NCBI RefSeq assembly: GCF_013122565.1
Contig: NZ_CP053258.1
Direction: 5' to 3' (one strand)
Source of the DNA: Escherichia coli
GTDB lineage: Bacteria > Pseudomonadota > Gammaproteobacteria > Enterobacterales > Enterobacteriaceae
DNA length: 64,000 nucleotides
Shown here: positions 1 to 64,000 of the stretch, one piece after another
How the letters are laid out: every line of letters starts with the position of its first letter
How positions within the stretch are numbered: the first letter of the stretch is position 1
Notes under the pieces: model-generated
What the model was told of the DNA's origin: nothing
Seen by the model: only the letters and a program-made list of their open reading frames with translations
Databases searched by the model: none
Made by a program: the position numbers and the translations under genes

Positions 1-949
1 TAAAGGTCGTGGTCCGGTTGCTACCGTTCTGGTACGTGAAGGTACTCTGCACAAGGGCGATATCGTTCTGTGTGGCTTCGAATACGGTCGTGTTCGTGCG
101 ATGCGTAACGAACTGGGTCAGGAAGTGCTGGAAGCGGGTCCGTCCATTCCGGTGGAAATCCTCGGCCTGTCCGGCGTTCCGGCTGCGGGTGATGAAGTTA
201 CCGTTGTACGTGACGAGAAGAAAGCGCGTGAAGTTGCACTCTATCGTCAGGGTAAATTCCGCGAAGTTAAACTGGCGCGTCAGCAGAAATCTAAACTCGA
301 GAACATGTTTGCCAACATGACCGAAGGCGAAGTTCACGAAGTGAATATCGTCCTGAAGGCAGACGTACAGGGTTCTGTGGAAGCGATCTCCGACTCCTTG
401 CTGAAACTGTCTACTGACGAAGTTAAAGTGAAGATCATCGGTTCTGGCGTAGGTGGTATCACCGAAACCGACGCCACCCTGGCTGCGGCGTCCAACGCCA
501 TCCTGGTTGGCTTCAACGTACGTGCTGATGCCTCTGCACGTAAAGTGATTGAAGCGGAAAGCCTGGATCTGCGTTACTACTCCGTCATCTATAACCTGAT
601 CGACGAAGTGAAAGCGGCGATGAGCGGTATGCTGTCTCCGGAACTGAAACAGCAGATTATCGGTCTGGCGGAAGTTCGTGACGTGTTCAAATCGCCGAAA
701 TTTGGTGCCATCGCAGGCTGTATGGTTACCGAAGGTGTGGTTAAACGTCACAACCCGATCCGCGTTCTGCGTGACAACGTGGTTATCTATGAAGGCGAGC
801 TGGAGTCCCTGCGCCGCTTCAAAGATGACGTTAACGAAGTCCGTAACGGTATGGAATGTGGTATCGGCGTTAAGAACTACAACGACGTCCGCACTGGCGA
901 TGTGATCGAAGTATTCGAAATCATCGAGATCCAACGTACCATCGCTTAA
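1..949 (+). CDS. infB: Translation initiation factor IF-2, C-terminal part (5' end lies outside the window)
   Basis: Open frame runs from the window edge to the stop at 947-949; the translation (…[30 protein letters not shown]…IIEIQRTIA) matches the IF-2 C-terminal domain; synteny with rbfA-truB-rpsO-pnp. Confidence 0.95.
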
Positions 950-964
950 GGTTTTTAGGGTTCC

Positions 965-1045
965 ATGCGGGATAAGGCGTTTACGCCGCATCCGGCATGG
1001 ATTGCATGATGCGACGCTGGCGCGTCTTATCAGGCCAACGTGAAC
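965..1045. repeat. REP/BIME-like palindromic element in the infB-rbfA intergenic region
   Basis: Contains cgccgcatccggca and a ttatcaggcc-type motif typical of enterobacterial REP units. Confidence 0.4.
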
Positions 1046-1076
1046 AGCCCTTCCACCTGAAATTAATTTTTAAAAA

Positions 1077-1097
1077 GGGGCTAACAGCCCCTTTTTT
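1077..1097 (+). terminator. GC hairpin plus T-run between infB and rbfA (attenuator or terminator-like)
   Basis: ggggctaacagcccc followed by tttttt. Confidence 0.4.
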
Positions 1098-1113
1098 GTC
1101 AGGAGAATTTATT

Positions 1114-1515
1114 ATGGCGAAAGAATTTGGTCGCCCGCAGCGCGTAGCGCAGGAAATGCAAAAAGAGATCGCTCTCATCCTGCAGCGTGAAATTAAAGAT
1201 CCTCGCCTGGGCATGATGACCACCGTTTCCGGTGTCGAAATGTCTCGCGACCTGGCGTATGCCAAAGTATATGTGACGTTCCTCAACGACAAAGATGAAG
1301 ACGCGGTTAAAGCGGGCATCAAAGCGTTGCAGGAAGCTTCTGGTTTCATCCGCAGCCTGCTGGGTAAAGCGATGCGCCTGCGTATCGTGCCGGAACTGAC
1401 CTTCTTCTACGACAACTCTCTGGTTGAAGGGATGCGTATGTCAAACCTGGTGACCAGCGTGGTCAAACATGACGAAGAACGTCGTGTTAACCCGGACGAC
1501 AGCAAGGAGGACTAA
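1114..1515 (+). CDS. rbfA: Ribosome-binding factor A (133 aa)
   Basis: ATG at 1114 preceded by aggag; translation [33 protein letters not shown]…; the track ORF 997..1515 is an upstream in-frame extension. Confidence 0.95.
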
Positions 1516-2459
1516 TGAGTCGTCCTCGTCGTCGCGGTCGCGACATTAACGGCGTTTTGTTGCTGGATAAACCGCAGGGTATGTCCAGCAACGATGCGCT
1601 GCAAAAAGTGAAACGGATTTATAACGCCAACCGTGCCGGGCATACCGGTGCGCTGGACCCGCTGGCGACCGGCATGTTGCCGATTTGCCTCGGGGAAGCG
1701 ACGAAGTTTTCCCAGTATCTGCTGGACTCCGACAAACGCTATCGGGTCATTGCGCGTCTTGGACAGCGTACCGATACTTCTGACGCCGACGGACAAATCG
1801 TTGAAGAGCGTCCGGTAACCTTTAGTGCAGAACAACTGGCGGCGGCACTGGATACTTTCCGTGGCGATATCGAACAGATCCCATCGATGTATTCAGCACT
1901 GAAATACCAGGGCAAAAAACTGTACGAATATGCGCGTCAGGGCATTGAAGTTCCGCGTGAAGCGCGTCCGATTACCGTTTATGAATTGCTGTTTATTCGC
2001 CATGAAGGCAATGAGCTGGAGCTGGAAATTCACTGCTCAAAAGGCACTTATATCCGCACTATCATTGACGACCTGGGTGAGAAACTCGGCTGTGGCGCGC
2101 ATGTTATTTACCTGCGCCGTCTGGCGGTAAGTAAATATCCGGTTGAACGGATGGTGACCCTGGAACATCTGCGTGAACTGGTCGAACAAGCCGAACAGCA
2201 GGATATTCCAGCTGCGGAGTTACTTGATCCATTACTGATGCCAATGGACAGTCCAGCTTCGGACTATCCGGTGGTGAATCTTCCGTTAACGTCTTCTGTT
2301 TACTTCAAAAATGGTAACCCGGTTCGTACATCTGGCGCGCCGCTGGAAGGACTGGTTCGCGTCACGGAAGGTGAGTACGGCAAATTTATCGGTATGGGCG
2401 AAATTGACGATGAAGGCCGCGTTGCGCCTCGTCGTCTGGTGGTTGAATACCCGGCGTAA
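1515..2459 (+). CDS. truB: tRNA pseudouridine-55 synthase (314 aa)
   Basis: Track ORF 1515..2459; translation [49 protein letters not shown]… is TruB. Confidence 0.97.
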
Positions 2460-2511
2460 TGTTAACCGTCTTGCGATAACAGGTCGCTACGAGTAGAATA
2501 CTGCCGCTTAA

Positions 2512-2877
<366 letters not shown>

Positions 2878-2893
2878 TTCTTGCGAGTTTCAG

Positions 2894-3067
2894 AAAAGGG
2901 GGCCTGAGTGGCCCCTTTTTTCAAGCTGACGGCAGCAATTAACTGGAAACTAATGTATTGTTGCTATGAATGATCTTCCGTTGCAGAGGTTCGCGCGGCT
3001 AATGAGAGGCTTTACCCACATAGAGCTGGGTTAGGGTTGTCATTAGTCGCGAGGATGCGCAGAAGAT
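2894..3067 (-). ncRNA. sraG: Possible SraG (PsrO) sRNA antisense to the pnp leader; position inferred from the K-12 map, not from a sequence match
   Basis: In K-12 SraG lies between rpsO and pnp on the strand opposite pnp; coordinates are transferred by offset from the pnp start and are approximate. Confidence 0.3.
2895..2922 (+). terminator. rpsO rho-independent terminator
   Basis: gggggcctgagtggcccc hairpin followed by tttttt immediately after the rpsO stop. Confidence 0.7.
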
Positions 3068-3123
3068 CGGGTATTAACACCAGTGCCGTAAGGTACTGTC
3101 TAAGAAAGAGAAAGGATATTACA

Positions 3124-5259
3124 TTGCTTAATCCGATCGTTCGTAAATTCCAGTACGGCCAACACACCGTGACTCTGGAAACCGGCATGATGGCTCGTCA
3201 GGCTACTGCCGCTGTTATGGTTAGCATGGATGACACCGCGGTATTTGTTACCGTTGTTGGCCAGAAAAAAGCCAAACCAGGTCAGGACTTCTTCCCACTG
3301 ACCGTTAACTATCAGGAGCGTACCTACGCTGCTGGTCGTATCCCGGGTAGCTTCTTCCGTCGTGAAGGCCGCCCAAGCGAAGGCGAAACCCTGATCGCGC
3401 GTCTGATTGACCGCCCGATTCGCCCGCTGTTCCCGGAAGGCTTCGTCAACGAAGTTCAGGTTATCGCCACCGTGGTTTCTGTTAACCCGCAAGTTAACCC
3501 GGATATCGTCGCGATGATTGGTGCTTCCGCAGCACTGTCTCTGTCTGGTATTCCGTTCAATGGTCCGATTGGTGCTGCCCGCGTAGGTTACATCAATGAC
3601 CAGTACGTACTGAACCCGACTCAGGACGAGCTGAAAGAGAGCAAACTGGATCTGGTTGTTGCCGGTACTGAAGCCGCTGTACTGATGGTTGAATCTGAAG
3701 CTGAACTGCTGAGCGAAGACCAGATGCTGGGCGCAGTAGTGTTCGGTCATGAACAACAGCAGGTTGTTATTCAGAACATCAATGAACTGGTGAAAGAAGC
3801 CGGTAAACCGCGTTGGGACTGGCAGCCGGAGCCGGTAAACGAAGCGCTGAACGCGCGCGTTGCTGCACTGGCTGAAGCTCGTCTGAGCGATGCTTACCGC
3901 ATCACCGACAAACAAGAGCGTTATGCGCAGGTTGATGTCATCAAATCTGAAACCATCGCGACGCTGCTTGCTGAAGACGAAACCCTGGACGAAAACGAAC
4001 TGGGTGAAATTCTGCACGCTATCGAGAAAAACGTTGTTCGTAGCCGCGTACTGGCAGGCGAACCGCGTATCGACGGTCGTGAAAAAGATATGATCCGTGG
4101 TCTGGATGTGCGTACTGGTGTGCTGCCGCGTACTCACGGTTCTGCGCTGTTCACCCGTGGTGAAACGCAGGCGCTGGTTACCGCAACGCTGGGTACTGCT
4201 CGTGACGCGCAGGTTCTTGATGAACTGATGGGCGAACGTACCGATACCTTCCTGTTCCACTACAACTTCCCTCCGTACTCCGTAGGCGAAACCGGCATGG
4301 TCGGTTCTCCGAAGCGTCGTGAAATTGGTCACGGTCGTCTGGCGAAGCGCGGCGTGCTGGCAGTCATGCCGGATATGGACAAATTCCCGTACACCGTACG
4401 TGTTGTGTCTGAAATCACTGAATCCAACGGTTCCTCTTCTATGGCTTCCGTGTGCGGTGCGTCTCTGGCGCTGATGGACGCAGGTGTGCCAATCAAAGCT
4501 GCCGTTGCGGGTATCGCAATGGGTCTGGTGAAAGAAGGCGACAACTACGTTGTACTGTCTGACATTTTGGGCGACGAAGATCACCTGGGCGATATGGACT
4601 TCAAAGTTGCAGGTTCCCGCGACGGTATCTCTGCACTGCAGATGGATATCAAAATTGAAGGTATCACCAAAGAGATCATGCAGGTTGCACTGAACCAGGC
4701 TAAAGGTGCGCGTCTGCACATCCTGGGTGTAATGGAACAGGCGATCAACGCGCCGCGTGGCGATATCTCTGAGTTCGCACCGCGTATCCATACCATCAAG
4801 ATCAACCCGGACAAGATCAAAGATGTTATCGGTAAAGGCGGCTCTGTTATCCGTGCCCTGACCGAAGAAACCGGCACCACCATCGAAATCGAAGATGACG
4901 GTACTGTGAAGATCGCAGCGACCGACGGCGAGAAGGCGAAAAACGCTATTCGTCGTATCGAAGAGATCACTGCAGAAATTGAAGTGGGCCGCGTCTACAC
5001 TGGTAAAGTGACCCGTATCGTTGACTTTGGCGCATTTGTTGCCATCGGCGGCGGTAAAGAAGGTCTGGTACACATCTCTCAAATCGCTGACAAACGCGTT
5101 GAGAAAGTGACCGATTACCTGCAGATGGGTCAGGAAGTACCGGTGAAAGTTCTGGAAGTTGATCGCCAGGGCCGTATCCGTCTGAGCATTAAAGAAGCGA
5201 CTGAGCAGTCTCAACCTGCTGCAGCACCGGAAGCTCCGGCTGCTGAACAGGGCGAGTAA
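3124..5259 (+). CDS. pnp: Polynucleotide phosphorylase (711 aa), UUG start
   Basis: TTG at 3124 followed by [32 protein letters not shown]…; KH/S1 C-terminus; the track ORF 3037..5259 is an upstream extension. Confidence 0.95.
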
Positions 5260-5267
5260 GGTTGCCA

Positions 5268-5296
5268 TTTGCCCTCCGCTACGGCGGGGGGCTTTT
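5268..5296 (+). terminator. Hairpin plus T-run after pnp
   Basis: gccctccgctacggcgggggc followed by tttt. Confidence 0.4.
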
Positions 5297-5367
5297 AACC
5301 GGGCAGGACGCCTTGTTAGCAACCGGGAACAGGACGTTCATTCAACCGTGGTCTTCGGGAGTGGGAA

Positions 5368-6252
5368 ATGAAGCCTTTTTTGCGCTGGTGTTTCGTTGCG
5401 ACAGCACTTACGCTTGCAGGATGCAGTAATACTTCCTGGCGTAAAAGTGAAGTCCTCGCGGTACCATTGCAACCGACTTTACAGCAGGAAGTGATTCTGG
5501 CACGTATGGAACAAATCCTTGCCAGTCGGGCTTTAACCGATGACGAACGCGCACAGCTTTTATATGAGCGCGGAGTGTTGTATGATAGTCTCGGTCTGAG
5601 GGCATTAGCGCGTAACGATTTTTCGCAAGCGCTGGCAATCCGACCGGATATGCCTGAAGTATTCAATTACTTAGGCATATATTTAACGCAGGCAGGCAAT
5701 TTTGATGCTGCCTATGAAGCGTTTGATTCTGTACTTGAGCTTGATCCAACTTACAACTACGCGCACTTGAATCGCGGGATCGCATTATATTACGGCGGTC
5801 GTGACAAGTTAGCGCAAGATGATCTGCTGGCGTTTTATCAAGACGATCCCAATGATCCTTTCCGTAGTCTGTGGCTTTATCTCGCCGAGCAGAAGCTCGA
5901 TGAGAAGCAGGCTAAAGAAGTGTTGAAACAGCATTTCGAAAAATCGGATAAGGAACAGTGGGGATGGAACATTGTCGAGTTCTACCTGGGCAACATTAGC
6001 GAACAAACGTTAATGGAAAGGCTCAAGGCGGACGCAACGGATAACACCTCGCTCGCTGAGCATCTCAGTGAAACCAACTTCTATTTAGGTAAGTACTACC
6101 TAAGTCTGGGGGATTTGGACAGCGCCACGGCACTGTTCAAACTGGCGGTTGCCAACAACGTTCATAACTTTGTTGAGCACCGATACGCATTGTTGGAATT
6201 ATCGCTCCTGGGCCAGGACCAAGATGACCTGGCAGAATCGGACCAGCAATAG
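5368..6252 (+). CDS. nlpI: Lipoprotein NlpI (294 aa, TPR repeats)
   Basis: Track ORF; lipobox LTLAGC near the N-terminus; synteny pnp-nlpI-deaD. Confidence 0.95.
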
Positions 6253-6431
6253 CTGACGTACACATCAGCCCGTAATCTTTTTTGATTGCCATCACCTTAA
6301 CGGGTGAGGGCGTTGTTGTTCGTTAATACACCTACTTTGAGCCGGTTCACACTTTTCAATGAAAATTGCTGATCAATTTCATGATGAGTTATGTAGACTG
6401 GCCGCCATTAATTTTGAGGCACACGTACTAC

Positions 6432-8321
6432 ATGGCTGAATTCGAAACCACTTTTGCAGATCTGGGCCTGAAGGCTCCTATCCTTGAAGCCCTTAACGAT
6501 CTGGGTTACGAAAAACCATCTCCAATTCAGGCAGAGTGTATTCCACATCTGCTGAATGGCCGCGACGTTCTGGGTATGGCCCAGACGGGGAGCGGAAAAA
6601 CTGCAGCATTCTCTTTACCTCTGCTGCAGAATCTTGATCCTGAGCTGAAAGCACCACAGATTCTGGTGCTGGCACCGACCCGCGAACTGGCGGTACAGGT
6701 TGCTGAAGCAATGACGGATTTCTCTAAACACATGCGCGGCGTAAACGTGGTTGCCCTGTACGGCGGCCAGCGTTATGACGTGCAATTACGCGCCCTGCGT
6801 CAGGGGCCGCAGATCGTTGTCGGTACTCCGGGCCGTCTGCTGGACCACCTGAAACGTGGCACTCTGGACCTCTCTAAACTGAGCGGCCTGGTTCTGGATG
6901 AAGCTGACGAAATGCTGCGCATGGGCTTCATCGAAGACGTTGAAACCATTATGGCGCAGATACCGGAAGGTCATCAGACCGCTCTGTTCTCTGCAACCAT
7001 GCCGGAAGCGATTCGTCGCATTACCCGCCGCTTTATGAAAGAGCCGCAGGAAGTGCGCATTCAGTCCAGCGTGACTACCCGTCCTGACATCAGCCAGAGC
7101 TACTGGACTGTCTGGGGTATGCGTAAAAACGAAGCACTGGTACGTTTCCTGGAAGCGGAAGATTTTGATGCGGCGATTATCTTCGTTCGTACCAAAAATG
7201 CGACTCTGGAAGTGGCTGAAGCTCTTGAGCGTAACGGCTACAACAGCGCCGCGCTGAACGGTGACATGAACCAGGCGCTGCGTGAGCAGACACTGGAACG
7301 CCTGAAAGATGGTCGTCTGGACATCCTGATTGCGACCGACGTTGCAGCCCGTGGCCTGGACGTTGAGCGTATCAGCCTTGTAGTTAACTACGATATCCCG
7401 ATGGATTCTGAGTCTTACGTTCACCGTATCGGTCGTACCGGTCGTGCGGGTCGTGCTGGCCGCGCGCTGCTGTTCGTTGAGAACCGCGAGCGTCGTCTGC
7501 TGCGCAACATTGAACGTACTATGAAGCTGACTATTCCGGAAGTAGAACTGCCGAACGCAGAACTGCTGGGCAAACGCCGTCTGGAAAAATTCGCCGCTAA
7601 AGTACAGCAGCAGCTGGAAAGCAGCGATCTGGATCAATACCGCGCACTGCTGAGCAAAATTCAGCCGACTGCAGAAGGTGAAGAGCTGGATCTCGAAACT
7701 CTGGCTGCGGCACTGCTGAAAATGGCACAGGGTGAACGTACTCTGATTGTTCCGCCTGATGCGCCGATGCGTCCGAAACGTGAATTCCGTGACCGTGATG
7801 ACCGTGGTCCGCGCGATCGTAACGACCGTGGCCCGCGTGGCGACCGTGAAGATCGTCCGCGTCGTGAACGTCGTGATGTTGGTGACATGCAGCTGTACCG
7901 CATTGAAGTGGGCCGCGATGATGGTGTTGAAGTTCGTCATATCGTTGGCGCGATTGCTAACGAAGGCGACATCAGCAGCCGTTACATCGGTAACATCAAG
8001 CTGTTTGCTTCTCACTCCACCATCGAACTGCCGAAAGGTATGCCGGGTGAAGTGCTGCAACACTTTACGCGTACTCGCATTCTCAACAAGCCGATGAATA
8101 TGCAGTTACTGGGCGATGCACAGCCGCATACTGGCGGAGAGCGTCGTGGCGGTGGTCGTGGTTTCGGTGGCGAGCGTCGTGAAGGTGGTCGTAACTTCAG
8201 CGGTGAACGCCGTGAAGGTGGTCGTGGTGATGGTCGCCGTTTTAGCGGTGAACGTCGTGAAGGCCGCGCTCCGCGTCGTGATGACTCTACCGGTCGTCGT
8301 CGTTTTGGTGGTGATGCGTAA
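6432..8321 (+). CDS. deaD: DEAD-box cold-shock RNA helicase DeaD/CsdA (629 aa)
   Basis: [33 protein letters not shown]…, GSGKT and DEAD motifs, RGG/RD-rich C-terminal tail; start chosen at MAEFETTF within track ORF 6366..8321. Confidence 0.93.
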
Positions 8322-8363
8322 TCATCGCTGAACAGCGAAAACAATCTGTAAAATAATATATAC

Positions 8364-8396
8364 AGCCCCGATTTTAACAATCGGGGCTTTTTTTCT
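8364..8396 (+). terminator. deaD rho-independent terminator
   Basis: agccccgattttaacaatcggggct followed by a T7 run. Confidence 0.6.
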
Positions 8397-8474
8397 GTCT
8401 TTTGTACTCGTGTACTGGTACAGTGCAATGCATAACAACGCAGTCGCACTATTTTTCACTGGAGAGAAGCCCTC

Positions 8475-9719
8475 ATGGCAACACTAACCACCACCCAAAC
8501 GTCACCGTCGCTGCTTGGCGGCGTGGTGATTATCGGCGGCACCATTATTGGCGCAGGGATGTTTTCTCTGCCAGTGGTCATGTCCGGTGCGTGGTTCTTC
8601 TGGTCAATGGCGGCGCTGATCTTCACCTGGTTCTGTATGCTGCATTCCGGCTTGATGATTCTGGAAGCTAACCTGAATTACCGAATCGGTTCGAGTTTTG
8701 ACACCATCACCAAAGATTTGCTGGGCAAAGGCTGGAACGTGGTCAACGGTATTTCCATTGCCTTTGTGCTCTATATCCTGACCTATGCCTATATTTCTGC
8801 CAGCGGTTCGATTCTGCATCATACCTTCGCAGAGATGTCATTGAACGTCCCGGCACGGGCAGCGGGTTTTGGTTTTGCACTGTTGGTGGCGTTTGTGGTG
8901 TGGTTGAGCACTAAAGCCGTCAGCCGCATGACGGCGATTGTGCTGGGGGCGAAAGTCATTACCTTCTTCCTCACCTTCGGTAGCCTGCTGGGGCATGTGC
9001 AGCCAGCGACATTGTTCAACGTCGCCGAAAGCAATGCATCTTATGCGCCGTATTTGCTGATGACGCTGCCGTTCTGCCTGGCGTCGTTTGGTTATCACGG
9101 TAACGTGCCGAGCCTGATGAAGTATTACGGCAAAGATCCGAAAACCATCGTGAAATGCCTGGTGTACGGTACGCTGATGGCACTGGCGCTGTATACCATC
9201 TGGTTGCTGGCGACGATGGGCAACATCCCTCGTCCGGAGTTTATCGGCATCGCCGAGAAGGGCGGTAACATTGATGTGCTGGTACAGGCGTTAAGCGGCG
9301 TGCTGAACAGCCGTAGTCTGGACCTTCTGCTGGTCGTGTTCTCAAATTTTGCGGTAGCGAGTTCGTTCCTCGGCGTAACGCTGGGCCTGTTTGACTATCT
9401 GGCAGACCTGTTTGGTTTTGACGACTCAGCCCTGGGCCGCTTTAAAACGGCATTGCTGACCTTTGCCCCGCCTGTCGTGGGTGGCCTGCTGTTCCCGAAT
9501 GGATTCCTGTACGCCATTGGTTATGCTGGCTTAGCGGCTACCATCTGGGCGGCAATCGTTCCGGCACTGCTGGCCCGCGCATCGCGTAAACGCTTTGGCA
9601 GCCCGAAATTCCGCGTCTGGGGCGGCAAGCCGATGATCGCGCTGATTCTGGTCTTCGGTGTTGGCAACGCACTGGTGCATATCTTATCGAGCTTTAATTT
9701 GCTGCCGGTGTATCAGTAA
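8475..9719 (+). CDS. mtr: Tryptophan-specific permease Mtr (414 aa)
   Basis: Track ORF; polytopic membrane protein [44 protein letters not shown]…; synteny. Confidence 0.95.
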
Positions 9720-9729
9720 TCAGCGGTGC

Positions 9730-9820
9730 CTTATCCGACATTTCTGCTGCCTACACAATGCCTGATGCGCTTCGCTTATCAGGTCTACGTAGGACAGCGT
9801 TGCCAGCTCGGATAAGGCTT
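9730..9820. repeat. REP/BIME cluster downstream of mtr
   Basis: gccttatccgaca … gcctgatgcgcttcgcttatcaggtctacgtagg … ctcggataaggc palindromic units. Confidence 0.5.
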
Positions 9821-9836
9821 CCCGCGTTAAGACACA

Positions 9837-10844
9837 CTATCCCAACAACTCTTCCTTAACATCCATCGCCAGCTCAAACGAATGCAGGCGCGCCTGGTGG
9901 TCGAAAATCTGCCCGTTAACCATAATTTCATCGGCGTCGGTTTCGCGCAGGATCGACTGCAAACCATGACGCACTTTCGCTTTATCGCCCACCAGCGACA
10001 TGCTCAGCGCCTGCTGCACGCCATACTGCTCAGACGGTGACCAGAACTGATCCATATTTTGAATCGGCGGCGGCAGTTGCCCGGTTTCGCCACGGCGTAA
10101 CTTCACAAAGGCTTGCTGCATTGAGGTAAACAGAAATTCAGCGTCGCGGTTGCTGTCGGCGGCGATAATATTGATGCACACCATCGCGTATGGTTTCTCC
10201 AGCCGAGCCGACGGTTTGAAGTTGCTGCGATAAAGATGCAGCGCCTGGAACAACATATCCGGCGCGAAGTGTGAGGCAAACGCAAACGGCAGACCAAGCT
10301 GCCCCGCCAGTTGCGCGCTGTAAAGGCTGGAGCCTAACAACCACACGGGGATTTTCTCGCCATAGCCCGGCACTGGGCGCACATGCGGATTGGGATCGCG
10401 GGCGTCAAACCAGTCCACCAGCTCCGCGACATCGCGGGGGAAATTATCAATATCGCCGCTCATATGACGACGCAGCGCCATCATGGTTCGCTGATCGCTA
10501 CCCGGTGCACGACCCAGCCCCAAATCGATTCGCCCCGGATAGAGCGTATTGAGTGTGCCGAACTGTTCGGCAATCACCAACGGTGAGTGGTTAGGCAACA
10601 TCACGCCGCCGGACCCAAGATGCAGCGTGGTGGTATTCGCCGCCAGATAGCCAATTAACACAGACGTTGCAGCACTGGCAATGCCGGTCATATTGTGGTG
10701 TTCCGCCAGCCAGTAGCGATGATAGCCGCGCTTTTCAGCCAGACGGGCGAGATCGAGAGAGTGGGAGAATGCTTCTCGTGCTGAAGAACCTTCGGGGATG
10801 GGGGCCAGATCGAGTAGCGAAAACGCAATGGTTTTATCAGTCAT
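9837..10844 (-). CDS. yhbW: Luciferase-like monooxygenase family protein YhbW (335 aa)
   Basis: Track ORF; synteny adjacent to mtr; translation [51 protein letters not shown]…. Confidence 0.9.
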
Positions 10845-10924
10845 AACAGCTCACTTTGTTACCGATTAATCTTTAATACTGCATTAAAGAGTAGTTAACG
10901 TTGTTAACAAAGTGAGCTATATAT

Positions 10925-11803
10925 TTACGCTTGCAGCTCCAGCCCCGCCAGCCGCCGCCAGTAGCCGTTACAGTCGCTGTTCGCCGTCAACGGTAGTGGC
11001 GCAGCGCCATTTTCATTAGCGCGGAAGGCGTCGAGCATCGCGAAAGTGTCACTGCCCTGCGGTGACAGGCGGACCACATCAACCAGCCCTTGCATGGATG
11101 CCAGCTCGTTACCGAGGTTGTACACGTAGCCGCTCATGGTCTGAATGCCATTGAGTACAAACACTTGTTGGTTCTCCTGCGACAGCACGTTGCGCCCGTT
11201 CGGATACTTAATGCAGCAGGTTTCGCACTCATCTTTCGGGCGGTCTTCCGAACGCGCGGTAAAGCAGCGGGCGGAGTAGGCCAGCGGCAGGTGACCGTAA
11301 CTCAGGACTTCCACTTCAAACTGGTTGCGAATGCCCAGTTCATCGCACTGGGTAAGCAGATTCACCAGCCAGTCGCGGGAAAGCTCCACCGGCATACACC
11401 AGCGCATCATGCCCTGTTTGAGCAATATTTTCAGCGTCACCGCGTTGTAGCAGTTCAGCGCGTGCCCGGCGACAAACGGCAGTTTACGTTCAGCGCACAT
11501 ATTCACCACGCCGAGATCGCTGGCTTCAATCAGAAACTCACCGTTCTCAACATAGCGTTTCAGTTCGCCCAGTTCAGATGATGCCTGCACCAGCGCCAGC
11601 GTGGAGAGCACTATCTGCTTACCACTTCCGGCGAGCGATTTTGCCATCTCCAGCCAGTCGCCAACTTTGGTTGCCCGGCGCTTGCTGCAAACCGCTTCAC
11701 CGAGATAAATCACGTCGGCGCTGCTGGTGGCGGCCTGCTGATAAAATTCTTCCAGCGTCTCTTTTGGCCAGTACCACAGCACTGGCCCTAAGGAATATTT
11801 CAT
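10925..11803 (-). CDS. ubiV: Peptidase U32-family protein UbiV (YhbV), O2-independent ubiquinone biosynthesis (292 aa)
   Basis: Start taken at MKYSLGPVLWYWPKE… within track ORF 10925..11821; follows ubiU by 8 nt. Confidence 0.85.
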   Translation of the reverse strand: MKYSLGPVLWYWPKETLEEFYQQAATSSADVIYLGEAVCSKRRATKVGDWLEMAKSLAGSGKQIVLSTLALVQASSELGELKRYVENGEFLIEASDLGVVNMCAERKLPFVAGHALNCYNAVTLKILLKQGMMRWCMPVELSRDWLVNLLTQCDELGIRNQFEVEVLSYGHLPLAYSARCFTARSEDRPKDECETCCIKYPNGRNVLSQENQQVFVLNGIQTMSGYVYNLGNELASMQGLVDVVRLSPQGSDTFAMLDAFRANENGAAPLPLTANSDCNGYWRRLAGLELQA

Positions 11804-11811
11804 TGCTTTTC

Positions 11812-12807
11812 TCACTGCCATTTACGGTGATACGCGCCAAGGGTGGTCTGCGTGCCTTCGGACATCGACCCGAGCGTCTCCATCCACGCGCTTTGCGGTA
11901 TGAAGTTTTGCGGATCGGCCTTACAACGGTCGATAGCCTGACGCCAGACTTTCGCCACCTGGCTGACATACGCCGGGCTACGCTGGCGGCCTTCAATTTT
12001 CACCGAAGCAATATTCGCTGCCATTAACTCCGGCAGCAGTTCCAGGGTATTGAGACTGGTTGGTTCTTCCAGCGCGTGATAGCGCTCGCCGTCCACCAGA
12101 TAACGCCCTTTACACAACGTCGGATAACCTGCGTTTTCGCCGTCCTGATAACGGTCGATCAGCACTTCGTTCAGGCGGGATTCCAGCCCCTGCGGCGTTT
12201 GTTGCCAGCGCACGAAACGGGCCGGAGAACACGCGCCTACGGTGTTGGGCGACTCACCCGTCAGATACGACGACAGATAGCAACGACCTTCCGACATAAT
12301 GCACAGGCTGCCGAAAGCAAAGACTTCCAGTGGTACAGGTGTGACCCGTGCCAGTTGTTTCACCTGATGAATCGACAACACGCGCGGCAGCACCACGCGG
12401 GCAACGTCAAAATGGCGATGATAAAAGTTAATCGCCTCTTCATTGGTCGCCGAAGCCTGCACTGACACATGACGCTCAATATGCGGGTAATGCTCGGCGG
12501 CGTACTCCAGCATGGCGAGGTCGGCGAGGATCAGCGCGTCGGCACCCAGCTGCGCCGCCATATCCACGGCGCGCTGCCAGCGGGCGTAACCGTCCGGATG
12601 CGCAAAAGTGTTAATCGCGATGTGAAGTTTGCGGCGATGTTGATGGACAAAACTCACCGCTTCCTGCAATTTTTTCTCGGTAAAGTTAAGGCCGGCGAAG
12701 TGACGGGCATTGGTATCATCTTTTAGCCCGATATAAACAGCATCTGCGCCGTTTTCGATGGCCGCCTTAAGCGCCGGGAGATTTCCGGCAGGGCAGAGCA
12801 GCTCCAT
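11812..12807 (-). CDS. ubiU: Peptidase U32-family protein UbiU (YhbU), O2-independent ubiquinone biosynthesis (331 aa)
   Basis: Start taken at MELLCPAGNLPALKAAIENGADAVYIGLKDD… within track ORF 11812..12834. Confidence 0.85.
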   Translation of the reverse strand: MELLCPAGNLPALKAAIENGADAVYIGLKDDTNARHFAGLNFTEKKLQEAVSFVHQHRRKLHIAINTFAHPDGYARWQRAVDMAAQLGADALILADLAMLEYAAEHYPHIERHVSVQASATNEEAINFYHRHFDVARVVLPRVLSIHQVKQLARVTPVPLEVFAFGSLCIMSEGRCYLSSYLTGESPNTVGACSPARFVRWQQTPQGLESRLNEVLIDRYQDGENAGYPTLCKGRYLVDGERYHALEEPTSLNTLELLPELMAANIASVKIEGRQRSPAYVSQVAKVWRQAIDRCKADPQNFIPQSAWMETLGSMSEGTQTTLGAYHRKWQ

Positions 12808-13015
12808 AATTTTTCCTGAAGGTTGCGCTATCAAAACGCAAAAATGTTAACGAACTGGGATTTTAGTTAACCTTGCTGCGACAATTTTTGATTTAAGGCA
12901 GTTAAAGTTGTATTGGTGGTAGCAGCAATTTCATATGGAATTGTTGATTTATACCGCTATGTTATTTTTCTGATATGGCAAAATAGGATGATTGTTGAAA
13001 CAGGGAGTAAAACTC

Positions 13016-13540
13016 GTGTTGGATAAACTGCGTTCCCGTATTGTGCATTTGGGGCCATCTCTGTTGAGTGTACCGGTAAAACTGACGCCATTTGCGCTAA
13101 AACGCCAGGTTCTTGAGCAGGTCTTAAGCTGGCAATTCCGCCAGGCGCTGGATGATGGCGAGCTGGAGTTTCTTGAAGGCCGCTGGTTAAGTATTCATGT
13201 GCGTGATATTGACCTGCAATGGTTTACCTCGGTGGTGAATGGCAAACTGGTGGTCAGCCAGAACGCGCAAGCTGATGTGAGTTTTAGTGCCGACGCCAGC
13301 GATCTGCTGATGATTGCGGCGCGTAAACAAGATCCGGATACGCTCTTCTTCCAGCGTCGGCTGGTGATTGAAGGCGATACGGAGCTGGGGCTGTATGTGA
13401 AAAACCTGATGGACGCCATTGAACTGGAGCAAATGCCGAAAGCCTTACGCATGATGCTGCTGCAACTGGCGGATTTTGTTGAGGCGGGAATGAAAACCGC
13501 GCCTGAAACCAAACAGACATCGGTAGGTGAACCATGCTAA
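13016..13540 (+). CDS. ubiT: SCP2-domain protein UbiT (YhbT), probable GTG start (174 aa)
   Basis: GTG at 13016 preceded by cagggag; translation (M)LDKLRSRIVHLGPSLLSVPVKLTPFALKRQ…; divergent from ubiU. Confidence 0.8.
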   Translation: MLDKLRSRIVHLGPSLLSVPVKLTPFALKRQVLEQVLSWQFRQALDDGELEFLEGRWLSIHVRDIDLQWFTSVVNGKLVVSQNAQADVSFSADASDLLMIAARKQDPDTLFFQRRLVIEGDTELGLYVKNLMDAIELEQMPKALRMMLLQLADFVEAGMKTAPETKQTSVGEPC

Positions 13541-14037
13541 TTCGAGTAGAAATTCCCATTGATGCGCCGGGTATTGATGCCCTGCTGCGTCGCTCATTCG
13601 AAAGTGATGCGGAAGCGAAGCTGGTTCACGATCTGCGTGAAGATGGCTTTCTGACGCTGGGGCTGGTGGCGACAGATGACGAAGGTCAGGTCATTGGCTA
13701 TGTGGCATTTAGTCCGGTTGATGTGCAGGGCGAAGACCTGCAATGGGTCGGCATGGCACCGTTGGCGGTTGATGAAAAATACCGTGGACAGGGGCTGGCA
13801 CGCCAACTGGTCTATGAAGGACTCGATTCGCTTAATGAGTTCGGCTATGCCGCAGTGGTGACGCTGGGCGATCCGGCGCTGTACAGCCGTTTTGGCTTTG
13901 AACTGGCGGCACATCACGACCTGCGTTGCCGCTGGCCAGGCACTGAAAGCGCCTTCCAGGTACATCGTTTAGCGGATGACGCGTTGAATGGCGTAACTGG
14001 TCTGGTTGAGTATCACGAGCATTTCAATCGCTTTTAA
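13534..14037 (+). CDS. yhbS: GNAT-family N-acetyltransferase YhbS (167 aa)
   Basis: Track ORF; 7-nt overlap with ubiT; synteny. Confidence 0.9.
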
Positions 14038-14326
14038 TCTCCGGGGTTTGCAGACTGCTTAACAGCTCTGCAAACCCTGCGCCTTCCGCTACCAGACGCT
14101 CTTTTTGCCGTTTGGTCAGTTGCTTAACGCGATATTCCGCCCGTAACGCCAGCGAACGATCGCCCACTGGTGCAGAAAACGCCAGCGTCAGTTCTCCTTT
14201 CCCGCGCAGTGCTTTCGCCCCTTTGCCGCTTTGGTGCTGCTGATAGCGGCGTTCGACATCCGTGGTGATCCCGGTATAAAGCTTATTGTCGGCGGTACGG
14301 ATCAAGTAAAGAAACCAGGGTGTCAT
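14024..14326 (-). CDS. yhbQ: GIY-YIG nuclease-superfamily protein YhbQ (100 aa)
   Basis: Track ORF; translation [31 protein letters not shown]…. Confidence 0.9.
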
Positions 14327-14376
14327 CGTCTGCGTCGCATGTTAAGGTCAGGCCCACAGTATAAAAGAGAACAGCA

Positions 14377-14799
14377 ATGGAAACACTCATCACCATCAGC
14401 CGTTGGTTGGCAAAACAACATGTTGTCACCTGGTGTGTGCAGCAGGAAGGGGAACTCTGGTGCGCTAATGCTTTTTATCTTTTTGATGCGCAGAAAGTCG
14501 CCTTCTACATTTTGACGGAAGAAAAAACGCGCCACGCGCAGATGAGTGGGCCGCAGGCTGCGGTTGCCGGAACGGTAAACGGTCAGCCGAAAACGGTAGC
14601 GTTAATTCGCGGCGTGCAGTTTAAAGGTGAGATCCGCAGGCTGGAAGGTGAGGAAAGCGACCTCGCGCGCCAGGCGTACAATCGTCGCTTTCCGGTTGCC
14701 AGAATGCTGTCGGCCCCGGTGTGGGAAATCCGGCTCGATGAAATCAAATTCACCGACAACACGCTGGGCTTTGGTAAAAAAATGATTTGGCTACGCGAC

Positions 14800-14820
<21 letters not shown>
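14377..14820 (+). CDS. yhbP: UPF0306 protein YhbP (147 aa)
   Basis: Track ORF; synteny. Confidence 0.9.
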
Positions 14821-15354
<534 letters not shown>

Positions 15355-15355
15355 A

Positions 15356-16081
<726 letters not shown>

Positions 16082-16153
16082 TTATTCCCAAGAATTGATA
16101 GTGAGCGTAATATTCACGCGCTCAATTATCATAACTTATTCCTGGGGAATGCT

Positions 16154-17194
16154 ATGACTGGTCAGTCTTCATCTCAGGCGGCAACGCCCATTCAGTGGTG
16201 GAAACCCGCGCTTTTCTTTCTCGTTGTCATTGCCGGTCTCTGGTATGTGAAATGGCAACCTTACTACGGCAAAGCGTTTACTGCTGCCGAAACCCACAGT
16301 ATCGGTAAATCTATCCTTGCGCAGGCGGATGCTAATCCATGGCAGGCGGCGTTGGATTACGCGATGATCTATTTCCTCGCGGTATGGAAAGCGGCGGTGC
16401 TGGGGGTGATCCTCGGTTCGTTGATTCAGGTGCTGATCCCGCGTGACTGGTTGTTGCGTACGCTTGGGCAATCGCGCTTTCGCGGCACGCTGCTGGGAAC
16501 GCTGTTTTCGCTGCCGGGCATGATGTGTACCTGCTGTGCGGCTCCGGTTGCGGCGGGAATGCGTCGCCAACAGGTGTCGATGGGCGGTGCGCTGGCATTC
16601 TGGATGGGCAATCCGTTGTTAAACCCGGCAACGCTGGTATTTATGGGCTTTGTCCTCGGCTGGGGTTTTGCCGCAATTCGTCTGGTGGCGGGGCTGGTGA
16701 TGGTGTTGCTGATTGCGACCCTGGTGCAAAAATGGGTGCGTGAAACAGCGCAAACGCAGGCACCGGTCGAAATTGACATACCGGAAGCACAGGGCGGGTT
16801 TTTTAGCCGCTGGGGCAGGGCGTTATGGACGCTTTTCTGGAGTACGATCCCGGTTTACATCCTTGCAGTACTGGTGTTGGGTGCCGCTCGCGTCTGGTTA
16901 TTCCCCCATGCCGATGGTGCTGTCGATAACAGCCTGATGTGGGTGGTGGCGATGGCGGTGGCAGGATGCTTGTTTGTCATTCCCACGGCAGCAGAAATTC
17001 CGATTGTACAAACGATGATGCTGGCAGGTATGGGAACTGCTCCGGCGCTGGCATTGTTGATGACGCTCCCGGCGGTGAGTTTGCCGTCACTGATTATGCT
17101 GCGCAAAGCGTTCCCGGCGAAAGCCTTATGGCTGACGGGGGCGATGGTGGCAGTGTCTGGTGTGATTGTCGGCGGGCTGGCGCTGTTGGCCTAA
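16154..17194 (+). CDS. yraQ: Predicted permease YraQ (346 aa)
   Basis: Track ORF; polytopic membrane protein; synteny. Confidence 0.9.
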   Translation: MTGQSSSQAATPIQWWKPALFFLVVIAGLWYVKWQPYYGKAFTAAETHSIGKSILAQADANPWQAALDYAMIYFLAVWKAAVLGVILGSLIQVLIPRDWLLRTLGQSRFRGTLLGTLFSLPGMMCTCCAAPVAAGMRRQQVSMGGALAFWMGNPLLNPATLVFMGFVLGWGFAAIRLVAGLVMVLLIATLVQKWVRETAQTQAPVEIDIPEAQGGFFSRWGRALWTLFWSTIPVYILAVLVLGAARVWLFPHADGAVDNSLMWVVAMAVAGCLFVIPTAAEIPIVQTMMLAGMGTAPALALLMTLPAVSLPSLIMLRKAFPAKALWLTGAMVAVSGVIVGGLALLA

Positions 17195-17309
17195 CATGTT
17201 GGATGCTCTTGAATACAGCACTGGACGGTCCCCTCTCCCCTTTGGGGAGAGGGTGAGGGGAACAGGTCGGCTAAGATGTGAATATTTACTTCAACGACCG
17301 ATCAATGGC

Positions 17310-17885
17310 TTATTTAATAAACGTAAACGCCGTAGTTACCCGCTTCACGCCGCTCACCCGGCTGGCAATATCTGCCGCCGCTTTCGCTTCACGTTCAGTC
17401 ACCAGCCCCATCAGGAACACTTCACCGTTTTCGGTGGTCACTTTCACGTTGGACGATTTCACCAGGTCGCTGGTTAAGAGCTGCGAACGCACTTTGGTGG
17501 TGATCCACGTATCGTTAGACGCTTCGCCCAGACCAATCGGCTGGCCCTGACGAATCTCGTTATACACTTCGTTGGCACCGTCTACGCCCATAGCAATCTG
17601 TTTGGCGCGAGCCGAAAGTTCAGCGTTTGGTGACTGCCCAACCAGCAGCACTTTGCCCTGATAGGCTGTTACATTAATGCGCGCTTCTTTCTTAATTTGT
17701 TCGTCTTTCGACAATGCGCTGTTCACGCGCACTTCCAGGGTACCATCGTCCACCTGGGTGCCGACACTGCGTGGGTCAGTTGCGGCTTTGGTACCCACAG
17801 CAGCGGTACCCACTACGGCAGCGGCAACACAACCTTGCAACAGCAGCGCGGAAATAAGGACTGCGATTGGCGATAATGCCTTCAT
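17310..17885 (-). CDS. dolP: Outer-membrane lipoprotein DolP (YraP), dual BON domains (191 aa)
   Basis: Track ORF; signal peptide with lipobox LLLQGC; synteny with diaA. Confidence 0.9.
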   Translation of the reverse strand: MKALSPIAVLISALLLQGCVAAAVVGTAAVGTKAATDPRSVGTQVDDGTLEVRVNSALSKDEQIKKEARINVTAYQGKVLLVGQSPNAELSARAKQIAMGVDGANEVYNEIRQGQPIGLGEASNDTWITTKVRSQLLTSDLVKSSNVKVTTENGEVFLMGLVTEREAKAAADIASRVSGVKRVTTAFTFIK

Positions 17886-17894
17886 GTATTCTCC

Positions 17895-18485
17895 TTAATC
17901 ATCCTGGTGAGGGAAAAGCGTGTTATCGATCAGATCGCACAGGCAATTTACCGTCAGCATATGCATTTCCTGAATGCGAGCACTGCGATGCGAAGGGATG
18001 CGGATCTCCACATCCTGTGGCCCTAACAAACCTGCAAGTTCACCGCCGTCATAGCCGGTCAATGCCACAATGGTCATATCACGCGTAACGGCAGCTTCTA
18101 CCGCTTTTACAATATCGCGGCTGTTGCCACGGGTGGAAATGGCTAACAATACATCTCCCGCATGACCCAGCGCCCGCACCTGTTTTGCATACACTTCATC
18201 ATGTAAGCGATCGTTGGCAATCGCCGTTAAGACAACATTATCAGTATTTAGTGCAATGGCAGGTAAGCTGGGCCGCTCCGTTTCGAAACGGTTGATCATG
18301 CTGGCAGCAAAATGCTGTGCATTGGCAGCGGAAGTTCCATTACCACAACAGAGGATTTTGTTGCCATTGAGCAGAGACTGAACCAGCGTTATGGCCGCAC
18401 GGGAGATGGCATCCGGAAGCGCCTCTGCCGCCGCAATTTGAGTTTGAATGCTTTCAGTGAAGCAAGCTTTAATTCTTTCTTGCAC
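17895..18485 (-). CDS. diaA: DnaA initiator-associating protein DiaA (196 aa, SIS domain)
   Basis: Track ORF; translation [31 protein letters not shown]…. Confidence 0.92.
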
Positions 18486-18504
18486 GCTAATCCTTAAACC
18501 TTAA

Positions 18505-18900
18505 TTATGAGTGGTCATTAAAGGCATCCTTAATCCACTCAACCTCATTCCCGGTGAAGGCTACCACATCGAACCGGCAATCCACAGTATCAAAACTCCC
18601 ATTATGACGCGCGAGCCACAAGCGGGCAGTCTGTAATAATTTGTGTTGTTTGCTGCGGGTCACACTGGCTGCCGCGCCGCCATAAAGCGCAGAGCGGCGA
18701 TAACGTACCTCGACAAAAACGGTGATCCGGCCTTCACGCATTATCAGATCGATCTCACCGCCACGCTCATTCACGTTAGCGGCGATAAACCGCAGTCCTT
18801 TGCCTTCCAGCCAGCGACGCGCTTGTACTTCCCACGCATCGCCGGTCTGTTTGGTGGTTAACTGGCGGGGACTACCTGACCTTGTTGGTACTGTAGCCAT
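18505..18900 (-). CDS. yraN: UPF0102 protein YraN (131 aa)
   Basis: Track ORF; synteny. Confidence 0.9.
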
Positions 18901-20885
18901 GATAACTTCCTGTTAATCACGCAATCCGGGTTAGCCGTCAGGCTTCCGGTATTGCCGTTGATTTCAAAACCCTGAACCTGGCGCATTTGTGAGAAATGAT
19001 TTGCCAGCGACCAGGCATCGACGCCCATCGCATACATGCGAGCCAGTGAATAATCGTTATTCACCGCGCTGAGTGCCTGCTGCATTAACGGTAGATTACC
19101 GCCTGCCAGCATCGGGATTTCGCTGTACTGCAAGCCTTCCATCTCCAGACGGAAATCCGGGCCAGCGGTCCCTTGCGCACTGCGGGAGCTGGCGTACAGC
19201 GTTGCACCGCTCTGGCTACCGTTACGCATGGCGATCATCGGTTTGATAAAAGCGATTTCACCCGGCGTTGCCACAATGTACACCGCATCGACACGACCGC
19301 CATTATTGGTGAACTGGTCATCGGTTGGCGTGGTTTGCAGCGTTGGATTGTTGGTCGTCATGCCGGAGTCGGTTGTCGCTCTGGGAGTAATCGGGCTACC
19401 CGTTAAAGCGATACCAGAACCGCCGTTAACACCCGCGCGTAATTCGCTGGTGGAACCAAATTTTTGTTGCAGAACGGTGCCGCCGCCCAGTTTCTGCCAC
19501 TCTTGCGCAAACGCATTGGCTACGCGATCGCCCAATGAACTGCGTGGGATCAGCACCAGCGGCGCTTGTTTACCCTGGTCACGAATATGACGCGCTGCAT
19601 CGCGCGCTTCGTCTTCCGGCGAAAGCGCGAAGTAACAAATATTGACGCGGTTTTCGATATTCTCCGGCTGGTTCAGTGCCAGCACGTTCAGCGGGGTGTT
19701 GCTCTTAAGCAACTCTTCAACGTTATTTTTCAGCAACGGACCGACCATAATACTTGCACCATCCTGCTGAACCTGGCTTAAGATCTGGCTAAGTGGTTGT
19801 GATGAGGTATCGTAGATTTTTAGCTCTGCGGATGGATTTGCGGGTGCGCTTACCGCTGCGGTGCTTGTCGCCGGGGCGCTTACAGGCACCGGCTGGGCCG
19901 CAGGCTGTTCACCGGTCAGATCGCTAACCGAGGCTTGTGCCGGGCTGGCAACGCCATCCACGGTTTGCGGTTGAGGTTGTTCTGCTACGTCTGCGGCAGC
20001 TACCTGAGCCGCCACTGGCTGAGTGCCGATATTTTTCGCCGCTTCAAAGCCTTGCTGAATAGTGCGACCAAATACCGCTGCCTGGCCATTCAGTGGCAAC
20101 AGCAGGGCGATTTTGTTGGTTGATGCTGGTTTAAACGCTTTTACGTTAACCAACTGCGTGGGCAGCATTTTCGCGCCCGGGTTGTTCGGATAACGTTTCT
20201 GCCAGTCGGCGATCCCGGCTTTCATCATGTCGGGATCGTTACGGTTATCAAACCAGACGCGCTGCAGATCCAGCCAGCCTTGCAGAATATTTTCGTCGGC
20301 GTTGATCACCAGCGTATTCGCCTGTTCCTGAGTCATGGAGGAGAGCGCCTGCCAGGTGGCGTCAATATTCTGCTGCTTTTCTTTCGCGCCGAGCAGCGGT
20401 TCCTGAGCAATTAACGCACGCAGTAAATCAATGGAAGGACGCCCCTGGCTGGCATCGATTTTTGCCTGCCAGTAACGCGCTTGCTGGTTTTGTTCTAAAT
20501 CGGCAGGTGTGATTTTCGCCAGCAAGTTTTGCGCGCCAGCAAAATCTTTCTGTACCAGTTTAATCTCTACCGCCAGCAGTGTTTTCTCGCGGCGCTGAGC
20601 ATCGTTCAGTTCTTGCGGTAGTTGGTTAAACAACTCCACCGCCTGCCCGGTTTTACCTTCTTTCACCAGTGCACGAATGGCGAGTAATTGCCAGTTGATC
20701 CTGGTATCATCAGAGCTTTGCTGCATCTGCTGAAGATAAAAGGCAGAATCAGCCTGCGCCGTGCCCTGCATATAAGCAGTGGACTGATCGGGAGTATGGG
20801 TGCCACAACCGGCGAAAATCAGGGCTGCCAGAACAACAGGCAGACAACGCGCGGCTTTCAAACGAGAAAATGTTGAGGGTACCAT
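18858..20885 (-). CDS. lpoA: Penicillin-binding protein activator LpoA (675 aa)
   Basis: Track ORF; lipobox AGCGT; TPR-like N-terminal domain and Ala/Pro/Gln-rich linker; overlaps the yraN start as in K-12. Confidence 0.9.
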
Positions 20886-20948
20886 AATGTATCCAGTGAT
20901 ATTTTTTTACGCAATGCTCAATATTAAATCGGCAATACGGACGACACA

Positions 20949-21812
20949 ATGAAACAACACCAATCGGCGGATAATTCTCAGGGCCAGCTTTACATCGTAC
21001 CAACACCAATCGGCAATCTGGCGGATATCACCCAGCGTGCGTTAGAGGTATTACAGGCCGTTGATCTGATTGCCGCCGAGGATACTCGTCACACCGGTTT
21101 ATTGCTGCAACATTTTGGGATTAATGCCCGGTTGTTTGCACTGCACGACCATAACGAACAACAAAAAGCCGAAACGCTGCTGGCGAAGCTGCAAGAGGGG
21201 CAAAACATTGCGCTGGTTTCCGATGCCGGAACGCCGCTAATTAACGATCCTGGCTACCATCTGGTGCGTACCTGCCGTGAAGCGGGGATTCGCGTGGTGC
21301 CGCTACCCGGGCCGTGTGCTGCTATCACTGCGTTAAGCGCCGCAGGTTTACCCTCTGACCGTTTCTGTTACGAAGGCTTTTTACCTGCCAAATCAAAAGG
21401 CCGCCGTGATGCGCTAAAAGCCATTGAAGCGGAGCCGCGCACGCTGATTTTTTATGAATCTACCCACCGTCTGTTAGATAGCCTGGAAGATATCGTTGCG
21501 GTATTAGGCGAATCCCGCTACGTAGTTCTGGCGCGTGAGCTCACCAAAACCTGGGAAACCATTCACGGCGCGCCTGTTGGCGAGCTGCTGGCGTGGGTCA
21601 AAGAAGATGAAAACCGTCGCAAAGGCGAAATGGTGCTGATTGTCGAAGGCCATAAAGCGCAGGAAGATGACCTGCCTGCTGATGCCCTGCGCACGCTGGC
21701 GCTGCTACAGGCAGAACTGCCGCTGAAAAAAGCGGCGGCGCTAGCCGCAGAAATTCACGGCGTGAAGAAAAATGCGCTGTATAAGTATGCGTTGGAGCTG
21801 CAGGGAGAGTGA
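20949..21812 (+). CDS. rsmI: 16S rRNA 2'-O-ribose C1402 methyltransferase RsmI (287 aa)
   Basis: Track ORF; translation [50 protein letters not shown]…. Confidence 0.92.
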
Positions 21813-21923
21813 TATCTCTCCGTGGCCCCGTTTGAAGAACCCAGGGGCCGCCTGCTAAACAATTAGTCTTTTTAGTGCATACCGCGCCGTAAATCCTCGC
21901 TCCGTGCGGACTGACCTCTTAAA

Positions 21924-22880
21924 TCAGGGGGCTAGTTGCGTGGTATAGTTGGCAGCGACCCAACGATAACCCTTGCTGTCGCTTTTAACATGCCCCAGGC
22001 CTGGGAATGAGATATGGGCTGCTGCCACCCAGTAACCACCCTGAGCCGCATGTTTTAATACTCGCTCACGGGTTTTTACCGCTTGCTGTTGATCCACATC
22101 GAAATGTATCGCCACGTGAGGATCCGGCATCTGCACTGCTTTGGCATGAATAATATCGCCCCACAACACTAGCGTCTGGCCTTCACTCTCCACTGTGTAC
22201 ATCACGCTACCAGGAGTATGGCCGGCCGTTGAGGTGGCTGCAATGCCTGCAATTACCGTTGCCGGTGCGATAAAGGTCTTCAGCTGACCTGCGTTGATCA
22301 CTGGGCGGATGGTCTGCTCCGATTCGACAAAGGTGTGCTTCTGACTATCTTCTACTTGCGAGGCATTCGCCGGATTAAGCCAGAAATCCGCATCTTTCTG
22401 CTCAACGAATACCTGGGCGTTAGGGAAAGCTGGTTTGCCCTGACGGGAGATGCCACCAGAGTGGTCGGCATGAATATGCGTCAGCAGCACGGCATCAATG
22501 GTTTCAGCCGGATAGCCAGCAGCTGCCAGGTTTTCAAGCAATTGGCCTCCATTGTTGCCAAACAGATCGCCCGCACCGGCATCAACCAACACGCGCTGCT
22601 GGCCATTATCAATAACAAATGCATTGATTGAAGTCTCCGTATGGGGTGTCAGTGAATCCTTTGCCAGTTGTTGGCGCAGTTTATCGGCAGGAATGTGGGT
22701 GAGTAATTTATCTAGCGGAATTGTCACCGTGCCGTCGGAGACAGCGGTAATACGTAGTTTGCCCAATATCATGCGGTAATAGCCCGGTGCTTGTGTATCA
22801 GGAGGGGGCACAGGTATAGGCGTTGCTAACGCATTTACGGAGAGTACCAGTGAGGTTACCAGAGTCAGCAAAAGTTTCAT
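21924..22880 (-). CDS. Secreted MBL-fold metallo-hydrolase (318 aa) with N-terminal signal peptide; substrate unknown
   Basis: Signal peptide MKLLLTLVTSLVLSVNALA; metal-binding HxHxDH motif (LLTHIHADHSGG) and downstream His residues; occupies the position of yraHIJK in K-12. Confidence 0.7.
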   Translation of the reverse strand: MKLLLTLVTSLVLSVNALATPIPVPPPDTQAPGYYRMILGKLRITAVSDGTVTIPLDKLLTHIPADKLRQQLAKDSLTPHTETSINAFVIDNGQQRVLVDAGAGDLFGNNGGQLLENLAAAGYPAETIDAVLLTHIHADHSGGISRQGKPAFPNAQVFVEQKDADFWLNPANASQVEDSQKHTFVESEQTIRPVINAGQLKTFIAPATVIAGIAATSTAGHTPGSVMYTVESEGQTLVLWGDIIHAKAVQMPDPHVAIHFDVDQQQAVKTRERVLKHAAQGGYWVAAAHISFPGLGHVKSDSKGYRWVAANYTTQLAP

Positions 22881-22961
22881 TCTATCCTCGATAAGTTCTG
22901 TTATTACAGTACGGGCACCAGTATCCTTTTGCGAATAACATCATTCAAATTGATTAATATA

Positions 22962-23906
22962 ATGAACTCTATCAGAGAAAATGATTTAAACCGGGTCGAC
23001 CTCAACCTGCTAATCGTGCTCCTGGTGCTACATCGAGAGGGGAGCGTTTCACGTGCAGCCAGCAAGTTACACTTGGGGCAGCCAGCAGTTAGTGGCGCGC
23101 TGGCACGGCTGAGAGAAATGTTTAACGACCCGTTATTTGTGCGCACGGCAAAGGGGATGGCACCGACACCACGTGCACAAGCTCTGGTTACGGCACTACT
23201 GCCGGTGATGGATCAAATGCAGCAGGTGATTTTTCAAAGGCCGGTTTTTACCCCAGAACAGGATCAGCATACGTTTCGCCTGGGGATGAGTGACTGGGTC
23301 GAACGCTGGCTGATGCCTGGAATGATGGCAGATATAGCCCAAATGGCACCCGGGATTCGCTTACAAGTCACGGCATCCGATCCTTTCCAGGATGGCGAAA
23401 AAGTGCAACAGGATAAGGTGGACGTAGCAATCTCCGTCGTGGAGCAGGTGCCCACCGGAGTGGAACGAGAAGTGATCACTCAAATGGGGTTTTGCACGAT
23501 GTGGCATCCGCTCCAGTTATCCCTCACTTCACCGTTAAGCCTTGATGTATATACTGAAACCGATCATCTTTTGGTCTCTTATCGCGGTGCCAGCAGTAGC
23601 TCTATCGATCTGATTTTGGCTGACTGCGGGCGTAAAAGGGAAGTGCGTTACGTCACGCCAAATTTCTCATCGTTACCGTTGATGTTGAGACAGATACCGG
23701 CTTTAGCGACCGTACCGCAGGGGCTGGCAGTAGGCTGGGTAGCCGATTATGGGTTGCAATTTGCCGATGTCCCACTCGAGGTTCCTGCTTTTACGCTCTC
23801 TCTACTCTGGAATAAGCGGCGTAATAATGATGAGGCGCTGCGCTGGTTACTGGAGAAATTACGCACACGAATGCAGGGCTGGGAGATGTTTTCAGAATGC
23901 GTTTGA
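22962..23906 (+). CDS. LysR-family transcriptional regulator, divergent from the MBL hydrolase gene
   Basis: N-terminal HTH (VDLNLLIVLLVLHREGSVSRAASKLHLGQPAVSGALARLRE) plus a LysR substrate-binding domain; ATG at 22962 within track ORF 22929..23906. Confidence 0.75.
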   Translation: MNSIRENDLNRVDLNLLIVLLVLHREGSVSRAASKLHLGQPAVSGALARLREMFNDPLFVRTAKGMAPTPRAQALVTALLPVMDQMQQVIFQRPVFTPEQDQHTFRLGMSDWVERWLMPGMMADIAQMAPGIRLQVTASDPFQDGEKVQQDKVDVAISVVEQVPTGVEREVITQMGFCTMWHPLQLSLTSPLSLDVYTETDHLLVSYRGASSSSIDLILADCGRKREVRYVTPNFSSLPLMLRQIPALATVPQGLAVGWVADYGLQFADVPLEVPAFTLSLLWNKRRNNDEALRWLLEKLRTRMQGWEMFSECV

Positions 23907-24235
23907 AAACGTAAAAATGTGAACAGGAAATAAGGGCTTGCTAAATTAAATAACTCCTGTCAGATAATTTAGCGTATAGGTGCAATCGTGCCCTAATGGC
24001 CGTTAAACATGTCTTGCAGCTAATTGGGTTAATAAGTATTTGAATCGCTTTTCAGGATTAGTGAGTCGTATGAGGGAGCTGTGCTCTGTCACCATGTACC
24101 TGATATTATGTATTTTTTGTCAACCTTTAGGTTTACATTGTGATGGAATAATAGCGGGGGACGATCAAACTGAACCGTAATGAAGTGCTCAAAAGACATG
24201 AGCACTTTTCTTATTTTTCCGGGCTAAGAGGGATG

Positions 24236-25003
24236 TTAATGACGACAAATCTCATCAATCATGCATGTGAAATGGTTATGCAGCCATAAAAATGAAGCCG
24301 GGATAGCGGTAGAGACTTTAGCCGTGAGAAAACGTTCTGTCGCATCCTGCTTTCCTTCGCCAGTCACCAGTAACAAAACTTCGCGGGCATTGAGAATATC
24401 TTTCAGGCCTAAGGTGATCCCACGTGTCACGGGGCGACCCGCGGTTTTTAACATCTCATGTTGCTGTGTTCTGGCATCAAGATGACTGATATGGCAGGCC
24501 GGTTGCAGGCTTTCTCCCGGTTCGTTCAGCCCAAGGTGACCGTTTTTCCCCAATCCGAGAACGCATAAATCCAGACCGCCTTTGCGCGCAATCAGGTTCG
24601 TTACCCGTTCGCACTCTGTCTCATTTATCTCTTCGGAGCGAAAGCTGATGAGCTGGTCTTCACGTAGCCCCAGCGGCTGCACGATATGCTGTTGCAGGAA
24701 AGTTTCGCAGGTGCCAGGCATCGTTAATGGCAGATCCACCCATTCGTCGAGCTTCACGAAGGTGAGCTGGCTGACATCAACCTGCTGCTGGTGGATTTTT
24801 TCTACCAGATAATGATACGTCAGTAATGGCGTCGCTCCGGTCGCCAGGCAAATCACGGCATCCGATTTACTACGGATCACGGCCAATAAATATTCGCTGG
24901 CACGTTCACTTAACGCCGTATAGTTTTCAACTTGCTGAAGGGTTTGCACAGGATGAAATTCCTTAAGTAAAGAGGCACCGCCAGAAGCAGTGCCTCGTTC
25001 CAT
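24236..25003 (-). CDS. agaI: Galactosamine-6-phosphate deaminase/isomerase AgaI
   Basis: Track ORF, NagB-like sequence; last gene of the agaS-kbaY-agaBCDI operon. Confidence 0.85.
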   Translation of the reverse strand: MERGTASGGASLLKEFHPVQTLQQVENYTALSERASEYLLAVIRSKSDAVICLATGATPLLTYHYLVEKIHQQQVDVSQLTFVKLDEWVDLPLTMPGTCETFLQQHIVQPLGLREDQLISFRSEEINETECERVTNLIARKGGLDLCVLGLGKNGHLGLNEPGESLQPACHISHLDARTQQHEMLKTAGRPVTRGITLGLKDILNAREVLLLVTGEGKQDATERFLTAKVSTAIPASFLWLHNHFTCMIDEICRH

Positions 25004-36241: not shown

Positions 36242-36576
36242 TATTCGTCGTCGCCAATCTCATCATCAATGTTGACGTCCATGCCAGCGACAAGTTTCTT
36301 TCCTTGTTGAATGTCGAATGGACGAGTTTTTTGCGGGTTGTTCTGGATATCTGCATCCAGAAAACGCAAAAATGCATTCATAGTATGATCCTCCTGTTCA
36401 TCTCCCAGTCGGCACATAAATACTTGCCCACCAGGCAGAATTTCGTAATGAATGTTGTCCAAGCCTGGCTTCAGTTTTAAGGCCTCACGCACTGGCGCGG
36501 GGATAGTTGTTTGTCCGCGTATCGTGACCTTTGATTCAGTGGTCAGTACAGCGTGAGAGCGAGCATTAGCGGGCAT
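36241..36576 (-). CDS. prlF: Antitoxin PrlF (SohA), 111 aa
   Basis: MPANARSHAVLTTESKVTIRGQTTIPAPVREALKLKPG…; stop overlaps the yhaV ATG by 1 nt (TAATG); within track ORF 36241..36717. Confidence 0.9.
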   Translation of the reverse strand: MPANARSHAVLTTESKVTIRGQTTIPAPVREALKLKPGLDNIHYEILPGGQVFMCRLGDEQEDHTMNAFLRFLDADIQNNPQKTRPFDIQQGKKLVAGMDVNIDDEIGDDE

Positions 36577-36630
36577 TAGGCACTTTACTTTTACAGCCTG
36601 TTTTCTGCTCAAATTATAAGCTTCAGCAAA

Positions 36631-36650
36631 GTAATGCAAATGCATTATTA
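36631..36650. promoter_or_regulatory. Palindromic operator upstream of prlF (probable PrlF-YhaV autoregulation site)
   Basis: taatgca-N-tgcatta perfect inverted repeat about 60 nt upstream of the prlF start. Confidence 0.5.
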
Positions 36651-37064
36651 GCAGCAGAAAGCGCCAGAACCAACGAAAAAAGAGAACATGTTTCCCATTT
36701 TGCGAGGCGCTTTCCAAATCGTCCGCTCAGTCCCCTCGCACGCCAGCGCTAAAACCACTATTTTGCAAATCTGTGACCTCCTTCACTCTCCATAAAGGCG
36801 GTGATCTAATGGTGTGGATCCACTTTCTGCTTTCGCTTGTCTGCCGTAAGCACTCGCTATTTCGTCATCTCTCCTTTTCACTTTTTCAGTTTGTCATTTT
36901 CATTTGCGGTCAACCGAAAGATCTGGAGTCGATTTTTCCAGGTTTCAACGCCGTTGTCGGGTTCACAAATTCACTTCTTTTCTTCTGATGTAATGCATTC
37001 AAAAGAAAATGAAAGTTTCAAAATGCAAGAATGCAACGAAATACTTTTTCAGGGAGCGATTAAC

Positions 37065-37835
37065 ATGCTAGATAGCCTAAGACGCCGCGAACAAATCATT
37101 GATTTGTTATGTGCCCAGGGAAGCGTACGCGTTGAGCCGCTCAGCATCCATTTTGGTGTCTCATCGGTCACGATCCGCAATGACTTACGGTATCTGGAGC
37201 AAAAAGGTTGCGTCATGCGTTCCTATGGCGGTGCCGTGTTGAATCAACACTTTGCGCTCGACAGACCCTTGCAGGATAAAGATCGCCTTAATCGAGATGT
37301 TAAAGTGCGAATTGCCGAAAAAGCAGCCAGTTTTGTCAAGGATGGCGATACATTAATTATCGATTCTGGTTCAACGACCACGCTAATTCCAGCTTCGCTA
37401 AAGGGGCGTCGGGATTTAGTCGTTATGACGAATGCCTTGAATATCGCCTGGGAAATGGCCAGTTTTGAACGGGTGGATGTTATGATCCTTGGTGGAAACG
37501 TTCGCCAGAGCGTCTTCTCCCTGTATGGGCCTTCGGCAGAACATCAACTCCGGCAGTATCGCTTTGATAAGCTGTTTCTGGGCGTGGACGGCTTTTGCCT
37601 TGAAGCAGGGATTACCACACCACATCCGGGTGAGGCACATCTGAACCAGGTAATGTGTCAGGTTGCTCAGGAAATCACAGTTGTCGCGGACTCCAGTAAA
37701 TTTGGCCGGAAAAGCTTCTGTATGATCGGCGAAGTGAGCGAGATAGATCGACTGATTACCGATAGTGGTATTCCGGATAATTACAAACACGCATTAACGC
37801 AAATGGGTGTGGAAGTTGTGATTGCAGATGAGTGA
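37065..37835 (+). CDS. DeoR-family regulator, AgaR paralog (256 aa)
   Basis: ATG at 37065 preceded by cagggag; HTH …VSSVTIRNDLRYLEQKG… nearly identical to the AgaR recognition helix; DeoR C-terminal domain. The track ORF 36837..37835 is an upstream extension. Confidence 0.8.
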   Translation: MLDSLRRREQIIDLLCAQGSVRVEPLSIHFGVSSVTIRNDLRYLEQKGCVMRSYGGAVLNQHFALDRPLQDKDRLNRDVKVRIAEKAASFVKDGDTLIIDSGSTTTLIPASLKGRRDLVVMTNALNIAWEMASFERVDVMILGGNVRQSVFSLYGPSAEHQLRQYRFDKLFLGVDGFCLEAGITTPHPGEAHLNQVMCQVAQEITVVADSSKFGRKSFCMIGEVSEIDRLITDSGIPDNYKHALTQMGVEVVIADE

Positions 37836-37879
37836 GAAAATGTGGCTGGAGATAAACGTCGCCAACCACATTGCGTTAT

Positions 37880-38791
37880 TTACGTTGTATGTTTGATTTG
37901 CAGTAAAGCCGCGCCTCGTACGCCGCTTGTCGCCCCATGAACGGCAGAAAATACGCGCGCAGGTTCCAGACCCGGAAGAAGGTAGCGCGTCATGGCTTTC
38001 GGCAATAAGGCATAAATCTCTTTAAAATTAGACAACCCACCGCCAAGAACAAATGCATCAACGTCGAGAATATGCTGCAATTGCGCCAGTGTACAACCAA
38101 CCATGTCTATCCAGGCGTTTATAGTGGTGATAGCACTGGAAATGCCATGTTGATGATTTTCTAATAATGTCTCCATAGTGATTTGCTCACCGCTGAAATG
38201 CTTATGTAACCAGAGCAAACCAGGGCCAGACTGGTAGCGTTCCACACACCCTTGCAAACCGCAGCCGCATTGTAATTCAGGAAGGTTATAGCGCCGCATA
38301 AATGTCGCCGGGAGCGGTAAATGACCAAACTCGCAGGCCATACGGTTACGGCCACGGTATAACTGGCCATCAATAACTAATCCCCCGCCCATACCCGTGC
38401 CGATAATCGCGCCAAAGATCCGGCTATATTGACGAGCTTGATCGGTATGCGCTTCTGATAGGGCGAAGCAACAGCAGTCATTATCCATTATTACCGGGCG
38501 GTTAAGGCGATTTGCCAGATCGGTTAATACCTGGCGTCCGGTCAGGCAGGGAACGTTAGAAGACAACAGTTTACCGGTGTGCCGATCCATAACGCCGGGC
38601 ATCCCGATACCTATTTTGCCTTGCGTACCCGTGGCCCAGTCAGCGGTATCAATCAGAGACACAAATGTGGATAGAAAAAGCGCGTAATCCTGAACAGGCG
38701 TAGCCACCCGCTTGCGCCAGCAAATTTGTAAATCCTGATCAAAGGCGACTATCTCTGTTTTGGTTCCGCCAATATCAACACCGTAAAACAT
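37880..38791 (-). CDS. ROK-family sugar kinase, NagK-like (303 aa)
   Basis: MFYGVDIGGTKTEIVAFD… N-terminal ATP-binding motif; Zn-binding CxCGxxGC motif (CGCGLQGC); same length as NagK. Confidence 0.8.
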   Translation of the reverse strand: MFYGVDIGGTKTEIVAFDQDLQICWRKRVATPVQDYALFLSTFVSLIDTADWATGTQGKIGIGMPGVMDRHTGKLLSSNVPCLTGRQVLTDLANRLNRPVIMDNDCCCFALSEAHTDQARQYSRIFGAIIGTGMGGGLVIDGQLYRGRNRMACEFGHLPLPATFMRRYNLPELQCGCGLQGCVERYQSGPGLLWLHKHFSGEQITMETLLENHQHGISSAITTINAWIDMVGCTLAQLQHILDVDAFVLGGGLSNFKEIYALLPKAMTRYLLPGLEPARVFSAVHGATSGVRGAALLQIKHTT

Positions 38792-38809
38792 CGCTCATCT
38801 CCTTTGGTT

Positions 38810-40066
38810 TCACAGCACAACCAGGGTATTTTCCTTGCGAGCGCGTTCGGCGGCAAAGACCATCAGGTGACTTTCAAGTGATTCATTGGGGCCTGAGAGG
38901 ATCAGGTTTTGATCGCCCGCTAATACCGCCTGAATAAAGCGATCCATCAGATAGTAATCCCCACCACCGTGACCCCCCATTTGGGTGCGATTACCCGCTT
39001 CGATCTCCTCAATGGTGTATATAGTTTGCTGGTCGGTGAGAAAATCAAAACACCGAATGGTGTTGCCATCCCCTTCCAGATAGCCTTTCGAACCAAAAAG
39101 GCGGGTTTTGCGATCTTCCATTTTCGTAAAGGCCGTCATTGTAAAAGTGACGCTCTGCTGATGCGCAAATTGCATGTTGACCACTTGATGATCGACAACA
39201 TTGTTATCGCAGCAATAAACGCAGCGACCATAGGGACCGTCACGTAGCGACTGACGAACGTTTTCTTCTGTGGGGTTTGCCGTTAACACGCGACGGAAGT
39301 GAGGCGTACATTTATGGGCATCACCAAGATAAATTTTGCATGCGGACCACGGGCAGGTAGCTTCGACCTGGCAATCAAGGCAGCGATCGGCTGCACCTTC
39401 GGGCTGGTTTTGCTTAATAAAATGGTTAAGGCCGCCAAATGAGGTAACACTTTTACAATTATCCCCCATGATGTAGCGGATCCAGTCCAGATCGTGGCAA
39501 GATTTTTGCAAAAGCATAAATGACGATTCAGCTTCGTTGCGCCAGTTACCACGTACAAAAGAGTGTGCCTGGTGCCAGTAACCGACGGGTTCGAGATGCT
39601 GCATACTGATAATGTCGCCAATGATGCCGCTGTCGAGTAAGGATTTGAGTTTTTGTGTATATCGGGTGTAACGAAGAACATGAGCCACCGCTAATAACAC
39701 ATGATTGCGTTTCACGGCATCAATAATGATACGGCAATCTGCAGCTGTCGGTGCTAACGGTTTTTCCAGCAGGATATGATATCCCAAATCAGCAAATGCA
39801 ACGGCAGGCTCTTTATGCATATTGTCTTGCGTACAAATGAGGACTACATCAGCCATTTTGGGGGCTTTTGCAGCTTCTTTCCAGTCACTAAAAATATTGT
39901 CTGAAGAGATATTATGCTGGGCTACAAATTGCTCTCGATAAACCTCTCTGGGTTCAGCAACACCTACAACTTGCATTCTGTCTGGATGTTCAAGAGCATA
40001 ACGGGAATATATTTCCCCTCGTGCACCTGCACCTATCACTAAAACAGAAACTTTGTTTTTATTCAT
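38810..40066 (-). CDS. Gfo/Idh/MocA-family NAD(P)-dependent oxidoreductase with an unusual Cys-rich segment (about 418 aa)
   Basis: N-terminal Rossmann motif VLVIGAGARG; C-terminal alpha/beta domain; Cys cluster CLDCQVEATCPWSACKIY…CTPHF…CVYCCDNN. Start taken at MNKNKVSVLVIGAG within track ORF 38810..40093. Confidence 0.7.
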   Translation of the reverse strand: MNKNKVSVLVIGAGARGEIYSRYALEHPDRMQVVGVAEPREVYREQFVAQHNISSDNIFSDWKEAAKAPKMADVVLICTQDNMHKEPAVAFADLGYHILLEKPLAPTAADCRIIIDAVKRNHVLLAVAHVLRYTRYTQKLKSLLDSGIIGDIISMQHLEPVGYWHQAHSFVRGNWRNEAESSFMLLQKSCHDLDWIRYIMGDNCKSVTSFGGLNHFIKQNQPEGAADRCLDCQVEATCPWSACKIYLGDAHKCTPHFRRVLTANPTEENVRQSLRDGPYGRCVYCCDNNVVDHQVVNMQFAHQQSVTFTMTAFTKMEDRKTRLFGSKGYLEGDGNTIRCFDFLTDQQTIYTIEEIEAGNRTQMGGHGGGDYYLMDRFIQAVLAGDQNLILSGPNESLESHLMVFAAERARKENTLVVL

Positions 40067-40104
40067 GGTGAAAAGACCTTCTGATAAATTCATCTGCTTG
40101 TTTT

Positions 40105-40863
40105 TTATAAATTACGAAAACTAACAAGATGAAATCCGCGTTTTTCAATCTCATATTTGAGTGACGACGTAGTCAGAACTGCTAGTTCTTCCAGTCGTTG
40201 GTAGCAGTAACTGCTCAACATTAAGGGGGTATCGATAAACCCTGGGTGACACATAATTTCCAGAGACTTATCATTAGTTTTTATGGCTCTATCAATAAGT
40301 GACAAGAAAAAGTCTTCTGAAATATTCTCATCGTAGAAATCACTGCTGAACCCATCACTACTTTTTACATTCCGCGAATCGATGTTTTTCTCTCGTAAAA
40401 CGGAACGGTCGATACGTAACGGTAAATTTTTCTCACGCGCGAAACGAGCGACGATGGGATAAACCTGCGGGATCATATGAACGCTGTGATGGCTGTCTAA
40501 ATGGGTGGGCTCCCGTTTAAATACATCAATAAAACGTTGATATTGAGAACTCAGTTCCTGTTCAATTTCGCCTAGGTTTAATTGCCCTTGCTCCGCAACC
40601 TCCCAAATCCATTTACCTAATCTACCTTCACGTGTCAGTGAAGGCATATCCGTTAAGGCAGCGCCATAGCTCAAAACAAAATGTAAACCGACGCCGAGTT
40701 GTGGGGTTTCGGCACTCAACGAGGCGGCATGATCAATTGCCGGAGCGTTCATCATCGCTGTTGTTGAGCGAACCACGCCATTCCGTACCGCCTCGATGAT
40801 TCCATAATTAATACCTTTGCTTAGTCCAAAATCGTCCGCATTCACAATTAATAAGCGTTGCAT
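40105..40863 (-). CDS. YdjC/ChbG-family carbohydrate deacetylase (252 aa)
   Basis: [25 protein letters not shown]…; conserved HxDSHH-type motif ([10 protein letters not shown]). Confidence 0.8.
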
Positions 40864-40875
40864 AAGGTATCCTTG

Positions 40876-42228
40876 TTACTGATGAGATTGGGTAAGTTCA
40901 GCAATAGTGCTGGAAAATTGAGGTAGATGTTTTTTATGGGCAATGATCAGTTCACGCACTAATTTTTCAGCGTCGTTATCCGAGGTCATTAGCGGGTTAA
41001 GACACAGAGCCAGCAGCGTATCGTTAAAGTTACCACTTATTGCCGCCCGGGCTGCCGCAATCTCAAAACATTTGATTGAATGAATGAGCCCCAGTACATT
41101 TTCGTCAAAATGAGTGAGACGCGGGTGGGGGGTAACACCGTTATTCCCCAGAATGCAGGTCATTTCAACGGTCCAGTCTTCAGGGATATTTTTTACACTG
41201 CCCTTGTGTGGAATATTAACGTAGTGTTCTGTTTGCGTGTCATTATAAATTGCATTAATAACGGCACAGGCTGCATCTGAATAATACGCACCACCACGCA
41301 GATCCAGTTCTTCAGGTTTTGTATTTAGTTCTGGGTCCTTATACAGCTCAAATAATTTCTTCTCTAATGCCTGCACGACTTGTGCACGAACGCCATTTTT
41401 ATAAAATTCCCCCATCTCAATGGCGAGCATTTCTTTATGTTTAAAATAGTAACGTAAGTAAGCACAGGGCAGGAGATTAAGTGCCCGAATTAAATTAGGA
41501 TTGAAGGTTAAACTGTCAATATTTTTGACGGTACTTCCTTCAAGCAGACCTTCAACGACGCCATCGAGCAATTCAGCAAAACGTGATTGTCCATTGACCC
41601 ATACGTCTTTAAGAAAGACCATATGATTTAAGCCAAATATGTCTATTGAAAGATCATCGTCCGCGCCAAGTTTTAGGGCATTGCGAACGAAGCTCTTCAT
41701 CCCAACAGGGACATTACAGACACCGATAAACCGTTTAAATTGGGTATGGCGGTACACGGCTTCAGTGACCATCCCGGCAGGATTGGTGAAATTAATAATC
41801 CAGGCATCGGGGCAAAGTTCTTCTACATCTTTGATAATATGAAAGATCACGGGGATGGTACGCAATCCGTTGAATAAACCGCCTGCGCCATTGGTTTCTT
41901 GCCCCAGATATCCCTGACTTAGTGGCATCAACTCATCCATTTCCCGCGCTTTTAATTGCCCGACCCGAAACTGTGTGGTGACAAAGTGCGCGCCCTGTAA
42001 TGCTGTGCGGCGGTCCAGGGTTTTCACTATTTTTAACGGAATGCCTGCTTTGACTACCATTCGCTGACAAAGGTCGAAAATAATGTCCAGCTTTTCTTTG
42101 CCTTCTTCAATATCAACTAGCCATAATTCACTGACCGGTAATTCATCGTAGCGTTTTATGAATCCTTCAAGGAGTTCTGGCGTATAGCTACTGCCACCGC
42201 CAATAGTAACGATTTTTAAATTTTTCAT
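40876..42228 (-). CDS. Glycoside hydrolase family 4 6-phospho-glycosidase, ChbF-like (450 aa)
   Basis: MKNLKIVTIGGGSSYTPEL… NAD-binding N-terminus; GH4 length and motifs. Confidence 0.85.
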   Translation of the reverse strand: MKNLKIVTIGGGSSYTPELLEGFIKRYDELPVSELWLVDIEEGKEKLDIIFDLCQRMVVKAGIPLKIVKTLDRRTALQGAHFVTTQFRVGQLKAREMDELMPLSQGYLGQETNGAGGLFNGLRTIPVIFHIIKDVEELCPDAWIINFTNPAGMVTEAVYRHTQFKRFIGVCNVPVGMKSFVRNALKLGADDDLSIDIFGLNHMVFLKDVWVNGQSRFAELLDGVVEGLLEGSTVKNIDSLTFNPNLIRALNLLPCAYLRYYFKHKEMLAIEMGEFYKNGVRAQVVQALEKKLFELYKDPELNTKPEELDLRGGAYYSDAACAVINAIYNDTQTEHYVNIPHKGSVKNIPEDWTVEMTCILGNNGVTPHPRLTHFDENVLGLIHSIKCFEIAAARAAISGNFNDTLLALCLNPLMTSDNDAEKLVRELIIAHKKHLPQFSSTIAELTQSHQ

Positions 42229-42305
42229 GTTACTTCCATACTCAATATTAAATTGACTTGTGATTCCATGTTTTTATCTAAACCTTGGCATGAAGACGCG
42301 TCCTA

Positions 42306-43667
42306 TTAAAACTTCAACGCATTTGCTATATCTTCTTCGCTTTCTTCTTTATTAATTTCGACTTGTGCTTTGTTTGAGATAATGACAAAGGGAAGATAAA
42401 CCATTGTGGCAACACCTAAGTTAAAGAGTGCCAGGAGTAATCCAGCAATGCTCCCATTTGAACTGAAGAATGCATTAAGTCCAGGGGGCATGGTCCAGGG
42501 GGCGATATTTGTTGATGGCGGAATAATACCCATGTTATAGGCGATTAAGGTAATCCCGGCGAGAATGGGTTGAATCATCACAAACGGAATTAACATAATG
42601 GGATTCATAATGATCGGCAAACCAAATAAAATAGGTTCGTTGATATTAAAGATACCAGAAGGTAACGCTAATTTAGCAACCTGACGATAATCCTCCCGGC
42701 GTGAGGCAATGAAAATAGCGAAAATGAGTCCCAGCGTTGCTCCTGTTCCACCGAGGAATACGTAAGCGTCAAGCATTGGCCCGGTCCAGAAATGGAAGGT
42801 TTTTCCTGCTTCCAGTGCCGCTTGTACCGAACCATATTGTGTATAAGTCGCAATATTTTCCAGACCCCAGGGACCCAGCGTGCTGCTTTGTAACGCAGTT
42901 AATACTAAACCGCCGTGGATACCAAAGAACCATAACAGGGAATTAAAGACAACGAATGTCCAGCCAACAATACTGCTCATTGACGTTAATGGCGTAGCCA
43001 GTGAGGTGATAATGACCTGATGGAAATTGGTGCCATATATCGACAATATGCCAGATAAACTCCCCATAATTAACAGGATAATAAACCCAGGCACCATTGC
43101 CGAGAATGAGCGTGATACTGCTGCCGGGACACTCGCGGGTAAACGAATCACCCAGTTGCGACGGATAATAAAAGCGAAAATTTCCGCTACAACTAATCCA
43201 ATGATCATACCAGACAGGATATTGGCTCCCCCCAGCCAGTTTGCGCCAATGACATTAGCAGTTTCTCCTGCTTTGAAGGGGGTGACGGTCATAAACGCTG
43301 CGACAGAGAGTAAGCCAACGGATAACGAATCAACTTTCCGTTCTTCGGCCAACCCCATCCCAATAAAAAAGGGGGTCATGAGTGACATAATGCCCAGCGT
43401 GCCATGATAAGCACTGTCACCGACGACGGTGAAGGCGCTTAAGGTTTTTATGGTCGATGGTTCCAGTCGGACGCCTAATGAATAAAAAAAGGAGCCTTCG
43501 CCAAAATCTAAAAAAACGCTATTAATGAGAACAAATAACGTACCGGCTAACGTTAATGGCATCATACGGATAAAACCGTTTTTTATTGCATTGACGTGAG
43601 GTTGTTTCCCTAATTTAACTGCAAAAGGAAGAATGAGTTTTTCAAGTAACGCCATCACTCCGGGCAT
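42306..43667 (-). CDS. PTS lactose/cellobiose-family EIIC permease, ChbC-like (about 450 aa)
   Basis: Polytopic membrane protein; conserved IIC core (…[22 protein letters not shown]…[11 protein letters not shown]); the exact start may be a few codons downstream. Confidence 0.85.
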
Positions 43668-43741
43668 AAAAATATCCTTATATACCGATTAATGTATCAC
43701 TTTGATTATTGTTGTAGATCAATCCTATTGATAGGGTAGGG

Positions 43742-44059
43742 TTACTTCTGTTGTTTTTTTATCATGGCAATGGCAGATTTTAATACGCCTAAACCATCAA
43801 TTTTCCCATATAACATTGAATCTATAACTTCCACTGGCTTTCCAGGTAATAAGCTTTGGATCTCTGATTGCATATAAGCAATTTGCGGTCCTAATAATAT
43901 AACATCAGCTTCCGGACCTTTCTCTGCAGCAACAGATTCGGAGAATGCTTCAATAATTACCGGCACATCATATTTTATTGCCTGCACTTTCATCTTAGAA
44001 ACTAGCAGAGATGTTGACATTCCCGCCGAGCAAAATAAATATATTCTTTTCTTTTCCAT
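43742..44059 (-). CDS. PTS lactose/cellobiose-family EIIB, ChbB-like (105 aa)
   Basis: [23 protein letters not shown]… with the phospho-acceptor Cys in the CSAGMSTS motif; start chosen within track ORF 43742..44122. Confidence 0.85.
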
Positions 44060-44493
44060 AGGGACTCCGGATATATTAAGGTATAATATATTTGTCATGC
44101 CATAAATGGCATATAATGCCACTTATAATTAATAAAACACCGATTTTTATATTGATTTCCTGAATGTCGTCTTTAGGTATTAATCTCAGGAGTTTCAGGA
44201 ACCATTGAATAATCTGGTTTATAGAATTGAATGTCAAGTTAGTGAAATGGTGGGAGTGCGGTAATAAAAATAGTGCGGCTTTCGGTTGGTTTCTTTTTTA
44301 TCAGAACGAAAAGTACAGTTAAAATGATTTCTGGATAAATTGAAGTTTTTTCAATGAATTACATTTTTGTCTGCCCGTGGGAATGAAAAAAACAATAATC
44401 AAAAAATACTTTAGATATGTGAGCGTTATCACTTCCTTTTTGTTGGGAAAACGGGGAAACACAGTCTCCCCATTTTCCGTTCATGCGAGGTCG

Positions 44494-46065
44494 TCAGGTC
44501 ACCGGTGCCGGGTTAAACACAGCCAGCTGGTTATGCAGTCCCCATTGATCCGAGAAGGTTTTCTTCTTCCCGCTGGCGACGTCGAGAATAAAGTGGAACA
44601 GCTTCCAGCCCACTTGTTCAATGGTCTCTTCGCCGGTAGCGATAGTACCCGCATTAATATCCATTAAATCAAACCAGCGGTTCGCCAGCTCGGTGCGGGT
44701 CGCCATTTTAATGACGGGTACCGCCATCAGGCCGTACGGCGTACCACGGCCGGTCGTAAACACTTGCACTGTGATACCCGAAGCCACCTGTTGCGTGCCA
44801 CAGACAAAATCGCTGGCTGGCGTCGCGGCGTAAATTAATCCGCGTTTAGTCGGACGTTGACCGGGCGACAGCACTTCAACAATTGCGCTTTTACCCGATT
44901 TAGCAATGGAGCCGAGCGCTTTCTCCACCACATTTGCCAGACCGCCTTTCTTGTTGCCCGGCGAAGGGTTGGCGCTGCGGTCGGTTTTTCCCATATTGAG
45001 ATAGTTATCGTACCACTCCATCTCCTCAAGCAGCCGTTTGCCGACCTCTTCGTTCACTGCGCGTGGTGTCAGCAGATGGATCGCGTCACGCACTTCCGTG
45101 ACTTCTGAGAACATCACCGTTGCGCCGCAGCGCACCAGTAGATCAGACGCATACCCAACCGCCGGGTTTGCCGTTACGCCAGAAAAGGCATCGCTGCCAC
45201 CGCACTGCATGCCGACAACCAGTTCTGAAGCCGGACAGGTTTCTCGCTGACGTTGATTCAGTTTTTGTAGATGGCGTTCGGCGACCTGCAAAATATCCTC
45301 GACCATGGACTGAAAACCGACATGCTTTTCATCCTGCAAACTGACAATGCTGGCGCTTTCTACTGGAATAGCTTGCACATCATCCGTTCCAGTCAGCAGG
45401 CGCTCAGGCTGCAACTTTTCACAACCCAGGCCAATCACCATTACTTCGCCGCCAAAGTTAGGGTTCAGCGAAATATTGTGAATGGTACGAATAGGCACAA
45501 CTGCCGCCGGTGCGTTAATCGCCACGCCACAACCGTACAAATGATTCAGCCCCACCACGCCATCGACGTTCGGGTATTTCGGTAGCAGATCGCGTTCAAT
45601 GATTTTTACTACATAGTCCACCACGCCTGCCACACAGTGGACGCTGGTGGTGATGCCGAGCAGGTTTTTGGTGCCCACGCTGCCATCGGCATTGCGATAG
45701 CCCTCAAAGGTGTATCCTTCCAGTGGCGGTAAGGGTTCCGGGACTTTGGTTGCCAGTGGCAGCGTGTGTAACGGCGGCGCTTCCGGTAGTACAACCATTG
45801 ATTCGTCGATCCAGCTTCCGCGTGGGATTGCACGCACGGCGTAACCAATCACTTCGCCATAACGAATAATTTCACCATTAGCCGGAATGTTGAGCAATGC
45901 GACTTTATGCCCCTGGGGAATATGTTCAATTAATTCCAGCCCATCCGGAAAACGCGTTCCTGCTTTCAGGCCATTATCATTAACAATAATTGCCACATTA
46001 TCTGTGTCGTGAACTTTTATATAAAACGCAGTTGGCGTTTCTTGTCTGATTTCGATGTTGGCCAT
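44494..46065 (-). CDS. garD: Galactarate dehydratase (523 aa)
   Basis: Track ORF; translation [39 protein letters not shown]…. Confidence 0.93.
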
Positions 46066-46439
46066 TGTGCAATATTCTCCAGCCAGGGGTTATTAAAATG
46101 AGGACCTGGTCTCATTTAAAAATAAATGACTTCATTGGGTGAAATAAGAATGTCAGGAGTTTAAACGCAGAAATGTGATCAATGTCAATCATTTCAGGGA
46201 TTGCAGTGCCGCCCGGCAAGGTAAAGCGCAAATCTGTGCTTTAGCGCGCAACCTTATGTGCATATGCTCAAAATAATATTTAAATAGTATTAATTAAATT
46301 AGCATTTGCACAATGATTATTATTCTCGCGCTGCTTATACTAATTCCCGAGTTCATTGTCGTTACGGCATAAATGAAACTCATAAATAACACCTTCCCCA
46401 TAATAATAAAAATCAGCATAAGTACCCGAGGTAAATAAA

Positions 46440-64000: not shown

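Follow-up and report, generated by a model that had tools for sequence, protein, structure and literature searches.

The E. coli protein DeaD (CsdA), Hera of Thermus thermophilus and CshA of Geobacillus and Staphylococcus share a helicase core, a dimerization domain (DD) and an RRM-like RNA-binding domain (RBD), and dimeric helicases of the Hera/CshA type are anchored to RNA mainly by the RBD (PMC11850223). The same is described for CsdA in the section of PMC11850223 that reports Xu et al. 2017, which gives a Kd of ~1 uM for the RBD alone and of 28 uM for the dimeric core, as compared with 0.07 uM for full-length CsdA. Annealing has been proposed to reside in the basic CTD (PMC3590231), and a secondary nonspecific RNA site has been proposed in the C-terminal extension (PMC1616957). 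Full-length DeaD also undergoes phase separation in vitro, and inside cells it gathers into foci (PMC12758526).

The basic C-terminal tails of Mss116p and CYT-19 resemble that of DeaD in being unstructured basic extensions and, in the work as cited by PMC3590231, tether the core to RNA nonspecifically. In the RhlE helicases it is the diversity of the C-terminal IDR that defines functional specificity (PMC11260450). By contrast with all of these tails, which directly follow the core, that of DeaD follows a folded RBD and has internal tandem repeats. The RGG/RG tails of LAF-1, DDX4 and Ded1/DDX3 are, like that of DeaD, R/G-rich and disordered, flank the helicase core and have been linked to RNA binding and phase separation (for DeaD, PMC12758526). 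The DeaD tail nevertheless differs from these eukaryotic tails in having no Di-RGG or Tri-RGG, one RGG and one Di-RG, and in being a polyampholyte, with E and D interspersed. Eukaryotic RGG boxes are regulated by arginine methylation, which is not known to occur in the DeaD tail. At the DNA level, the repeat region of tolA consists of in-frame coding repeats that vary among E. coli strains and are used in MLVA schemes; the tolA and deaD repeats are alike in their imperfect units, multiples of 3 in length, in their slippage-type in-frame alleles and in lying in an apparently tolerant, disordered region, but variation of deaD (~4% of genomes) is much rarer than that of tolA-type repeats.

The window analysed here is a stretch of 64,000 nt of E. 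coli contig NZ_CP053258.1 (assembly GCF_013122565.1), in which a sequence-only reading had singled out positions 7780-8300 as two blocks of imperfect tandem repeats encoding the C-terminal tail of DeaD. These positions fall in the 3' third of deaD/csdA, which codes for a cold-shock dimeric DEAD-box RNA helicase. The gene had been named correctly: its product matches the NCBIfam equivalog PRK11634 (NF008642) with 1397.5 bits against a cutoff of 989 (protein 1-629 aligned to model 1-628), is the same sequence as DEAD_ECOLI, the UniProt entry of E. coli K-12 DeaD/CsdA, and is encoded in the order nlpI-yrbN-deaD-mtr, the context expected of an orthologue. Five Pfam domains, all above their cutoffs, follow one another in the protein (DEAD 30-196, Helicase_C 232-340, DeaD_dimer 374-443, DbpA 489-558 and DeaD_C 568-629), and PDB 5GI4 matches the DD part and 5B88 the RBD part. 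The window is collinear with E. coli at 98.6% identity over 25 kb; K-12 has the same gene order, and its deaD shows ~3% nucleotide divergence from that of the window, all synonymous in the part compared (20 of 20 differences at nt 7401-8318). In a scan of positions 6000-9000 no Rfam family reached threshold, and sub-threshold matches fell on the terminator only. The coordinates of all features are collected in Table 1.

Table 1. Features of the deaD locus and its surroundings (positions in the window).
Feature	Position	Strand	Remarks
nlpI-type ORF	5368-6252		
yrbN	6359-6439		8-nt overlap with the deaD start
deaD (csdA) coding sequence	6432-8321	+	629 aa + stop; PRK11634, Pfam domains, identity to DEAD_ECOLI
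antisense ORF	6786-8063	-	425 aa
antisense ORF	7661-7903	-	
other-frame ORF	7747-8097	+	
R/D/P-rich polyampholyte linker	7764-7883	+	aa 445-484; between DD and RBD; contains the first quoted peptide
24-nt segment (REDRPRRE)	7845-7868	+	tandem duplication in APEC E18005 (alignment to K-12)
folded RRM-like DbpA-type RBD	7884-8120	+	aa 485-563; non-repetitive; parts the two blocks
antisense ORF	8012-8449	-	145 aa, P/R/S-rich; by-product
V-rich alternative-frame ORF	8116-8331	+	71 aa, stop-free; by-product of a CGT/GGT/GAA codon run, not a gene
true C-terminal tail, predicted disordered	8121-8318	+	aa 564-629; R/G/E-rich, net charge +8
repeat unit 1	8133-8165	+	11 aa, aa 568-578
repeat unit 2	8166-8201	+	12 aa, aa 579-590; the +12 nt allele duplicates GTCGTGAAGGYG here
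longest exact direct repeat of the window's tail, CGTGAAGGTGGTCGT	8178-8225	+	copies at 8178 and 8211, 33 nt apart, in frame
repeat unit 3	8202-8246	+	15 aa, aa 591-605; 12-nt internal expansion
partial repeat unit 4, GERREGR	8247-8267	+	aa 606-612
deaD intrinsic terminator	8364-8395	+	10-bp stem, 6 G-C pairs, T run
mtr-type ORF	8475-9719		

Both peptides quoted in the sequence-only reading are encoded exactly in the ORF ending at 8321, the first (29 aa; aa 454-482, nt 7791-7877) in the linker and the second (45 aa; aa 568-612, nt 8133-8267) in the tail. Between them lies the RBD, which matches Pfam DbpA (E=1.3e-20), whose aligned residues are identical to those of PDB 5B88 (covering aa 481-564) and for which AF2 gives a pLDDT of 77-86 and a beta-alpha-beta-beta-alpha-beta fold. 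As non-repetitive sequence of a folded domain occupies ~7884-8120, positions 7780-8300 are not one continuous repeat or tail: the R/G/E block does belong to the C-terminal tail, but the RD block is an interdomain linker that precedes the RBD. In the DeaD sequence the DD-RBD linker is a long R/D-rich polyampholyte and the post-RBD tail is made of GERR repeats, which may set DeaD apart from Hera and CshA.

The linker consists of 34% R and 20% D, with 64% charged residues and a net charge of +4, and it is absent from the PDB constructs, of which 5GI4 stops at aa 445 and 5B88 begins at aa 481. AF2 gives the linker a pLDDT of 45-51 (43-sequence alignment) and the tail, which lies outside the matched PDB chains, a pLDDT of ~41, both without secondary structure; aa 445-484 and aa 564-629 are predicted to be intrinsically disordered. 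The tail also matches PF12343 DeaD_C ("DeaD helicase C-terminal disordered region") with 45.6 bits against a cutoff of 23.3, aa 568-629 aligning with positions 1-62 of the 62 of the profile.

The description of both blocks as imperfect tandem repeats holds for the tail but is weak for the RD block. In the tail, TRF finds a 33-nt period (2.9 copies, 75% matches, score 113, at 8134-8228), a repeat search finds four copies spaced by 33, 33 and 12 nt, and the 11-residue shift has p<0.0005 in residue shuffles and ~0.003-0.005 in codon shuffles within the block. The 33-nt (11-aa) periodicity of the tail is genuine and goes beyond composition, the unit being (G)GERR(E/G)GGR-x-F. In the RD block, where CGT accounts for 14 of the 15 Arg codons, TRF detects a 9-nt period only, with a score of 31 (floor 30); an 8-residue shift (DRGPR...DRGPR) has p~0.01 for amino acids in the shuffle test, and codon-level periodicity in the shuffles is nothing above chance. 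Being weakly repetitive, the RD block is better called a low-complexity R/D/P composition than a DNA repeat array. The label "RGG-rich" proved to be a loose one. An RGG/RG box is reportedly defined, by Thandapani et al. in 2013, as a Di-RGG, Tri-RGG or Tri-RG with spacers of 0-4 residues. Scanned in full by regex, the DeaD protein has no Tri-RGG, Di-RGG or Tri-RG, a single RGG, and Di-RG only as RGPRG at 466 and RGGGRG at 572, and DeaD does not contain an RGG/RG box of the eukaryotic type.

The exact direct repeats of at least 10 nt in the window's tail region are all spaced by a multiple of 3, and the longest exact repeat measures 15 nt there and 18 nt in K-12-type alleles. The pair of CGTGAAGGTGGTCGT copies is a substrate for a one-unit slip. 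The 18-nt direct repeat of K-12-type alleles that would mediate the -78 nt deletion (see below) is broken in the window by synonymous SNPs.

A comparison of strains, from which repeat-number variation had been predicted, with a uniform length as the refuting outcome, did reveal length variants, namely tail alleles of +12, +15, -33, -78 and -132 nt and rare linker alleles of +24 and -9 nt. In the 5,425 complete E. coli genomes that were surveyed, with BLAST junction queries by which alleles without a specific query may be under-counted, the canonical length is present in ~96% and variants in ~4%. The +12 nt allele occurs in ~158 of these genomes, among them E. coli 042 and strains with the labels ST69 and ST70; it was counted with a 713-nt haplotype query at 99% identity or more, the identity band of the junction query alone failing on this allele by the joining of two-piece matches, and 60 of 60 carriers among the matches listed are 100% identical across the 713 nt. 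The +15 nt allele, a duplication of GGERR, was found in 48 genomes, several of them labelled ST361, and all 48 have an identical 80-nt junction. Each of these two insertions is found in a limited set of strains, essentially as a single haplotype. A deletion of 132 nt flanked by GCGTCGTG was found in one genome only, and a deletion of 33 nt (618 aa), seen in draft assemblies, removes exactly one unit. In the linker, strain 2015C-4498 has lost 9 nt within or adjoining the 24-nt segment listed in Table 1 (alignment to K-12). All variants seen are in frame, most are bounded by short direct repeats, and the intact variant proteins have 585, 603, 618, 626, 633, 634 and 637 aa (-44, -26, -11, -3, +4, +5 and +8 residues). 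The length differences between strains sit in the repeat, as in a coding VNTR; in the literature we found no report of deaD as a typing locus, in a search confounded by the common word "dead".

The -78 nt allele, which lies between perfect 18-nt repeats GGCGAACGTCGTGAAGGC, was found in 21 of the 5,425 genomes using a junction-specific 32-mer unable to seed on undeleted alleles; BLAST coverage of the tail is unreliable for deletions, as the repeat units probably let pieces extend. A perfect 18-nt repeat is retained in the six of six -78 alleles inspected. Haplotypes encoding the resulting 603-aa protein differ at 14-41 sites per 1812 nt, the junction has at least four distinct flanking haplotypes, and full-length alleles, such as that of ATCC 11775, share 99.6-99.7% identity with one of them. 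Five assemblies of a public contig collection, together with the complete genome EC0026B_R4, suggest that this 26-aa deletion is probably recurrent, a possible alternative to its repeated origin being recombination that carries a short tract between haplotypes.

The polymorphism is rare, mostly carried by single haplotypes and not hypervariable. The DeaD of Salmonella has the same length, the same number of units and an identical RD block and, at nt 7401-8318 of the window, all differences from K-12 are synonymous, from which we take the amino-acid sequence to be otherwise under purifying selection. Between genera, in a comparison made on filtered short database fragments, many of them frameshifted, the tail ranges from ~62 to 97 residues, the number of GERRE units differs and Klebsiella-type tails have a duplicated APRRDD motif, and the unit structure with its phased F residues is conserved.

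We consider it very probable that the region is the 3' third of deaD, composed of an R/D/P linker, a folded RBD and a repeat-built R/G/E tail, with alleles produced by in-frame slippage and with by-product ORFs in the other frames. The claim that there is no true repeat, and that a biased R, G, D and E composition written in a narrow set of codons imitates one, is nearly correct for the RD block, given its codon periodicity within shuffles, its TRF score and its CGT usage; for the region as a whole it is unlikely, as the order of the tail exceeds composition both for residues and for codons (~0.003), the phased-F unit structure is kept across genera and the observed indels add or remove whole units. 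Considerably less likely is a contingency (phase-variable) locus, in which frequent slippage would toggle DeaD or yield fast-changing variants: direct repeats are present, there are several length alleles and the -78 deletion looks recurrent, but the repeats are without exception spaced, and the observed indels sized, in multiples of 3, the great majority of complete genomes are canonical, the identity of the +12 and +15 carriers points to stable inheritance, and the units, of 9-33 nt and imperfect, do not resemble the homopolymer or tetranucleotide tracts that known contingency loci have. It is scarcely credible that the length variants are artefacts of repeat collapse or expansion during assembly. 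Repeats are a classic source of assembly errors, and public data contain many frameshifted deaD fragments; these variants, however, are found in RefSeq genomes at the complete level, which come from many different laboratories and countries, the common ones recur with the same junction in restricted strains (48, ~158 and 21), the repeats of 10-18 nt are far below any read length and 1,073 blocks of the contig collection are indexed for exactly the 603-aa protein.

The ORFs on both strands exist and read as spurious, as had been claimed: in the five other frames the fraction of synonymous-codon shuffles with stop-free runs at least as long as those observed is 0.07-0.65, and no Rfam family reaches threshold in the region, which supports their being by-products of composition. 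That the V-rich ORF or one of the two long antisense ORFs (71, 145 and 425 aa) is a real overlapping gene, or that programmed frameshifting gives access to the V-rich frame, is very unlikely; in its favour are the length of these ORFs and the many database "proteins" that start in the DeaD frame and run on into the V-rich one. Such entries are short and change frame at many different places, scattered as with sequencing, assembly or gene-calling errors and without a single conserved slippery site; in addition, the shuffles give similar stop-free runs in all five frames and the V-rich products are extreme low-complexity sequence. Phase variation, an overlapping gene or programmed frameshift, and assembly artefact were all rejected on this evidence.

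For the repeat-built tail of deaD, we propose that a 33-nt unit, now present in about four copies, was duplicated in tandem, and that replication slippage or short-homology recombination between the repeats would then lead to gains and losses; as the repeat spacing is always a multiple of 3, such events would change whole codons. The linker could act as a flexible tether, so that the RBD holds on to RNA and both helicase cores of the dimer work on duplexes close by, as its composition and the analogy with CsdA, Hera and CshA suggest. By composition and analogy also, the basic tail may make sequence-nonspecific electrostatic contacts with RNA and could support annealing, and by its multivalent R, G and F residues it probably contributes to the reported phase separation of DeaD. 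Isolates from which 26 or 44 tail residues have been removed are viable natural strains, so that most of the repeat block is dispensable under at least some conditions.

The feature is ordinary and already described, to which the allele census and the probably recurrent 26-aa deletion are minor additions, and its practical value is mainly for annotating genomes and controlling their quality. Spurious ORF calls on both strands are explained by the region, as are the frameshifted database entries named "DbpA RNA binding domain-containing protein, partial"; lengths of DeaD from 585 to 637 aa are to be taken as genuine alleles and not as errors. The -78 nt allele offers a clean example of what would be slippage dependent on repeat length, the repeat of the window's allele being broken by SNPs. 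The 26-aa deletion is seen on unrelated haplotypes, a 5-aa insertion in 48 genomes and a 4-aa insertion in ~158, and from these observations comes the idea, improbable in our view, that tail length is a selected, tunable trait whose alleles shift the valency and charge of the tail. If it were true, RNA tethering, the condensate threshold, growth in the cold or antibiotic persistence would change with the allele. The natural allelic series could in any event be used to probe what the disordered segments of DeaD do in RNA binding, in ribosome assembly in the cold and in condensates.

The gene carrying both repeat blocks was named deaD by the sequence-only reading, and this identification holds: its 629-aa product, translated from the ATG at 6432, scores 1397 bits against the NCBIfam DeaD equivalog (cutoff 989), is identical to UniProt DEAD_ECOLI in an exact-sequence look-up and has the expected neighbours, an nlpI-type ORF upstream, yrbN at its start and mtr downstream. 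The small ORF yrbN (26 codons) overlaps the deaD ATG by 8 nt, as RefSeq likewise annotates in E. coli (Pfam PF28071 YrbN), and this overlap suggests translational coupling. Mechanical ORF calling begins at a TTG 22 codons 5' of the accepted ATG and yields 651 aa; start annotation is also inconsistent across public records, some entries being a 650-aa DeaD. The stop is followed after 43 nt by a strong intrinsic terminator (10-bp stem, 6 G-C pairs, TTTTTTT). Its loop and adjoining intergenic bases vary among E. coli lineages, and strain 24A16CRGN010 carries a diverged intergenic stretch there with a 2-nt deletion. Across 25 kb the window aligns collinearly with E. coli chromosomes (best identity 98.6%); the closest complete genome is 98.6% identical over 1-25000 and 98.1% over the deaD 3' end (7700-8400), despite a DeaD protein equal to that of K-12. 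The window therefore derives from a lineage of E. coli/Shigella type that the collection of 5,426 complete genomes lacks.

Coordinates of deaD, its domains and adjoining features
Feature	Nucleotides	Residues	Strand	Source
yrbN	6359-6439		+	
Mechanical ORF	6366-8321		+	ORF calling
deaD	6432-8321	1-629	+	ORF calling, translation
Pfam DEAD		30-196	+	domain search of DeaD
Pfam Helicase_C		232-340	+	domain search of DeaD
Pfam DeaD_dimer		374-443	+	domain search of DeaD
First quoted peptide (block 1)	7791-7877	454-482	+	translation
Pfam DbpA RNA-binding domain		489-558	+	domain search of DeaD
Pfam DeaD_C, "C-terminal disordered region"		568-629	+	domain search of DeaD
Second quoted peptide (block 2)	8133-8267	568-612	+	translation
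Block 2 tandem array	8134-8228		+	TRF
Terminator	8364-8395		+	
Longest antisense ORF	6786-8063		-	ORF calling

The two peptides quoted in that reading are encoded exactly, and its claim of imperfect tandem repeats stands for the second block and only weakly for the first. The tandem repeat of block 2, the GERR-rich C-terminal segment, is imperfect but genuine: TRF finds a period of 33 nt (2.9 copies, 75% matches, score 113), a repeat search gives four copies spaced 33, 33 and 12 nt apart, and the protein reads as units of 11, 12 and 15 aa followed by GERREGR. Its 11-residue register is far beyond composition in within-block shuffles (p<0.0005 for residues, about 0.003-0.005 for codons), and the longest exact direct repeat in the DeaD tail as encoded in the window is 15 nt, at 8178 and 8211, 33 nt apart. 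Block 1, the RD block, yields only a 9-nt TRF period (score 31) and an 8-residue shift (DRGPR...DRGPR) with p of about 0.01 at residue level, and the same shuffles gave no codon-level periodicity above chance; low-complexity R/D/P sequence is the better description.

The blocks had been taken as one C-terminal tail, which is true of block 2 only. PDB 5B88 matches aa 481-564 with full identity, and 5GI4 stops at aa 445; in an AlphaFold2 model of aa 445-629 (alignment of 43 sequences), aa 485-563 adopt a beta-alpha-beta-beta-alpha-beta fold with pLDDT 77-86, and aa 445-484 and 564-629 lack secondary structure (pLDDT 41-51). The blocks are thus separated by a folded RRM-like RNA-binding domain (RBD), and together with the PDB coverage this makes block 1 the linker between dimerization domain and RBD (64% charged residues, net charge +4) and block 2 the tail (30% Gly, net charge +8). 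The term "RGG-rich" was overstated, as a motif scan of DeaD met a single RGG tripeptide and no Di-RGG, Tri-RGG or Tri-RG pattern.

The predicted length polymorphism between strains was found, as in-frame alleles in both tail and linker. Among 5,426 complete E. coli genomes, surveyed by targeted queries and alignments, 5,425 have the region; the remaining one has no deaD 3' match, and another has a second copy of the region on a plasmid. All alleles combined, a DeaD of other than 629 aa occurs in about 4% of complete genomes, and none of the length variants found in this way was out of frame.

Length alleles of deaD relative to the canonical gene
Allele	Change	Protein	Occurrence
+12 nt	tandem duplication of GTCGTGAAGGYG (+RREG/REGG)	633 aa	158 genomes at least 99% identical to one haplotype
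+15 nt	GGERR duplicated	634 aa	48 genomes, several labelled ST361
-78 nt	between two perfect 18-nt repeats GGCGAACGTCGTGAAGGC; 26 aa lost	603 aa	21 genomes
-132 nt	flanks GCGTCGTG; entire repeat block lost	585 aa	1 genome, 4 contigs overall
-33 nt	one unit lost	618 aa	draft and read-derived assemblies
+24 nt, linker	tandem duplication, REDRPRRE x2	637 aa	seen in one genome, APEC E18005
-9 nt, linker	deletion	626 aa	seen in one genome, 2015C-4498

Carriers of the +12 allele include E. coli 042 and strains labelled ST69 and ST70; the 60 carriers listed do not differ at any of 713 nt, and the +15 allele has an identical 80-nt junction in 48 of 48 carriers. Each being essentially one haplotype, these two look like single events passed on by descent. 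For the -78 allele, independent deletions at the same 18-nt repeat are the most economical reading: haplotypes encoding the identical 603-aa protein differ pairwise by 14-41 synonymous changes per 1812 nt and show four distinct SNP combinations within 60 nt of the junction; one is 99.6-99.7% identical to full-length alleles such as that of ATCC 11775, and another is 100% identical to a carrier set whose haplotype is within 1% of 2,350 genomes. In the window, synonymous changes break this 18-nt repeat, of which 11 nt still match exactly. The 603-aa protein is also named from Shigella boydii, and the contig collection indexes it in 1,073 blocks. Since four laboratory-derived EC0026B isolates (NZ_OX460316.1 and three sibling records) all have the deletion, their parent presumably had it too, before the experiment. 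Among the four 618-aa haplotypes there are 12-30 differing sites per 1857 nt, so this allele may come from an older, diverged lineage, not a recent clone. An L-to-Q change upstream of the linker (EELDLE to EEQDLE) is common to the 618-aa and 626-aa alleles.

Five ORFs of 71-425 aa overlap the deaD 3' region on both strands and had been considered spurious, with which our analysis agrees. When synonymous codons were permuted within deaD, 0.07-0.65 of shuffles, depending on the frame, gave stop-free runs at least as long as those observed; for the longest ORF, the antisense one covering most of deaD (425 aa), the shuffle mean was 268 codons and the observed length was reached in 9%. An Rfam scan of the deaD region gave no family above threshold. 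The other-frame ORFs are by-products of the CGT/GGT/GAA/GAC codon run. Many short database "proteins" pass from the DeaD frame into a V-rich frame at varied switch points, as frameshift errors would. Such shifted deaD 3' ends make up dozens of public entries titled "DbpA RNA binding domain-containing protein, partial". A few of them lie on multi-megabase contigs; these could be genuine frameshift pseudogenes or long-read errors left uncorrected.

Between the window and K-12, all 20 differences over nt 7401-8318 are synonymous, 8 of them in the tail. Salmonella DeaD has 629 aa, an unchanged unit count and an identical RD block. Other Enterobacterales keep the anchors (a 23-residue stretch then ...F; APRRDD; RRRFG-DA) with varying numbers of units and spacers, giving tails of about 62-97 residues, and Klebsiella-type tails duplicate APRRDD. 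These observations point to segments constrained in composition and motif, yet able to expand and contract over longer times.

Published work reports CsdA to be a stable dimer, like Hera and CshA. According to PMC11850223, on Xu et al. (2017), the RBD is its chief RNA anchor (Kd about 1 uM for the RBD, 0.07 uM for full-length CsdA and 28 uM for the dimeric core), and a tail-less core+DD+RRM construct exceeds the dimeric core in activity. A secondary nonspecific site for RNA binding and annealing has been proposed in the basic C-terminal region (PMC1616957, PMC3590231). DeaD undergoes phase separation in vitro, and in cells it forms dynamic foci (PMC12758526). By analogy, the RD linker could serve as a flexible tether and the GERR tail as a putative multivalent electrostatic module for RNA and self-interaction.

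With these two corrections, the RD block being a linker and "RGG-rich" too strong, the earlier observation and interpretation were essentially right. The disordered C-terminal feature is already known (Pfam PF12343); what is new is small and descriptive, namely the count of alleles and a 26-aa deletion that appears to recur. Much of the tail is dispensable for viability, as shown by natural strains that lack 26 or 44 of its residues.

Follow-up and report, generated by a model that had tools for sequence, protein, structure and literature searches.

A LysR-paired, predicted exported lactonase forms a mobile two-gene module at the rsmI-agaI junction of Escherichia coli

The rsmI-agaI interval of the 64-kb stretch of E. 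coli DNA that we analysed (the window) contains a divergent pair of genes, for an MBL-fold enzyme and a LysR-type regulator, as its sole content. We find that the two genes make up a self-contained module, horizontally mobile and extending over 21923-23881, that a minority of E. coli strains have borrowed. Sequence searches and a structural model place the enzyme in the clade of MBL-fold lactonases that comprises methyl parathion hydrolase (MPH), the dihydrocoumarin hydrolases (DHCH) and the AidC and LrsL enzymes. The account that we propose as a whole, of an exported di-metal lactonase under a LysR switch, carried on a mobile module that displaced a toxin-antitoxin pair at a hotspot, is one that we regard as probable.

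An earlier note, made from the window's sequence alone, had described a signal-peptide-bearing MBL-fold hydrolase with the motif HIHADH and a divergent LysR regulator as the only genes between rsmI and agaI, and our analysis bears this out (Table 1). No further ORF with homologues lies in the interval, a Sec-type leader can be read from the sequence, and Pfam recognizes both expected domains of the regulator (HTH_1, residues 14-73, E 3.5e-17; LysR_substrate, residues 99-304, E 9.9e-21). For the regulator we use the ATG at 22962, which is the start annotated in RefSeq homologues and is kept in orthologues, rather than the TTG at 22929 that falls within the earlier note's range. Because the enzyme has 1965 homologues at E<=1e-20 and dN/dS relative to Erwinia aphidicola is low (0.08-0.16 for the enzyme, 0.08 for LysR), we conclude that the two are genuine genes and not chance ORFs; both are under purifying selection. 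We also looked for coding potential in the two cassette-specific spacers, of 207 and 46 bp, and found no convincing ORF in either. PGAP gives the two products generic names, 'MBL fold metallo-hydrolase' (the enzyme's sole name in all carrier genomes) and 'LysR family regulator'. We found no paper that cites the RefSeq accessions of the pair, none of relevance to the locus, and none on an enterobacterial orthologue.

Table 1. Features of the rsmI-agaI interval and its boundaries (positions in the window)
Feature	Position	Strand	Details and basis
rsmI, left boundary gene	20949-21812	plus	287 aa
Accessory cassette	21814-24234		2.4 kb; between rsmI and agaI stop codons
Left flank in common with RelE/ParE-HTH allele	21814-21877		64 bp; blastn against locus L003, homology to 21877
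GC-rich hairpin	21822-21851		fold -18.6 kcal/mol
Putative HTH antitoxin gene remnant	21856-21877	minus	last six codons and stop; translation
Cassette-specific spacer 3' of lactonase gene	21878-21923		without homologue in any fetched locus
Predicted exported MBL-fold lactonase gene, MPH/dihydrocoumarin-hydrolase clade	21924-22880	minus	318 aa; stop codon 21924-21926; ORF, PDB phmmer, Pfam
Metal ligand H289	22014-22016	minus	MAFFT alignment to MPH
Specificity position F260	22101-22103	minus	alignment
Specificity position I258	22107-22109	minus	alignment
His245 (D242+3)	22146-22148	minus	position of Tyr194 in AiiA-type lactonases, of His260 in LrsL/AidC/MomL, and of h258L in MPH evolution
Bridging metal ligand D242	22155-22157	minus	MAFFT alignment to MPH
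Metal ligand H221	22218-22220	minus	MAFFT alignment to MPH
HxHxDH motif, HIHADH (H135, H137, D139, H140)	22461-22478	minus	MAFFT alignment to MPH
Specificity position L59	22704-22706	minus	alignment; no Ser193-type insertion in the enzyme
Predicted signal peptide codons	22824-22880	minus	residues 1-19, MKLLLTLVTSLVLSVNALA, then TP; read from sequence
Divergent control region	22881-22961		81 bp; alignment of 37 orthologous intergenic regions
Candidate enzyme promoter, -10 GATACT	22920-22925	minus	17-bp spacer to -35
Candidate enzyme promoter, -35 TTGAAT	22943-22948	minus
Putative LysR-type operator AATCAATTTGAATGAT	22940-22955	minus	ATC-N9-GAT, T-N11-A box; conserved; 6 bp from LysR start codon; overlaps enzyme -35
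LysR-type transcriptional regulator gene	22962-23906	plus	314 aa; Pfam
Cassette-specific AT-rich spacer 3' of LysR	23907-24113		without homologue in fetched loci
Putative toxin ORF remnant	24113-24199	minus	first 29 annotated codons; MSFEHFITVQFDRPPLLFHHNVNLKVDKK, equal to the start of the L003 toxin ORF
Right flank in common with RelE/ParE-HTH allele	24114-24234		121 bp; blastn against locus L003
Terminator-like hairpin	24182-24208		site scan
agaI, right boundary gene	24236-25003	minus	255 aa

The enzyme matches the Pfam Lactamase_B family (PF00753, E 9e-18). A phmmer search of the PDB gave as its best match the reconstructed ancestor AncDHCH1 (5hif, E 1e-89, 48% identity), with MPH (1p9e, E 6e-80), OPHC2/PoOPH (1e-72), AbOPH (3e-61), LrsL (2e-47) and AidC (1e-32) behind it, the matches from E 1e-89 to 1e-32 spanning residues ~23-313 of the enzyme. 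An AlphaFold2 model (pLDDT 91.3) was compared with known structures by Foldseek, which returned TM scores of 0.86-0.93 to 5hif, 1p9e, 4o98 and 7y7u, and of 0.83-0.93 with a probability of 1.00 to the lactonase-clade structures when LrsL and AidC are included; the best 50 structural neighbours are all lactonases or lactonase-derived organophosphate hydrolases. The earlier note had held that the sequence could not distinguish between a B3 beta-lactamase, a lactonase and another hydrolase, a view that we revise, as the PDB search, the HMM scores and the structural comparison place the enzyme in the lactonase clade.

Aligned to MPH with MAFFT, the residues H135/H137/D139/H140/H221/D242/H289 coincide with MPH H147/H149/D151/H152/H234/D255/H302, so that all seven di-metal ligands are present; the metal-ligand set for which the earlier note had proposed an alignment is thus full, and includes the further histidines H221 and H289. 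The seven ligands are invariant across 41 homologues and in alignment A1, and the same seven-ligand motif has been described for LrsL (PMC9441902). Three residues past the bridging aspartate the enzyme carries a histidine, His245, and not a tyrosine, an arrangement that is a hallmark of AidC, MomL and LrsL (PMC9441902) and is also described in PMC11423328. An AiiA-type AHL lactonase was ruled out by this histidine at the Tyr194 position and by the score against the AiiA-type model NF045699 (34.2 bits, cut-off 375); AiiA structures are 16-18% identical to the enzyme. Five changes, R72, the Ser193 insertion, L258, T271 and L273, have been found necessary and sufficient for MPH activity (10.1101/504811). 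At the five corresponding positions (L59, no insertion, H245, I258, F260) the enzyme is in the ancestral, dihydrocoumarin-hydrolase state throughout, as are 41 of the 41 homologues.

The leader, MKLLLTLVTSLVLSVNALA, is of Sec type and ends in an AxA signal-peptidase I site; its residues 1-19 contain neither a twin-arginine motif nor a lipobox. A leader of similar kind is found in all 36 enterobacterial orthologues, each time ahead of a conserved mature N-terminus, QAPGYYRM; the AlphaFold2 pLDDT is below 50 over residues 1-19, and the alignment to mature MPH and AncDHCH1 begins at residue ~23. The precursor is probably a Sec substrate that is cleaved after Ala19.

In the control region between the two genes, an alignment of 37 intergenic regions shows conservation limited to the operator box and to GGATACT; a Shine-Dalgarno GAGGA lies on the minus strand. 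The candidate enzyme promoter (Table 1), which was not listed by a generic promoter scan, would overlap the box at its -35. The box is unique in the window, against a chance expectation of 0.04 matches, and a degenerate form of it is present once and once only, between the two genes, in 48 of the 48 fetched loci that bear the pair, Betaproteobacteria included. A single occurrence in the Cupriavidus locus L040, which has no LysR gene, lies inside coding sequence, and we take it for a chance match of the degenerate pattern. The regulator belongs to no specific NCBIfam equivalog: its best score, to BsrA, is 198 bits (cut-off 480), and LeuO is also far below its cut-off. Its gene stands next to the enzyme gene, in divergent orientation, in 36 of the 36 enterobacterial loci as well as in some from Betaproteobacteria, and the identities of regulator and enzyme drop in parallel across loci. 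Gene order and co-divergence point to LysR as the cognate partner of the lactonase.

From these observations we propose the following mechanism. The mature periplasmic enzyme would bind two divalent metal ions, probably zinc, one at H135/H137/H221 and the other at D139/H140/H289, with D242 bridging them, as the alignment predicts. By analogy with MPH, LrsL and AidC, a metal-activated hydroxide would open lactone rings, and His245 may take the hydrogen-bonding role of Tyr194 in AiiA. Because the closest characterised relatives are dihydrocoumarin hydrolases, high activity would be expected on aryl- and delta-lactones of the dihydrocoumarin type, and activity on AHLs is conceivable; organophosphates should hardly be hydrolysed, and beta-lactams not at all. 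Extant and ancestral DHCHs reach a kcat/KM of at least 1e6 on dihydrocoumarin, with values below 1e2 on organophosphates (10.1101/504811). No characterised enzyme is more than 48% identical, so that substrate preference does not carry over securely from these relatives. LysR may bind the ATC-N9-GAT box, which overlaps the enzyme -35 and lies in the leader of LysR itself, and this binding would couple both enzyme expression and LysR autoregulation to a small-molecule co-inducer, probably a lactone or its ring-opened product.

The module is spread across Enterobacterales, with homologues 77-82% identical on Erwinia and Pantoea plasmids. No larger operon of transporter or catabolic genes is conserved around the pair; the two genes alone are common to 41 loci, and nucleotide homology to Erwinia aphidicola is confined to the core, 21923-23881. 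E. aphidicola was considered as the direct donor and rejected: it is the nearest relative, yet its DNA identity is 80.6% and dS is ~0.9. Metagenomic relatives at 87-89% occur in an Erwinia-like context. In plant-associated Enterobacterales the module is often found on plasmids, and a bacterium of this group is its likely source. We searched for the marks of a mobile element at 21814/24234 and at 21878/24113 and found no terminal repeats and no duplications, and no ORF for an integrase or transposase lies in the cassette; with terminal repeats, target-site duplication and recombinase all absent, a transposon or integrative element was ruled out.

In E. coli the rsmI-agaI junction is a hotspot with four alleles. 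Among 5426 complete E. coli genomes the site holds yraHIJK in 3523, is empty in 1614 and carries the LysR-lactonase pair in 63, about 1% of genomes, O145:H28 STEC among them; a further 13 match the cassette flanks only, and a RelE/ParE-HTH toxin-antitoxin pair is present in all seven of those that were listed. The contents are mutually exclusive among the alleles. The earlier note was right that in K-12 (MG1655) yraHIJK sits between agaI and rsmI, and had concluded that the pair replaced this operon. Direct replacement of yraHIJK in an ancestor that had it would suit the commonest allele at the site, and one that never occurs together with the pair; the junctions argue against it, and we consider it improbable. 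Homology between the window and K-12 breaks off within the final codons of both rsmI and agaI, whereas homology to the empty allele reaches both stop codons. RsmI has 287 aa in the window and in the empty and toxin-antitoxin alleles but 286 aa, with different last codons, in the K-12 yraHIJK allele; AgaI has 255 aa in the former three and 251 aa, with a different C-terminus, in K-12. The window is without any yra fragment, and the cassette ends in the two flanks, of 64 and 121 bp, that it has in common with the toxin-antitoxin allele, truncated gene ends included. Because these end fragments remain and the rsmI and agaI ends match the empty allele, it appears that the cassette replaced the core of the RelE/ParE-HTH pair and not yraHIJK. 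The truncated gene ends suggest the order, with the toxin-antitoxin pair arriving first and the cassette second. The toxin ORF may have been annotated from a start too far upstream.

If the enzyme were a subclass B3-like metallo-beta-lactamase that gives beta-lactam resistance, its MBL fold, its HxHxDH motif and its predicted periplasmic location would all agree, and B3 models and L1/AIM-1 do match it weakly (44 bits, E ~1e-5). However, the score against the B3 model NF033105 is 44.1 bits, where the cut-off is 240, and AncDHCH1 obtains an equally weak one. A B3 site has six ligands and no bridging aspartate, whereas D242 provides a seventh, which is typical of lactonases and glyoxalase II. There is no beta-lactamase among the 50 best structural neighbours, and PGAP gives the enzyme no beta-lactamase name in any carrier genome. 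The HMM cut-off, the bridging aspartate and the structural neighbours rule this assignment out, and we hold it to be extremely improbable. The idea of a pesticide-degrading organophosphate (methyl parathion) hydrolase could draw on the 44% identity to MPH and on the homology to OPHC2 and PoOPH; it is very improbable nonetheless, and identity with MPH was ruled out, since none of the five MPH-defining changes is found in the enzyme and enzymes in the ancestral state have little activity on organophosphates. The clade of MPH proper is a small set of sequences more than 90% identical to one another (10.1101/504811).

The lactonase reading leaves room for a physiological role in quorum quenching, in which a periplasmic AHL lactonase like AidB, AidC, MomL or LrsL would degrade the AHLs of neighbours; we consider this role doubtful. 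The hosts of the module include Pectobacterium, Serratia, Pantoea, Erwinia and Yersinia, many of which produce AHL, but it is also found in E. coli, Enterobacter, Citrobacter and Xenorhabdus, which are not known to produce AHLs. The enzyme is structurally close to LrsL (34% identity) and AidC, it has a signal peptide as MomL and LrsL do, and among the NCBIfam models it scores best with that of the AidB family of AHL lactonases (202.3 bits, E 9e-60). This score is nevertheless well under the cut-off of 360 for the equivalog NF047979, and the same model gives 210.4 bits for AncDHCH1 and 177.5 for MPH, so that the AidB match reflects clade-level similarity only and membership of the equivalog was rejected. 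Counted from the bridging aspartate, His245 and F260 fall at the AHL-contacting His260 and Phe275 of LrsL (PMC9441902), but in the phmmer search the enzyme scores higher with DHCH, MPH and OPHC2 (304-247 bits) than with LrsL (166) or AidC (117), and OPHC2 hydrolyses dihydrocoumarin without detectable activity on AHLs (PMC3817169). It is unlikely, in our estimate, that in lineages such as STEC O145:H28 and enterotoxigenic O169:H41 this enzyme is induced through LysR and degrades AHLs efficiently in the periplasm. Were this so, E. coli, which is not known to make AHLs but senses them through SdiA, could in the rumen or gut silence the signals of its neighbours or alter its own SdiA input.

A predicted lactonase of the DHCH/MPH clade with its LysR regulator gives the gene pair a specific name in place of the generic ones of PGAP. 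The enzyme is, on this placement, not a resistance gene, which matters for resistome screens that may flag periplasmic MBL-fold proteins. The module is common in plant-associated Enterobacterales, frequently on plasmids, which would fit a role in coping with plant or microbial lactones, for example coumarin derivatives or AHLs. The four-allele junction corrects a K-12-centred view of the locus, and the conserved putative operator and its regulator offer a ready-made system with which to find the natural inducer.

The arrangement resembles classical LysR-type divergent pairs in its short intergenic region of 81 bp and in a palindromic ATC-N9-GAT box that lies on the -35 of the target and in the leader of the regulator, although this regulator matches no characterised equivalog of the family. 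With the B3 enzymes L1, AIM-1 and FEZ-1 the lactonase has in common the superfamily, the HxHxDH motif and a predicted periplasmic location, a similarity at superfamily level only, from which the extra bridging aspartate sets it apart. LrsL (7y7u), AidC (4zo2), MomL and AidB fall into one clade with the enzyme by structure (TM 0.83-0.92), with histidine in place of the AiiA-type tyrosine, and F260 is the counterpart of LrsL F275; identity to these His-type AHL lactonases is nonetheless 25-34%, and the AidB model stays below its cut-off (202 against 360). Within the clade that also contains OPHC2, LrsL, AidC and AidB are efficient AHL lactonases. [quoted passage not shown] The best match in both sequence and structure is to AncDHCH1/Anc1-MPH (5hif/6c2c; E 1e-89, 48% identity, TM 0.86/0.92) and Janthinobacterium JsDHCH. 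The dihydrocoumarin hydrolases agree with the enzyme in the seven ligands, in the five specificity residues (L, no insertion, H, I, F), in length and in domain architecture, and the enterobacterial clade differs from them in being always LysR-paired and in carrying a Sec-type leader.

The divergent enzyme and LysR open reading frames were accurately described in the earlier note. They lie between diaA, yraN, lpoA and rsmI on one side and agaI, agaD, agaC, agaB and kbaY on the other, and in K-12 MG1655 yraHIJK sits at the same place, between agaI and rsmI. Both genes are clearly real: the enzyme has 1965 homologues at E ≤ 1e-20, and pairwise dN/dS is low (0.08-0.16 for the enzyme, 0.08 for the regulator against Erwinia aphidicola). 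The HIHADH motif of the enzyme spans residues 135-140, and the regulator carries HTH_1 and LysR_substrate domains. The literature searched does not mention the pair. At 28143-35722 of the window, ORF sizes match a full-length aga/kba cluster (agaS, a 377-aa nagA/agaA, two PTS components, kbaZ and agaR), a region where K-12 is known to have a deletion; nagA is annotated as intact in LHM10-1, a near-identical strain. The Rfam matches in the window, at gathering threshold, are ordinary for the region.

Features of the window and the basis or comparison for each
Feature	Window position	Strand	Basis or comparison
MBL-fold enzyme gene, 318-codon ORF	21924-22880	minus	ORF read from window
LysR regulator gene, 314 aa	ATG 22962, end 23906	plus	start kept in orthologues and RefSeq choice
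LysR box AATCAATTnGAnTGAT, ATC-N9-GAT / T-N11-A	22940-22955		conserved among orthologous intergenic regions
Flanking-gene end differences	21806-21812 and 24236-24278		K-12 locus (L002) 10476-10480 and 4996-5026
RNase P RNA	50755-51131		Rfam match
SraG sRNA	2894-3065		Rfam match
S15 leader	2550-2664		Rfam match
naRNA4	966-1036		Rfam match

Among 5426 complete E. coli genomes, the cassette (the accessory segment between rsmI and agaI) is found in 63, in every case on the chromosome and in this position; O145:H28 STEC and O169:H41 ETEC are among the carriers. The yraHIJK allele occurs in 3523 genomes and an empty allele, with a gap of about 49 bp between rsmI and agaI, in 1614. A third allele (L003 2543-3315, NZ_OZ197100.1) holds a toxin ORF of the RelE/ParE family together with an HTH antitoxin, HipB/HigA-like: 13 genomes match the cassette flanks only, and the toxin-antitoxin pair is present in all seven of those listed. 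About 210 genomes fall outside these allele counts. No NCBIfam model matched the annotated 148-aa toxin ORF, whose annotated start may be too far upstream. We also observed that the end codons of both flanking genes in the K-12 yraHIJK allele differ from those in the empty, toxin-antitoxin and lactonase alleles (rsmI, 286 versus 287 aa; agaI, 251 versus 255 aa), so the event that made or removed yraHIJK also rewrote both ends. In carriers of the O145:H28 group and its relatives (RM12761, L005 7107-10131), agaI-agaD-agaC-agaB is missing beside the cassette; what comes directly after it instead is a PTS IIB pseudogene, truncated, then a gene of the MalY/PatB family and a PTS gene resembling malX, and thus the aga cluster has also been remodelled in that lineage.

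Compared with K-12, homology breaks off 7 nt short of the rsmI stop codon, to restart inside the 3' end of agaI; compared with the empty allele, it reaches both stop codons exactly, which defines the insert as 21814-24234 (2421 bp). The window has 21814-21877 and 24114-24234 in common with the toxin-antitoxin allele, and truncated remnants of both genes are visible there: the antitoxin gene is represented by its final six codons plus stop at 21856-21877, and the annotated toxin ORF by its opening 29 codons at 24113-24199. These truncated ends argue that the lactonase cassette (core 21878-24113) replaced the interior of the toxin-antitoxin pair. The view that yraHIJK had been replaced is therefore not borne out once the breakpoints are mapped against the K-12, empty and toxin-antitoxin alleles, as the junctions fit the empty allele; judged from this alignment, it is the toxin-antitoxin interior, not yraHIJK, whose place the cassette took. 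Neither inverted repeats nor target duplications were found at the cassette ends, nor any recombinase gene. The 3' half of rsmI (21300-21805) reaches 99% identity or more in just 11 of 5424 genomes, and its identity to K-12 is about 96.6%; this divergence is rather high for a core gene and suggests that flanking DNA moved with the cassette by recombination.

The nearest species is Erwinia aphidicola, with homology limited to 21923-23881; at 80.6% nucleotide identity and a dS of about 0.9, it is too distant to be the direct donor. Homologues with 77-82% protein identity are plasmid-borne in Erwinia rhapontici and E. persicina and lie on the megaplasmid of Pantoea agglomerans, a plausible route of transfer. 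Other Escherichia species were absent among the 80 best loci.

The LysR gene adjoins the enzyme gene divergently in 36 of 36 enterobacterial loci (species-representative genomes) and in several Betaproteobacteria, and regulator identity falls in parallel with enzyme identity. No further neighbour is conserved, the most widely shared occurring in 12 of 41 loci; the pair is thus a self-contained module. Within the intergenic region, which measures 81 bp among the nearest orthologues and about 71-112 bp over the 36 loci, just two elements are conserved, the LysR box and GGATACT. Nowhere else in the 64-kb window does the box occur (0.04 chance matches expected), and every pair-bearing locus fetched has it exactly once. 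Toward the enzyme gene we predict a promoter whose -35, TTGAAT, falls within the box and is separated by 17 bp from its -10, GATACT, with GAGGA as the ribosome-binding site; only 6 bp separate the box from the LysR start codon, which suggests autoregulation. The regulator is an ordinary LysR-type regulator, with no characterised equivalog among NCBIfam models. Cupriavidus necator A5-1 (L040) has a lactonase homologue without LysR, with a Bug/TctC-type receptor gene upstream instead; its one degenerate-operator match (5854-5869) lies inside coding sequence and is probably due to chance. An imperfect inverted repeat of 23 nt, with 83% complementarity, joins window 23108-23130, in the LysR HTH-coding region (RLREMFND), to 23998-24020, in the spacer downstream of LysR (LQDMFNG, minus strand); the downstream arm may be a leftover piece of a different LysR gene, or the similarity may be coincidental.

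The enzyme precursor begins MKLLLTLVTSLVLSVNALA|TP (the bar marks the predicted cleavage point), and in all orthologues a short N-terminus with positive charge leads into a hydrophobic stretch and then an AxA-type site just before an invariant QAPGYYRM. Residues 1-19 are disordered in the AlphaFold2 model, similarity to mature crystallised enzymes starts at about residue 23, and the leader has no twin-arginine or lipobox motif. From these features, we infer Sec-dependent export to the periplasm.

The best PDB match by sequence is AncDHCH1/Anc1-MPH (5hif/6c2c; E 1e-89), a reconstructed dihydrocoumarin hydrolase (DHCH) ancestor of methyl parathion hydrolase (MPH), followed by MPH (6e-80), OPHC2/PoOPH (about 1e-72), AbOPH (3e-61) the quorum-quenching lactonase LrsL (2e-47) and AidC (1e-32). 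A Foldseek search of the PDB with the AlphaFold2 model (34 homologues, mean pLDDT 91.3) again placed the AncDHCH1/MPH/lactonase set on top (TM 0.83-0.93). Aligned with MPH and AncDHCH1, the enzyme has every one of the seven di-metal ligands (H135, H137, D139, H140, H221, bridging D242 and H289). The earlier note had raised a B3-like beta-lactamase, a possibility we rule out: such enzymes reach only about 1e-5 in the PDB sequence search, the NCBIfam B3 model gives 44 bits, short of its 240-bit cut-off, and the 50 best Foldseek neighbours are all lactonases or lactonase-derived organophosphate hydrolases, with no beta-lactamase. The top NCBIfam model, AidB family AHL (N-acyl-homoserine lactone) lactonase, scores 202 bits against a cut-off of 360, which rules out an AidB equivalog; AncDHCH1 scores almost the same as the enzyme on each model (210 bits on AidB, 49 on B3), so these matches reflect clade-level and superfamily-level similarity only. 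MPH proper is likewise ruled out. As shown by Yang et al. (bioRxiv 10.1101/504811), five changes (l72R, a Ser193 insertion, h258L, i271T and f273L) are both needed and enough to turn the DHCH ancestor into MPH, and for ancestral-state enzymes kcat/KM is ≥1e6 with dihydrocoumarin but <1e2 with organophosphates; the window enzyme has none of the five, being ancestral throughout (L59, no insertion, H245, I258, F260), as are 41 of 41 homologues examined. His245 lies three residues past the bridging Asp, a position occupied by the catalytic Tyr in AiiA-type lactonases and by His in the secreted AHL lactonases AidC, MomL and LrsL (PMC9441902; PMC11423328). Sequence and model thus place the enzyme in the MPH/DHCH/AidC-LrsL lactonase clade.

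The pair is an uncharacterised member of a known lactonase kind in a strain-variable hotspot, and would not surprise a specialist. The assignment removes a beta-lactamase suspicion and points to a niche trait connected with lactones in some pathogenic lineages, while the regulator and its operator provide a clean system for study. The most interesting possibility is that E. coli quenches AHL. Within the same clade, OPHC2 hydrolyses dihydrocoumarin but not AHL (PMC3817169), whereas LrsL, AidC and AidB are AHL lactonases. Sequence is compatible with either an aryl-lactone or an AHL preference; similarity puts the enzyme nearest the dihydrocoumarin hydrolases. By the tests applied, it belongs to, and should work like, the His-type MBL lactonase clade, whose nearest characterised members are dihydrocoumarin hydrolases.

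Follow-up and report, generated by a model that had tools for sequence, protein, structure and literature searches.

Our analysis covered a 64-kb stretch of Escherichia coli DNA (NZ_CP053258.1), referred to below as the window, in which garD and prlF are separated by an extra segment of 7,843 bp (36651..44493, delimited by a blastn comparison of the K-12 junction with the window). The two genes lie 148 bp apart in K-12, and 73 bp of that spacer are replaced in the alignment by window positions 36651-44493, the segment starting exactly at the garD stop codon. An earlier note on this DNA, made from the sequence alone, had described a seven-gene sugar-utilisation island of about 7 kb at this junction, adjacent genes in K-12, and we found all seven open reading frames (ORFs) present and intact where it had placed them. 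As the note had also said of integrases and IS elements, none was found among the ORFs; the segment further contains no tRNA and no Rfam match, and no repeats of at least 9 nt flank it. It is adjoined by the window's own aga/gam cluster, which is complete. The neighbouring yhaV gene carries a nonsense codon.

Genes and regulatory sites of the segment

The first gene (37065..37835, plus strand) encodes a DeoR-family repressor of the AgaR type, in effect a second agaR, which scores 363 bits against the NCBIfam AgaR equivalog model NF040755 (cut-off 260) and shares 43% identity with the E. coli AgaR encoded elsewhere in the window. It is convergent with an operon of minus-strand genes separated by gaps of 11-77 bp. 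This begins with a ChbB-like PTS EIIB (43742..44059; PRK10499, 190 bits, cut-off 157), which has an FCSAGMSTS motif with the active-site Cys, followed by a ChbC-like EIIC of the lactose/cellobiose family (42306..43667; PRK10297, 807 bits, cut-off 760), a ChbF-like GH4 protein predicted to be a 6-phospho-beta-glycosidase (40876..42228; GGGSS, VCNVP and GLNH motifs all present) and a ChbG-like (YdjC) protein, a predicted chito-oligosaccharide de-N-acetylase (40105..40863; PRK02134, 352 bits, cut-off 227; NADDFG, GLHF and LDSHH motifs all present). Identity to the K-12 proteins is 81% for ChbB, 74% for ChbC, 74% for ChbF and 59% for ChbG, and GC content drops to 34-45% in this chb-like half of the segment. 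The operon continues with a Gfo/Idh/MocA-fold enzyme (38810..40066; Pfam PF01408 and PF02894, the N- and C-terminal domains), called Gfo below, whose ORF can be extended to 40093 but whose homologues start at the position equivalent to 40066. It ends with a NagK-like ROK kinase (37880..38791), a candidate N-acetylhexosamine kinase with DIGGT and CGCGLQGC motifs, whose nearest solved structures are NagK proteins (7p7i, 2ap1 and 4db3; E about 1e-75) and whose NCBIfam NagK score of 310 bits lies below the cut-off of 380. The family assignments that had been proposed for these genes are thus borne out, and we found no published characterisation of the cluster.

Two components of a chb operon are missing: K-12 ChbA (EIIA) had no tblastn match anywhere in the 64-kb window, the gap between the EIIC and GH4 genes being just 77 bp, and no AraC-family ORF that could be ChbR occurs in the segment.

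The best sigma-70 match of the region is a candidate operon promoter (44209..44237, minus strand; TTGACA, 17 nt, GATTAT) that agrees with the consensus at 10 of 12 positions and is kept between diverged alleles of the segment. Upstream of its -35 element lies a putative operator, CTTTTCGTTCTGATAAAAAAGAAACCAACCGAAAG (44279..44313, minus strand), which resembles AgaR half-sites and is kept both between alleles and at three related loci that carry ABC transporter genes (L011, L015 and L012). AgaR-type repeats, CCTTTTCACTTTTTCAGTTT...CGAAAG (36873..36920, plus strand), precede the regulator gene, with a core block shared by the window, L001, L011 and the Citrobacter locus L015. The density of TTTCRTTT/CTTTCG words at 36650-37100 is the third highest in the 64-kb window, behind the two known aga promoters; it is by such word clustering and by conservation only that both sites are assigned as candidate operators. 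The garD stop codon is immediately followed by an inverted repeat (44446..44478, minus strand), read from the sequence and kept between alleles, which is probably the garD terminator.

Origin of the operon

The same junction is occupied at five other loci (L011, L015, L016, L012 and L099) by genes for a solute-binding protein (SBP), two permeases, MalK, Gfo and the ROK kinase, in that order, with a convergent DeoR gene. Homology between the window and L011 begins at the start of Gfo (window position 40058). Upstream of the operon, the promoter and operator block is also homologous to the sequence preceding the SBP gene (E 1.6e-11 for L011, 8e-9 for L015), and it resembles neither the chb promoters of K-12 and Superficieibacter nor that of the second Salmonella chb operon. 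The nearest relatives of the segment's chb-like genes are found within complete chbBCARFG operons. These comparisons show that the operon is a chimera, in which a chbB-chbC-chbF-chbG cassette, equivalent to a chb operon minus chbA and chbR, took the place of four ABC transporter genes, and in which the ancestral promoter and operator block was kept. Gfo, the kinase and the DeoR regulator are the ancestral conserved core of this junction, which follows an ABC transporter in Citrobacter and Escherichia-like genomes. The earlier note was right about the likeness to chb and the absence of ChbA and ChbR; the oxidoreductase and kinase that it saw as additions belong to the older part. Its term island implies an insertion; a better fit to the data is a region of long standing, since lost by most E. 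coli and exchanged by homologous recombination.

The earlier note had also proposed comparing occupancy of the junction across E. coli genomes. The PTS-type fusion is present in 3 of 5,426 complete genomes. Its two alleles share 92.7% identity and are each other's nearest relatives for Gfo, the kinase and the DeoR regulator. Such rarity, together with the absence of an EIIA gene from the window, an IS1 fragment at the position of EIIB and EIIC in one assembly and the nonsense codon in adjoining yhaV, could indicate a cryptic or decaying remnant, on its way out of E. coli, whose PTS is non-functional for want of EIIA or of a dedicated activator. We consider this very unlikely. Both alleles, and the other assemblies examined, carry the seven genes intact, the promoter and operator blocks are conserved, and purifying selection acts on every one of the genes: dN/dS between alleles is 0.015 for EIIC, 0.019 for EIIB, 0.053 for GH4, 0.082 for the kinase, 0.089 for the regulator, 0.10 for Gfo and 0.159 for the ChbG-like protein, although dS reaches 0.65. 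The missing EIIA, moreover, could be supplied by ChbA, since its gene is found in 5,394 of the 5,426 genomes and the segment's EIIB is 81% identical to that of K-12. Chromosomal chbA is expressed only under chb operon induction, and uptake may therefore be limited.

A core module linked to the GalNAc pathway

The core of Gfo, NagK-like kinase and AgaR-type repressor adjoins aga genes in Citrobacter, Escherichia-like genomes, Serratia and Photobacterium, where it normally comes after an ABC transporter, and its linkage to GalNAc-pathway genes is likewise conserved in Citrobacter. More widely, in Serratia, Photobacterium, Vibrio profundi, Ktedonobacter, Deinococcus and other genomes, synteny links Gfo to AgaS, KbaZ/KbaY, a PfkB kinase or NagA. 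Since this synteny is conserved across phyla, the regulator passes the AgaR equivalog cut-off and the aga/gam cluster next door is complete, we suggest that the segment is connected to GalNAc catabolism. The earlier note had reached a similar guess from the AgaR-like regulator and the aga neighbour, to which the synteny across phyla is now added. Outside Proteobacteria, Chloroflexi and Deinococcus, the neighbourhoods of Gfo differ widely, which counts against the GalNAc model.

The segment might instead be a second operon for chitobiose or chito-oligosaccharides, importing (GlcNAc)2-3 as in K-12 and phosphorylating GlcNAc with its kinase, with Gfo and the AgaR-type regulator carried over and conferring no new specificity. 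The identities of 81, 74, 74 and 59% to ChbB, ChbC, ChbF and ChbG and the equivalog scores of ChbC, ChbG and EIIB would be expected of such an operon, as would a kinase whose nearest solved relatives are GlcNAc kinases, the K-12 chb pathway relying on a NagK supplied from outside the operon; and in Streptomyces csnR-K a GH4 hydrolase and a ROK kinase suffice for glucosamine oligomers. Proteins that are 74-81% identical to true Chb components could still act on chitobiose itself. However, a chb operon is already present in almost every E. coli, neither its promoter nor ChbR was kept here, a promoter with putative AgaR-type operators having taken over, and the core is tied across phyla to the tagatose/GalNAc route and not to NagB-type GlcNAc catabolism. 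Gfo, furthermore, has remained under purifying selection since the fusion (dN/dS 0.10, the PTS-type alleles being nearest relatives). A dedicated chitobiose operon is thus an unlikely account of the segment, and we favour a GalNAc-containing substrate.

Gfo resembles GH109 glycosidases

The family to which Gfo belongs occurs in at least 595 species genomes from many bacterial phyla and Thorarchaeota, with 60% identity across phyla, and we found no characterised member. Its AF2 model has a pLDDT of 85. The N-terminal Rossmann domain, which binds NAD, matches that of GH109 with an hhalign probability of 98%, and it is this shared domain that yields the significant profile score; full-length similarity between Gfo and GH109 is not significant. 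Among 177,635 PDB sequences, the best match to the C-terminal segment is Akkermansia AmGH109A, on its GGHGG loop, and a profile of the C-terminal half matches both GH109 and both GH188 structures on the same loop, with E values of 0.4-2 for the loop matches on their own (0.4-1.5 for those to 6t2b and 2ixa). This loop provides the GH109 catalytic acid/base, according to the title of a work cited in PMC10755693.

Full-length hhalign places Gfo H191 on GH109 His259, H366 on His404 and GNWRNE on GAWRPE. The G-H-G-G-G-D sequence is invariant across 24 diverse Gfo members and in register with 6t2b and 2ixa; H191, aligned to His259 of AmGH109A, is invariant too, such a His being common throughout the superfamily. 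GH109 Tyr226 has no counterpart in Gfo in the hhalign alignment, falling in an insertion. These motifs suggest that Gfo is more likely a GH109-like glycosidase using NAD as a cofactor than the sugar dehydrogenase implied by the label oxidoreductase. Gfo genes adjoin sugar kinases of four families (ROK, BadF, GalK and APH), and in minimal ABC-type loci Gfo is the sole glycosidase candidate, for which reasons it probably releases a free sugar. As the family lacks a signal peptide, it would act in the cytoplasm. We tentatively raise a broader possibility, which we hold to be less probable than its opposite, namely that the 418-residue Gfo proteins form an extensive and hitherto unrecognised family of NAD-cofactor glycosidases, related to GH109 yet distinct from it, that work in the cytoplasm and free GalNAc from imported glycans.

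A different role for Gfo would be to produce GalNAc or GlcNAc from a monosaccharide in modified or locked form, for instance an anhydro-, keto- or epimeric N-acetylhexosamine, the architecture being otherwise unchanged: ABC-type loci would import the monosaccharide and the PTS-type segment its beta-HexNAc glycoside. NanY/YjhC, which turns 2,7-anhydro-Neu5Ac into Neu5Ac, offers a precedent; YjhC/NanY and RgNanOx are the best PDB sequence and Foldseek matches to Gfo, and the nanXY logic of a transporter and an oxidoreductase feeding a standard pathway is well established. In most of the informative loci a kinase comes directly after Gfo, and a converter would also account for the retention of both GH4 and Gfo. 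Yet the C-terminal loop is matched by GH109 and GH188 and not by YjhC or NanOx, all of these matches are of 15-20% identity, the usual cargo of CUT1-type ABC systems is oligosaccharides, and no anhydro- or keto-GalNAc is known to us as a natural nutrient. We regard conversion of a monosaccharide as rather improbable and retain a glycosidase role for Gfo.

A proposed pathway

Taking these observations together, we put at about one half the probability that the segment is a single catabolic operon, with its repressor, for a GalNAc-containing oligosaccharide or glycoside capped by beta-HexNAc, feeding the adjacent aga/gam pathway. Every working step of the scheme is one that we infer. EIIC and EIIB would bring in the glycoside, phosphorylating its non-reducing HexNAc at O6 with phosphate from EI, HPr and an EIIA whose gene lies outside the segment, chromosomal ChbA being the most plausible. 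The ChbG-like enzyme would remove the N-acetyl group and GH4 would cleave the beta-bond, giving HexN-6-P and the rest of the molecule. Gfo would act in the cytoplasm as a glycosidase of the GH109-like kind, using NAD as catalytic cofactor, and free GalNAc from the remainder, the NagK-like kinase would produce GalNAc-6-P, and AgaA, AgaS and KbaYZ next door would take this to triose phosphates. The AgaR-type repressor would control the operon and its own gene through the TTTC/GAAA-repeat operators. The order of uptake, de-N-acetylation, GH4 cleavage and phosphorylation foreseen by the earlier note remains the most economical reading. If Gfo is a glycosidase, the substrate should be larger than a simple disaccharide; a second glycosidase beside GH4 would be needed only for trisaccharide-like substrates.

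On the broader and less probable reading of the Gfo family raised above, the family would supply the missing first step of GalNAc-oligosaccharide catabolism. The segment would then be an experiment of nature: under one repressor-controlled promoter an ABC importer gave way to a PTS, a deacetylase and a phospho-glycosidase, so that substrates capped by beta-HexNAc came within reach of the pathway, a speculative example being a mucin core-3-type fragment, GlcNAc-beta1,3-GalNAc-alpha-R.

Comparison with known systems

The segment shares with the N,N'-diacetylchitobiose PTS operon of K-12, chbBCARFG, the EIIB, EIIC, GH4 and YdjC-type de-N-acetylase genes, in the same order and with all catalytic motifs. 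It differs in lacking chbA and chbR, in its unrelated promoter, in its fusion to Gfo and the ROK kinase, in its putative control by an AgaR-type DeoR repressor and in its position at the garD-agaR junction instead of the katE-osmE locus. With the aga/gam regulon it has in common the AgaR equivalog regulator, the TTTC/GAAA-repeat operator-like sites and an adjacency to aga that is kept in other genera. Unlike that regulon, it would rely for uptake on a Lac/Chb-family PTS (ABC transporters in its relatives) and not on the mannose-family AgaVWEF/AgaBCD, and its cytoplasmic kinase and Gfo would be additional steps.

The NAD-dependent GH109 alpha-N-acetylgalactosaminidases that we compared, E. meningoseptica NagA (2ixa) and AmGH109A (6t2b), share with Gfo the Gfo/Idh/MocA fold, the His of the GGHGG-x-D loop, a second His where the H-x-L...Y-M helix begins and G-x-W-R-x-E, all in register, as well as a functional tie to GalNAc, which is putative for Gfo. 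In the Gfo family the EVP of GH109 reads EKP, about 70 residues with four invariant Cys are inserted, and there is no signal peptide. The NAD-dependent GH188 sulfoquinovosidases (SqgA, 8qc2/8qc3) have a different loop, GAHHG; Gfo lacks sulfonate-binding residues and occurs in another pathway context.

Streptomyces csnR-K, for chitosan oligomers, comprises a ROK regulator, the ABC transporter CsnEFG, the GH4 enzyme CsnH and the ROK kinase CsnK; it resembles the segment in pairing a GH4 hydrolase with a ROK kinase for hexosamine oligosaccharides, and differs in its ABC uptake and ROK-family repressor and in having no Gfo, ChbG or PTS. Lastly, nanXY (yjhBC) likewise feeds a core amino-sugar pathway through an accessory transporter and an NAD-cofactor enzyme. 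Among PDB sequences, YjhC matches Gfo best (E 6e-17, N-terminal half only), but it is 15-17% identical, leaves the C-terminal loop unmatched and serves another sugar pathway.

Results

All seven open reading frames that the earlier note had assigned to extra DNA between prlF and garD were found in the window. A gene for a DeoR-family regulator (37065-37835, + strand) is convergent with a - strand operon encoding EIIB (43742-44059), EIIC (42306-43667), a GH4 enzyme (40876-42228), a YdjC/ChbG deacetylase (40105-40863), a protein of the Gfo/Idh/MocA fold (38810-40066; hereafter Gfo) and a ROK kinase (37880-38791), with intergenic gaps of 11-77 bp. The regulator, deacetylase, EIIC and EIIB scored above the curated cut-offs of the NCBIfam AgaR, ChbG, ChbC and EIIB models, respectively; the kinase matched as NagK-like under the cut-off, and Gfo, in which Pfam recognised N- and C-terminal GFO_IDH_MocA domains, gave only weak N-terminal NCBIfam matches. 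The distance between garD and prlF is 148 bp in K-12, and alignment of that junction to the window showed that 73 bp of the K-12 spacer have been swapped for 7,843 bp (36651-44493), the right edge of the island being the garD stop codon. The chb-like half has a GC content down to 34-45%. The absence of a flanking integrase or IS element held up, and no other mobile element, RNA gene, tRNA, Rfam family or flanking repeat was found either. PADLOC found no defence system. Beside the island, the yhaV toxin gene (35780-36241, - strand) is interrupted by an in-frame stop codon (Q41*) compared with K-12, and the prlF antitoxin gene (36241-36576) is intact.

The garD-garP flank is ordinary E. coli, matching 5,425 of 5,426 complete genomes of the species at 95-99+% identity. 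The island matches only three of them (goat, bovine and human isolates), each at only 92.7%, and the window thus holds a second, diverged allele. The two alleles are mosaics, with blocks at 83-88% and at 99% identity. All seven genes are intact in both, with dN/dS values of 0.015-0.16, so that the widespread inactivation envisaged in the earlier note does not apply here; that so rare an island is a cryptic remnant is, beside this integrity, very improbable. In E. coli R32_14_1F, EC42405 and relatives (L001, L008 and L009), which carry the other allele, prlF-yhaV is wholly absent, an 800-bp stretch corresponding to window 35769-36568 being gone between agaR and the island. RMDEC465 is another island-positive strain. 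In a further assembly (GCA_030511265.1; L010:1-517), the contig terminates with a fragment of IS1 InsA immediately ahead of GH4, at the expected place of EIIB and EIIC; neither of these is on the contig, and IS1 may have disrupted the PTS genes of this strain. RefSeq names in the homologous island are "chbC", "6-phospho-beta-glucosidase", "chbG", "Gfo/Idh/MocA family protein", "ROK family protein" and a second "agaR"; in the L001 annotation, equivalog-based naming gives two neighbouring genes, corresponding to 34913-35722 and 37065-37835 of the window, the same name agaR. The chitobiose-specific labels chbC and chbG for the EIIC and deacetylase genes probably overstate what is known.

The oxidoreductase and kinase had been described as additions to a chb operon; comparison of this junction across genomes instead identifies them as the conserved core, the chb cassette having taken the place of an ABC transporter. 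An ABC-type form of the junction, with SBP-permease-permease-MalK-Gfo-ROK and a convergent DeoR gene placed between agaR-kbaZ and the gar genes, occurs in an Escherichia-like genome (L011), in Citrobacter werkmanii (L015), in Enterobacteriaceae RIT691 (L016) and on two metagenomic contigs (L012 and L099); it is found in none of the complete E. coli genomes. Homology between the window and L011 begins at the Gfo start codon (40058). The promoter region of the island operon bears no relation to chb promoters; its core, an operator-like block TTTTCRTT...GAAACC-ACCGAAAG (44279-44313) followed by a candidate promoter (44209-44237) with a -35 TTGACA and a -10 GATTAT, shares homology with the sequence preceding the SBP gene in L011 (E 1.6e-11), in L015 (E 8e-9) and, over the operator part alone, in L012. 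In Gfo, ROK and DeoR alike, the two PTS-type alleles group most closely with each other and separate from all ABC-type alleles. The homology limit at the Gfo start, the non-chb promoter, its counterpart upstream of SBP and the kinship of the PTS-type alleles together show a single exchange of the four ABC genes for chbB-chbC-chbF-chbG beneath a retained control region. Gfo has remained under purifying selection since the swap. The nearest solved relatives of the ABC-type SBP (Lmo0181, AbnE and maltose-type proteins) are uninformative on its ligand.

Compared with the K-12 chb proteins, those of the cassette are 81% (ChbB), 74% (ChbC), 74% (ChbF) and 59% (ChbG) identical, and their active-site motifs are intact. 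These features would suit a plain second chitobiose operon, a reading that we consider rather unlikely in view of the conserved core and the non-chb promoter. Unlike the chb operon, this half of the island lacks chbA and chbR, in agreement with the earlier note; no ChbA homologue occurs anywhere in the 64-kb window. As chbA is present in 5,394 of the 5,426 complete E. coli genomes, the EIIA for the 81%-identical EIIB could plausibly be provided from elsewhere. The closest relatives of the ChbG-like protein (63-69%) sit in complete chbBCARFG operons, namely the canonical Superficieibacter locus and a rare second chb operon in Salmonella, and the cassette is slightly nearer to these lineages than to K-12, without being close to any. 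The Salmonella operon, which belongs to the chb lineage nearest the cassette, lies between frdD and blc in some S. enterica genomes (L096/L097:5589-10759).

The core of the island is repeatedly associated with N-acetylgalactosamine (GalNAc) catabolism. The regulator scores as an AgaR equivalog and shares 43% identity with the AgaR encoded in the window itself. AgaR-type words (TTTCRTTT and CTTTCG) are concentrated at the agaR-kbaZ and agaS promoters; the cluster that ranks third in the window precedes the island regulator, in a block (36873-36920) kept even in Citrobacter. Either as the Gfo-ROK-DeoR trio or as Gfo with comparable partners, the module adjoins AgaS, KbaZ and KbaY in Serratia and a related genome, a full aga cluster in Photobacterium, kbaZ-agaS-kbaY in Vibrio profundi, AgaS and a PfkB hexose-phosphate kinase (in some cases also an aldolase) in Ktedonobacter and Deinococcus, and NagA in Lentisphaerae and Opitutales. 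The tagatose-type kinase and aldolase neighbours point to a galacto-configured sugar rather than to GlcNAc. The window has a complete aga/gam cluster (24236-34664), which includes intact agaW and agaA as well as agaBCD-agaI, whereas that of K-12 is incomplete and carries the agaW'-agaA' deletion. A recurring neighbourhood in Chloroflexi/Anaerolineae (L005, L006, L019, L021 and L083) combines Gfo with GH114 (the endo-alpha-1,4-polygalactosaminidase family), a two-component system and an M20 peptidase, a hint of some connection with polygalactosamine or Pel-type polymers.

The subfamily to which Gfo belongs is large, has no name and keeps about 60% identity between phyla; a scan with one genome per species found it encoded in at least 595 genomes, from groups including Citrobacter, Serratia, Vibrio, Chloroflexi, Planctomycetes, Verrucomicrobia/Lentisphaerae, Actinobacteria, Deinococcus and Thorarchaeota. 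A 24-sequence alignment has a mean column identity of 66% and the invariants EKP, HSFVRGNWRN, four Cys and GHGGGD. Depending on the locus, Gfo is followed by one of four unrelated sugar-kinase families (ROK, BadF-type, GalK-type or APH/NahK-like), the GalK-type enzymes accompanied by a GlmU-N-like nucleotidyltransferase and the APH/NahK-like ones by a GalT-like transferase; outside Enterobacteriaceae, ROK is its commonest immediate neighbour. Gfo therefore most probably yields a free sugar of the hexosamine type. Besides the candidate Gfo itself, no glycosidase is present in the minimal ABC-type loci, and a census of large Gfo neighbours revealed no constant partner glycosidase, only scattered GH123, GH116, GH29 and hexosaminidase-related domains. 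Citrobacter youngae has a second, 56%-identical Gfo paralogue next to a GH116-family protein (L026:5572-11254), in a context unlike that of the aga-linked copy. At loci of Vibrio sp. SS-MA-C1-2 (L004:9001-12500) and L030/L051, Gfo precedes a 1-kinase-type enzyme (APH/NahK-like or GalK-family) and a hexose-1-P uridylyltransferase or GlmU-N-like transferase, which resembles a UDP-sugar salvage route rather than aga-pathway catabolism.

No close solved structure was found for Gfo, whose best sequence matches (YjhC/NanY and RgNanOx) are confined to the N-terminal half; an AF2 model (pLDDT 85) matched YjhC, NanOx and GH188 NAD-dependent sulfoquinovosidases in Foldseek, all at 12-20% identity. These matches would fit a NanY-like converter of a modified monosaccharide, a reading that we hold to be distinctly unlikely, since YjhC and NanOx fail to match a C-terminal loop on which GH109 and GH188 do match. 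The GH188 paper (PMC10755693) cites work in which the catalytic acid/base of GH109 is located on a conserved GGHGG loop, and this loop is matched by the invariant GHGGGD of the Gfo family. With the C-terminal 99 residues, the best match among 177,635 PDB sequences was AmGH109A (6t2b, Akkermansia), exactly on the GGHGG loop. A profile of residues 180-418 gave just 11 PDB matches at E<10, among them the two GH109 and the two GH188 structures, again on this loop, which the PDB's many ordinary Gfo/Idh/MocA dehydrogenases do not match. For full-length comparison, a GH109 protein was obtained by exhaustive search of representatives, and the sequences of 6t2b and 2ixa (E. meningoseptica NagA) were rebuilt from printed alignments. 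By default, the profile-profile alignment of Gfo with GH109 is significant over the NAD domain only; with a greedier setting it runs end to end and pairs H191 with His259, H366 with His404 and GNWRNE with GAWRPE, while GH109 Tyr226 has no counterpart. As full-length similarity fails, we keep Gfo out of GH109. It also differs from GH109 in its unique Cys4 insertion and its lack of a signal peptide. Cys229, Cys232, Cys238 and Cys282 are invariant and Cys286 nearly so (alignment A1), in an insertion of about 70 residues (about 222-290) that is preserved out to Thorarchaeota MAGs and has no equivalent in GH109 or in the other solved proteins of the Gfo/Idh/MocA fold; it may form a metal site. Streptomyces CsnH was dropped as a precedent for a Gfo-type enzyme; CsnH is a GH4 enzyme and CsnK a ROK kinase, so that only an analogy is left.

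Discussion

From these motifs and contexts, we treat Gfo as a putative GH109-like enzyme that would cleave a GalNAc glycoside with NAD as catalytic cofactor. Starting from the observed gene content, integrity, cassette swap, shared promoter and synteny with GalNAc catabolism, we propose that the PTS would import and phosphorylate a beta-HexNAc-capped glycoside with an EIIA from elsewhere, that the ChbG-like enzyme would de-N-acetylate it and that GH4 would cut it to HexN-6-P and a remainder. Gfo would then free GalNAc from this remainder for phosphorylation by the ROK kinase and entry into the AgaA/AgaS/KbaYZ pathway, with the AgaR-type regulator as the predicted repressor. That GH4 and Gfo have both been kept suggests for the PTS-type system a substrate with one beta-HexNAc more than the one that the ABC-type system imports. 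Next to the ABC-type operon of Serratia and Rahnella-like loci lies a gene of the GH123 beta-N-acetylgalactosaminidase family that lacks an evident signal peptide, and its product would be a parallel way to take off the beta-HexNAc cap. Mucin core-3-type fragments, LacdiNAc-related structures and microbial GalNAc polymers are speculative candidate substrates. The island would be a rare accessory pathway that may open a host- or microbe-derived amino-sugar glycan beyond the reach of ordinary strains.

Gfo represents a very widespread and strongly conserved family with no characterised member, for which context and motifs give a specific, testable function. If this function, GH109-like GalNAc release, is borne out, the glycoside hydrolases would gain a family, and a missing piece in the catabolism of GalNAc glycans would be supplied for many phyla. 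The exchange of an ABC for a PTS transporter within a conserved operon that keeps its promoter and operator is a clean example of modular pathway evolution.

We found no published account of the gene combination or of the Gfo subfamily in the literature covered, which excludes the GalNAc regulon reconstruction (Leyn et al., 2012). The building blocks themselves (the chb PTS, ChbG, ChbF, a NagK-like kinase and an AgaR-type repressor) are known, and the wider interest lies in the ABC-to-PTS cassette swap under a conserved promoter and in a testable function for a "conserved unknown" enzyme.

Follow-up and report, generated by a model that had tools for sequence, protein, structure and literature searches.

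Does a sugar repressor encoded on a rare accessory island read the operators of a resident paralog, and might the island thereby be coupled to a core catabolic regulon? The question is raised by a 64-kb stretch of Escherichia coli DNA, referred to here as the window, which spans the E. coli-like aga/gar region in reversed orientation compared to K-12. The window includes agaS (28143-29297, minus strand), kbaZ (33384-34664, minus strand) and the resident agaR gene (34913-35722, plus strand), which specifies an E. coli-type AgaR that is 100% identical to WP_000072187.1. Comparison with an island-free strain by blastn delimited an island of ~7.8 kb (36651-44493) relative to K-12-like E. coli, whose borders are the prlF promoter region and the stop codon of garD (44494-46065, minus strand). 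A yhaV pseudogene and prlF are located between agaR and the island. Of 5426 complete E. coli genomes searched by megablast, three carry the island, with ~93% identity, and in these it directly adjoins agaR without the intervening prlF-yhaV genes. In every genome that carries it, the island is positioned immediately beside the aga cluster. No relevant publication on the island or on a second AgaR emerged from literature searches, which are confounded by the word 'agar'.

The island comprises a gene for a 256-amino acid DeoR-family repressor (37065-37835, plus strand) and a convergent catabolic operon (37880-44059, minus strand) whose promoter region is 7 kb away at 44123-44493. On the basis of NCBIfam matches and the RefSeq annotation of a 93%-identical island, the operon genes, all on the minus strand, encode PTS IIB (43742-44059) and IIC (42306-43667) components, a GH4 6-phospho-glycosidase (40876-42228), a ChbG-like deacetylase (40105-40863), a Gfo/Idh/MocA oxidoreductase (38810-40093) and a NagK-like ROK kinase (37880-38791). 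No downstream catabolic enzymes were found among the island genes with NCBIfam profiles. The operon resembles E. coli chbBCARFG in possessing homologs of ChbB, ChbC, ChbF (the GH4 enzyme) and ChbG, but lacks both ChbA (IIA) and the AraC-type regulator ChbR. Its promoter region also is not chb-like, but instead carries AgaR-type boxes and is common to a variant of the island that possesses an ABC transporter. The regulator gene is situated 1.3 kb from agaR and the aga cluster, yet is paired with a non-aga operon. An initial annotation of this DNA proposed that the two paralogous repressors, responding to different sugar-phosphate effectors, may bind overlapping sets of operators.

Assignment of the island regulator to a second AgaR lineage

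The reading frame at 37065-37835 is preceded by a ribosome binding site (GGGAG) 8 nt upstream, and its product has the architecture of DeoR-family proteins with an HTH_DeoR domain at residues 7-61 (Pfam, E 5e-17) and a C-terminal DeoRC sensor domain at residues 76-234 (E 2e-51). The protein scored 363.3 bits against the equivalog model NF040755 ('transcriptional repressor AgaR'; cutoff 260 bits) in an alignment that extended end to end (2-254 / 2-256). The score with NF007316 / PRK09802, which is specific for E. coli AgaR, was 270.5 bits and so below the cutoff of 351 bits, whereas the resident AgaR protein scores 577 bits with PRK09802. As the PRK09802 cutoff was not reached, the island regulator represents a separate AgaR lineage and is not an ortholog of b3131. 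A RefSeq protein that is 98% identical is named 'transcriptional repressor AgaR', and two adjacent genes thus both are designated agaR. The sole match in the PDB, 7l6l (E 1.5e-7), is the sensor domain of a distant DeoR protein and is uninformative on DNA or effector specificity.

Identity between the island regulator and resident AgaR is 43% over the full length; by domain, it is 59% for the DNA-binding portion and 41% for the sensor portion, the effector-binding domains having been described initially as divergent. The corresponding domain values with SrlR are 43% and 39%, respectively. Thus, the DNA-binding domain is specifically AgaR-like, whereas the sensor domain is no nearer to AgaR than to SrlR. 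The HTH or recognition-helix segment, VSSVTIRNDLRYLEQKG (residues 32-48; 37158-37208, plus strand), was assessed in a protein alignment of the island regulator, its orthologs, AgaR and six other MG1655 DeoR paralogs. The AgaR segment to which it had been likened is indeed encoded within the reading frame at 34913-35722. The two segments had been considered almost identical, which slightly overstates a match at 12 of 17 residues; the observation on the protein is otherwise correct. The core, S-x-VTIRNDL, differs only by an S/T exchange. Of the eight DeoR-family proteins from E. coli that were compared, only AgaR and the island regulator contain VTIRNDL. The AgaR-type helix S-x-VTIRNDL is absent from SrlR, GlpR, DeoR, UlaR, FucR and YgbI, which have TIRKDL, TIRRDL or TARRDI in place of TIRNDL.

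A scan for orthologs that used one genome per species yielded 26 loci. Eight Citrobacter genomes, a single Escherichia sp. and a further enterobacterium encode proteins that are 87-92% identical and have the same neighbors; there, the gene order, on contigs of sufficient length, is agaR, the regulator gene, the ROK and Gfo genes, and then garD. Both paralogs coexist in at least eight Citrobacter species genomes. In these ten genomes with the 87-92% identical protein an ABC transporter is present instead of the PTS, GH4 and ChbG genes; the exchange extends from window position 44192/44193, just past the operon promoter, to 40057/40058 at the start of the Gfo gene, and both promoter regions are retained across it. 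In Hafnia, Edaphovirga and 13 Photorhabdus species, the gene for an ortholog with 74-78% identity occupies the first position in a true aga operon with the order agaR-kbaZ-agaS-agaV-agaW-agaE-agaF-kbaY. The operon in P. luminescens has been described as agaR-agaZSVCD-gatY (PMC2422844). As its close orthologs are found at the heads of true aga operons, the island regulator is, as judged by sequence, a second and divergent lineage of AgaR-type repressor and not a new kind of DeoR protein. The protein already is known as a member of the AgaR family in RefSeq. The two lineages share domain architecture, the VTIRNDL helix and scores above the NF040755 cutoff. They also have in common arrays of CTTTC(G) boxes with pairs 10 bp apart, an operator at the regulator's own promoter, and CRP-like sites. 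Nevertheless, the island regulator lacks a 13-residue N-terminal extension found in E. coli AgaR, with which it shares less than half of its residues, falls short of the PRK09802 cutoff, and has as neighboring putative targets genes for a chb-like PTS, GH4, ChbG, Gfo and ROK proteins rather than aga genes.

AgaR-type operators in the island promoters

The AgaR operator reportedly follows the consensus WRMMTTTCRTTTYRTTTYNYTTKK, which is credited to work of Ray and Larson from 2004. The window contained two perfect matches and four with 1-3 mismatches to this consensus, all six of which are in the kbaZ/agaR and agaS promoter regions, compared to 0.18 matches expected in 64 kb at up to three mismatches. 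These matches in aga promoters support the consensus, for which the perfect ones provide the only check. Operators with 0-4 mismatches were placed in the kbaZ/agaR intergenic region at 34696-34719 (plus strand), 34734-34757, 34778-34801 and 34873-34896 (all minus strand). Upstream of agaS, consensus and matrix searches located sites at 29349-29372 (plus strand), 29396-29419 and 29427-29450 (both minus strand), and possibly at 29586-29609 (minus strand). AgaR is reported to bind at the promoters of agaR, kbaZ and agaS (PMC3668189, with citation of Ray and Larson, 2004).

With up to three mismatches only the aga promoter sites emerged from the window scan, and island sites were absent. Three further, non-aga matches appeared in the 64 kb when four mismatches were permitted, two of which are in the island promoters at 36995-37018 (minus strand) and 44276-44299 (plus strand), each with four mismatches. 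Since the island sites surfaced first at this level, weight matrices were adopted. The pattern CTTTC-N6-TTTC was matched six times in the window, five times in aga promoters and once in the island operon promoter, where 0.76 matches were expected; relaxation of the last base to Y added the site in the regulator promoter. A matrix trained exclusively on seven aga promoter sites returned the island sites as the best two non-aga matches in 64 kb, with 21.5 bits at 36995-37018 and 20.9 bits at 44276-44299. The next background score in the window was 13.4 bits, and the training sites themselves had comparable scores of 10.6-24.2 bits when each was left out in turn. An operator match does exist upstream of the island operon, at 44276-44299, and the proposal of overlapping operator sets is not refuted on this count. 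AgaR-consensus operators are predicted, as in silico matches, at both the regulator's own promoter and that of its putative target.

Repeats of the GAAA/TTTC type might arise by chance in AT-rich promoter DNA, or might be sites for an unrelated protein. The two regions have a GC content of 34-44%, and matches of 17.5 and 19.9 bits were encountered in unrelated DNA. Yet, when 0.5 Mb of other loci was searched, nearly all matches of at least 16.5 bits were in aga or island promoters, with four off-target matches identified, the highest of which was that at 19.9 bits. Dinucleotide shuffles reached the observed score in only 2 of 5000 cases for the regulator region and 9 of 5000 for the operon region (4e-4 and 2e-3), the two regions independently. 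Moreover, no background above 13.4 bits was present elsewhere in the window, and box positions are conserved over five genera as well as among island variants. A fortuitous or unrelated origin of the repeats is considered highly improbable.

Organization of the regulator promoter

Upstream sequences of the regulator gene (340 bp) were aligned for 15 loci from five genera. A simple scan for -35 and -10 hexamers did not call a promoter for the regulator gene. However, TGnTGTAAT is invariant in the 15-sequence alignment, which points to an extended -10 element (TGaTGTAAT) at 36986-36994 on the plus strand. The operator at 36995-37018, designated O3 (minus strand; four mismatches to the AgaR consensus; 21.5 bits), has the core CAAAAGAAAATGAAAG on the plus strand (37000-37015), which is made up of a box pair 10 bp apart, and extends over the predicted start of transcription. 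The core is conserved as cGAAAGAnAnnGAAAG in five genera, directly 3' of the extended -10 element, and matches the site GAAAAGAAACTGAAAG in the agaS promoter (29400-29415) at 14 of 16 positions. As O3 would cover the predicted +1 position, which is the classic location for autorepression, autoregulation of the gene is implied.

The initial annotation drew attention to AgaR-like repeats in this stretch (36990-37050), and the DNA that it quoted is present at 37001-37044. The resemblance is borne out for 37000-37015, which is conserved, but not for the 'tgcaagaatgcaa' and 'cgaaat' parts, which are not. A third GAAA element and an AATGCAA repeat were evaluated as operators and were set aside as neither is conserved among the aligned promoters. 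The stretch that was quoted lies upstream of the regulator gene only, and therefore bears on autoregulation.

Further elements were apparent upstream. The sequence TCACA (36963-36967, plus strand), located 21 nt before the -10 element, may represent the right half of a CRP-like site at a class-II position; in the window its left half has degenerated, but TGTAA-N6-TCACA is found in Photorhabdus and Hafnia. The alternative that TTCACA (36962-36967) is a -35 hexamer was rejected as the spacer would be 21 nt, and the CRP half-site fits better. A zone at 36874-36920, in which TTTTCA repeats of degenerate sequence precede a CGAAAG box in inverted orientation (36915-36920), aligns with the conserved inverted pair CTTTCGTTTTGTTTC...CGAAAG of other genera; this middle operator zone is degenerate in the window, with TTTTCA rather than CTTTCG. 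Distal boxes, CTTTCtgCTTTCG (36823-36835, plus strand), were evident in the alignment and box list and include GCTTTCG (36829-36835), which is conserved in all genera aligned. A distal CRP-like site, TGTGACCTCCTTCACT (36772-36787, plus strand), has one mismatch to TGTGA-N6-TCACA and precedes the predicted start by ~220 bp; all of the aligned sequences retain TGTGA...TCAC.

The organization is collinear with that of the promoters of P. luminescens agaR (plu0832; agaR-agaZSVCD-plu0838-gatY; PMC2422844) and of the Hafnia and Edaphovirga orthologs, whose products are 75-78% identical to the island regulator over the full length. The distal CRP-like site, GCTTTCG box, inverted box pair, TCACA, TGnTGTAAT and the two-box operator over +1 occur in each. 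Unlike the genes in Photorhabdus, Hafnia and Edaphovirga, the gene in the window stands alone, convergent with a non-aga operon and beside a gene for an E. coli-type AgaR.

An operator cluster upstream of the island operon

The site at 44276-44299 in the catabolic operon promoter is an addition to the initial annotation. It is part of a cluster of AgaR-type boxes (44276-44320, minus strand; 20.9 bits) that reads TTTTCGTTCTGATAAAAAAGAAACCAACCGAAAG on the operon strand and includes CTTTCGGTTGGTTTC (44279-44293, plus strand) and CGAAAAG (44307-44313). Alignment of six island variants revealed that the cluster is conserved as TTTTCGTTyTGAtAAAAgaGAAACCtACCGAAAG even where the first gene of the operon differs; a TTTTC box also is kept across the six promoters. 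Both this site and O3 are conserved in the Citrobacter and Escherichia variants of the island.

A sigma-70 promoter is predicted at 44209-44237 on the minus strand (TTGACA, 17-nt spacer, GATTAT; 10 of 12 matches in the promoter scan), and both hexamers are kept across the six variants (TTGACa/t; GATTAT). A CRP-like site with one mismatch is located within a conserved block at 44418-44433, ~220 bp upstream of the operon promoter. A CRP-dependent promoter just downstream of this site was considered and was rejected as there is no conserved -10 element there in the six variants. The operator cluster precedes the predicted operon start by ~75-115 bp. Since it is positioned well upstream of the predicted -35 hexamer, simple occlusion is unlikely at this promoter. 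Looping or anti-activation are guesses, and either the true operon promoter or the mode of action is uncertain.

A possible common operator code

Upstream of agaR in Photorhabdus, Hafnia and Edaphovirga, the boxes consist of CTTTCG units whose positions are fixed, and one operator core in Photorhabdus, CTTTCGTTTTGTTTC, is identical to the E. coli site at 34699-34713 in the kbaZ promoter. Box-context logos were constructed from E. coli-type aga promoters, from second-lineage promoters without an E. coli-type agaR in the locus, and from island promoters; all three sets gave one box consensus, CTTTCGTTTT.TTTC, without a difference between the two lineages. A reciprocal matrix then was trained only on second-lineage boxes from other genera. 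In the window, this matrix recovered E. coli aga operators as the top four matches and as seven of the top eight, above the sites of the island itself. As the box consensus is indistinguishable between the lineages, mutual recognition of the aga and island promoters is plausible. The initial interpretation is thus supported in part: cross-recognition of operators in both directions, and shared control of the island and aga gene sets, are plausible predictions.

Pairs of paralogous sugar repressors that recognize overlapping operators are established in E. coli. In GalR/GalS, ExuR/UxuR and GntR/IdnR, the partners have recognition helices that are nearly identical, share an operator motif and control related catabolic gene sets, and cross-binding has been shown experimentally. 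There are, therefore, precedents for operator-sharing among paralogous sugar repressors. The pair described here differs from those of the GalR/GalS type in that cross-binding is predicted from sequence and that one partner is on a rare accessory island.

Functional cross-talk, in which AgaR and the island regulator each bind the aga and island promoters in vivo, might follow from this common consensus. The island and aga genes would be co-repressed, and both signals, or either, would be needed for full induction. The shared recognition helix and box consensus favor this arrangement, as do the matrix searches, in which aga training sites led to the island sites and second-lineage boxes led to aga operators as top matches. 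The near match of 37000-37015 to the agaS promoter site, the adjacency of the genes and the coexistence of the paralogs in Citrobacter point in the same direction. Nevertheless, the island sites are weaker matches to the AgaR matrix than are the aga sites, and the number and spacing of boxes differ among the promoters. Furthermore, with different effectors, growth on GalNAc would be blocked whenever the island repressor occupied aga operators in its uninduced state, a cost against which stable coexistence in Citrobacter argues. Cross-talk in vivo is a realistic possibility, albeit one that falls somewhat short of probable.

The boxes might instead be similar by descent while their arrangement, cooperativity or residues that flank the HTH separate the two regulons, in which case operator resemblance would have no regulatory consequence. 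Five substitutions in the 17-residue HTH segment, and DNA-binding domains that are 59% identical, would accommodate such insulation, and the site in the operon promoter is without the middle TTT that typifies most aga sites. In every genome with both paralogs, scores obtained with the AgaR matrix are 16.6-21.5 bits for the island sites compared to ~21-29 bits for the main aga sites, namely the four in the kbaZ/agaR intergenic region and the strongest in the agaS promoter. These lower scores could reflect partial insulation or bias in the training set. Insulation is difficult to reconcile with a box consensus that is indistinguishable between the lineages, with the higher placement of aga sites than island sites by the reciprocal matrix, and with the identity of the Photorhabdus operator core to an E. 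coli AgaR site. Full separation of the regulons is rather doubtful.

The inducer of the island regulator

The two repressors had been supposed to respond to different sugar-phosphate effectors. This is an assumption which the sensor domain does not favor: the domain is 73-76% identical to those of regulators of true aga operons compared to 41% identical to that of E. coli AgaR. As its closest relatives control true aga operons, the island regulator may have an aga pathway intermediate as effector. The Photorhabdus and Hafnia orthologs presumably sense an intermediate of this type, such as GalNAc-6-P, which has been named as the aga inducer on indirect evidence (PMC3668189). If the island regulator still senses such an intermediate, the island might serve to supply the aga pathway with HexNAc-6-P, and one signal would suffice for both repressors with or without common operators. 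The gene content is compatible with this scheme, as the island possesses uptake, phospho-glycosidase, deacetylase and NagK-like kinase functions without downstream catabolic enzymes, and it adjoins the aga cluster in every carrier genome. However, a sensor divergence of 24-27% is enough for a switch in effector, and the Gfo/Idh/MocA oxidoreductase is not accounted for. A common effector is proposed tentatively.

The sensor identity, lack of downstream enzymes, proximity to aga and report on GalNAc-6-P together make a shared inducer or pathway a model that is as good as one founded on shared operators. The island and aga genes could be coupled through a shared inducer instead of, or besides, shared operators. 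The two issues are connected: if the effectors were different, strong cross-binding would block induction by GalNAc, and thus the stable coexistence of the paralogs in Citrobacter implies either shared inducers or insulation.

A model for control of the island

Overall, the island probably is controlled by an autoregulated AgaR-type repressor that acts through arrays of CTTTC boxes at both island promoters. Oligomers of the repressor would bind the CTTTC(G) box arrays. One pair of boxes, 10 bp apart, would be occupied over the +1 position of the regulator's own extended -10 promoter and lead to autoregulation, with auxiliary boxes 80-180 bp upstream. At the operon, the box cluster ~75-115 bp upstream of the predicted start would be the target. 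CRP-like sites flank both promoters. Repression would be lifted when a sugar phosphate occupies the DeoRC domain as effector. We infer that the boxes are occupied by the island regulator and not by AgaR alone, that the outcome is repression, and that the promoter positions and the type of effector are as outlined; occupancy by resident AgaR alone could in principle take place. In Citrobacter and a few Escherichia, where its gene is found beside the resident agaR, the protein would serve as a repressor dedicated to an accessory sugar island. The island comprises the NagK-like ROK kinase, the Gfo/Idh/MocA oxidoreductase and an exchangeable uptake module, which is a chb-like PTS IIB/IIC with GH4 and ChbG in the window and an ABC transporter in Citrobacter.

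More speculatively, the locus may harbor a two-repressor circuit built on a common operator code, by which a rare island is plugged into the core aga regulon. The regulator gene and the two operator-bearing promoters would be a chassis for swapped uptake modules that feed N-acetylhexosamine phosphates to the aga pathway, although this wider scheme is on balance unlikely. The common RefSeq name 'agaR' masks two lineages with 43% identity, the second of which is paired with a non-aga operon. If the operators are truly shared, an accessory island has been wired into a core regulon by re-use of its operator code. Shared operators also would point to a GalNAc- or HexNAc-containing glycoside as the substrate of the island, which would be of relevance to the use of mucin-derived sugars in the gut.

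Regulatory sequences at the island and the aga/gam cluster

The 5′ leader of the gene for the island's AgaR-type regulator includes a perfect tandem repeat with a period of 8, AATGCAAG/AATGCAAC (37022-37037). A different sequence, GCTAAAGC/GCTAAAAC, occupies the same position in the Citrobacter leader and also is a direct repeat of period 8. CRP-like sites, each with one mismatch, were located at both the regulator promoter (36772-36787) and the promoter of the catabolic operon (44418-44433). With respect to the predicted start, the two sites lie almost equally far upstream (~220 bp), which is beyond the reach of ordinary class I or class II activation in both cases.

The weight matrix built from aga-promoter sites identified an additional strong AgaR-type match, CTTTCTTTTTCTTTC, on the minus strand at 29586-29609 (22.8 bits). 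This match is situated ~290 bp upstream of agaS, close to the 3′ end of agaA, adjoins a REP-like GC-rich element, and may be a distal operator. AgaR-type matches of 16-18 bits also were detected within the operon in two Citrobacter island variants, directly upstream of the gene for the Gfo/Idh/MocA oxidoreductase (Gfo; L006 5770-5793 and L007 9517-9540), where they may serve as an internal operator. Judged from the lengths of the open reading frames, the aga/gam cluster (29648-33397) appears to be complete: agaA specifies 377 amino acids, and agaF, agaE, agaW and agaV are each present. The cluster thereby resembles those of E. coli C and O157, unlike the K-12 version which has a deletion.

Cargo of the island

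Two cargo versions of the island are found under one common promoter (40058-44192 in the window compared to 12005-16316 and 3475-8249 in the variant loci L002 and L005, respectively). The cargo in the window is a module of chb-like PTS IIB and IIC components, a GH4 6-phospho-glycosidase and a ChbG-like deacetylase (40058-44192). The Citrobacter and Escherichia sp. MOD1-EC7003 islands carry an ABC transporter comprising a binding protein, two permeases and a UgpC/MalK-like ATPase. One breakpoint of the swap is just 3′ of the predicted operon start and the other is at the Gfo gene's 5′ end. Although the PTS module includes IIB and IIC, neither an IIA gene nor a ChbR-type regulator was found in it (37880-44059). 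Thus, IIA would need to be borrowed from elsewhere, e.g., ChbA.

Mosaic structure of the locus

The toxin gene of the PrlF-YhaV pair, yhaV (35777-36241, minus strand), is interrupted at codon 41 by an internal stop in the window and therefore is a pseudogene; it likewise is annotated as a pseudogene in the closest island-free strain. The prlF-yhaV pair is wholly absent from the three complete island-carrying E. coli genomes (35769-36568 compared to L001, an island-bearing E. coli locus) and agaR consequently abuts the island there. In the window, by contrast, the island and this toxin-antitoxin pair occur together, which makes the locus mosaic. Moreover, the Gfo and ChbG proteins (38810-40105 and 40105-40863) share just 88-89% identity with their counterparts in the island-carrying E. 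coli genomes (comparison with L001), whereas the remaining island proteins are 96-99% identical. The lower values for Gfo and ChbG suggest that recombination has occurred inside the island.

Follow-up and report, generated by a model that had tools for sequence, protein, structure and literature searches.

A Gfo/Idh/MocA protein with a conserved Cys4 insertion in an Escherichia coli amino-sugar operon, a candidate NAD+-assisted GalNAc-type hydrolase

Described relatives and how the Gfo protein compares with them

In SqgA, the NAD+-dependent sulfoquinovosidase of CAZy family GH188 (PDB 8QC2, 8QC3, 8QC5), and in the GH109 N-acetylgalactosaminidases (Elizabethkingia NagA, 2IXA; AmGH109A, 6T2B), oxidation of the sugar is transient and the net reaction is hydrolysis. 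The catalytic residues of SqgA (Lys107, Glu163, His193 and His321) touch the sugar at O3 and O1; in superposition His193 and His321 fall on GH109 His259 and His404, and Glu163 occupies the position of AmGH109A Tyr226, the general base for C2 (PMC10755693). According to Teze 2020, as cited in PMC10755693, the GH109 acid/base sits in a 'GGHGG loop'. NanY/YjhC and RgNanOx, which are 2,7-anhydro-Neu5Ac oxidoreductases/hydratases (PDB 6O15, 6Z3B, 6Z3C), run a net-neutral NAD cycle of the same kind as the one that we propose below.

The gene considered here lies in a 64,000-nucleotide stretch of E. coli DNA (the window, meaning the whole stretch that was analysed). Its coordinates, together with those of its motifs and neighbours, are collected in Table 1. 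The product, referred to here as the Gfo protein, is cytoplasmic and belongs to a large Gfo/Idh/MocA subfamily that is uncharacterised, comprises 868 clusters at 50% identity with E<=1e-30 and spans many bacterial phyla as well as Thorarchaeota. All source names that we met for this subfamily are generic, namely 'Gfo/Idh/MocA family', 'predicted dehydrogenase' and one borrowed inositol-dehydrogenase label. The open reading frame at the locus runs from 38810 to 40093 on the minus strand (427 aa); the 418-aa form, which begins at M10 of this frame, matches the coordinates of the initial annotation and is likewise the start annotated in the related genome E. coli R32_14_1F. A GxGxxG Rossmann domain, an EKP motif and a C-terminal alpha/beta domain place the protein in the Gfo/Idh/MocA superfamily. 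The standard N-terminal Rossmann fold that had been proposed is confirmed by Pfam (PF01408, E 6e-20), and G12, G14, R16 and G17 of the G12-x-G14-x-x-G17 motif are kept in an alignment of 24 homologues (58–89% identity). The C-terminal part matches PF22725 and PF02894, and no GH109-specific or further Pfam model matched it, even at E<=10. A Gal80-like regulatory role was rejected on account of the invariant catalytic residues and of a Gal80 Pfam match below cutoff.

Table 1. Coordinates of the Gfo gene, its motifs and its neighbours in the window. Counts refer to 124 homologues (37–55% identity).
Feature	Position	Strand	Evidence or remark
Gfo/Idh/MocA gene	38810..40066	-	418 aa, without signal peptide; ORF and Pfam
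NAD-binding Rossmann domain, residues 7–129	39680..40048	-	PF01408 match
E101-K102-P103 motif with the family catalytic Lys	39758..39766	-	E101 124/124, K102 121/124, P103 123/124
K188-S-C190-H191-D192-L-D194, active-site helix start	39485..39505	-	H191, D192 and D194 each 124/124
Cys-bearing insertion, residues 213–286	39209..39430	-	No ArSqgA counterpart by hhalign; outside all PDB matches
C229-x2-C232, first two putative metal ligands	39371..39382	-	123/124 and 122/124; spacing 2 or 3
C238 (C-P), third putative ligand	39353..39355	-	123/124; Pro next in 74/124
C282 in Y-G-R-C-V-Y, fourth putative ligand	39221..39223	-	124/124; adjoins G-R shared with ArSqgA
G364-G-H366-G-G-G-D370 loop with proposed acid/base His	38957..38977	-	H366 117/124, G368 113/124, D370 121/124
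AgaR-type DeoR repressor, second and island-borne, convergent with operon	37065..37835	+	NF040755, 362 bits (cutoff 260)
ROK sugar kinase, NagK-like	37880..38791	-	18 nt downstream of Gfo; PF00480, E 4e-60
ChbG-type (YdjC) chitin-disaccharide deacetylase	40105..40863	-	NF002559, 351.6 bits (cutoff 227)
GH4 6-phospho-glycosidase, NAD+-dependent family	40876..42228	-	PF02056 and PF11975
ChbC-type PTS EIIC	42306..43667	-	NF007634, 806.7 bits (cutoff 760)
ChbB-type PTS EIIB, start at ORF M22	43742..44059	-	NF007796, 188.9 bits (cutoff 157), residues 22–125

Across the 124 homologues, K102, E159, H191, D192, D194, R319 and H366 are each kept in 117 to 124 sequences. When the subfamily profile was compared with ArSqgA by hhalign, the two aligned over their whole length (341 columns, probability 96%, E 4e-9). 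In this alignment K102 pairs with Lys107 (EKP), H191 with His193 ('EKCCHFFD'), H366 with His321 and E159 with the Glu in 'IVEH', which we take to be Glu163; it should be noted that the ArSqgA sequence was machine-read from the supplement of the paper, so that its numbering is off by 1–2. The equivalence of H366 and GH109 His404 is transitive, drawn via ArSqgA His321 and not from a direct alignment to a GH109 sequence. As controls, hhalign alignments with NanY/YjhC (residues 8–211) and with the putative dehydrogenase YdgJ both end at about residue 211. The YdgJ segment that matches the loop reads PGNYPAYY, without a His, and this single protein is the only negative control for the loop. In YjhC a GH-x-G segment, YGHPGK, stands some 70 residues before the C-terminus, and we set it against the GGHGGGD loop by eye. 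An EKP Lys and an HxxD His are common in ordinary dehydrogenases of the family, and of the residues above only the loop His and E159 discriminate.

The Gfo protein and SqgA share the Gfo/Idh/MocA fold, a K-x-C-H-x-x-D helix, a G-R...D-N strand and an H-G-x-x-Y-Y loop, and both are cytoplasmic enzymes encoded in sugar-catabolic clusters. They differ, however, in that identity is only about 19%, that SqgA lacks the Cys4 insertion, and that the gene context of the Gfo protein is GalNAc/hexosamine catabolism rather than that of sulfoquinovose. SqgA Tyr136 is unmatched, with L131 aligned there, and SqgA Glu189 is replaced by Q187. The sulfonate-binding triad of SqgA consists of Arg166, Lys172 and the backbone of Leu170, and as a set it is not matched in the Gfo protein: the Arg of 'EHR' (taken as Arg166) aligns with V161, and the sole match of the triad is the Lys of 'LHK' (taken as Lys172), which has a basic counterpart in R172.

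With GH109 the Gfo protein shares the fold, the NAD+ cofactor, the link to GalNAc and a literal GGHGG, which lies about 52 residues from its C-terminus. Similarity of GH109 to the Gfo profile is nevertheless confined to the NAD domain, positions 4–154 (2IXA, E 6e-8; 6T2B, E 2e-6), and when the C-terminal 230 residues alone were searched against the PDB, no GH109 chain was matched. The Tyr general base of GH109 would be replaced by Glu (E159), as judged indirectly through SqgA. GH109 enzymes are described as secreted, unlike the Gfo protein with its missing signal peptide, and in the sources covered no Cys4 insertion is reported for GH109. The best PDB sequence matches are NanY/YjhC and RgNanOx, which share an 'H-E/D-L-D' helix and GH-x-G near the C-terminus with the Gfo protein. 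These matches end at residues 201–222, however, and the two enzymes have no Cys insertion and differ in their sialic-acid substrate and context.

The operon and its neighbourhoods in other genomes

In the E. coli island six genes, chbB-chbC-GH4-chbG-Gfo-ROK, form an operon on one strand with gaps of 12–77 nt, so the placement beside a GH4 enzyme and a deacetylase, as originally described, is correct. The ROK kinase scores 310 bits against the NagK model, below the cutoff of 380 bits, and among solved structures it is closest to GlcNAc kinases (E 4e-75). In a related E. coli genome the GH4 gene is labelled 6-phospho-beta-glucosidase and chbB is annotated as a 318-nt CDS. Compared with the chb operon, the island has matches to the ChbB, ChbC and ChbG models that exceed the NCBIfam cutoffs, and it has a GH4 gene, the regulator being AgaR-type; neither chbA nor chbR was found within the island. 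The AgaR match covers residues 78–330 of the ORF, and this island-borne repressor shows 44% identity to the resident AgaR and 91% to its counterpart in Citrobacter. A search by eye for AgaR operators found one exact GAAAG/CTTTC element upstream of chbB, for which we claim no operator. The island is a rare accessory element, present in 3 of 5426 complete E. coli genomes.

At the same garD-agaR site in Citrobacter werkmanii, ABC-Gfo-ROK-AgaR2 replaces chbB-chbC-GH4-chbG-Gfo-ROK-AgaR2. Because the PTS/GH4/chbG part is thus swapped for an ABC importer, Gfo-ROK-AgaR2 can be regarded as a conserved module. A ROK gene was found within five genes of the Gfo homologue in 19 of 85 loci, and it lies downstream of Gfo in gamma-proteobacteria, Ktedonobacter and actinobacteria; elsewhere the kinase that follows is of the APH or GHMP type, usually with a nucleotidyltransferase. 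The conserved partner of Gfo is, therefore, the immediately downstream sugar kinase, and not GH4 or the deacetylase. In several phyla the homologues sit with AgaR, AgaS, KbaY/KbaZ, PfkB, LacD and an AgaA-type amidohydrolase, as in the Ktedonobacter operon Gfo-ROK-AgaS-PfkB-LacD or, in another arrangement, AgaS-ROK-AgaA-KbaY beside Gfo. CUT1 ABC importers also occur beside Gfo homologues, with a binding protein that resembles oligosaccharide binders, and a GH123 beta-GalNAc-ase gene lies near the homologue in Serratia and Nonomuraea. No lactonase, lyase, hydratase or aminotransferase was found in the conserved neighbourhoods.

The neighbourhood analysis has some properties that should be considered when referring to these results. 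In high-GC loci the gene calls were made with a GC3 filter, the target gene being forced, and neighbour calls in actinobacteria are noisy; in several actinobacterial loci only a ROK regulator and ABC genes were recognised around Gfo by this crude gene calling. Cluster c21 has the appearance of an antisense artefact. The neighbourhoods are heterogeneous in groups other than Proteobacteria, Actinobacteria, Ktedonobacter and Deinococcus, and when 131 neighbours in non-proteobacterial, non-actinobacterial loci were scanned with Pfam, no dominant partner emerged, with GHMP kinase (4), nucleotidyltransferase (3) and GH29 (3) as small recurrent sets. The AgaR regulons of Shewanella, as far as they are given in the supplement of PMC2996990, include AgaK, a ROK-type GalNAc kinase, and AgaO, a different and secreted Gfo/Idh/MocA protein whose role is unassigned there.

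The Cys-bearing insertion

The Gfo protein contains 13 Cys residues (3.1%), eight of which fall within residues 229–286 (229, 232, 238, 243, 253, 282, 285 and 286). The cysteine cluster to which the initial annotation drew attention is indeed present in the peptide, yet only part of it is conserved. C229, C232, C238 and C282 are invariant among the 24 homologues and nearly or fully so among the 124 (Table 1), while C286 is at least 90% conserved in the former set and is found in 80/124 of the latter. Position 253 is mostly a gap (63) or Gly (38) across the 124 homologues, position 285 is mainly His, Glu, Arg or Lys, and C243 gives way to Lys or Arg among the 24 homologues; C243, C253 and C285 are, on these alignments, specific to the E. 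coli protein. Four of the eight cysteines are thus conserved, and we found no characterised subfamily that owns them. None of the four is exchanged for His or Asp in the 124 sequences. Their spacing in the subfamily is C-x2/3-C-x5-C-x37..91-C, with a C232–C238 gap of five in 109 sequences.

The insertion that carries them comprises about 60–80 residues, and the segment from 212 to 292 spans 75–128 residues across the subfamily (median 81). No solved Gfo/Idh/MocA structure covers it, as PDB sequence and profile matches end at about residue 211–222. In a Foldseek comparison with solved structures the TM-score on the query was at most 0.68; the AF2 model has a pLDDT of 66–88 over the insertion. 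As the four Cys are kept throughout a cytoplasmic protein family that extends from bacteria to Thorarchaeota, and as the insertion has no solved counterpart, a metal-binding element that is atypical of the family, as had been suggested, is very likely. Our literature search brought up no description of a Gfo/Idh/MocA enzyme that is Cys-rich or carries zinc or an Fe-S cluster.

We infer that C229, C232, C238 and C282 bind one metal. This metal would staple the insertion to the core strand beside the substrate-binding G-R motif, with C282 as the tie. Structural Zn is our first choice. Four Cys on an inserted loop of an NAD enzyme are likewise present in the Zn(Cys)4 lobe of medium-chain alcohol dehydrogenases, where a surface lobe is well known to hold a structural zinc in this way; this is an analogy of the metal site only, as the fold is unrelated and the motif spacing differs. 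A [4Fe-4S] cluster is possible, and as a redox-active site that would fit any catalytic reading we consider it rather doubtful. The all-Cys ligand set, without His or Asp replacement, is consistent with it; C-x2-C-x5-C-P together with the far-off fourth Cys resembles a portion of the cluster motif of the endonuclease III type, and ferredoxin motifs often contain Cys-Pro. However, the protein has no flavin or second redox partner and a redox-neutral cycle needs no electron transfer, the spacing between the first two Cys varies between 2 and 3 residues, and the subfamily is found in strict aerobes (Streptomyces, Deinococcus) as well as in anaerobes.

Candidate chemistry, its alternatives and its meaning

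A kinase, whether ROK or APH/GHMP with a nucleotidyltransferase, lies directly downstream, and the product is therefore expected to be a free, unphosphorylated sugar. Our preferred reading, to which we give a probability of about 0.45, is that the Gfo protein may hydrolyse a glycoside with the help of NAD+ and without net redox change, thereby releasing GalNAc or GalN. As judged from its residues and alignments, its chemistry would most likely resemble that of GH109, GH188/SqgA and GH4 rather than that of a simple dehydrogenase. Bound NAD+ would transiently oxidise the C3-OH of the glycoside with the assistance of K102 and H191, the C2 proton would then be abstracted, and the anomeric substituent would be eliminated with H366 of the GGHGGGD loop as acid/base, after which water would be added back and NADH would re-reduce C3. 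The sugar set free would be of the hexosamine type, with GalNAc or GalN as the most probable candidates, and after phosphorylation by the adjacent ROK kinase it would enter the AgaA/AgaS/tagatose pathway, whose genes are close by. A larger HexNAc glycoside would, in the E. coli island, be imported and trimmed by the chb-like PTS together with the ChbG deacetylase and GH4, and the Gfo enzyme would finish the GalNAc-glycoside that remains.

When considering this reading, one should bear in mind that we infer the chemistry, the substrate and the metal from the domains, conservation, alignments and neighbourhoods that were observed, and that the identity of the sugar is drawn only from the neighbourhood. 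Several observations count against a hydrolase: the closest PDB sequences, NanOx and YjhC, are not glycosidases; a GH4 glycosidase is already present in the island, so that a second one would need a substrate larger than a disaccharide, which we conjecture; and SqgA Tyr136 and the Tyr base of GH109 are unmatched, GH109 similarity being limited to the NAD domain. A cytoplasmic, NAD-dependent GalNAc-ase of this kind was not described in any paper that our literature search brought up.

The next reading, an ordinary NAD(P)-dependent sugar dehydrogenase or reductase that makes or uses a keto-sugar or oxidises a hexosamine at C1, with net redox, is unlikely. Such chemistry is the default of the Gfo/Idh/MocA family, K102 and H191 are its standard catalytic pair, and the best partial NCBIfam matches (UDP-GlcNAc 3-dehydrogenase, IolG and levoglucosan dehydrogenase, all far below cutoff) are dehydrogenases. 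Against this, the conserved neighbourhoods hold no enzyme that processes a keto-sugar or a lactone, the gene that follows encodes, in the cases examined, a kinase acting on a normal free sugar, the loop His and E159 have their match in the NAD-cofactor glycosidases, and the profile aligns over its whole length with SqgA but not with YdgJ. Accordingly, the earlier proposal of a net redox step on a hexosamine phosphate, yielding a keto-sugar or an epimer, is not the best fit, given the downstream kinase and the match of the residues to NAD+-cofactor glycosidases. The accompanying remark on the oxidation-elimination chemistry of GH4 was a good lead, but that chemistry probably belongs to the Gfo protein itself.

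Less probable still is an intramolecular hydratase like NanY/NanOx, which would open an anhydro or otherwise masked hexosamine, e.g. 1,6-anhydro-HexNAc, through the same NAD-assisted cycle of oxidation, elimination, hydration and reduction. The rank of YjhC/NanY and RgNanOx among the PDB matches (profile E 1e-21 to 1e-20) and the GH-x-G segment of YjhC speak for it, as do the Gfo-nucleotidyltransferase-APH contexts, which we take to resemble MurU/AmgK salvage of cell-wall amino sugars. Similarity to YjhC stops at about residue 211, however, and the CUT1 binding proteins point to oligosaccharides or glycosides. Moreover, we know of no natural source of anhydro-GalNAc that would explain the linkage to AgaR, AgaS, the tagatose pathway and GH123. 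An epimerase that acts on a free N-acetylhexosamine, e.g. GalNAc to GlcNAc and back at C4 through a transient keto intermediate with bound NAD, and feeds the NagK-like kinase is improbable, even if the ROK kinase is most like GlcNAc kinases, the actinobacterial loci with only an importer and a regulator recognised would then be self-sufficient and the salvage contexts lead to a UDP-HexNAc-type product, as the galacto-specific tagatose route that is kept in the operons cited above would be pointless after conversion to GlcNAc and C4 epimerisation needs no acid/base His at the anomeric position. On account of the tagatose-pathway genes in the same operons, a C4-epimerase was not adopted as the leading model.

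To return to the NAD+-assisted hydrolase, a wider claim that we make only tentatively, and hold to be the less probable of the two, is that the subfamily may constitute a new glycoside hydrolase family, one that uses NAD+ as a cofactor, is separate from GH4, GH109 and GH188 and is defined by a Cys4 metal-stapled cap (possibly Fe-S). In organisms from E. coli to Asgard archaea, its members would provide the kinases of amino-sugar catabolism and salvage with free GalNAc or GalN. If this is true, it would explain the recurrence of Gfo/Idh/MocA genes in AgaR regulons. If the protein is an NAD+-cofactor glycosidase, a metal-containing branch would be added to a small and unusual class of glycosidases, the gap between import and phosphorylation in ABC-type GalNAc/GalN utilisation loci would be filled, and the common 'dehydrogenase' or 'inositol dehydrogenase' label would be corrected. 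In E. coli, the island would widen the reach of the aga (GalNAc) regulon to amino-sugar glycosides that are more complex and host- or chitin-like.

Cysteines and insertion

The reading frame of the Gfo gene encodes 427 aa; its second Met gives a protein of 418 aa and matches the start annotated for the E. coli R32_14_1F orthologue. As the sequence then begins straight at the Rossmann strand (MNKNKVSVLVIGAGARG), the protein is without a signal peptide. It belongs to the Gfo/Idh/MocA superfamily, with the NAD-binding domain (Pfam, E 6e-20) and both C-terminal domains of the family. No NCBIfam equivalog was found at cutoff, the top partial matches being UDP-GlcNAc 3-dehydrogenase, IolG and levoglucosan dehydrogenase.

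The initial annotation had described a Cys cluster, and the peptide it quoted is present, with eight Cys, at 229, 232, 238, 243, 253, 282, 285 and 286. Conservation in homologues, the check that it named, narrows this cluster to four. In 24 aligned homologues from many phyla (58–89% identity), C229, C232, C238 and C282 are invariant and C286 is kept in at least 90%, while among 124 sequences at 37–55% identity these residues are found in 123, 122, 123, 124 and 80, respectively. Cys conservation at positions 243, 253 and 285 was not found in either alignment. The family spacing is C-x2/3-C-x5-C, followed by 37–91 residues to the fourth Cys. Because four thiols are invariant in a cytoplasmic protein whose family is found in aerobes, anaerobes and archaea, they argue for one metal site, in line with the metal-binding element first suggested. 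A literature search for a paper on a Cys4 Gfo/Idh/MocA subfamily found none.

By alignment, the Cys region is an insertion relative to solved family members. PDB sequence and profile matches stop at residues ~201–222, hhalign against SqgA, an NAD+-cofactor sulfoquinovosidase (GH188), leaves residues ~213–243 and ~255–277 unaligned, and Foldseek gives a TM on the query of 0.68 at most. The AF2 model has a pLDDT of 66–88 across the region. Since C282, within Y-G-R-C-V-Y, adjoins a G-R common to SqgA, a metal would anchor the insertion on a core strand close to the active site.

Predicted catalytic residues

K102 (EKP), E159, H191-D192-x-D194, N288, R319 and H366, the last within a G-G-H-G-G-G-D motif, are conserved in 117–124 of the 124 sequences. 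SqgA is an NAD+-cofactor glycosidase with the Gfo/Idh/MocA fold, in which O3 is held by Lys107 and His193 and O1 is contacted by His321, and these His residues superpose on His259 and His404 of a GH109 GalNAc-ase (PMC10755693). The GH109 acid/base lies in a conserved 'GGHGG loop', according to the title of Teze et al. 2020, cited there. When the family profile was aligned by hhalign with ArSqgA (sequence from the supplement of PMC10755693), the match ran the full length of the protein (341 columns, probability 96%) and paired K102, E159, H191 and H366 with Lys107, Glu163, His193 and His321. Control alignments of the same profile with NanY/YjhC and YdgJ extended only to residue ~211.

At the segment lined up by eye with the H366 loop, YjhC, an oxidation-elimination-hydration enzyme, has YGHPGK; that of YdgJ, a putative dehydrogenase, is PGNYPAYY and lacks His. 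Of the alternatives, an ordinary dehydrogenase is unlikely, and a NanY-like opener of an anhydro-sugar is still less probable. The Gfo protein would work most like GH188/SqgA and GH109, although it is placed in neither; its sequence resemblance to GH109 is confined to the NAD domain, and Tyr136 and the putative sulfonate-binding Arg of SqgA have no match in it. R172, kept in 123 of 124 sequences, is paired in the alignment with the 'LHK' lysine of SqgA, taken to be the sulfonate-binding Lys172, and may contact a sugar C6 substituent, be it anionic or a plain hydroxyl.

Island and gene neighbourhoods

The six-gene operon has intergenic gaps of 12–77 nt and is convergent with the second AgaR-type repressor (AgaR2). 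The 7.7-kb island is bordered by garD on one side and the aga (GalNAc) cluster on the other, and just 3 of the 5426 complete E. coli genomes carry it, with a nucleotide identity of 92.4%; the garD/garP flanks share 99.2% identity with ordinary E. coli. Both AgaR-type repressors, 1.3 kb apart and 44% identical to each other, are AgaR by NCBIfam or annotation, and the island and the resident aga regulon may cross-talk. Near the promoter-like sequence 5' of chbB are GAAAC/CGAAAG elements, reminiscent of CTTTC-type AgaR sites; as only a single exact match to such a site occurs, they are not evidence of AgaR regulation.

Features of the window and of homologue loci (L001, E. coli R32_14_1F; L002, Photobacterium; L005, Citrobacter werkmanii; L095, a kinase cluster)
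Feature	Position	Strand
AgaR-type repressor	34913-35722	
ORF between agaR and island	35777-36097	
ORF between agaR and island	36241-36717	
AgaR-type repressor	37065-37835	
Operon gene 1, ChbB-type EIIB		-
Operon gene 2, ChbC-type EIIC		-
Operon gene 3, GH4 6-phospho-glycosidase		-
Operon gene 4, ChbG/YdjC deacetylase		-
Operon gene 5, Gfo gene	38810-40066	-
Operon gene 6, NagK-like ROK kinase		-
427-aa ORF	38810-40093	-
R172 codon	39551-39553	
Stretch compared with L001	38810-40863	
AT-rich stretch, ~430 bp, 5' of chbB	44060-44493	
Promoter-like TTGACA-17-GATTAT	44237-44209	
G+C falls sharply to 0.346 (~0.5 across remainder)	52001-54000	
Stretch compared with window	L001 8111-10168	
agaR to AgaR2	L001 5834-6365	
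garD-agaR site	L005 5730-13004	
Carbon-nitrogen hydrolase (PF00795)	L002 1329-2150	
Carbon-nitrogen hydrolase (PF00795)	L095 11120-12097	

Compared with the R32_14_1F copy, protein identity is 98.4% for GH4, 99.3% for ChbC, 98.4% for AgaR2 and 96% for ROK, and lower for Gfo (89.2%) and ChbG (88.5%), a mosaic divergence that resembles a patch of recombination or allelic replacement across chbG-Gfo. The window has two ORFs between agaR and the island, which we take to be a toxin-antitoxin pair, yhaV and prlF; the R32_14_1F annotation shows no gene between agaR and AgaR2, and the island junction is therefore strain-dependent. At the same garD-agaR site of C. werkmanii, four ABC genes (SBP, two permeases, ATPase) replace chbB-chbC-GH4-chbG beside Gfo, ROK and AgaR2. 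Gfo-ROK-AgaR2 is thus the module that stays constant, with two interchangeable front ends, of which the chb-like PTS/GH4/ChbG genes form one.

Within five genes of the homologue, 19 of the 85 loci carry a ROK gene and 14–18 carry ABC components; the order importer, Gfo, free-sugar kinase is repeated. A galacto-specific tagatose route is close to Gfo in at least three phyla. That the enzyme is a HexNAc epimerase is the least probable alternative, as tagatose-pathway genes are in the same operon.

Gene neighbourhoods of homologues
Source	Genes
Photobacterium	ABC importer, then Gfo, AgaR-type DeoR, ROK, KbaZ, AgaS, aga PTS
Serratia	GH123, ABC, Gfo, ROK, DeoR, AgaS, KbaY
Metagenomic gamma-proteobacterium-like contig	KbaZ-AgaS-KbaY-ABC, divergent from Gfo-ROK, then DeoR
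Ktedonobacter	DeoR, then Gfo-ROK-AgaS-PfkB-LacD
Another contig	AgaS-ROK-amidohydrolase-KbaY, divergent from Gfo
Nonomuraea	GH123 (with CBM-type domains), ROK, Gfo, SBP, permeases
Other lineages	Gfo, then APH- or GHMP-type kinase, usually with nucleotidyltransferase

The carbon-nitrogen hydrolase gene, which recurs near family members both in Photobacterium and, in an unrelated setting, in a Gfo-nucleotidyltransferase-CN_hydrolase-GHMP kinase cluster, may encode an amidase acting on the substrate or the aglycone. A protein cluster of alpha-L-fucosidase (GH29) type is represented in 7 of the 85 loci; in six of these (L008, L015, L033, L039, L046, L050), from several phyla, it lies within five genes of the homologue. 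It hints that the material comes ultimately from fucosylated glycans of host type. Homologues in Thorarchaeota MAGs (L016, L017, L019, L021-L023, L027, L032) share 52–56% identity with the E. coli protein, unusually close for such distance, which points to strong constraint or to horizontal transfer; the genes beside them are of methyltransferase and URO-D type, unrelated to amino-sugar catabolism. Shewanella AgaO, a Gfo/Idh/MocA protein of the AgaR regulon, was noticed in 2010, with no role given in the AgaO passage of the source (PMC2996990); as that source presents it as a secreted lipoprotein, it probably represents a different branch.

Proposed function

The initial annotation had also suggested a sugar redox step; a net-redox-neutral reaction is better supported. 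In the best-supported model, to which we give a probability of roughly 0.45, the Gfo enzyme would use NAD+ to assist a cleavage without net redox change, and the free GalNAc or GalN released would pass to the kinase. In the island, we conjecture that a larger HexNAc glycoside would first be taken up by the PTS, deacetylated by ChbG and cleaved by GH4, the Gfo enzyme then acting on the remainder.

Follow-up and report, generated by a model that had tools for sequence, protein, structure and literature searches.

In the chitobiose operon of Escherichia coli, chbBCARFG, NagC acts as a repressor and ChiX as a silencer, and induction requires ChbR plus chitobiose. To our knowledge, the E. coli core genome encodes no Lac-family EIIA other than ChbA, the EIIA component of this operon, and the EIIB loop formed by residues 9-16 is said, from work by Jung, Cai and Clore in 2010, to be buried in the active-site cleft of ChbA. 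In Enterococcus faecalis, the EIIA CelA1 alone supplies several Lac-family EIIB/EIIC sets that have no EIIA of their own (PMC11976118). Since shared EIIAs are well known, the EIIA-less EIIB/EIIC pair described here departs only modestly from familiar arrangements and is no surprise to a PTS specialist. The pair is encoded in an island within a 64,000-nucleotide stretch of E. coli DNA (the window), and we consider it reasonably probable that it serves a hybrid catabolic operon as its functional uptake part and is charged by ChbA in trans.

The island is bounded on its left by the prlF antitoxin gene (36241..36576, minus strand; Pfam PrlF_antitoxin) and on its right by garD (44494..46065, minus strand), which is annotated under the match in E. 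coli genomes; the garD-garL stretch has a best identity of 99.2% to complete E. coli genomes. Seven intact genes occupy this interval. A divergent DeoR-family repressor (AgaR-like, 256 aa; Pfam HTH_DeoR and DeoRC) is encoded on the plus strand at 37065..37835, and the minus strand encodes a 303-aa ROK-family sugar kinase closest to the GlcNAc kinase NagK (37880..38791; Pfam ROK), a 418-aa Gfo/Idh/MocA oxidoreductase with a Cys-rich insert (38810..40066; assigned by Pfam), a 252-aa ChbG-like deacetylase of the YdjC family (40105..40863; Pfam YdjC) and a 450-aa ChbF-like GH4 6-phospho-beta-glycosidase (40876..42228; Pfam Glyco_hydro_4 and Glyco_hydro_4C). The span 42306-44059 consists of exactly two minus-strand genes, those for EIIC (42306..43667, 453 aa) and EIIB (43742..44059, 105 aa). 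Literature searches on the island or on its Gfo-ROK module returned nothing specific, and the current annotation, which labels island genes as chbC and chbG proper, is misleading.

The original prediction that the island encodes a ChbB-like EIIB and a ChbC-like EIIC is borne out by both Pfam and NCBIfam equivalog cut-offs. EIIB, which starts at an ATG at 44059 with a GGAG ribosome-binding site upstream, matched PF02302 (PTS_IIB, 1.3e-13) with 51.8 bits against a cut-off of 23.6 and the equivalog model NF007796 with 189.7 bits against a cut-off of 157. It is 80% identical to K-12 ChbB, including the solved structures 1H9C and 2WY2_D, and its residues 1-23 are those of ChbB save for H5R. The active-site Cys10 lies in the P-loop FCSAGMST, residues 9-16 being the same as in ChbB, and in five island alleles the cysteine is unchanged and the loop is kept. 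EIIC matched PF02378 (PTS_EIIC, 1.4e-46) and the ChbC equivalog model NF007634 with 806.7 bits against a cut-off of 760, residues 1-453 of the protein aligning with positions 1-452 of the model. The permease is 74% identical to K-12 ChbC, 68-77% identical to ChbC of other Enterobacterales and 98-100% identical among eight full-length alleles. Its GIHG and NINE motifs align with those of Bacillus cereus ChbC (3QNQ), in which the histidine of the former and the glutamate of the latter reportedly form the sugar-binding/phosphotransfer site, as Cao and colleagues are said to have found in 2011.

An EIIA could be found neither as a gene nor as a remnant. When the whole window was searched with K-12 ChbA by tblastn, the best match had an E-value of 0.027 and lay outside the island, and an equivalent search with ChbR gave no match in the window better than E=0.7. 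The only gaps long enough for a 116-aa EIIA are the regulator promoter region (36718..37064, plus strand) and 44060-44493. A six-frame Pfam scan of both gaps and of the 77-bp spacer between the EIIC and GH4 genes (42229..42305, minus strand), which takes the canonical position of chbA and chbR and is too short for a gene, returned no family at E<=10; ChbA itself, included as a positive control, was recovered as PF02255 at 3e-32. No similarity was detected between this spacer and the K-12 chbC-chbA or chbR-chbF spacers, and when a scar of a chbA-chbR deletion was sought by comparing the leader and the spacer with K-12 chb non-coding sequence, the scores were at the level of shuffled sequences. 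Thus, the claim that no EIIA lies between prlF and garD stands, as does the consequence drawn from it, namely that the pair requires an EIIA encoded elsewhere and acting in trans. This puts the window in the minority: of 48 evaluable Lac-family EIIC loci in a species-wide scan, 41 had an EIIA within 7 kb, and none had the EIIB-plus-EIIC pattern of the window without an EIIA.

The missing EIIA had also been taken as a possible sign that the island arose by duplication of the chb operon and has partly decayed; such a copy would be non-functional, having lost chbA and chbR. The vacancy at their canonical position and the rarity of the island, which is carried by 3 of 5426 complete E. coli genomes, speak for this explanation, but the coding sequences do not. 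All seven genes are free of internal stops in the window and in five further loci (L001, L006, L014, L015 and L016), the partial contig L017 has the gene order of the window, and the EIIA-less layout recurred, with every ORF intact, in 7/7 further contexts examined in E. coli and cryptic Escherichia clades. The dN/dS ratio was 0.015-0.027 for EIIC (3-7 nonsynonymous versus 55-70 synonymous differences), 0.019-0.052 for EIIB (3-9 versus 29-31) and 0.05-0.06 for the GH4 gene, with a range of 0.015-0.16 across all seven island genes; the copies are separated by 0.2-0.7 synonymous substitutions per site, with zero disruptions. Synonymous divergence from the cryptic-clade copies is similar for the island (0.21-0.27) and for the flanking gar genes (0.17-0.31). 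Furthermore, the island DNA is only ~68% identical to every chb operon found and its proteins are 59-80% identical to E. coli ChbB, ChbC, ChbF and ChbG, so the module is no recent duplicate; a plasmid search for a mobile source of the cassette returned just ordinary chb operons, again at ~68% identity. Judged from these substitution patterns, the EIIB/EIIC pair is intact, functional and held by purifying selection rather than a relic. The decayed-duplicate claim is already contradicted by the same selection estimates, and we regard it as extremely improbable.

If the pair works, its EIIB must receive phosphate from some donor, and the ChbA encoded by the resident chbBCARFG operon is the most probable one. 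Of 5426 complete E. coli genomes, 5394 carry chbA, and in 3/3 complete genomes with the island it accompanies the island's Gfo gene; in one of these three, strain R32_14_1F, chbBCARFG is intact and lies at 2,229,722-2,234,962. Several points count against ChbA, however. Island EIIB differs from ChbB at 20% of its residues, and ChbA may be scarce during induction of the island because the chb operon is repressed and silenced. Nor would the expression of the two operons be coupled, since the island has neither a ChiX trap nor a ChbR-related leader. Alternatively, the pair may be functional but charged by another Lac-family EIIA, from a strain-specific accessory PTS; other EIIA genes could lie outside the 64-kb window, and in the species-wide scan many Enterobacterales had additional, distant Lac-family PTS loci with an EIIA of their own (L043-L060). 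The EIICs of such accessory loci, however, are only 28-36% identical to the island EIIC, compared with the 80% that links island EIIB to ChbB, and ChbA is the sole EIIA shown in all three complete carriers. We therefore judge an accessory donor unlikely. A less conventional scheme, in which HPr directly or an EIIA of another family charges EIIB and no Lac-type EIIA is needed, could account for the stability of the EIIA-less layout across Escherichia lineages. It is highly improbable, given that the EIIB loop is identical to its counterpart in ChbB, a protein that fits into the cleft of ChbA, and that chbA is found in every complete carrier examined; we also know of no precedent for an unconventional donor to a Lac-family EIIB domain.

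With ChbA as the preferred donor, phosphate would pass from PEP via EI and HPr to a Lac-family EIIA encoded elsewhere and on to Cys10 of island EIIB, from which it would be transferred to a beta-linked amino-sugar disaccharide, the probable substrate class, during passage through island EIIC. The resulting 6-phospho-disaccharide would then be deacetylated and split by the GH4 enzyme, and the free hexosamine could be channelled by the Gfo enzyme and the ROK kinase into the adjacent aga or nag pathways. The GH4 enzyme is 74% identical to ChbF, and the deacetylase is 59% identical to ChbG and reached 351.6 bits against the NCBIfam chitin disaccharide deacetylase model (cut-off 227). The Gfo enzyme, read here from the ATG at 40066 although an ATG at 40093 is another possible start, is 58-67% identical across genera and phyla. 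PDB sequence searches, NCBIfam models, an AF2 model (pLDDT 86) and Foldseek yielded a generic Gfo/Idh/MocA fold only, the structural neighbours being YjhC/NanOx and NAD-dependent glycosidases (SqgA) at 12-18% identity. Were the dependence on ChbA confirmed, the Gfo/Idh/MocA-kinase pair, conserved at ~60% identity across phyla, would be a promising starting point for discovering a pathway.

The presence of a ROK kinase gene in the operon raises the question of whether EIIC might instead act as a facilitator, with the kinase phosphorylating the sugar inside the cell and no EIIA being needed. BglK offers a parallel for beta-glucosides, and the ancestral ABC-type loci described below must use a kinase for substrate phosphorylation. 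The kinase nevertheless resembles the monosaccharide kinase NagK (310 bits, itself below the model's cut-off of 380) and not BglK (only 64 bits), and it is part of an older module rather than of the transporter cassette. EIIB, moreover, would be without a role if there were no phosphotransfer, yet purifying selection on it is strong and its Cys10 is invariant. Non-PTS transport is thus very unlikely.

The origin of the island became apparent from its comparison with ABC-type loci. The same Gfo-ROK-DeoR genes are found at five of these in Enterobacterales (L003, L004, L010 and the Serratia loci L005 and L012), the Gfo gene being the first gene of the common module. DNA homology with L003 and L004 covers the Gfo gene and ends at 40058, and for L003 it resumes over the transporter-operon promoter/operator region (44193..44312, minus strand). 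This 120-bp stretch, read from 44312 to 44193, aligns with the region upstream of the L003 SBP gene, includes the -35 and -10 elements and ends at the sequence CTGAAA (44198-44193). The predicted promoter within it (-35 TTGACA at 44237-44232, a 17-nt spacer and -10 GATTAT at 44214-44209) is the best sigma-70-like match of the region, with 10/12 positions. Downstream of CTGAAA, the 5' leader (44060..44192, minus strand) is specific to the cassette: it has no homology to L003 and no significant similarity to the region upstream of K-12 chbB, and it contains a palindrome, ATGCCATTTATGGCAT, at 44112-44097 that is nearly conserved in L001. These alignments identify the island as a hybrid, a feature that the original prediction missed: behind a conserved, predicted promoter, a chbB-C-F-G cassette stands in the place of an ABC importer. 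We take the swap of cassettes behind a shared promoter to be established by the alignments, whereas its direction we infer: a chb-type cassette comprising the EIIB, EIIC, GH4 and ChbG-like genes would have taken the place of the four-gene ABC importer, landing immediately behind the promoter that served an older module of Gfo/Idh/MocA, NagK-like ROK and AgaR-like DeoR genes. We propose that chbR would have been unnecessary there, control of the promoter falling to the DeoR repressor; chbA, which adjoins chbR in the canonical operon, is missing as well.

Control by the island's own regulator may operate through a candidate repressor site, CAACCGAAAG, of which the window has just two copies, one in each island promoter region (44288-44279 and, in the regulator promoter region, 36911-36920); the DeoR repressor would pair with these putative operators. 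The DeoR protein scored 363 bits against the NCBIfam AgaR model (cut-off 260) and is 43% identical to the AgaR encoded in the window itself. We also considered direct control of the island by AgaR, but the E. coli AgaR operator consensus matches the aga promoters only and not the island, and we therefore prefer the DeoR paralogue as the regulator. For ChiX, pairing was judged by an exact-complement test. The K-12 chbB-chbC spacer has a 12-mer, CCCGTCAAAGAG, that is complementary to ChiX, and comparison with it showed that the island's EIIB-EIIC spacer (43668..43741, minus strand) is without a ChiX-pairing site; in the island mRNA as a whole no ChiX-complementary site was found, the best match being a 10-nt A/T run.

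If dependence on ChbA were confirmed, sugar use by the island would be wired to the chitobiose regulon. Taken further, the EIIA-less layout might work as an AND gate linking the chitobiose regulon with a GalNAc-related catabolic module. The DeoR/AgaR-like promoter would then transcribe the cassette and transport would occur only with ChbA supplied, such that uptake would need two independent sugar signals, the chb side being under the control of NagC, ChbR, CAP and ChiX. A bolder version would have EIIB accept phosphate from a donor outside the Lac family, which would amount to a new phosphorelay branch. We treat these extensions as speculative and decidedly unlikely. Independently of them, the island offers what appears to be a clean natural case of modular transporter exchange, from ABC importer to PTS-plus-hydrolase cassette at one promoter, after which the swapped-in module would rely on an EIIA supplied by a core operon.

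Incomplete PTS loci that must likewise rely on components from elsewhere are found in other Enterobacterales. Clusters of the type chbC'-chbR'-chbF'-chbG', for which we know of no name, occur in Salmonella enterica subsp. arizonae and diarizonae and in two Citrobacter (L019, L021, L022 and L037), and a Huaxiibacter locus (L029) has chbC'-chbR' only. The chbC' products of these loci are 71-75% identical to island EIIC, but the loci differ from the island in having neither EIIB nor EIIA, in keeping the ChbR-type AraC regulator and in having no Gfo, ROK or DeoR genes. E. faecalis CelA1 exemplifies, for Lac-family PTSs of Firmicutes, the shared-EIIA mode of operation proposed for the island (PMC11976118), although it belongs to another phylum, its proteins are distant, and the dependence was shown genetically there, whereas for the island we infer it.

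The ABC-type loci resemble the island in their orthologous Gfo (65-84% identity), ROK and DeoR genes, which are in the same order, and L003 additionally shares its neighbourhood (prlF-yhaV-agaR) and its promoter. In contrast with the island, they take up their substrate by means of an SBP, two permeases and a MalK-like ATPase and have neither a GH4 nor a ChbG-like gene; Serratia L012 further carries GH123 and kbaZ-agaS-kbaY-like genes. With chbBCARFG, the island has four genes in common, in the same B-C-F-G order and with protein identities of 80%, 74%, 74% and 59%, respectively, and its EIIB, EIIC and deacetylase reach NCBIfam equivalog cut-offs. It differs from that operon in having a 77-bp spacer in place of chbA and chbR, in having no ChiX-pairing site between its EIIB and EIIC genes, in its extra Gfo/Idh/MocA and ROK genes downstream and in its control, which would be exerted by a DeoR-family repressor at a promoter inherited from an ABC-transporter operon. 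Finally, the island lies at prlF-garD and the canonical operon at osmE-katE, and the two coexist in strain R32_14_1F.

Seven genes lie between prlF (36241-36576, minus strand) on the left and garD (44494-46065, minus strand) on the right, in a window that the 99.2% identity of its garD-garL region with many strains identifies as E. coli chromosome. A DeoR/AgaR-like repressor gene (37065-37835, plus strand) diverges from the others, which are transcribed from the minus strand in the order EIIB (44059-43742), EIIC (43667-42306), GH4 phospho-glycosidase (42228-40876), YdjC/ChbG-like deacetylase (40863-40105), Gfo/Idh/MocA oxidoreductase (40066-38810) and ROK kinase (38791-37880). EIIB starts with an ATG at 44059 preceded by a GGAG ribosome-binding site, and the coordinates originally predicted for EIIC and EIIB match the genes exactly. 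In the island-bearing RefSeq genome L001, automatic annotation names island genes (including 42306-43667 and 40105-40863) "chbC", "chbG" and "agaR" like the canonical genes, so that carriers seem to have two of each.

The prlF gene is intact in the window, and the adjacent yhaV toxin gene (35777-36241, minus strand) is a pseudogene because of an in-frame TAG at codon 41 (ENY*RK; 36121-36119). Carriers L001 and L006 have lost the prlF-yhaV pair; in L014 and L015 yhaV is either missing or has an IS605-family orfB behind it, and in L016 it is cut down to 133 aa. This toxin-antitoxin pair adjoining the island is eroding in several lineages. Farther right, beyond rnpB (RNase P RNA; 50755-51131, 318 bits), GC content is low (0.31-0.38) over 51500-54000; this stretch opens with an acidic 171-aa ORF (51629-52144) and is probably another accessory island.

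Tblastn and six-frame Pfam scans confirmed that a ChbB-like EIIB and a ChbC-like EIIC occur between prlF and garD without an EIIA. With K-12 ChbA (translated from its chb locus) as query, tblastn found no EIIA in the whole 64 kb window, the best match (E=0.027) lying outside the island. The island genes are tightly packed, with room for a 116-aa protein in two gaps only (36718-37064 and 44060-44493). Tblastn detected no EIIA remnant in the island, and six-frame translations of both gaps matched no Pfam family at E<=10, nor did those of the 77-bp EIIC-GH4 spacer, the site of chbA and chbR in the canonical operon; ChbA, as positive control, was recovered as PF02255 at 3e-32. ChbR was likewise absent from the island by tblastn.

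The original prediction also raised the possibility of a partially decayed chb duplicate, which we reject: the genes are intact, dN/dS is low, and the cassette proteins are only 80% (ChbB), 74% (ChbC), 74% (ChbF) and 59% (ChbG) identical to those of K-12. EIIB, EIIC and the deacetylase each passed the NCBIfam equivalog cut-off. A search of 5.8 billion proteins placed the closest EIICs beyond the island's own cluster in Superficieibacter (77% identical), and ChbC of E. coli, Salmonella, Klebsiella, Proteus and others is 70-77% identical to the island EIIC. A recent E. coli duplication of chb was ruled out by this protein divergence and by DNA identity of about 68% to every chb operon found. Since chbBCARFG is intact at 2.23 Mb in the island-bearing strain R32_14_1F, the island is an addition to the canonical operon rather than its replacement.

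Three complete E. coli genomes carry the same EIIA-less seven-gene island (92.4% DNA identity). It also occurs in two cryptic-clade genomes, Escherichia sp. E4385 (L014) and E3659 (L015), and in contigs from drafts or metagenomes (L006, L016 and L017), and all genes are intact in each full-length copy. Relative to other copies, EIIC carries 3-7 nonsynonymous and 55-70 synonymous differences (dN/dS 0.015-0.027) and EIIB 3-9 and 29-31 (dN/dS 0.019-0.052), with dN/dS of 0.05-0.16 for the remaining five genes. Cys10 and its surrounding loop are conserved among EIIB alleles; eight EIIC alleles share 98-100% protein identity, and EIIC keeps the GIHG and NINE motifs when aligned to the B. cereus ChbC of known structure. 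Because dS against the cryptic-clade copies is similar for EIIC, GH4, ROK and DeoR (0.21-0.27) and for flanking garD and garL (0.17-0.31), the island is old and has been kept EIIA-less since these lineages parted.

Divergence from L001, L006, L014, L015 and L016 differs by segment. The Gfo, ChbG-like and EIIB/promoter segments of the window (38810-40863 and 43742-44312) show 86-90% nucleotide identity and dS of 0.35-0.70 against all other copies, and its EIIC, GH4, ROK and DeoR segments are far less diverged (94-97%, dS 0.1-0.27). The window allele is a recombinational mosaic that drew on an unsampled and more distant donor.

The closest Gfo relatives outside E. coli (84% identical in L003 and L004, 79% in L010, 65-67% in Serratia L005 and in L012) lie in loci where the same Gfo-ROK genes and a DeoR regulator stand behind an ABC importer (SBP, two permeases and a MalK-like ATPase), and none of these five loci contains PTS, GH4 or YdjC genes. 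L003 shares the island's neighborhood, adjoining prlF-yhaV-agaR. From the aga genes across the Gfo gene its DNA is homologous to the window; this homology ends at 40058 and returns upstream of EIIB in a block of 120 bp (44312-44193) that corresponds to the region upstream of the L003 SBP gene. Within this block lies the region's best promoter-like match (TTGACA 44237-44232, 17 nt, GATTAT 44214-44209), and homology stops a few bases past the -10 element, at CTGAAA (44198-44193). These breakpoints indicate that about 4.1 kb of cassette DNA (leader, EIIB, EIIC, GH4 and ChbG-like genes) fills the exact place of the four ABC genes behind the same promoter. Since the ABC form occurs in several genera and the PTS form in Escherichia alone, we infer that the cassette replaced the importer and not the reverse. 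Taken together, the island consists of a DeoR-controlled catabolic module in which a chb-type PTS cassette, missing its EIIA and its AraC regulator, takes the place of an ABC importer. Within the leader, which is specific to the cassette, lies a perfect palindrome (ATGCCAT-TT-ATGGCAT; 44097-44112) that precedes the EIIB start by about 40 nt. L001 has it in nearly conserved form, and weak promoter-like and terminator-like predictions overlap it.

The window has just two copies of the 10-mer CAACCGAAAG, one per island promoter region (36911-36920 and 44288-44279), making this a candidate operator for the island DeoR repressor, which is 43% identical to AgaR. The AgaR consensus matched the window at aga promoters only and nowhere in the island. 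Its six matches (0.18 expected by chance) are confined to 29349-29609 and 34696-34896, the latter just upstream of agaR and both inside the aga cluster (about 24.2-35.7 kb). Judged from ORF lengths, with its genes named after the order annotated in L001, this cluster seems complete; a 377-aa ORF (29648-30781) is probably full-length agaA.

By model score the ROK kinase most resembles the GlcNAc kinase NagK (310 bits, under that model's cut-off), and the disaccharide kinase BglK is a distant match. Next to the ABC-type loci L005 and L012 lie genes for GH123 (beta-N-acetylgalactosaminidase family) and agaS/kbaY-like genes, and in L012 a kbaZ-like gene as well; more distant Gfo homologues adjoin ABC importers and APH-type (NahK-like) kinases. 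Collectively, these kinases and neighbors point to an N-acetylhexosamine-related pathway. In a plausible scheme, a chitobiose-like beta-disaccharide would be phosphorylated while entering, then deacetylated and split by GH4, and the free HexNAc would be processed by the Gfo enzyme and ROK kinase into the adjacent aga or nag pathways. The AF2 model of the Gfo enzyme (pLDDT 86) is about equally like YjhC/NanOx, NAD-dependent glycosidases and ordinary sugar dehydrogenases. Across the window gene (38810-40066) and loci L003-L005, L008-L010 and L012, this family retains about 60% identity among Proteobacteria, Anaerolineae, Lentisphaerae and others, with an invariant Cys cluster (C229, C232, C238 and C282); its gene is nearly always beside a HexNAc-type kinase (ROK or APH/NahK-like), with an ABC importer at most loci examined.

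The strong purifying selection on EIIB implies that a phosphate donor is needed. The reading with the best support is that an EIIA acts in trans and that this is probably ChbA: the chbA gene occurs in 5394 of 5426 complete E. coli genomes and, by a chimeric Gfo-chbA query, in all three complete island carriers. The originally predicted reliance on an EIIA encoded elsewhere, such as ChbA, is thus supported by the lack of an island EIIA and by these carriers, while dependence on ChbA itself is unproven. Residues 1-23 of the island EIIB, including the active-site loop, match ChbB except for H5R, and in the NMR complex (PDB 2WWV, 2WY2) this loop is reportedly buried in the ChbA cleft. NagC represses the chb operon, whose expression needs ChbR with inducer as well as CAP and is lowered by the sRNA ChiX. 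Whereas the K-12 chbB-chbC spacer has a ChiX-complementary 12-mer, the island mRNA has none, and the island leader has no similarity to the chb control region, so no visible feature ties the supply of ChbA to expression of the island. Basal ChbA may be enough; alternatively, chb may also be induced by the island's substrate or products, or the donor may be another EIIA. This matching of supply to expression is the main uncertainty of the ChbA reading.

In a scan of one genome per species, an EIIA lay within 7 kb at 41 of 48 evaluable Lac-family EIIC loci, and EIIB with EIIC but without EIIA, as in the window, was not found. Five close ChbC relatives lacked both EIIA and EIIB within 7 kb: four are chbC'-chbR'-chbF'-chbG' clusters (Salmonella arizonae, Salmonella diarizonae and two Citrobacter), and Huaxiibacter has chbC'-chbR' only. 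One of the five (L021) is flanked by histidine phosphatase and aldose 1-epimerase genes. Incomplete chb-type paralogues needing trans-acting components therefore recur in the family. EIIA borrowing is itself already well documented, a single EIIA of E. faecalis, CelA1, serving several Lac-family EIIB/EIIC sets (PMC11976118).
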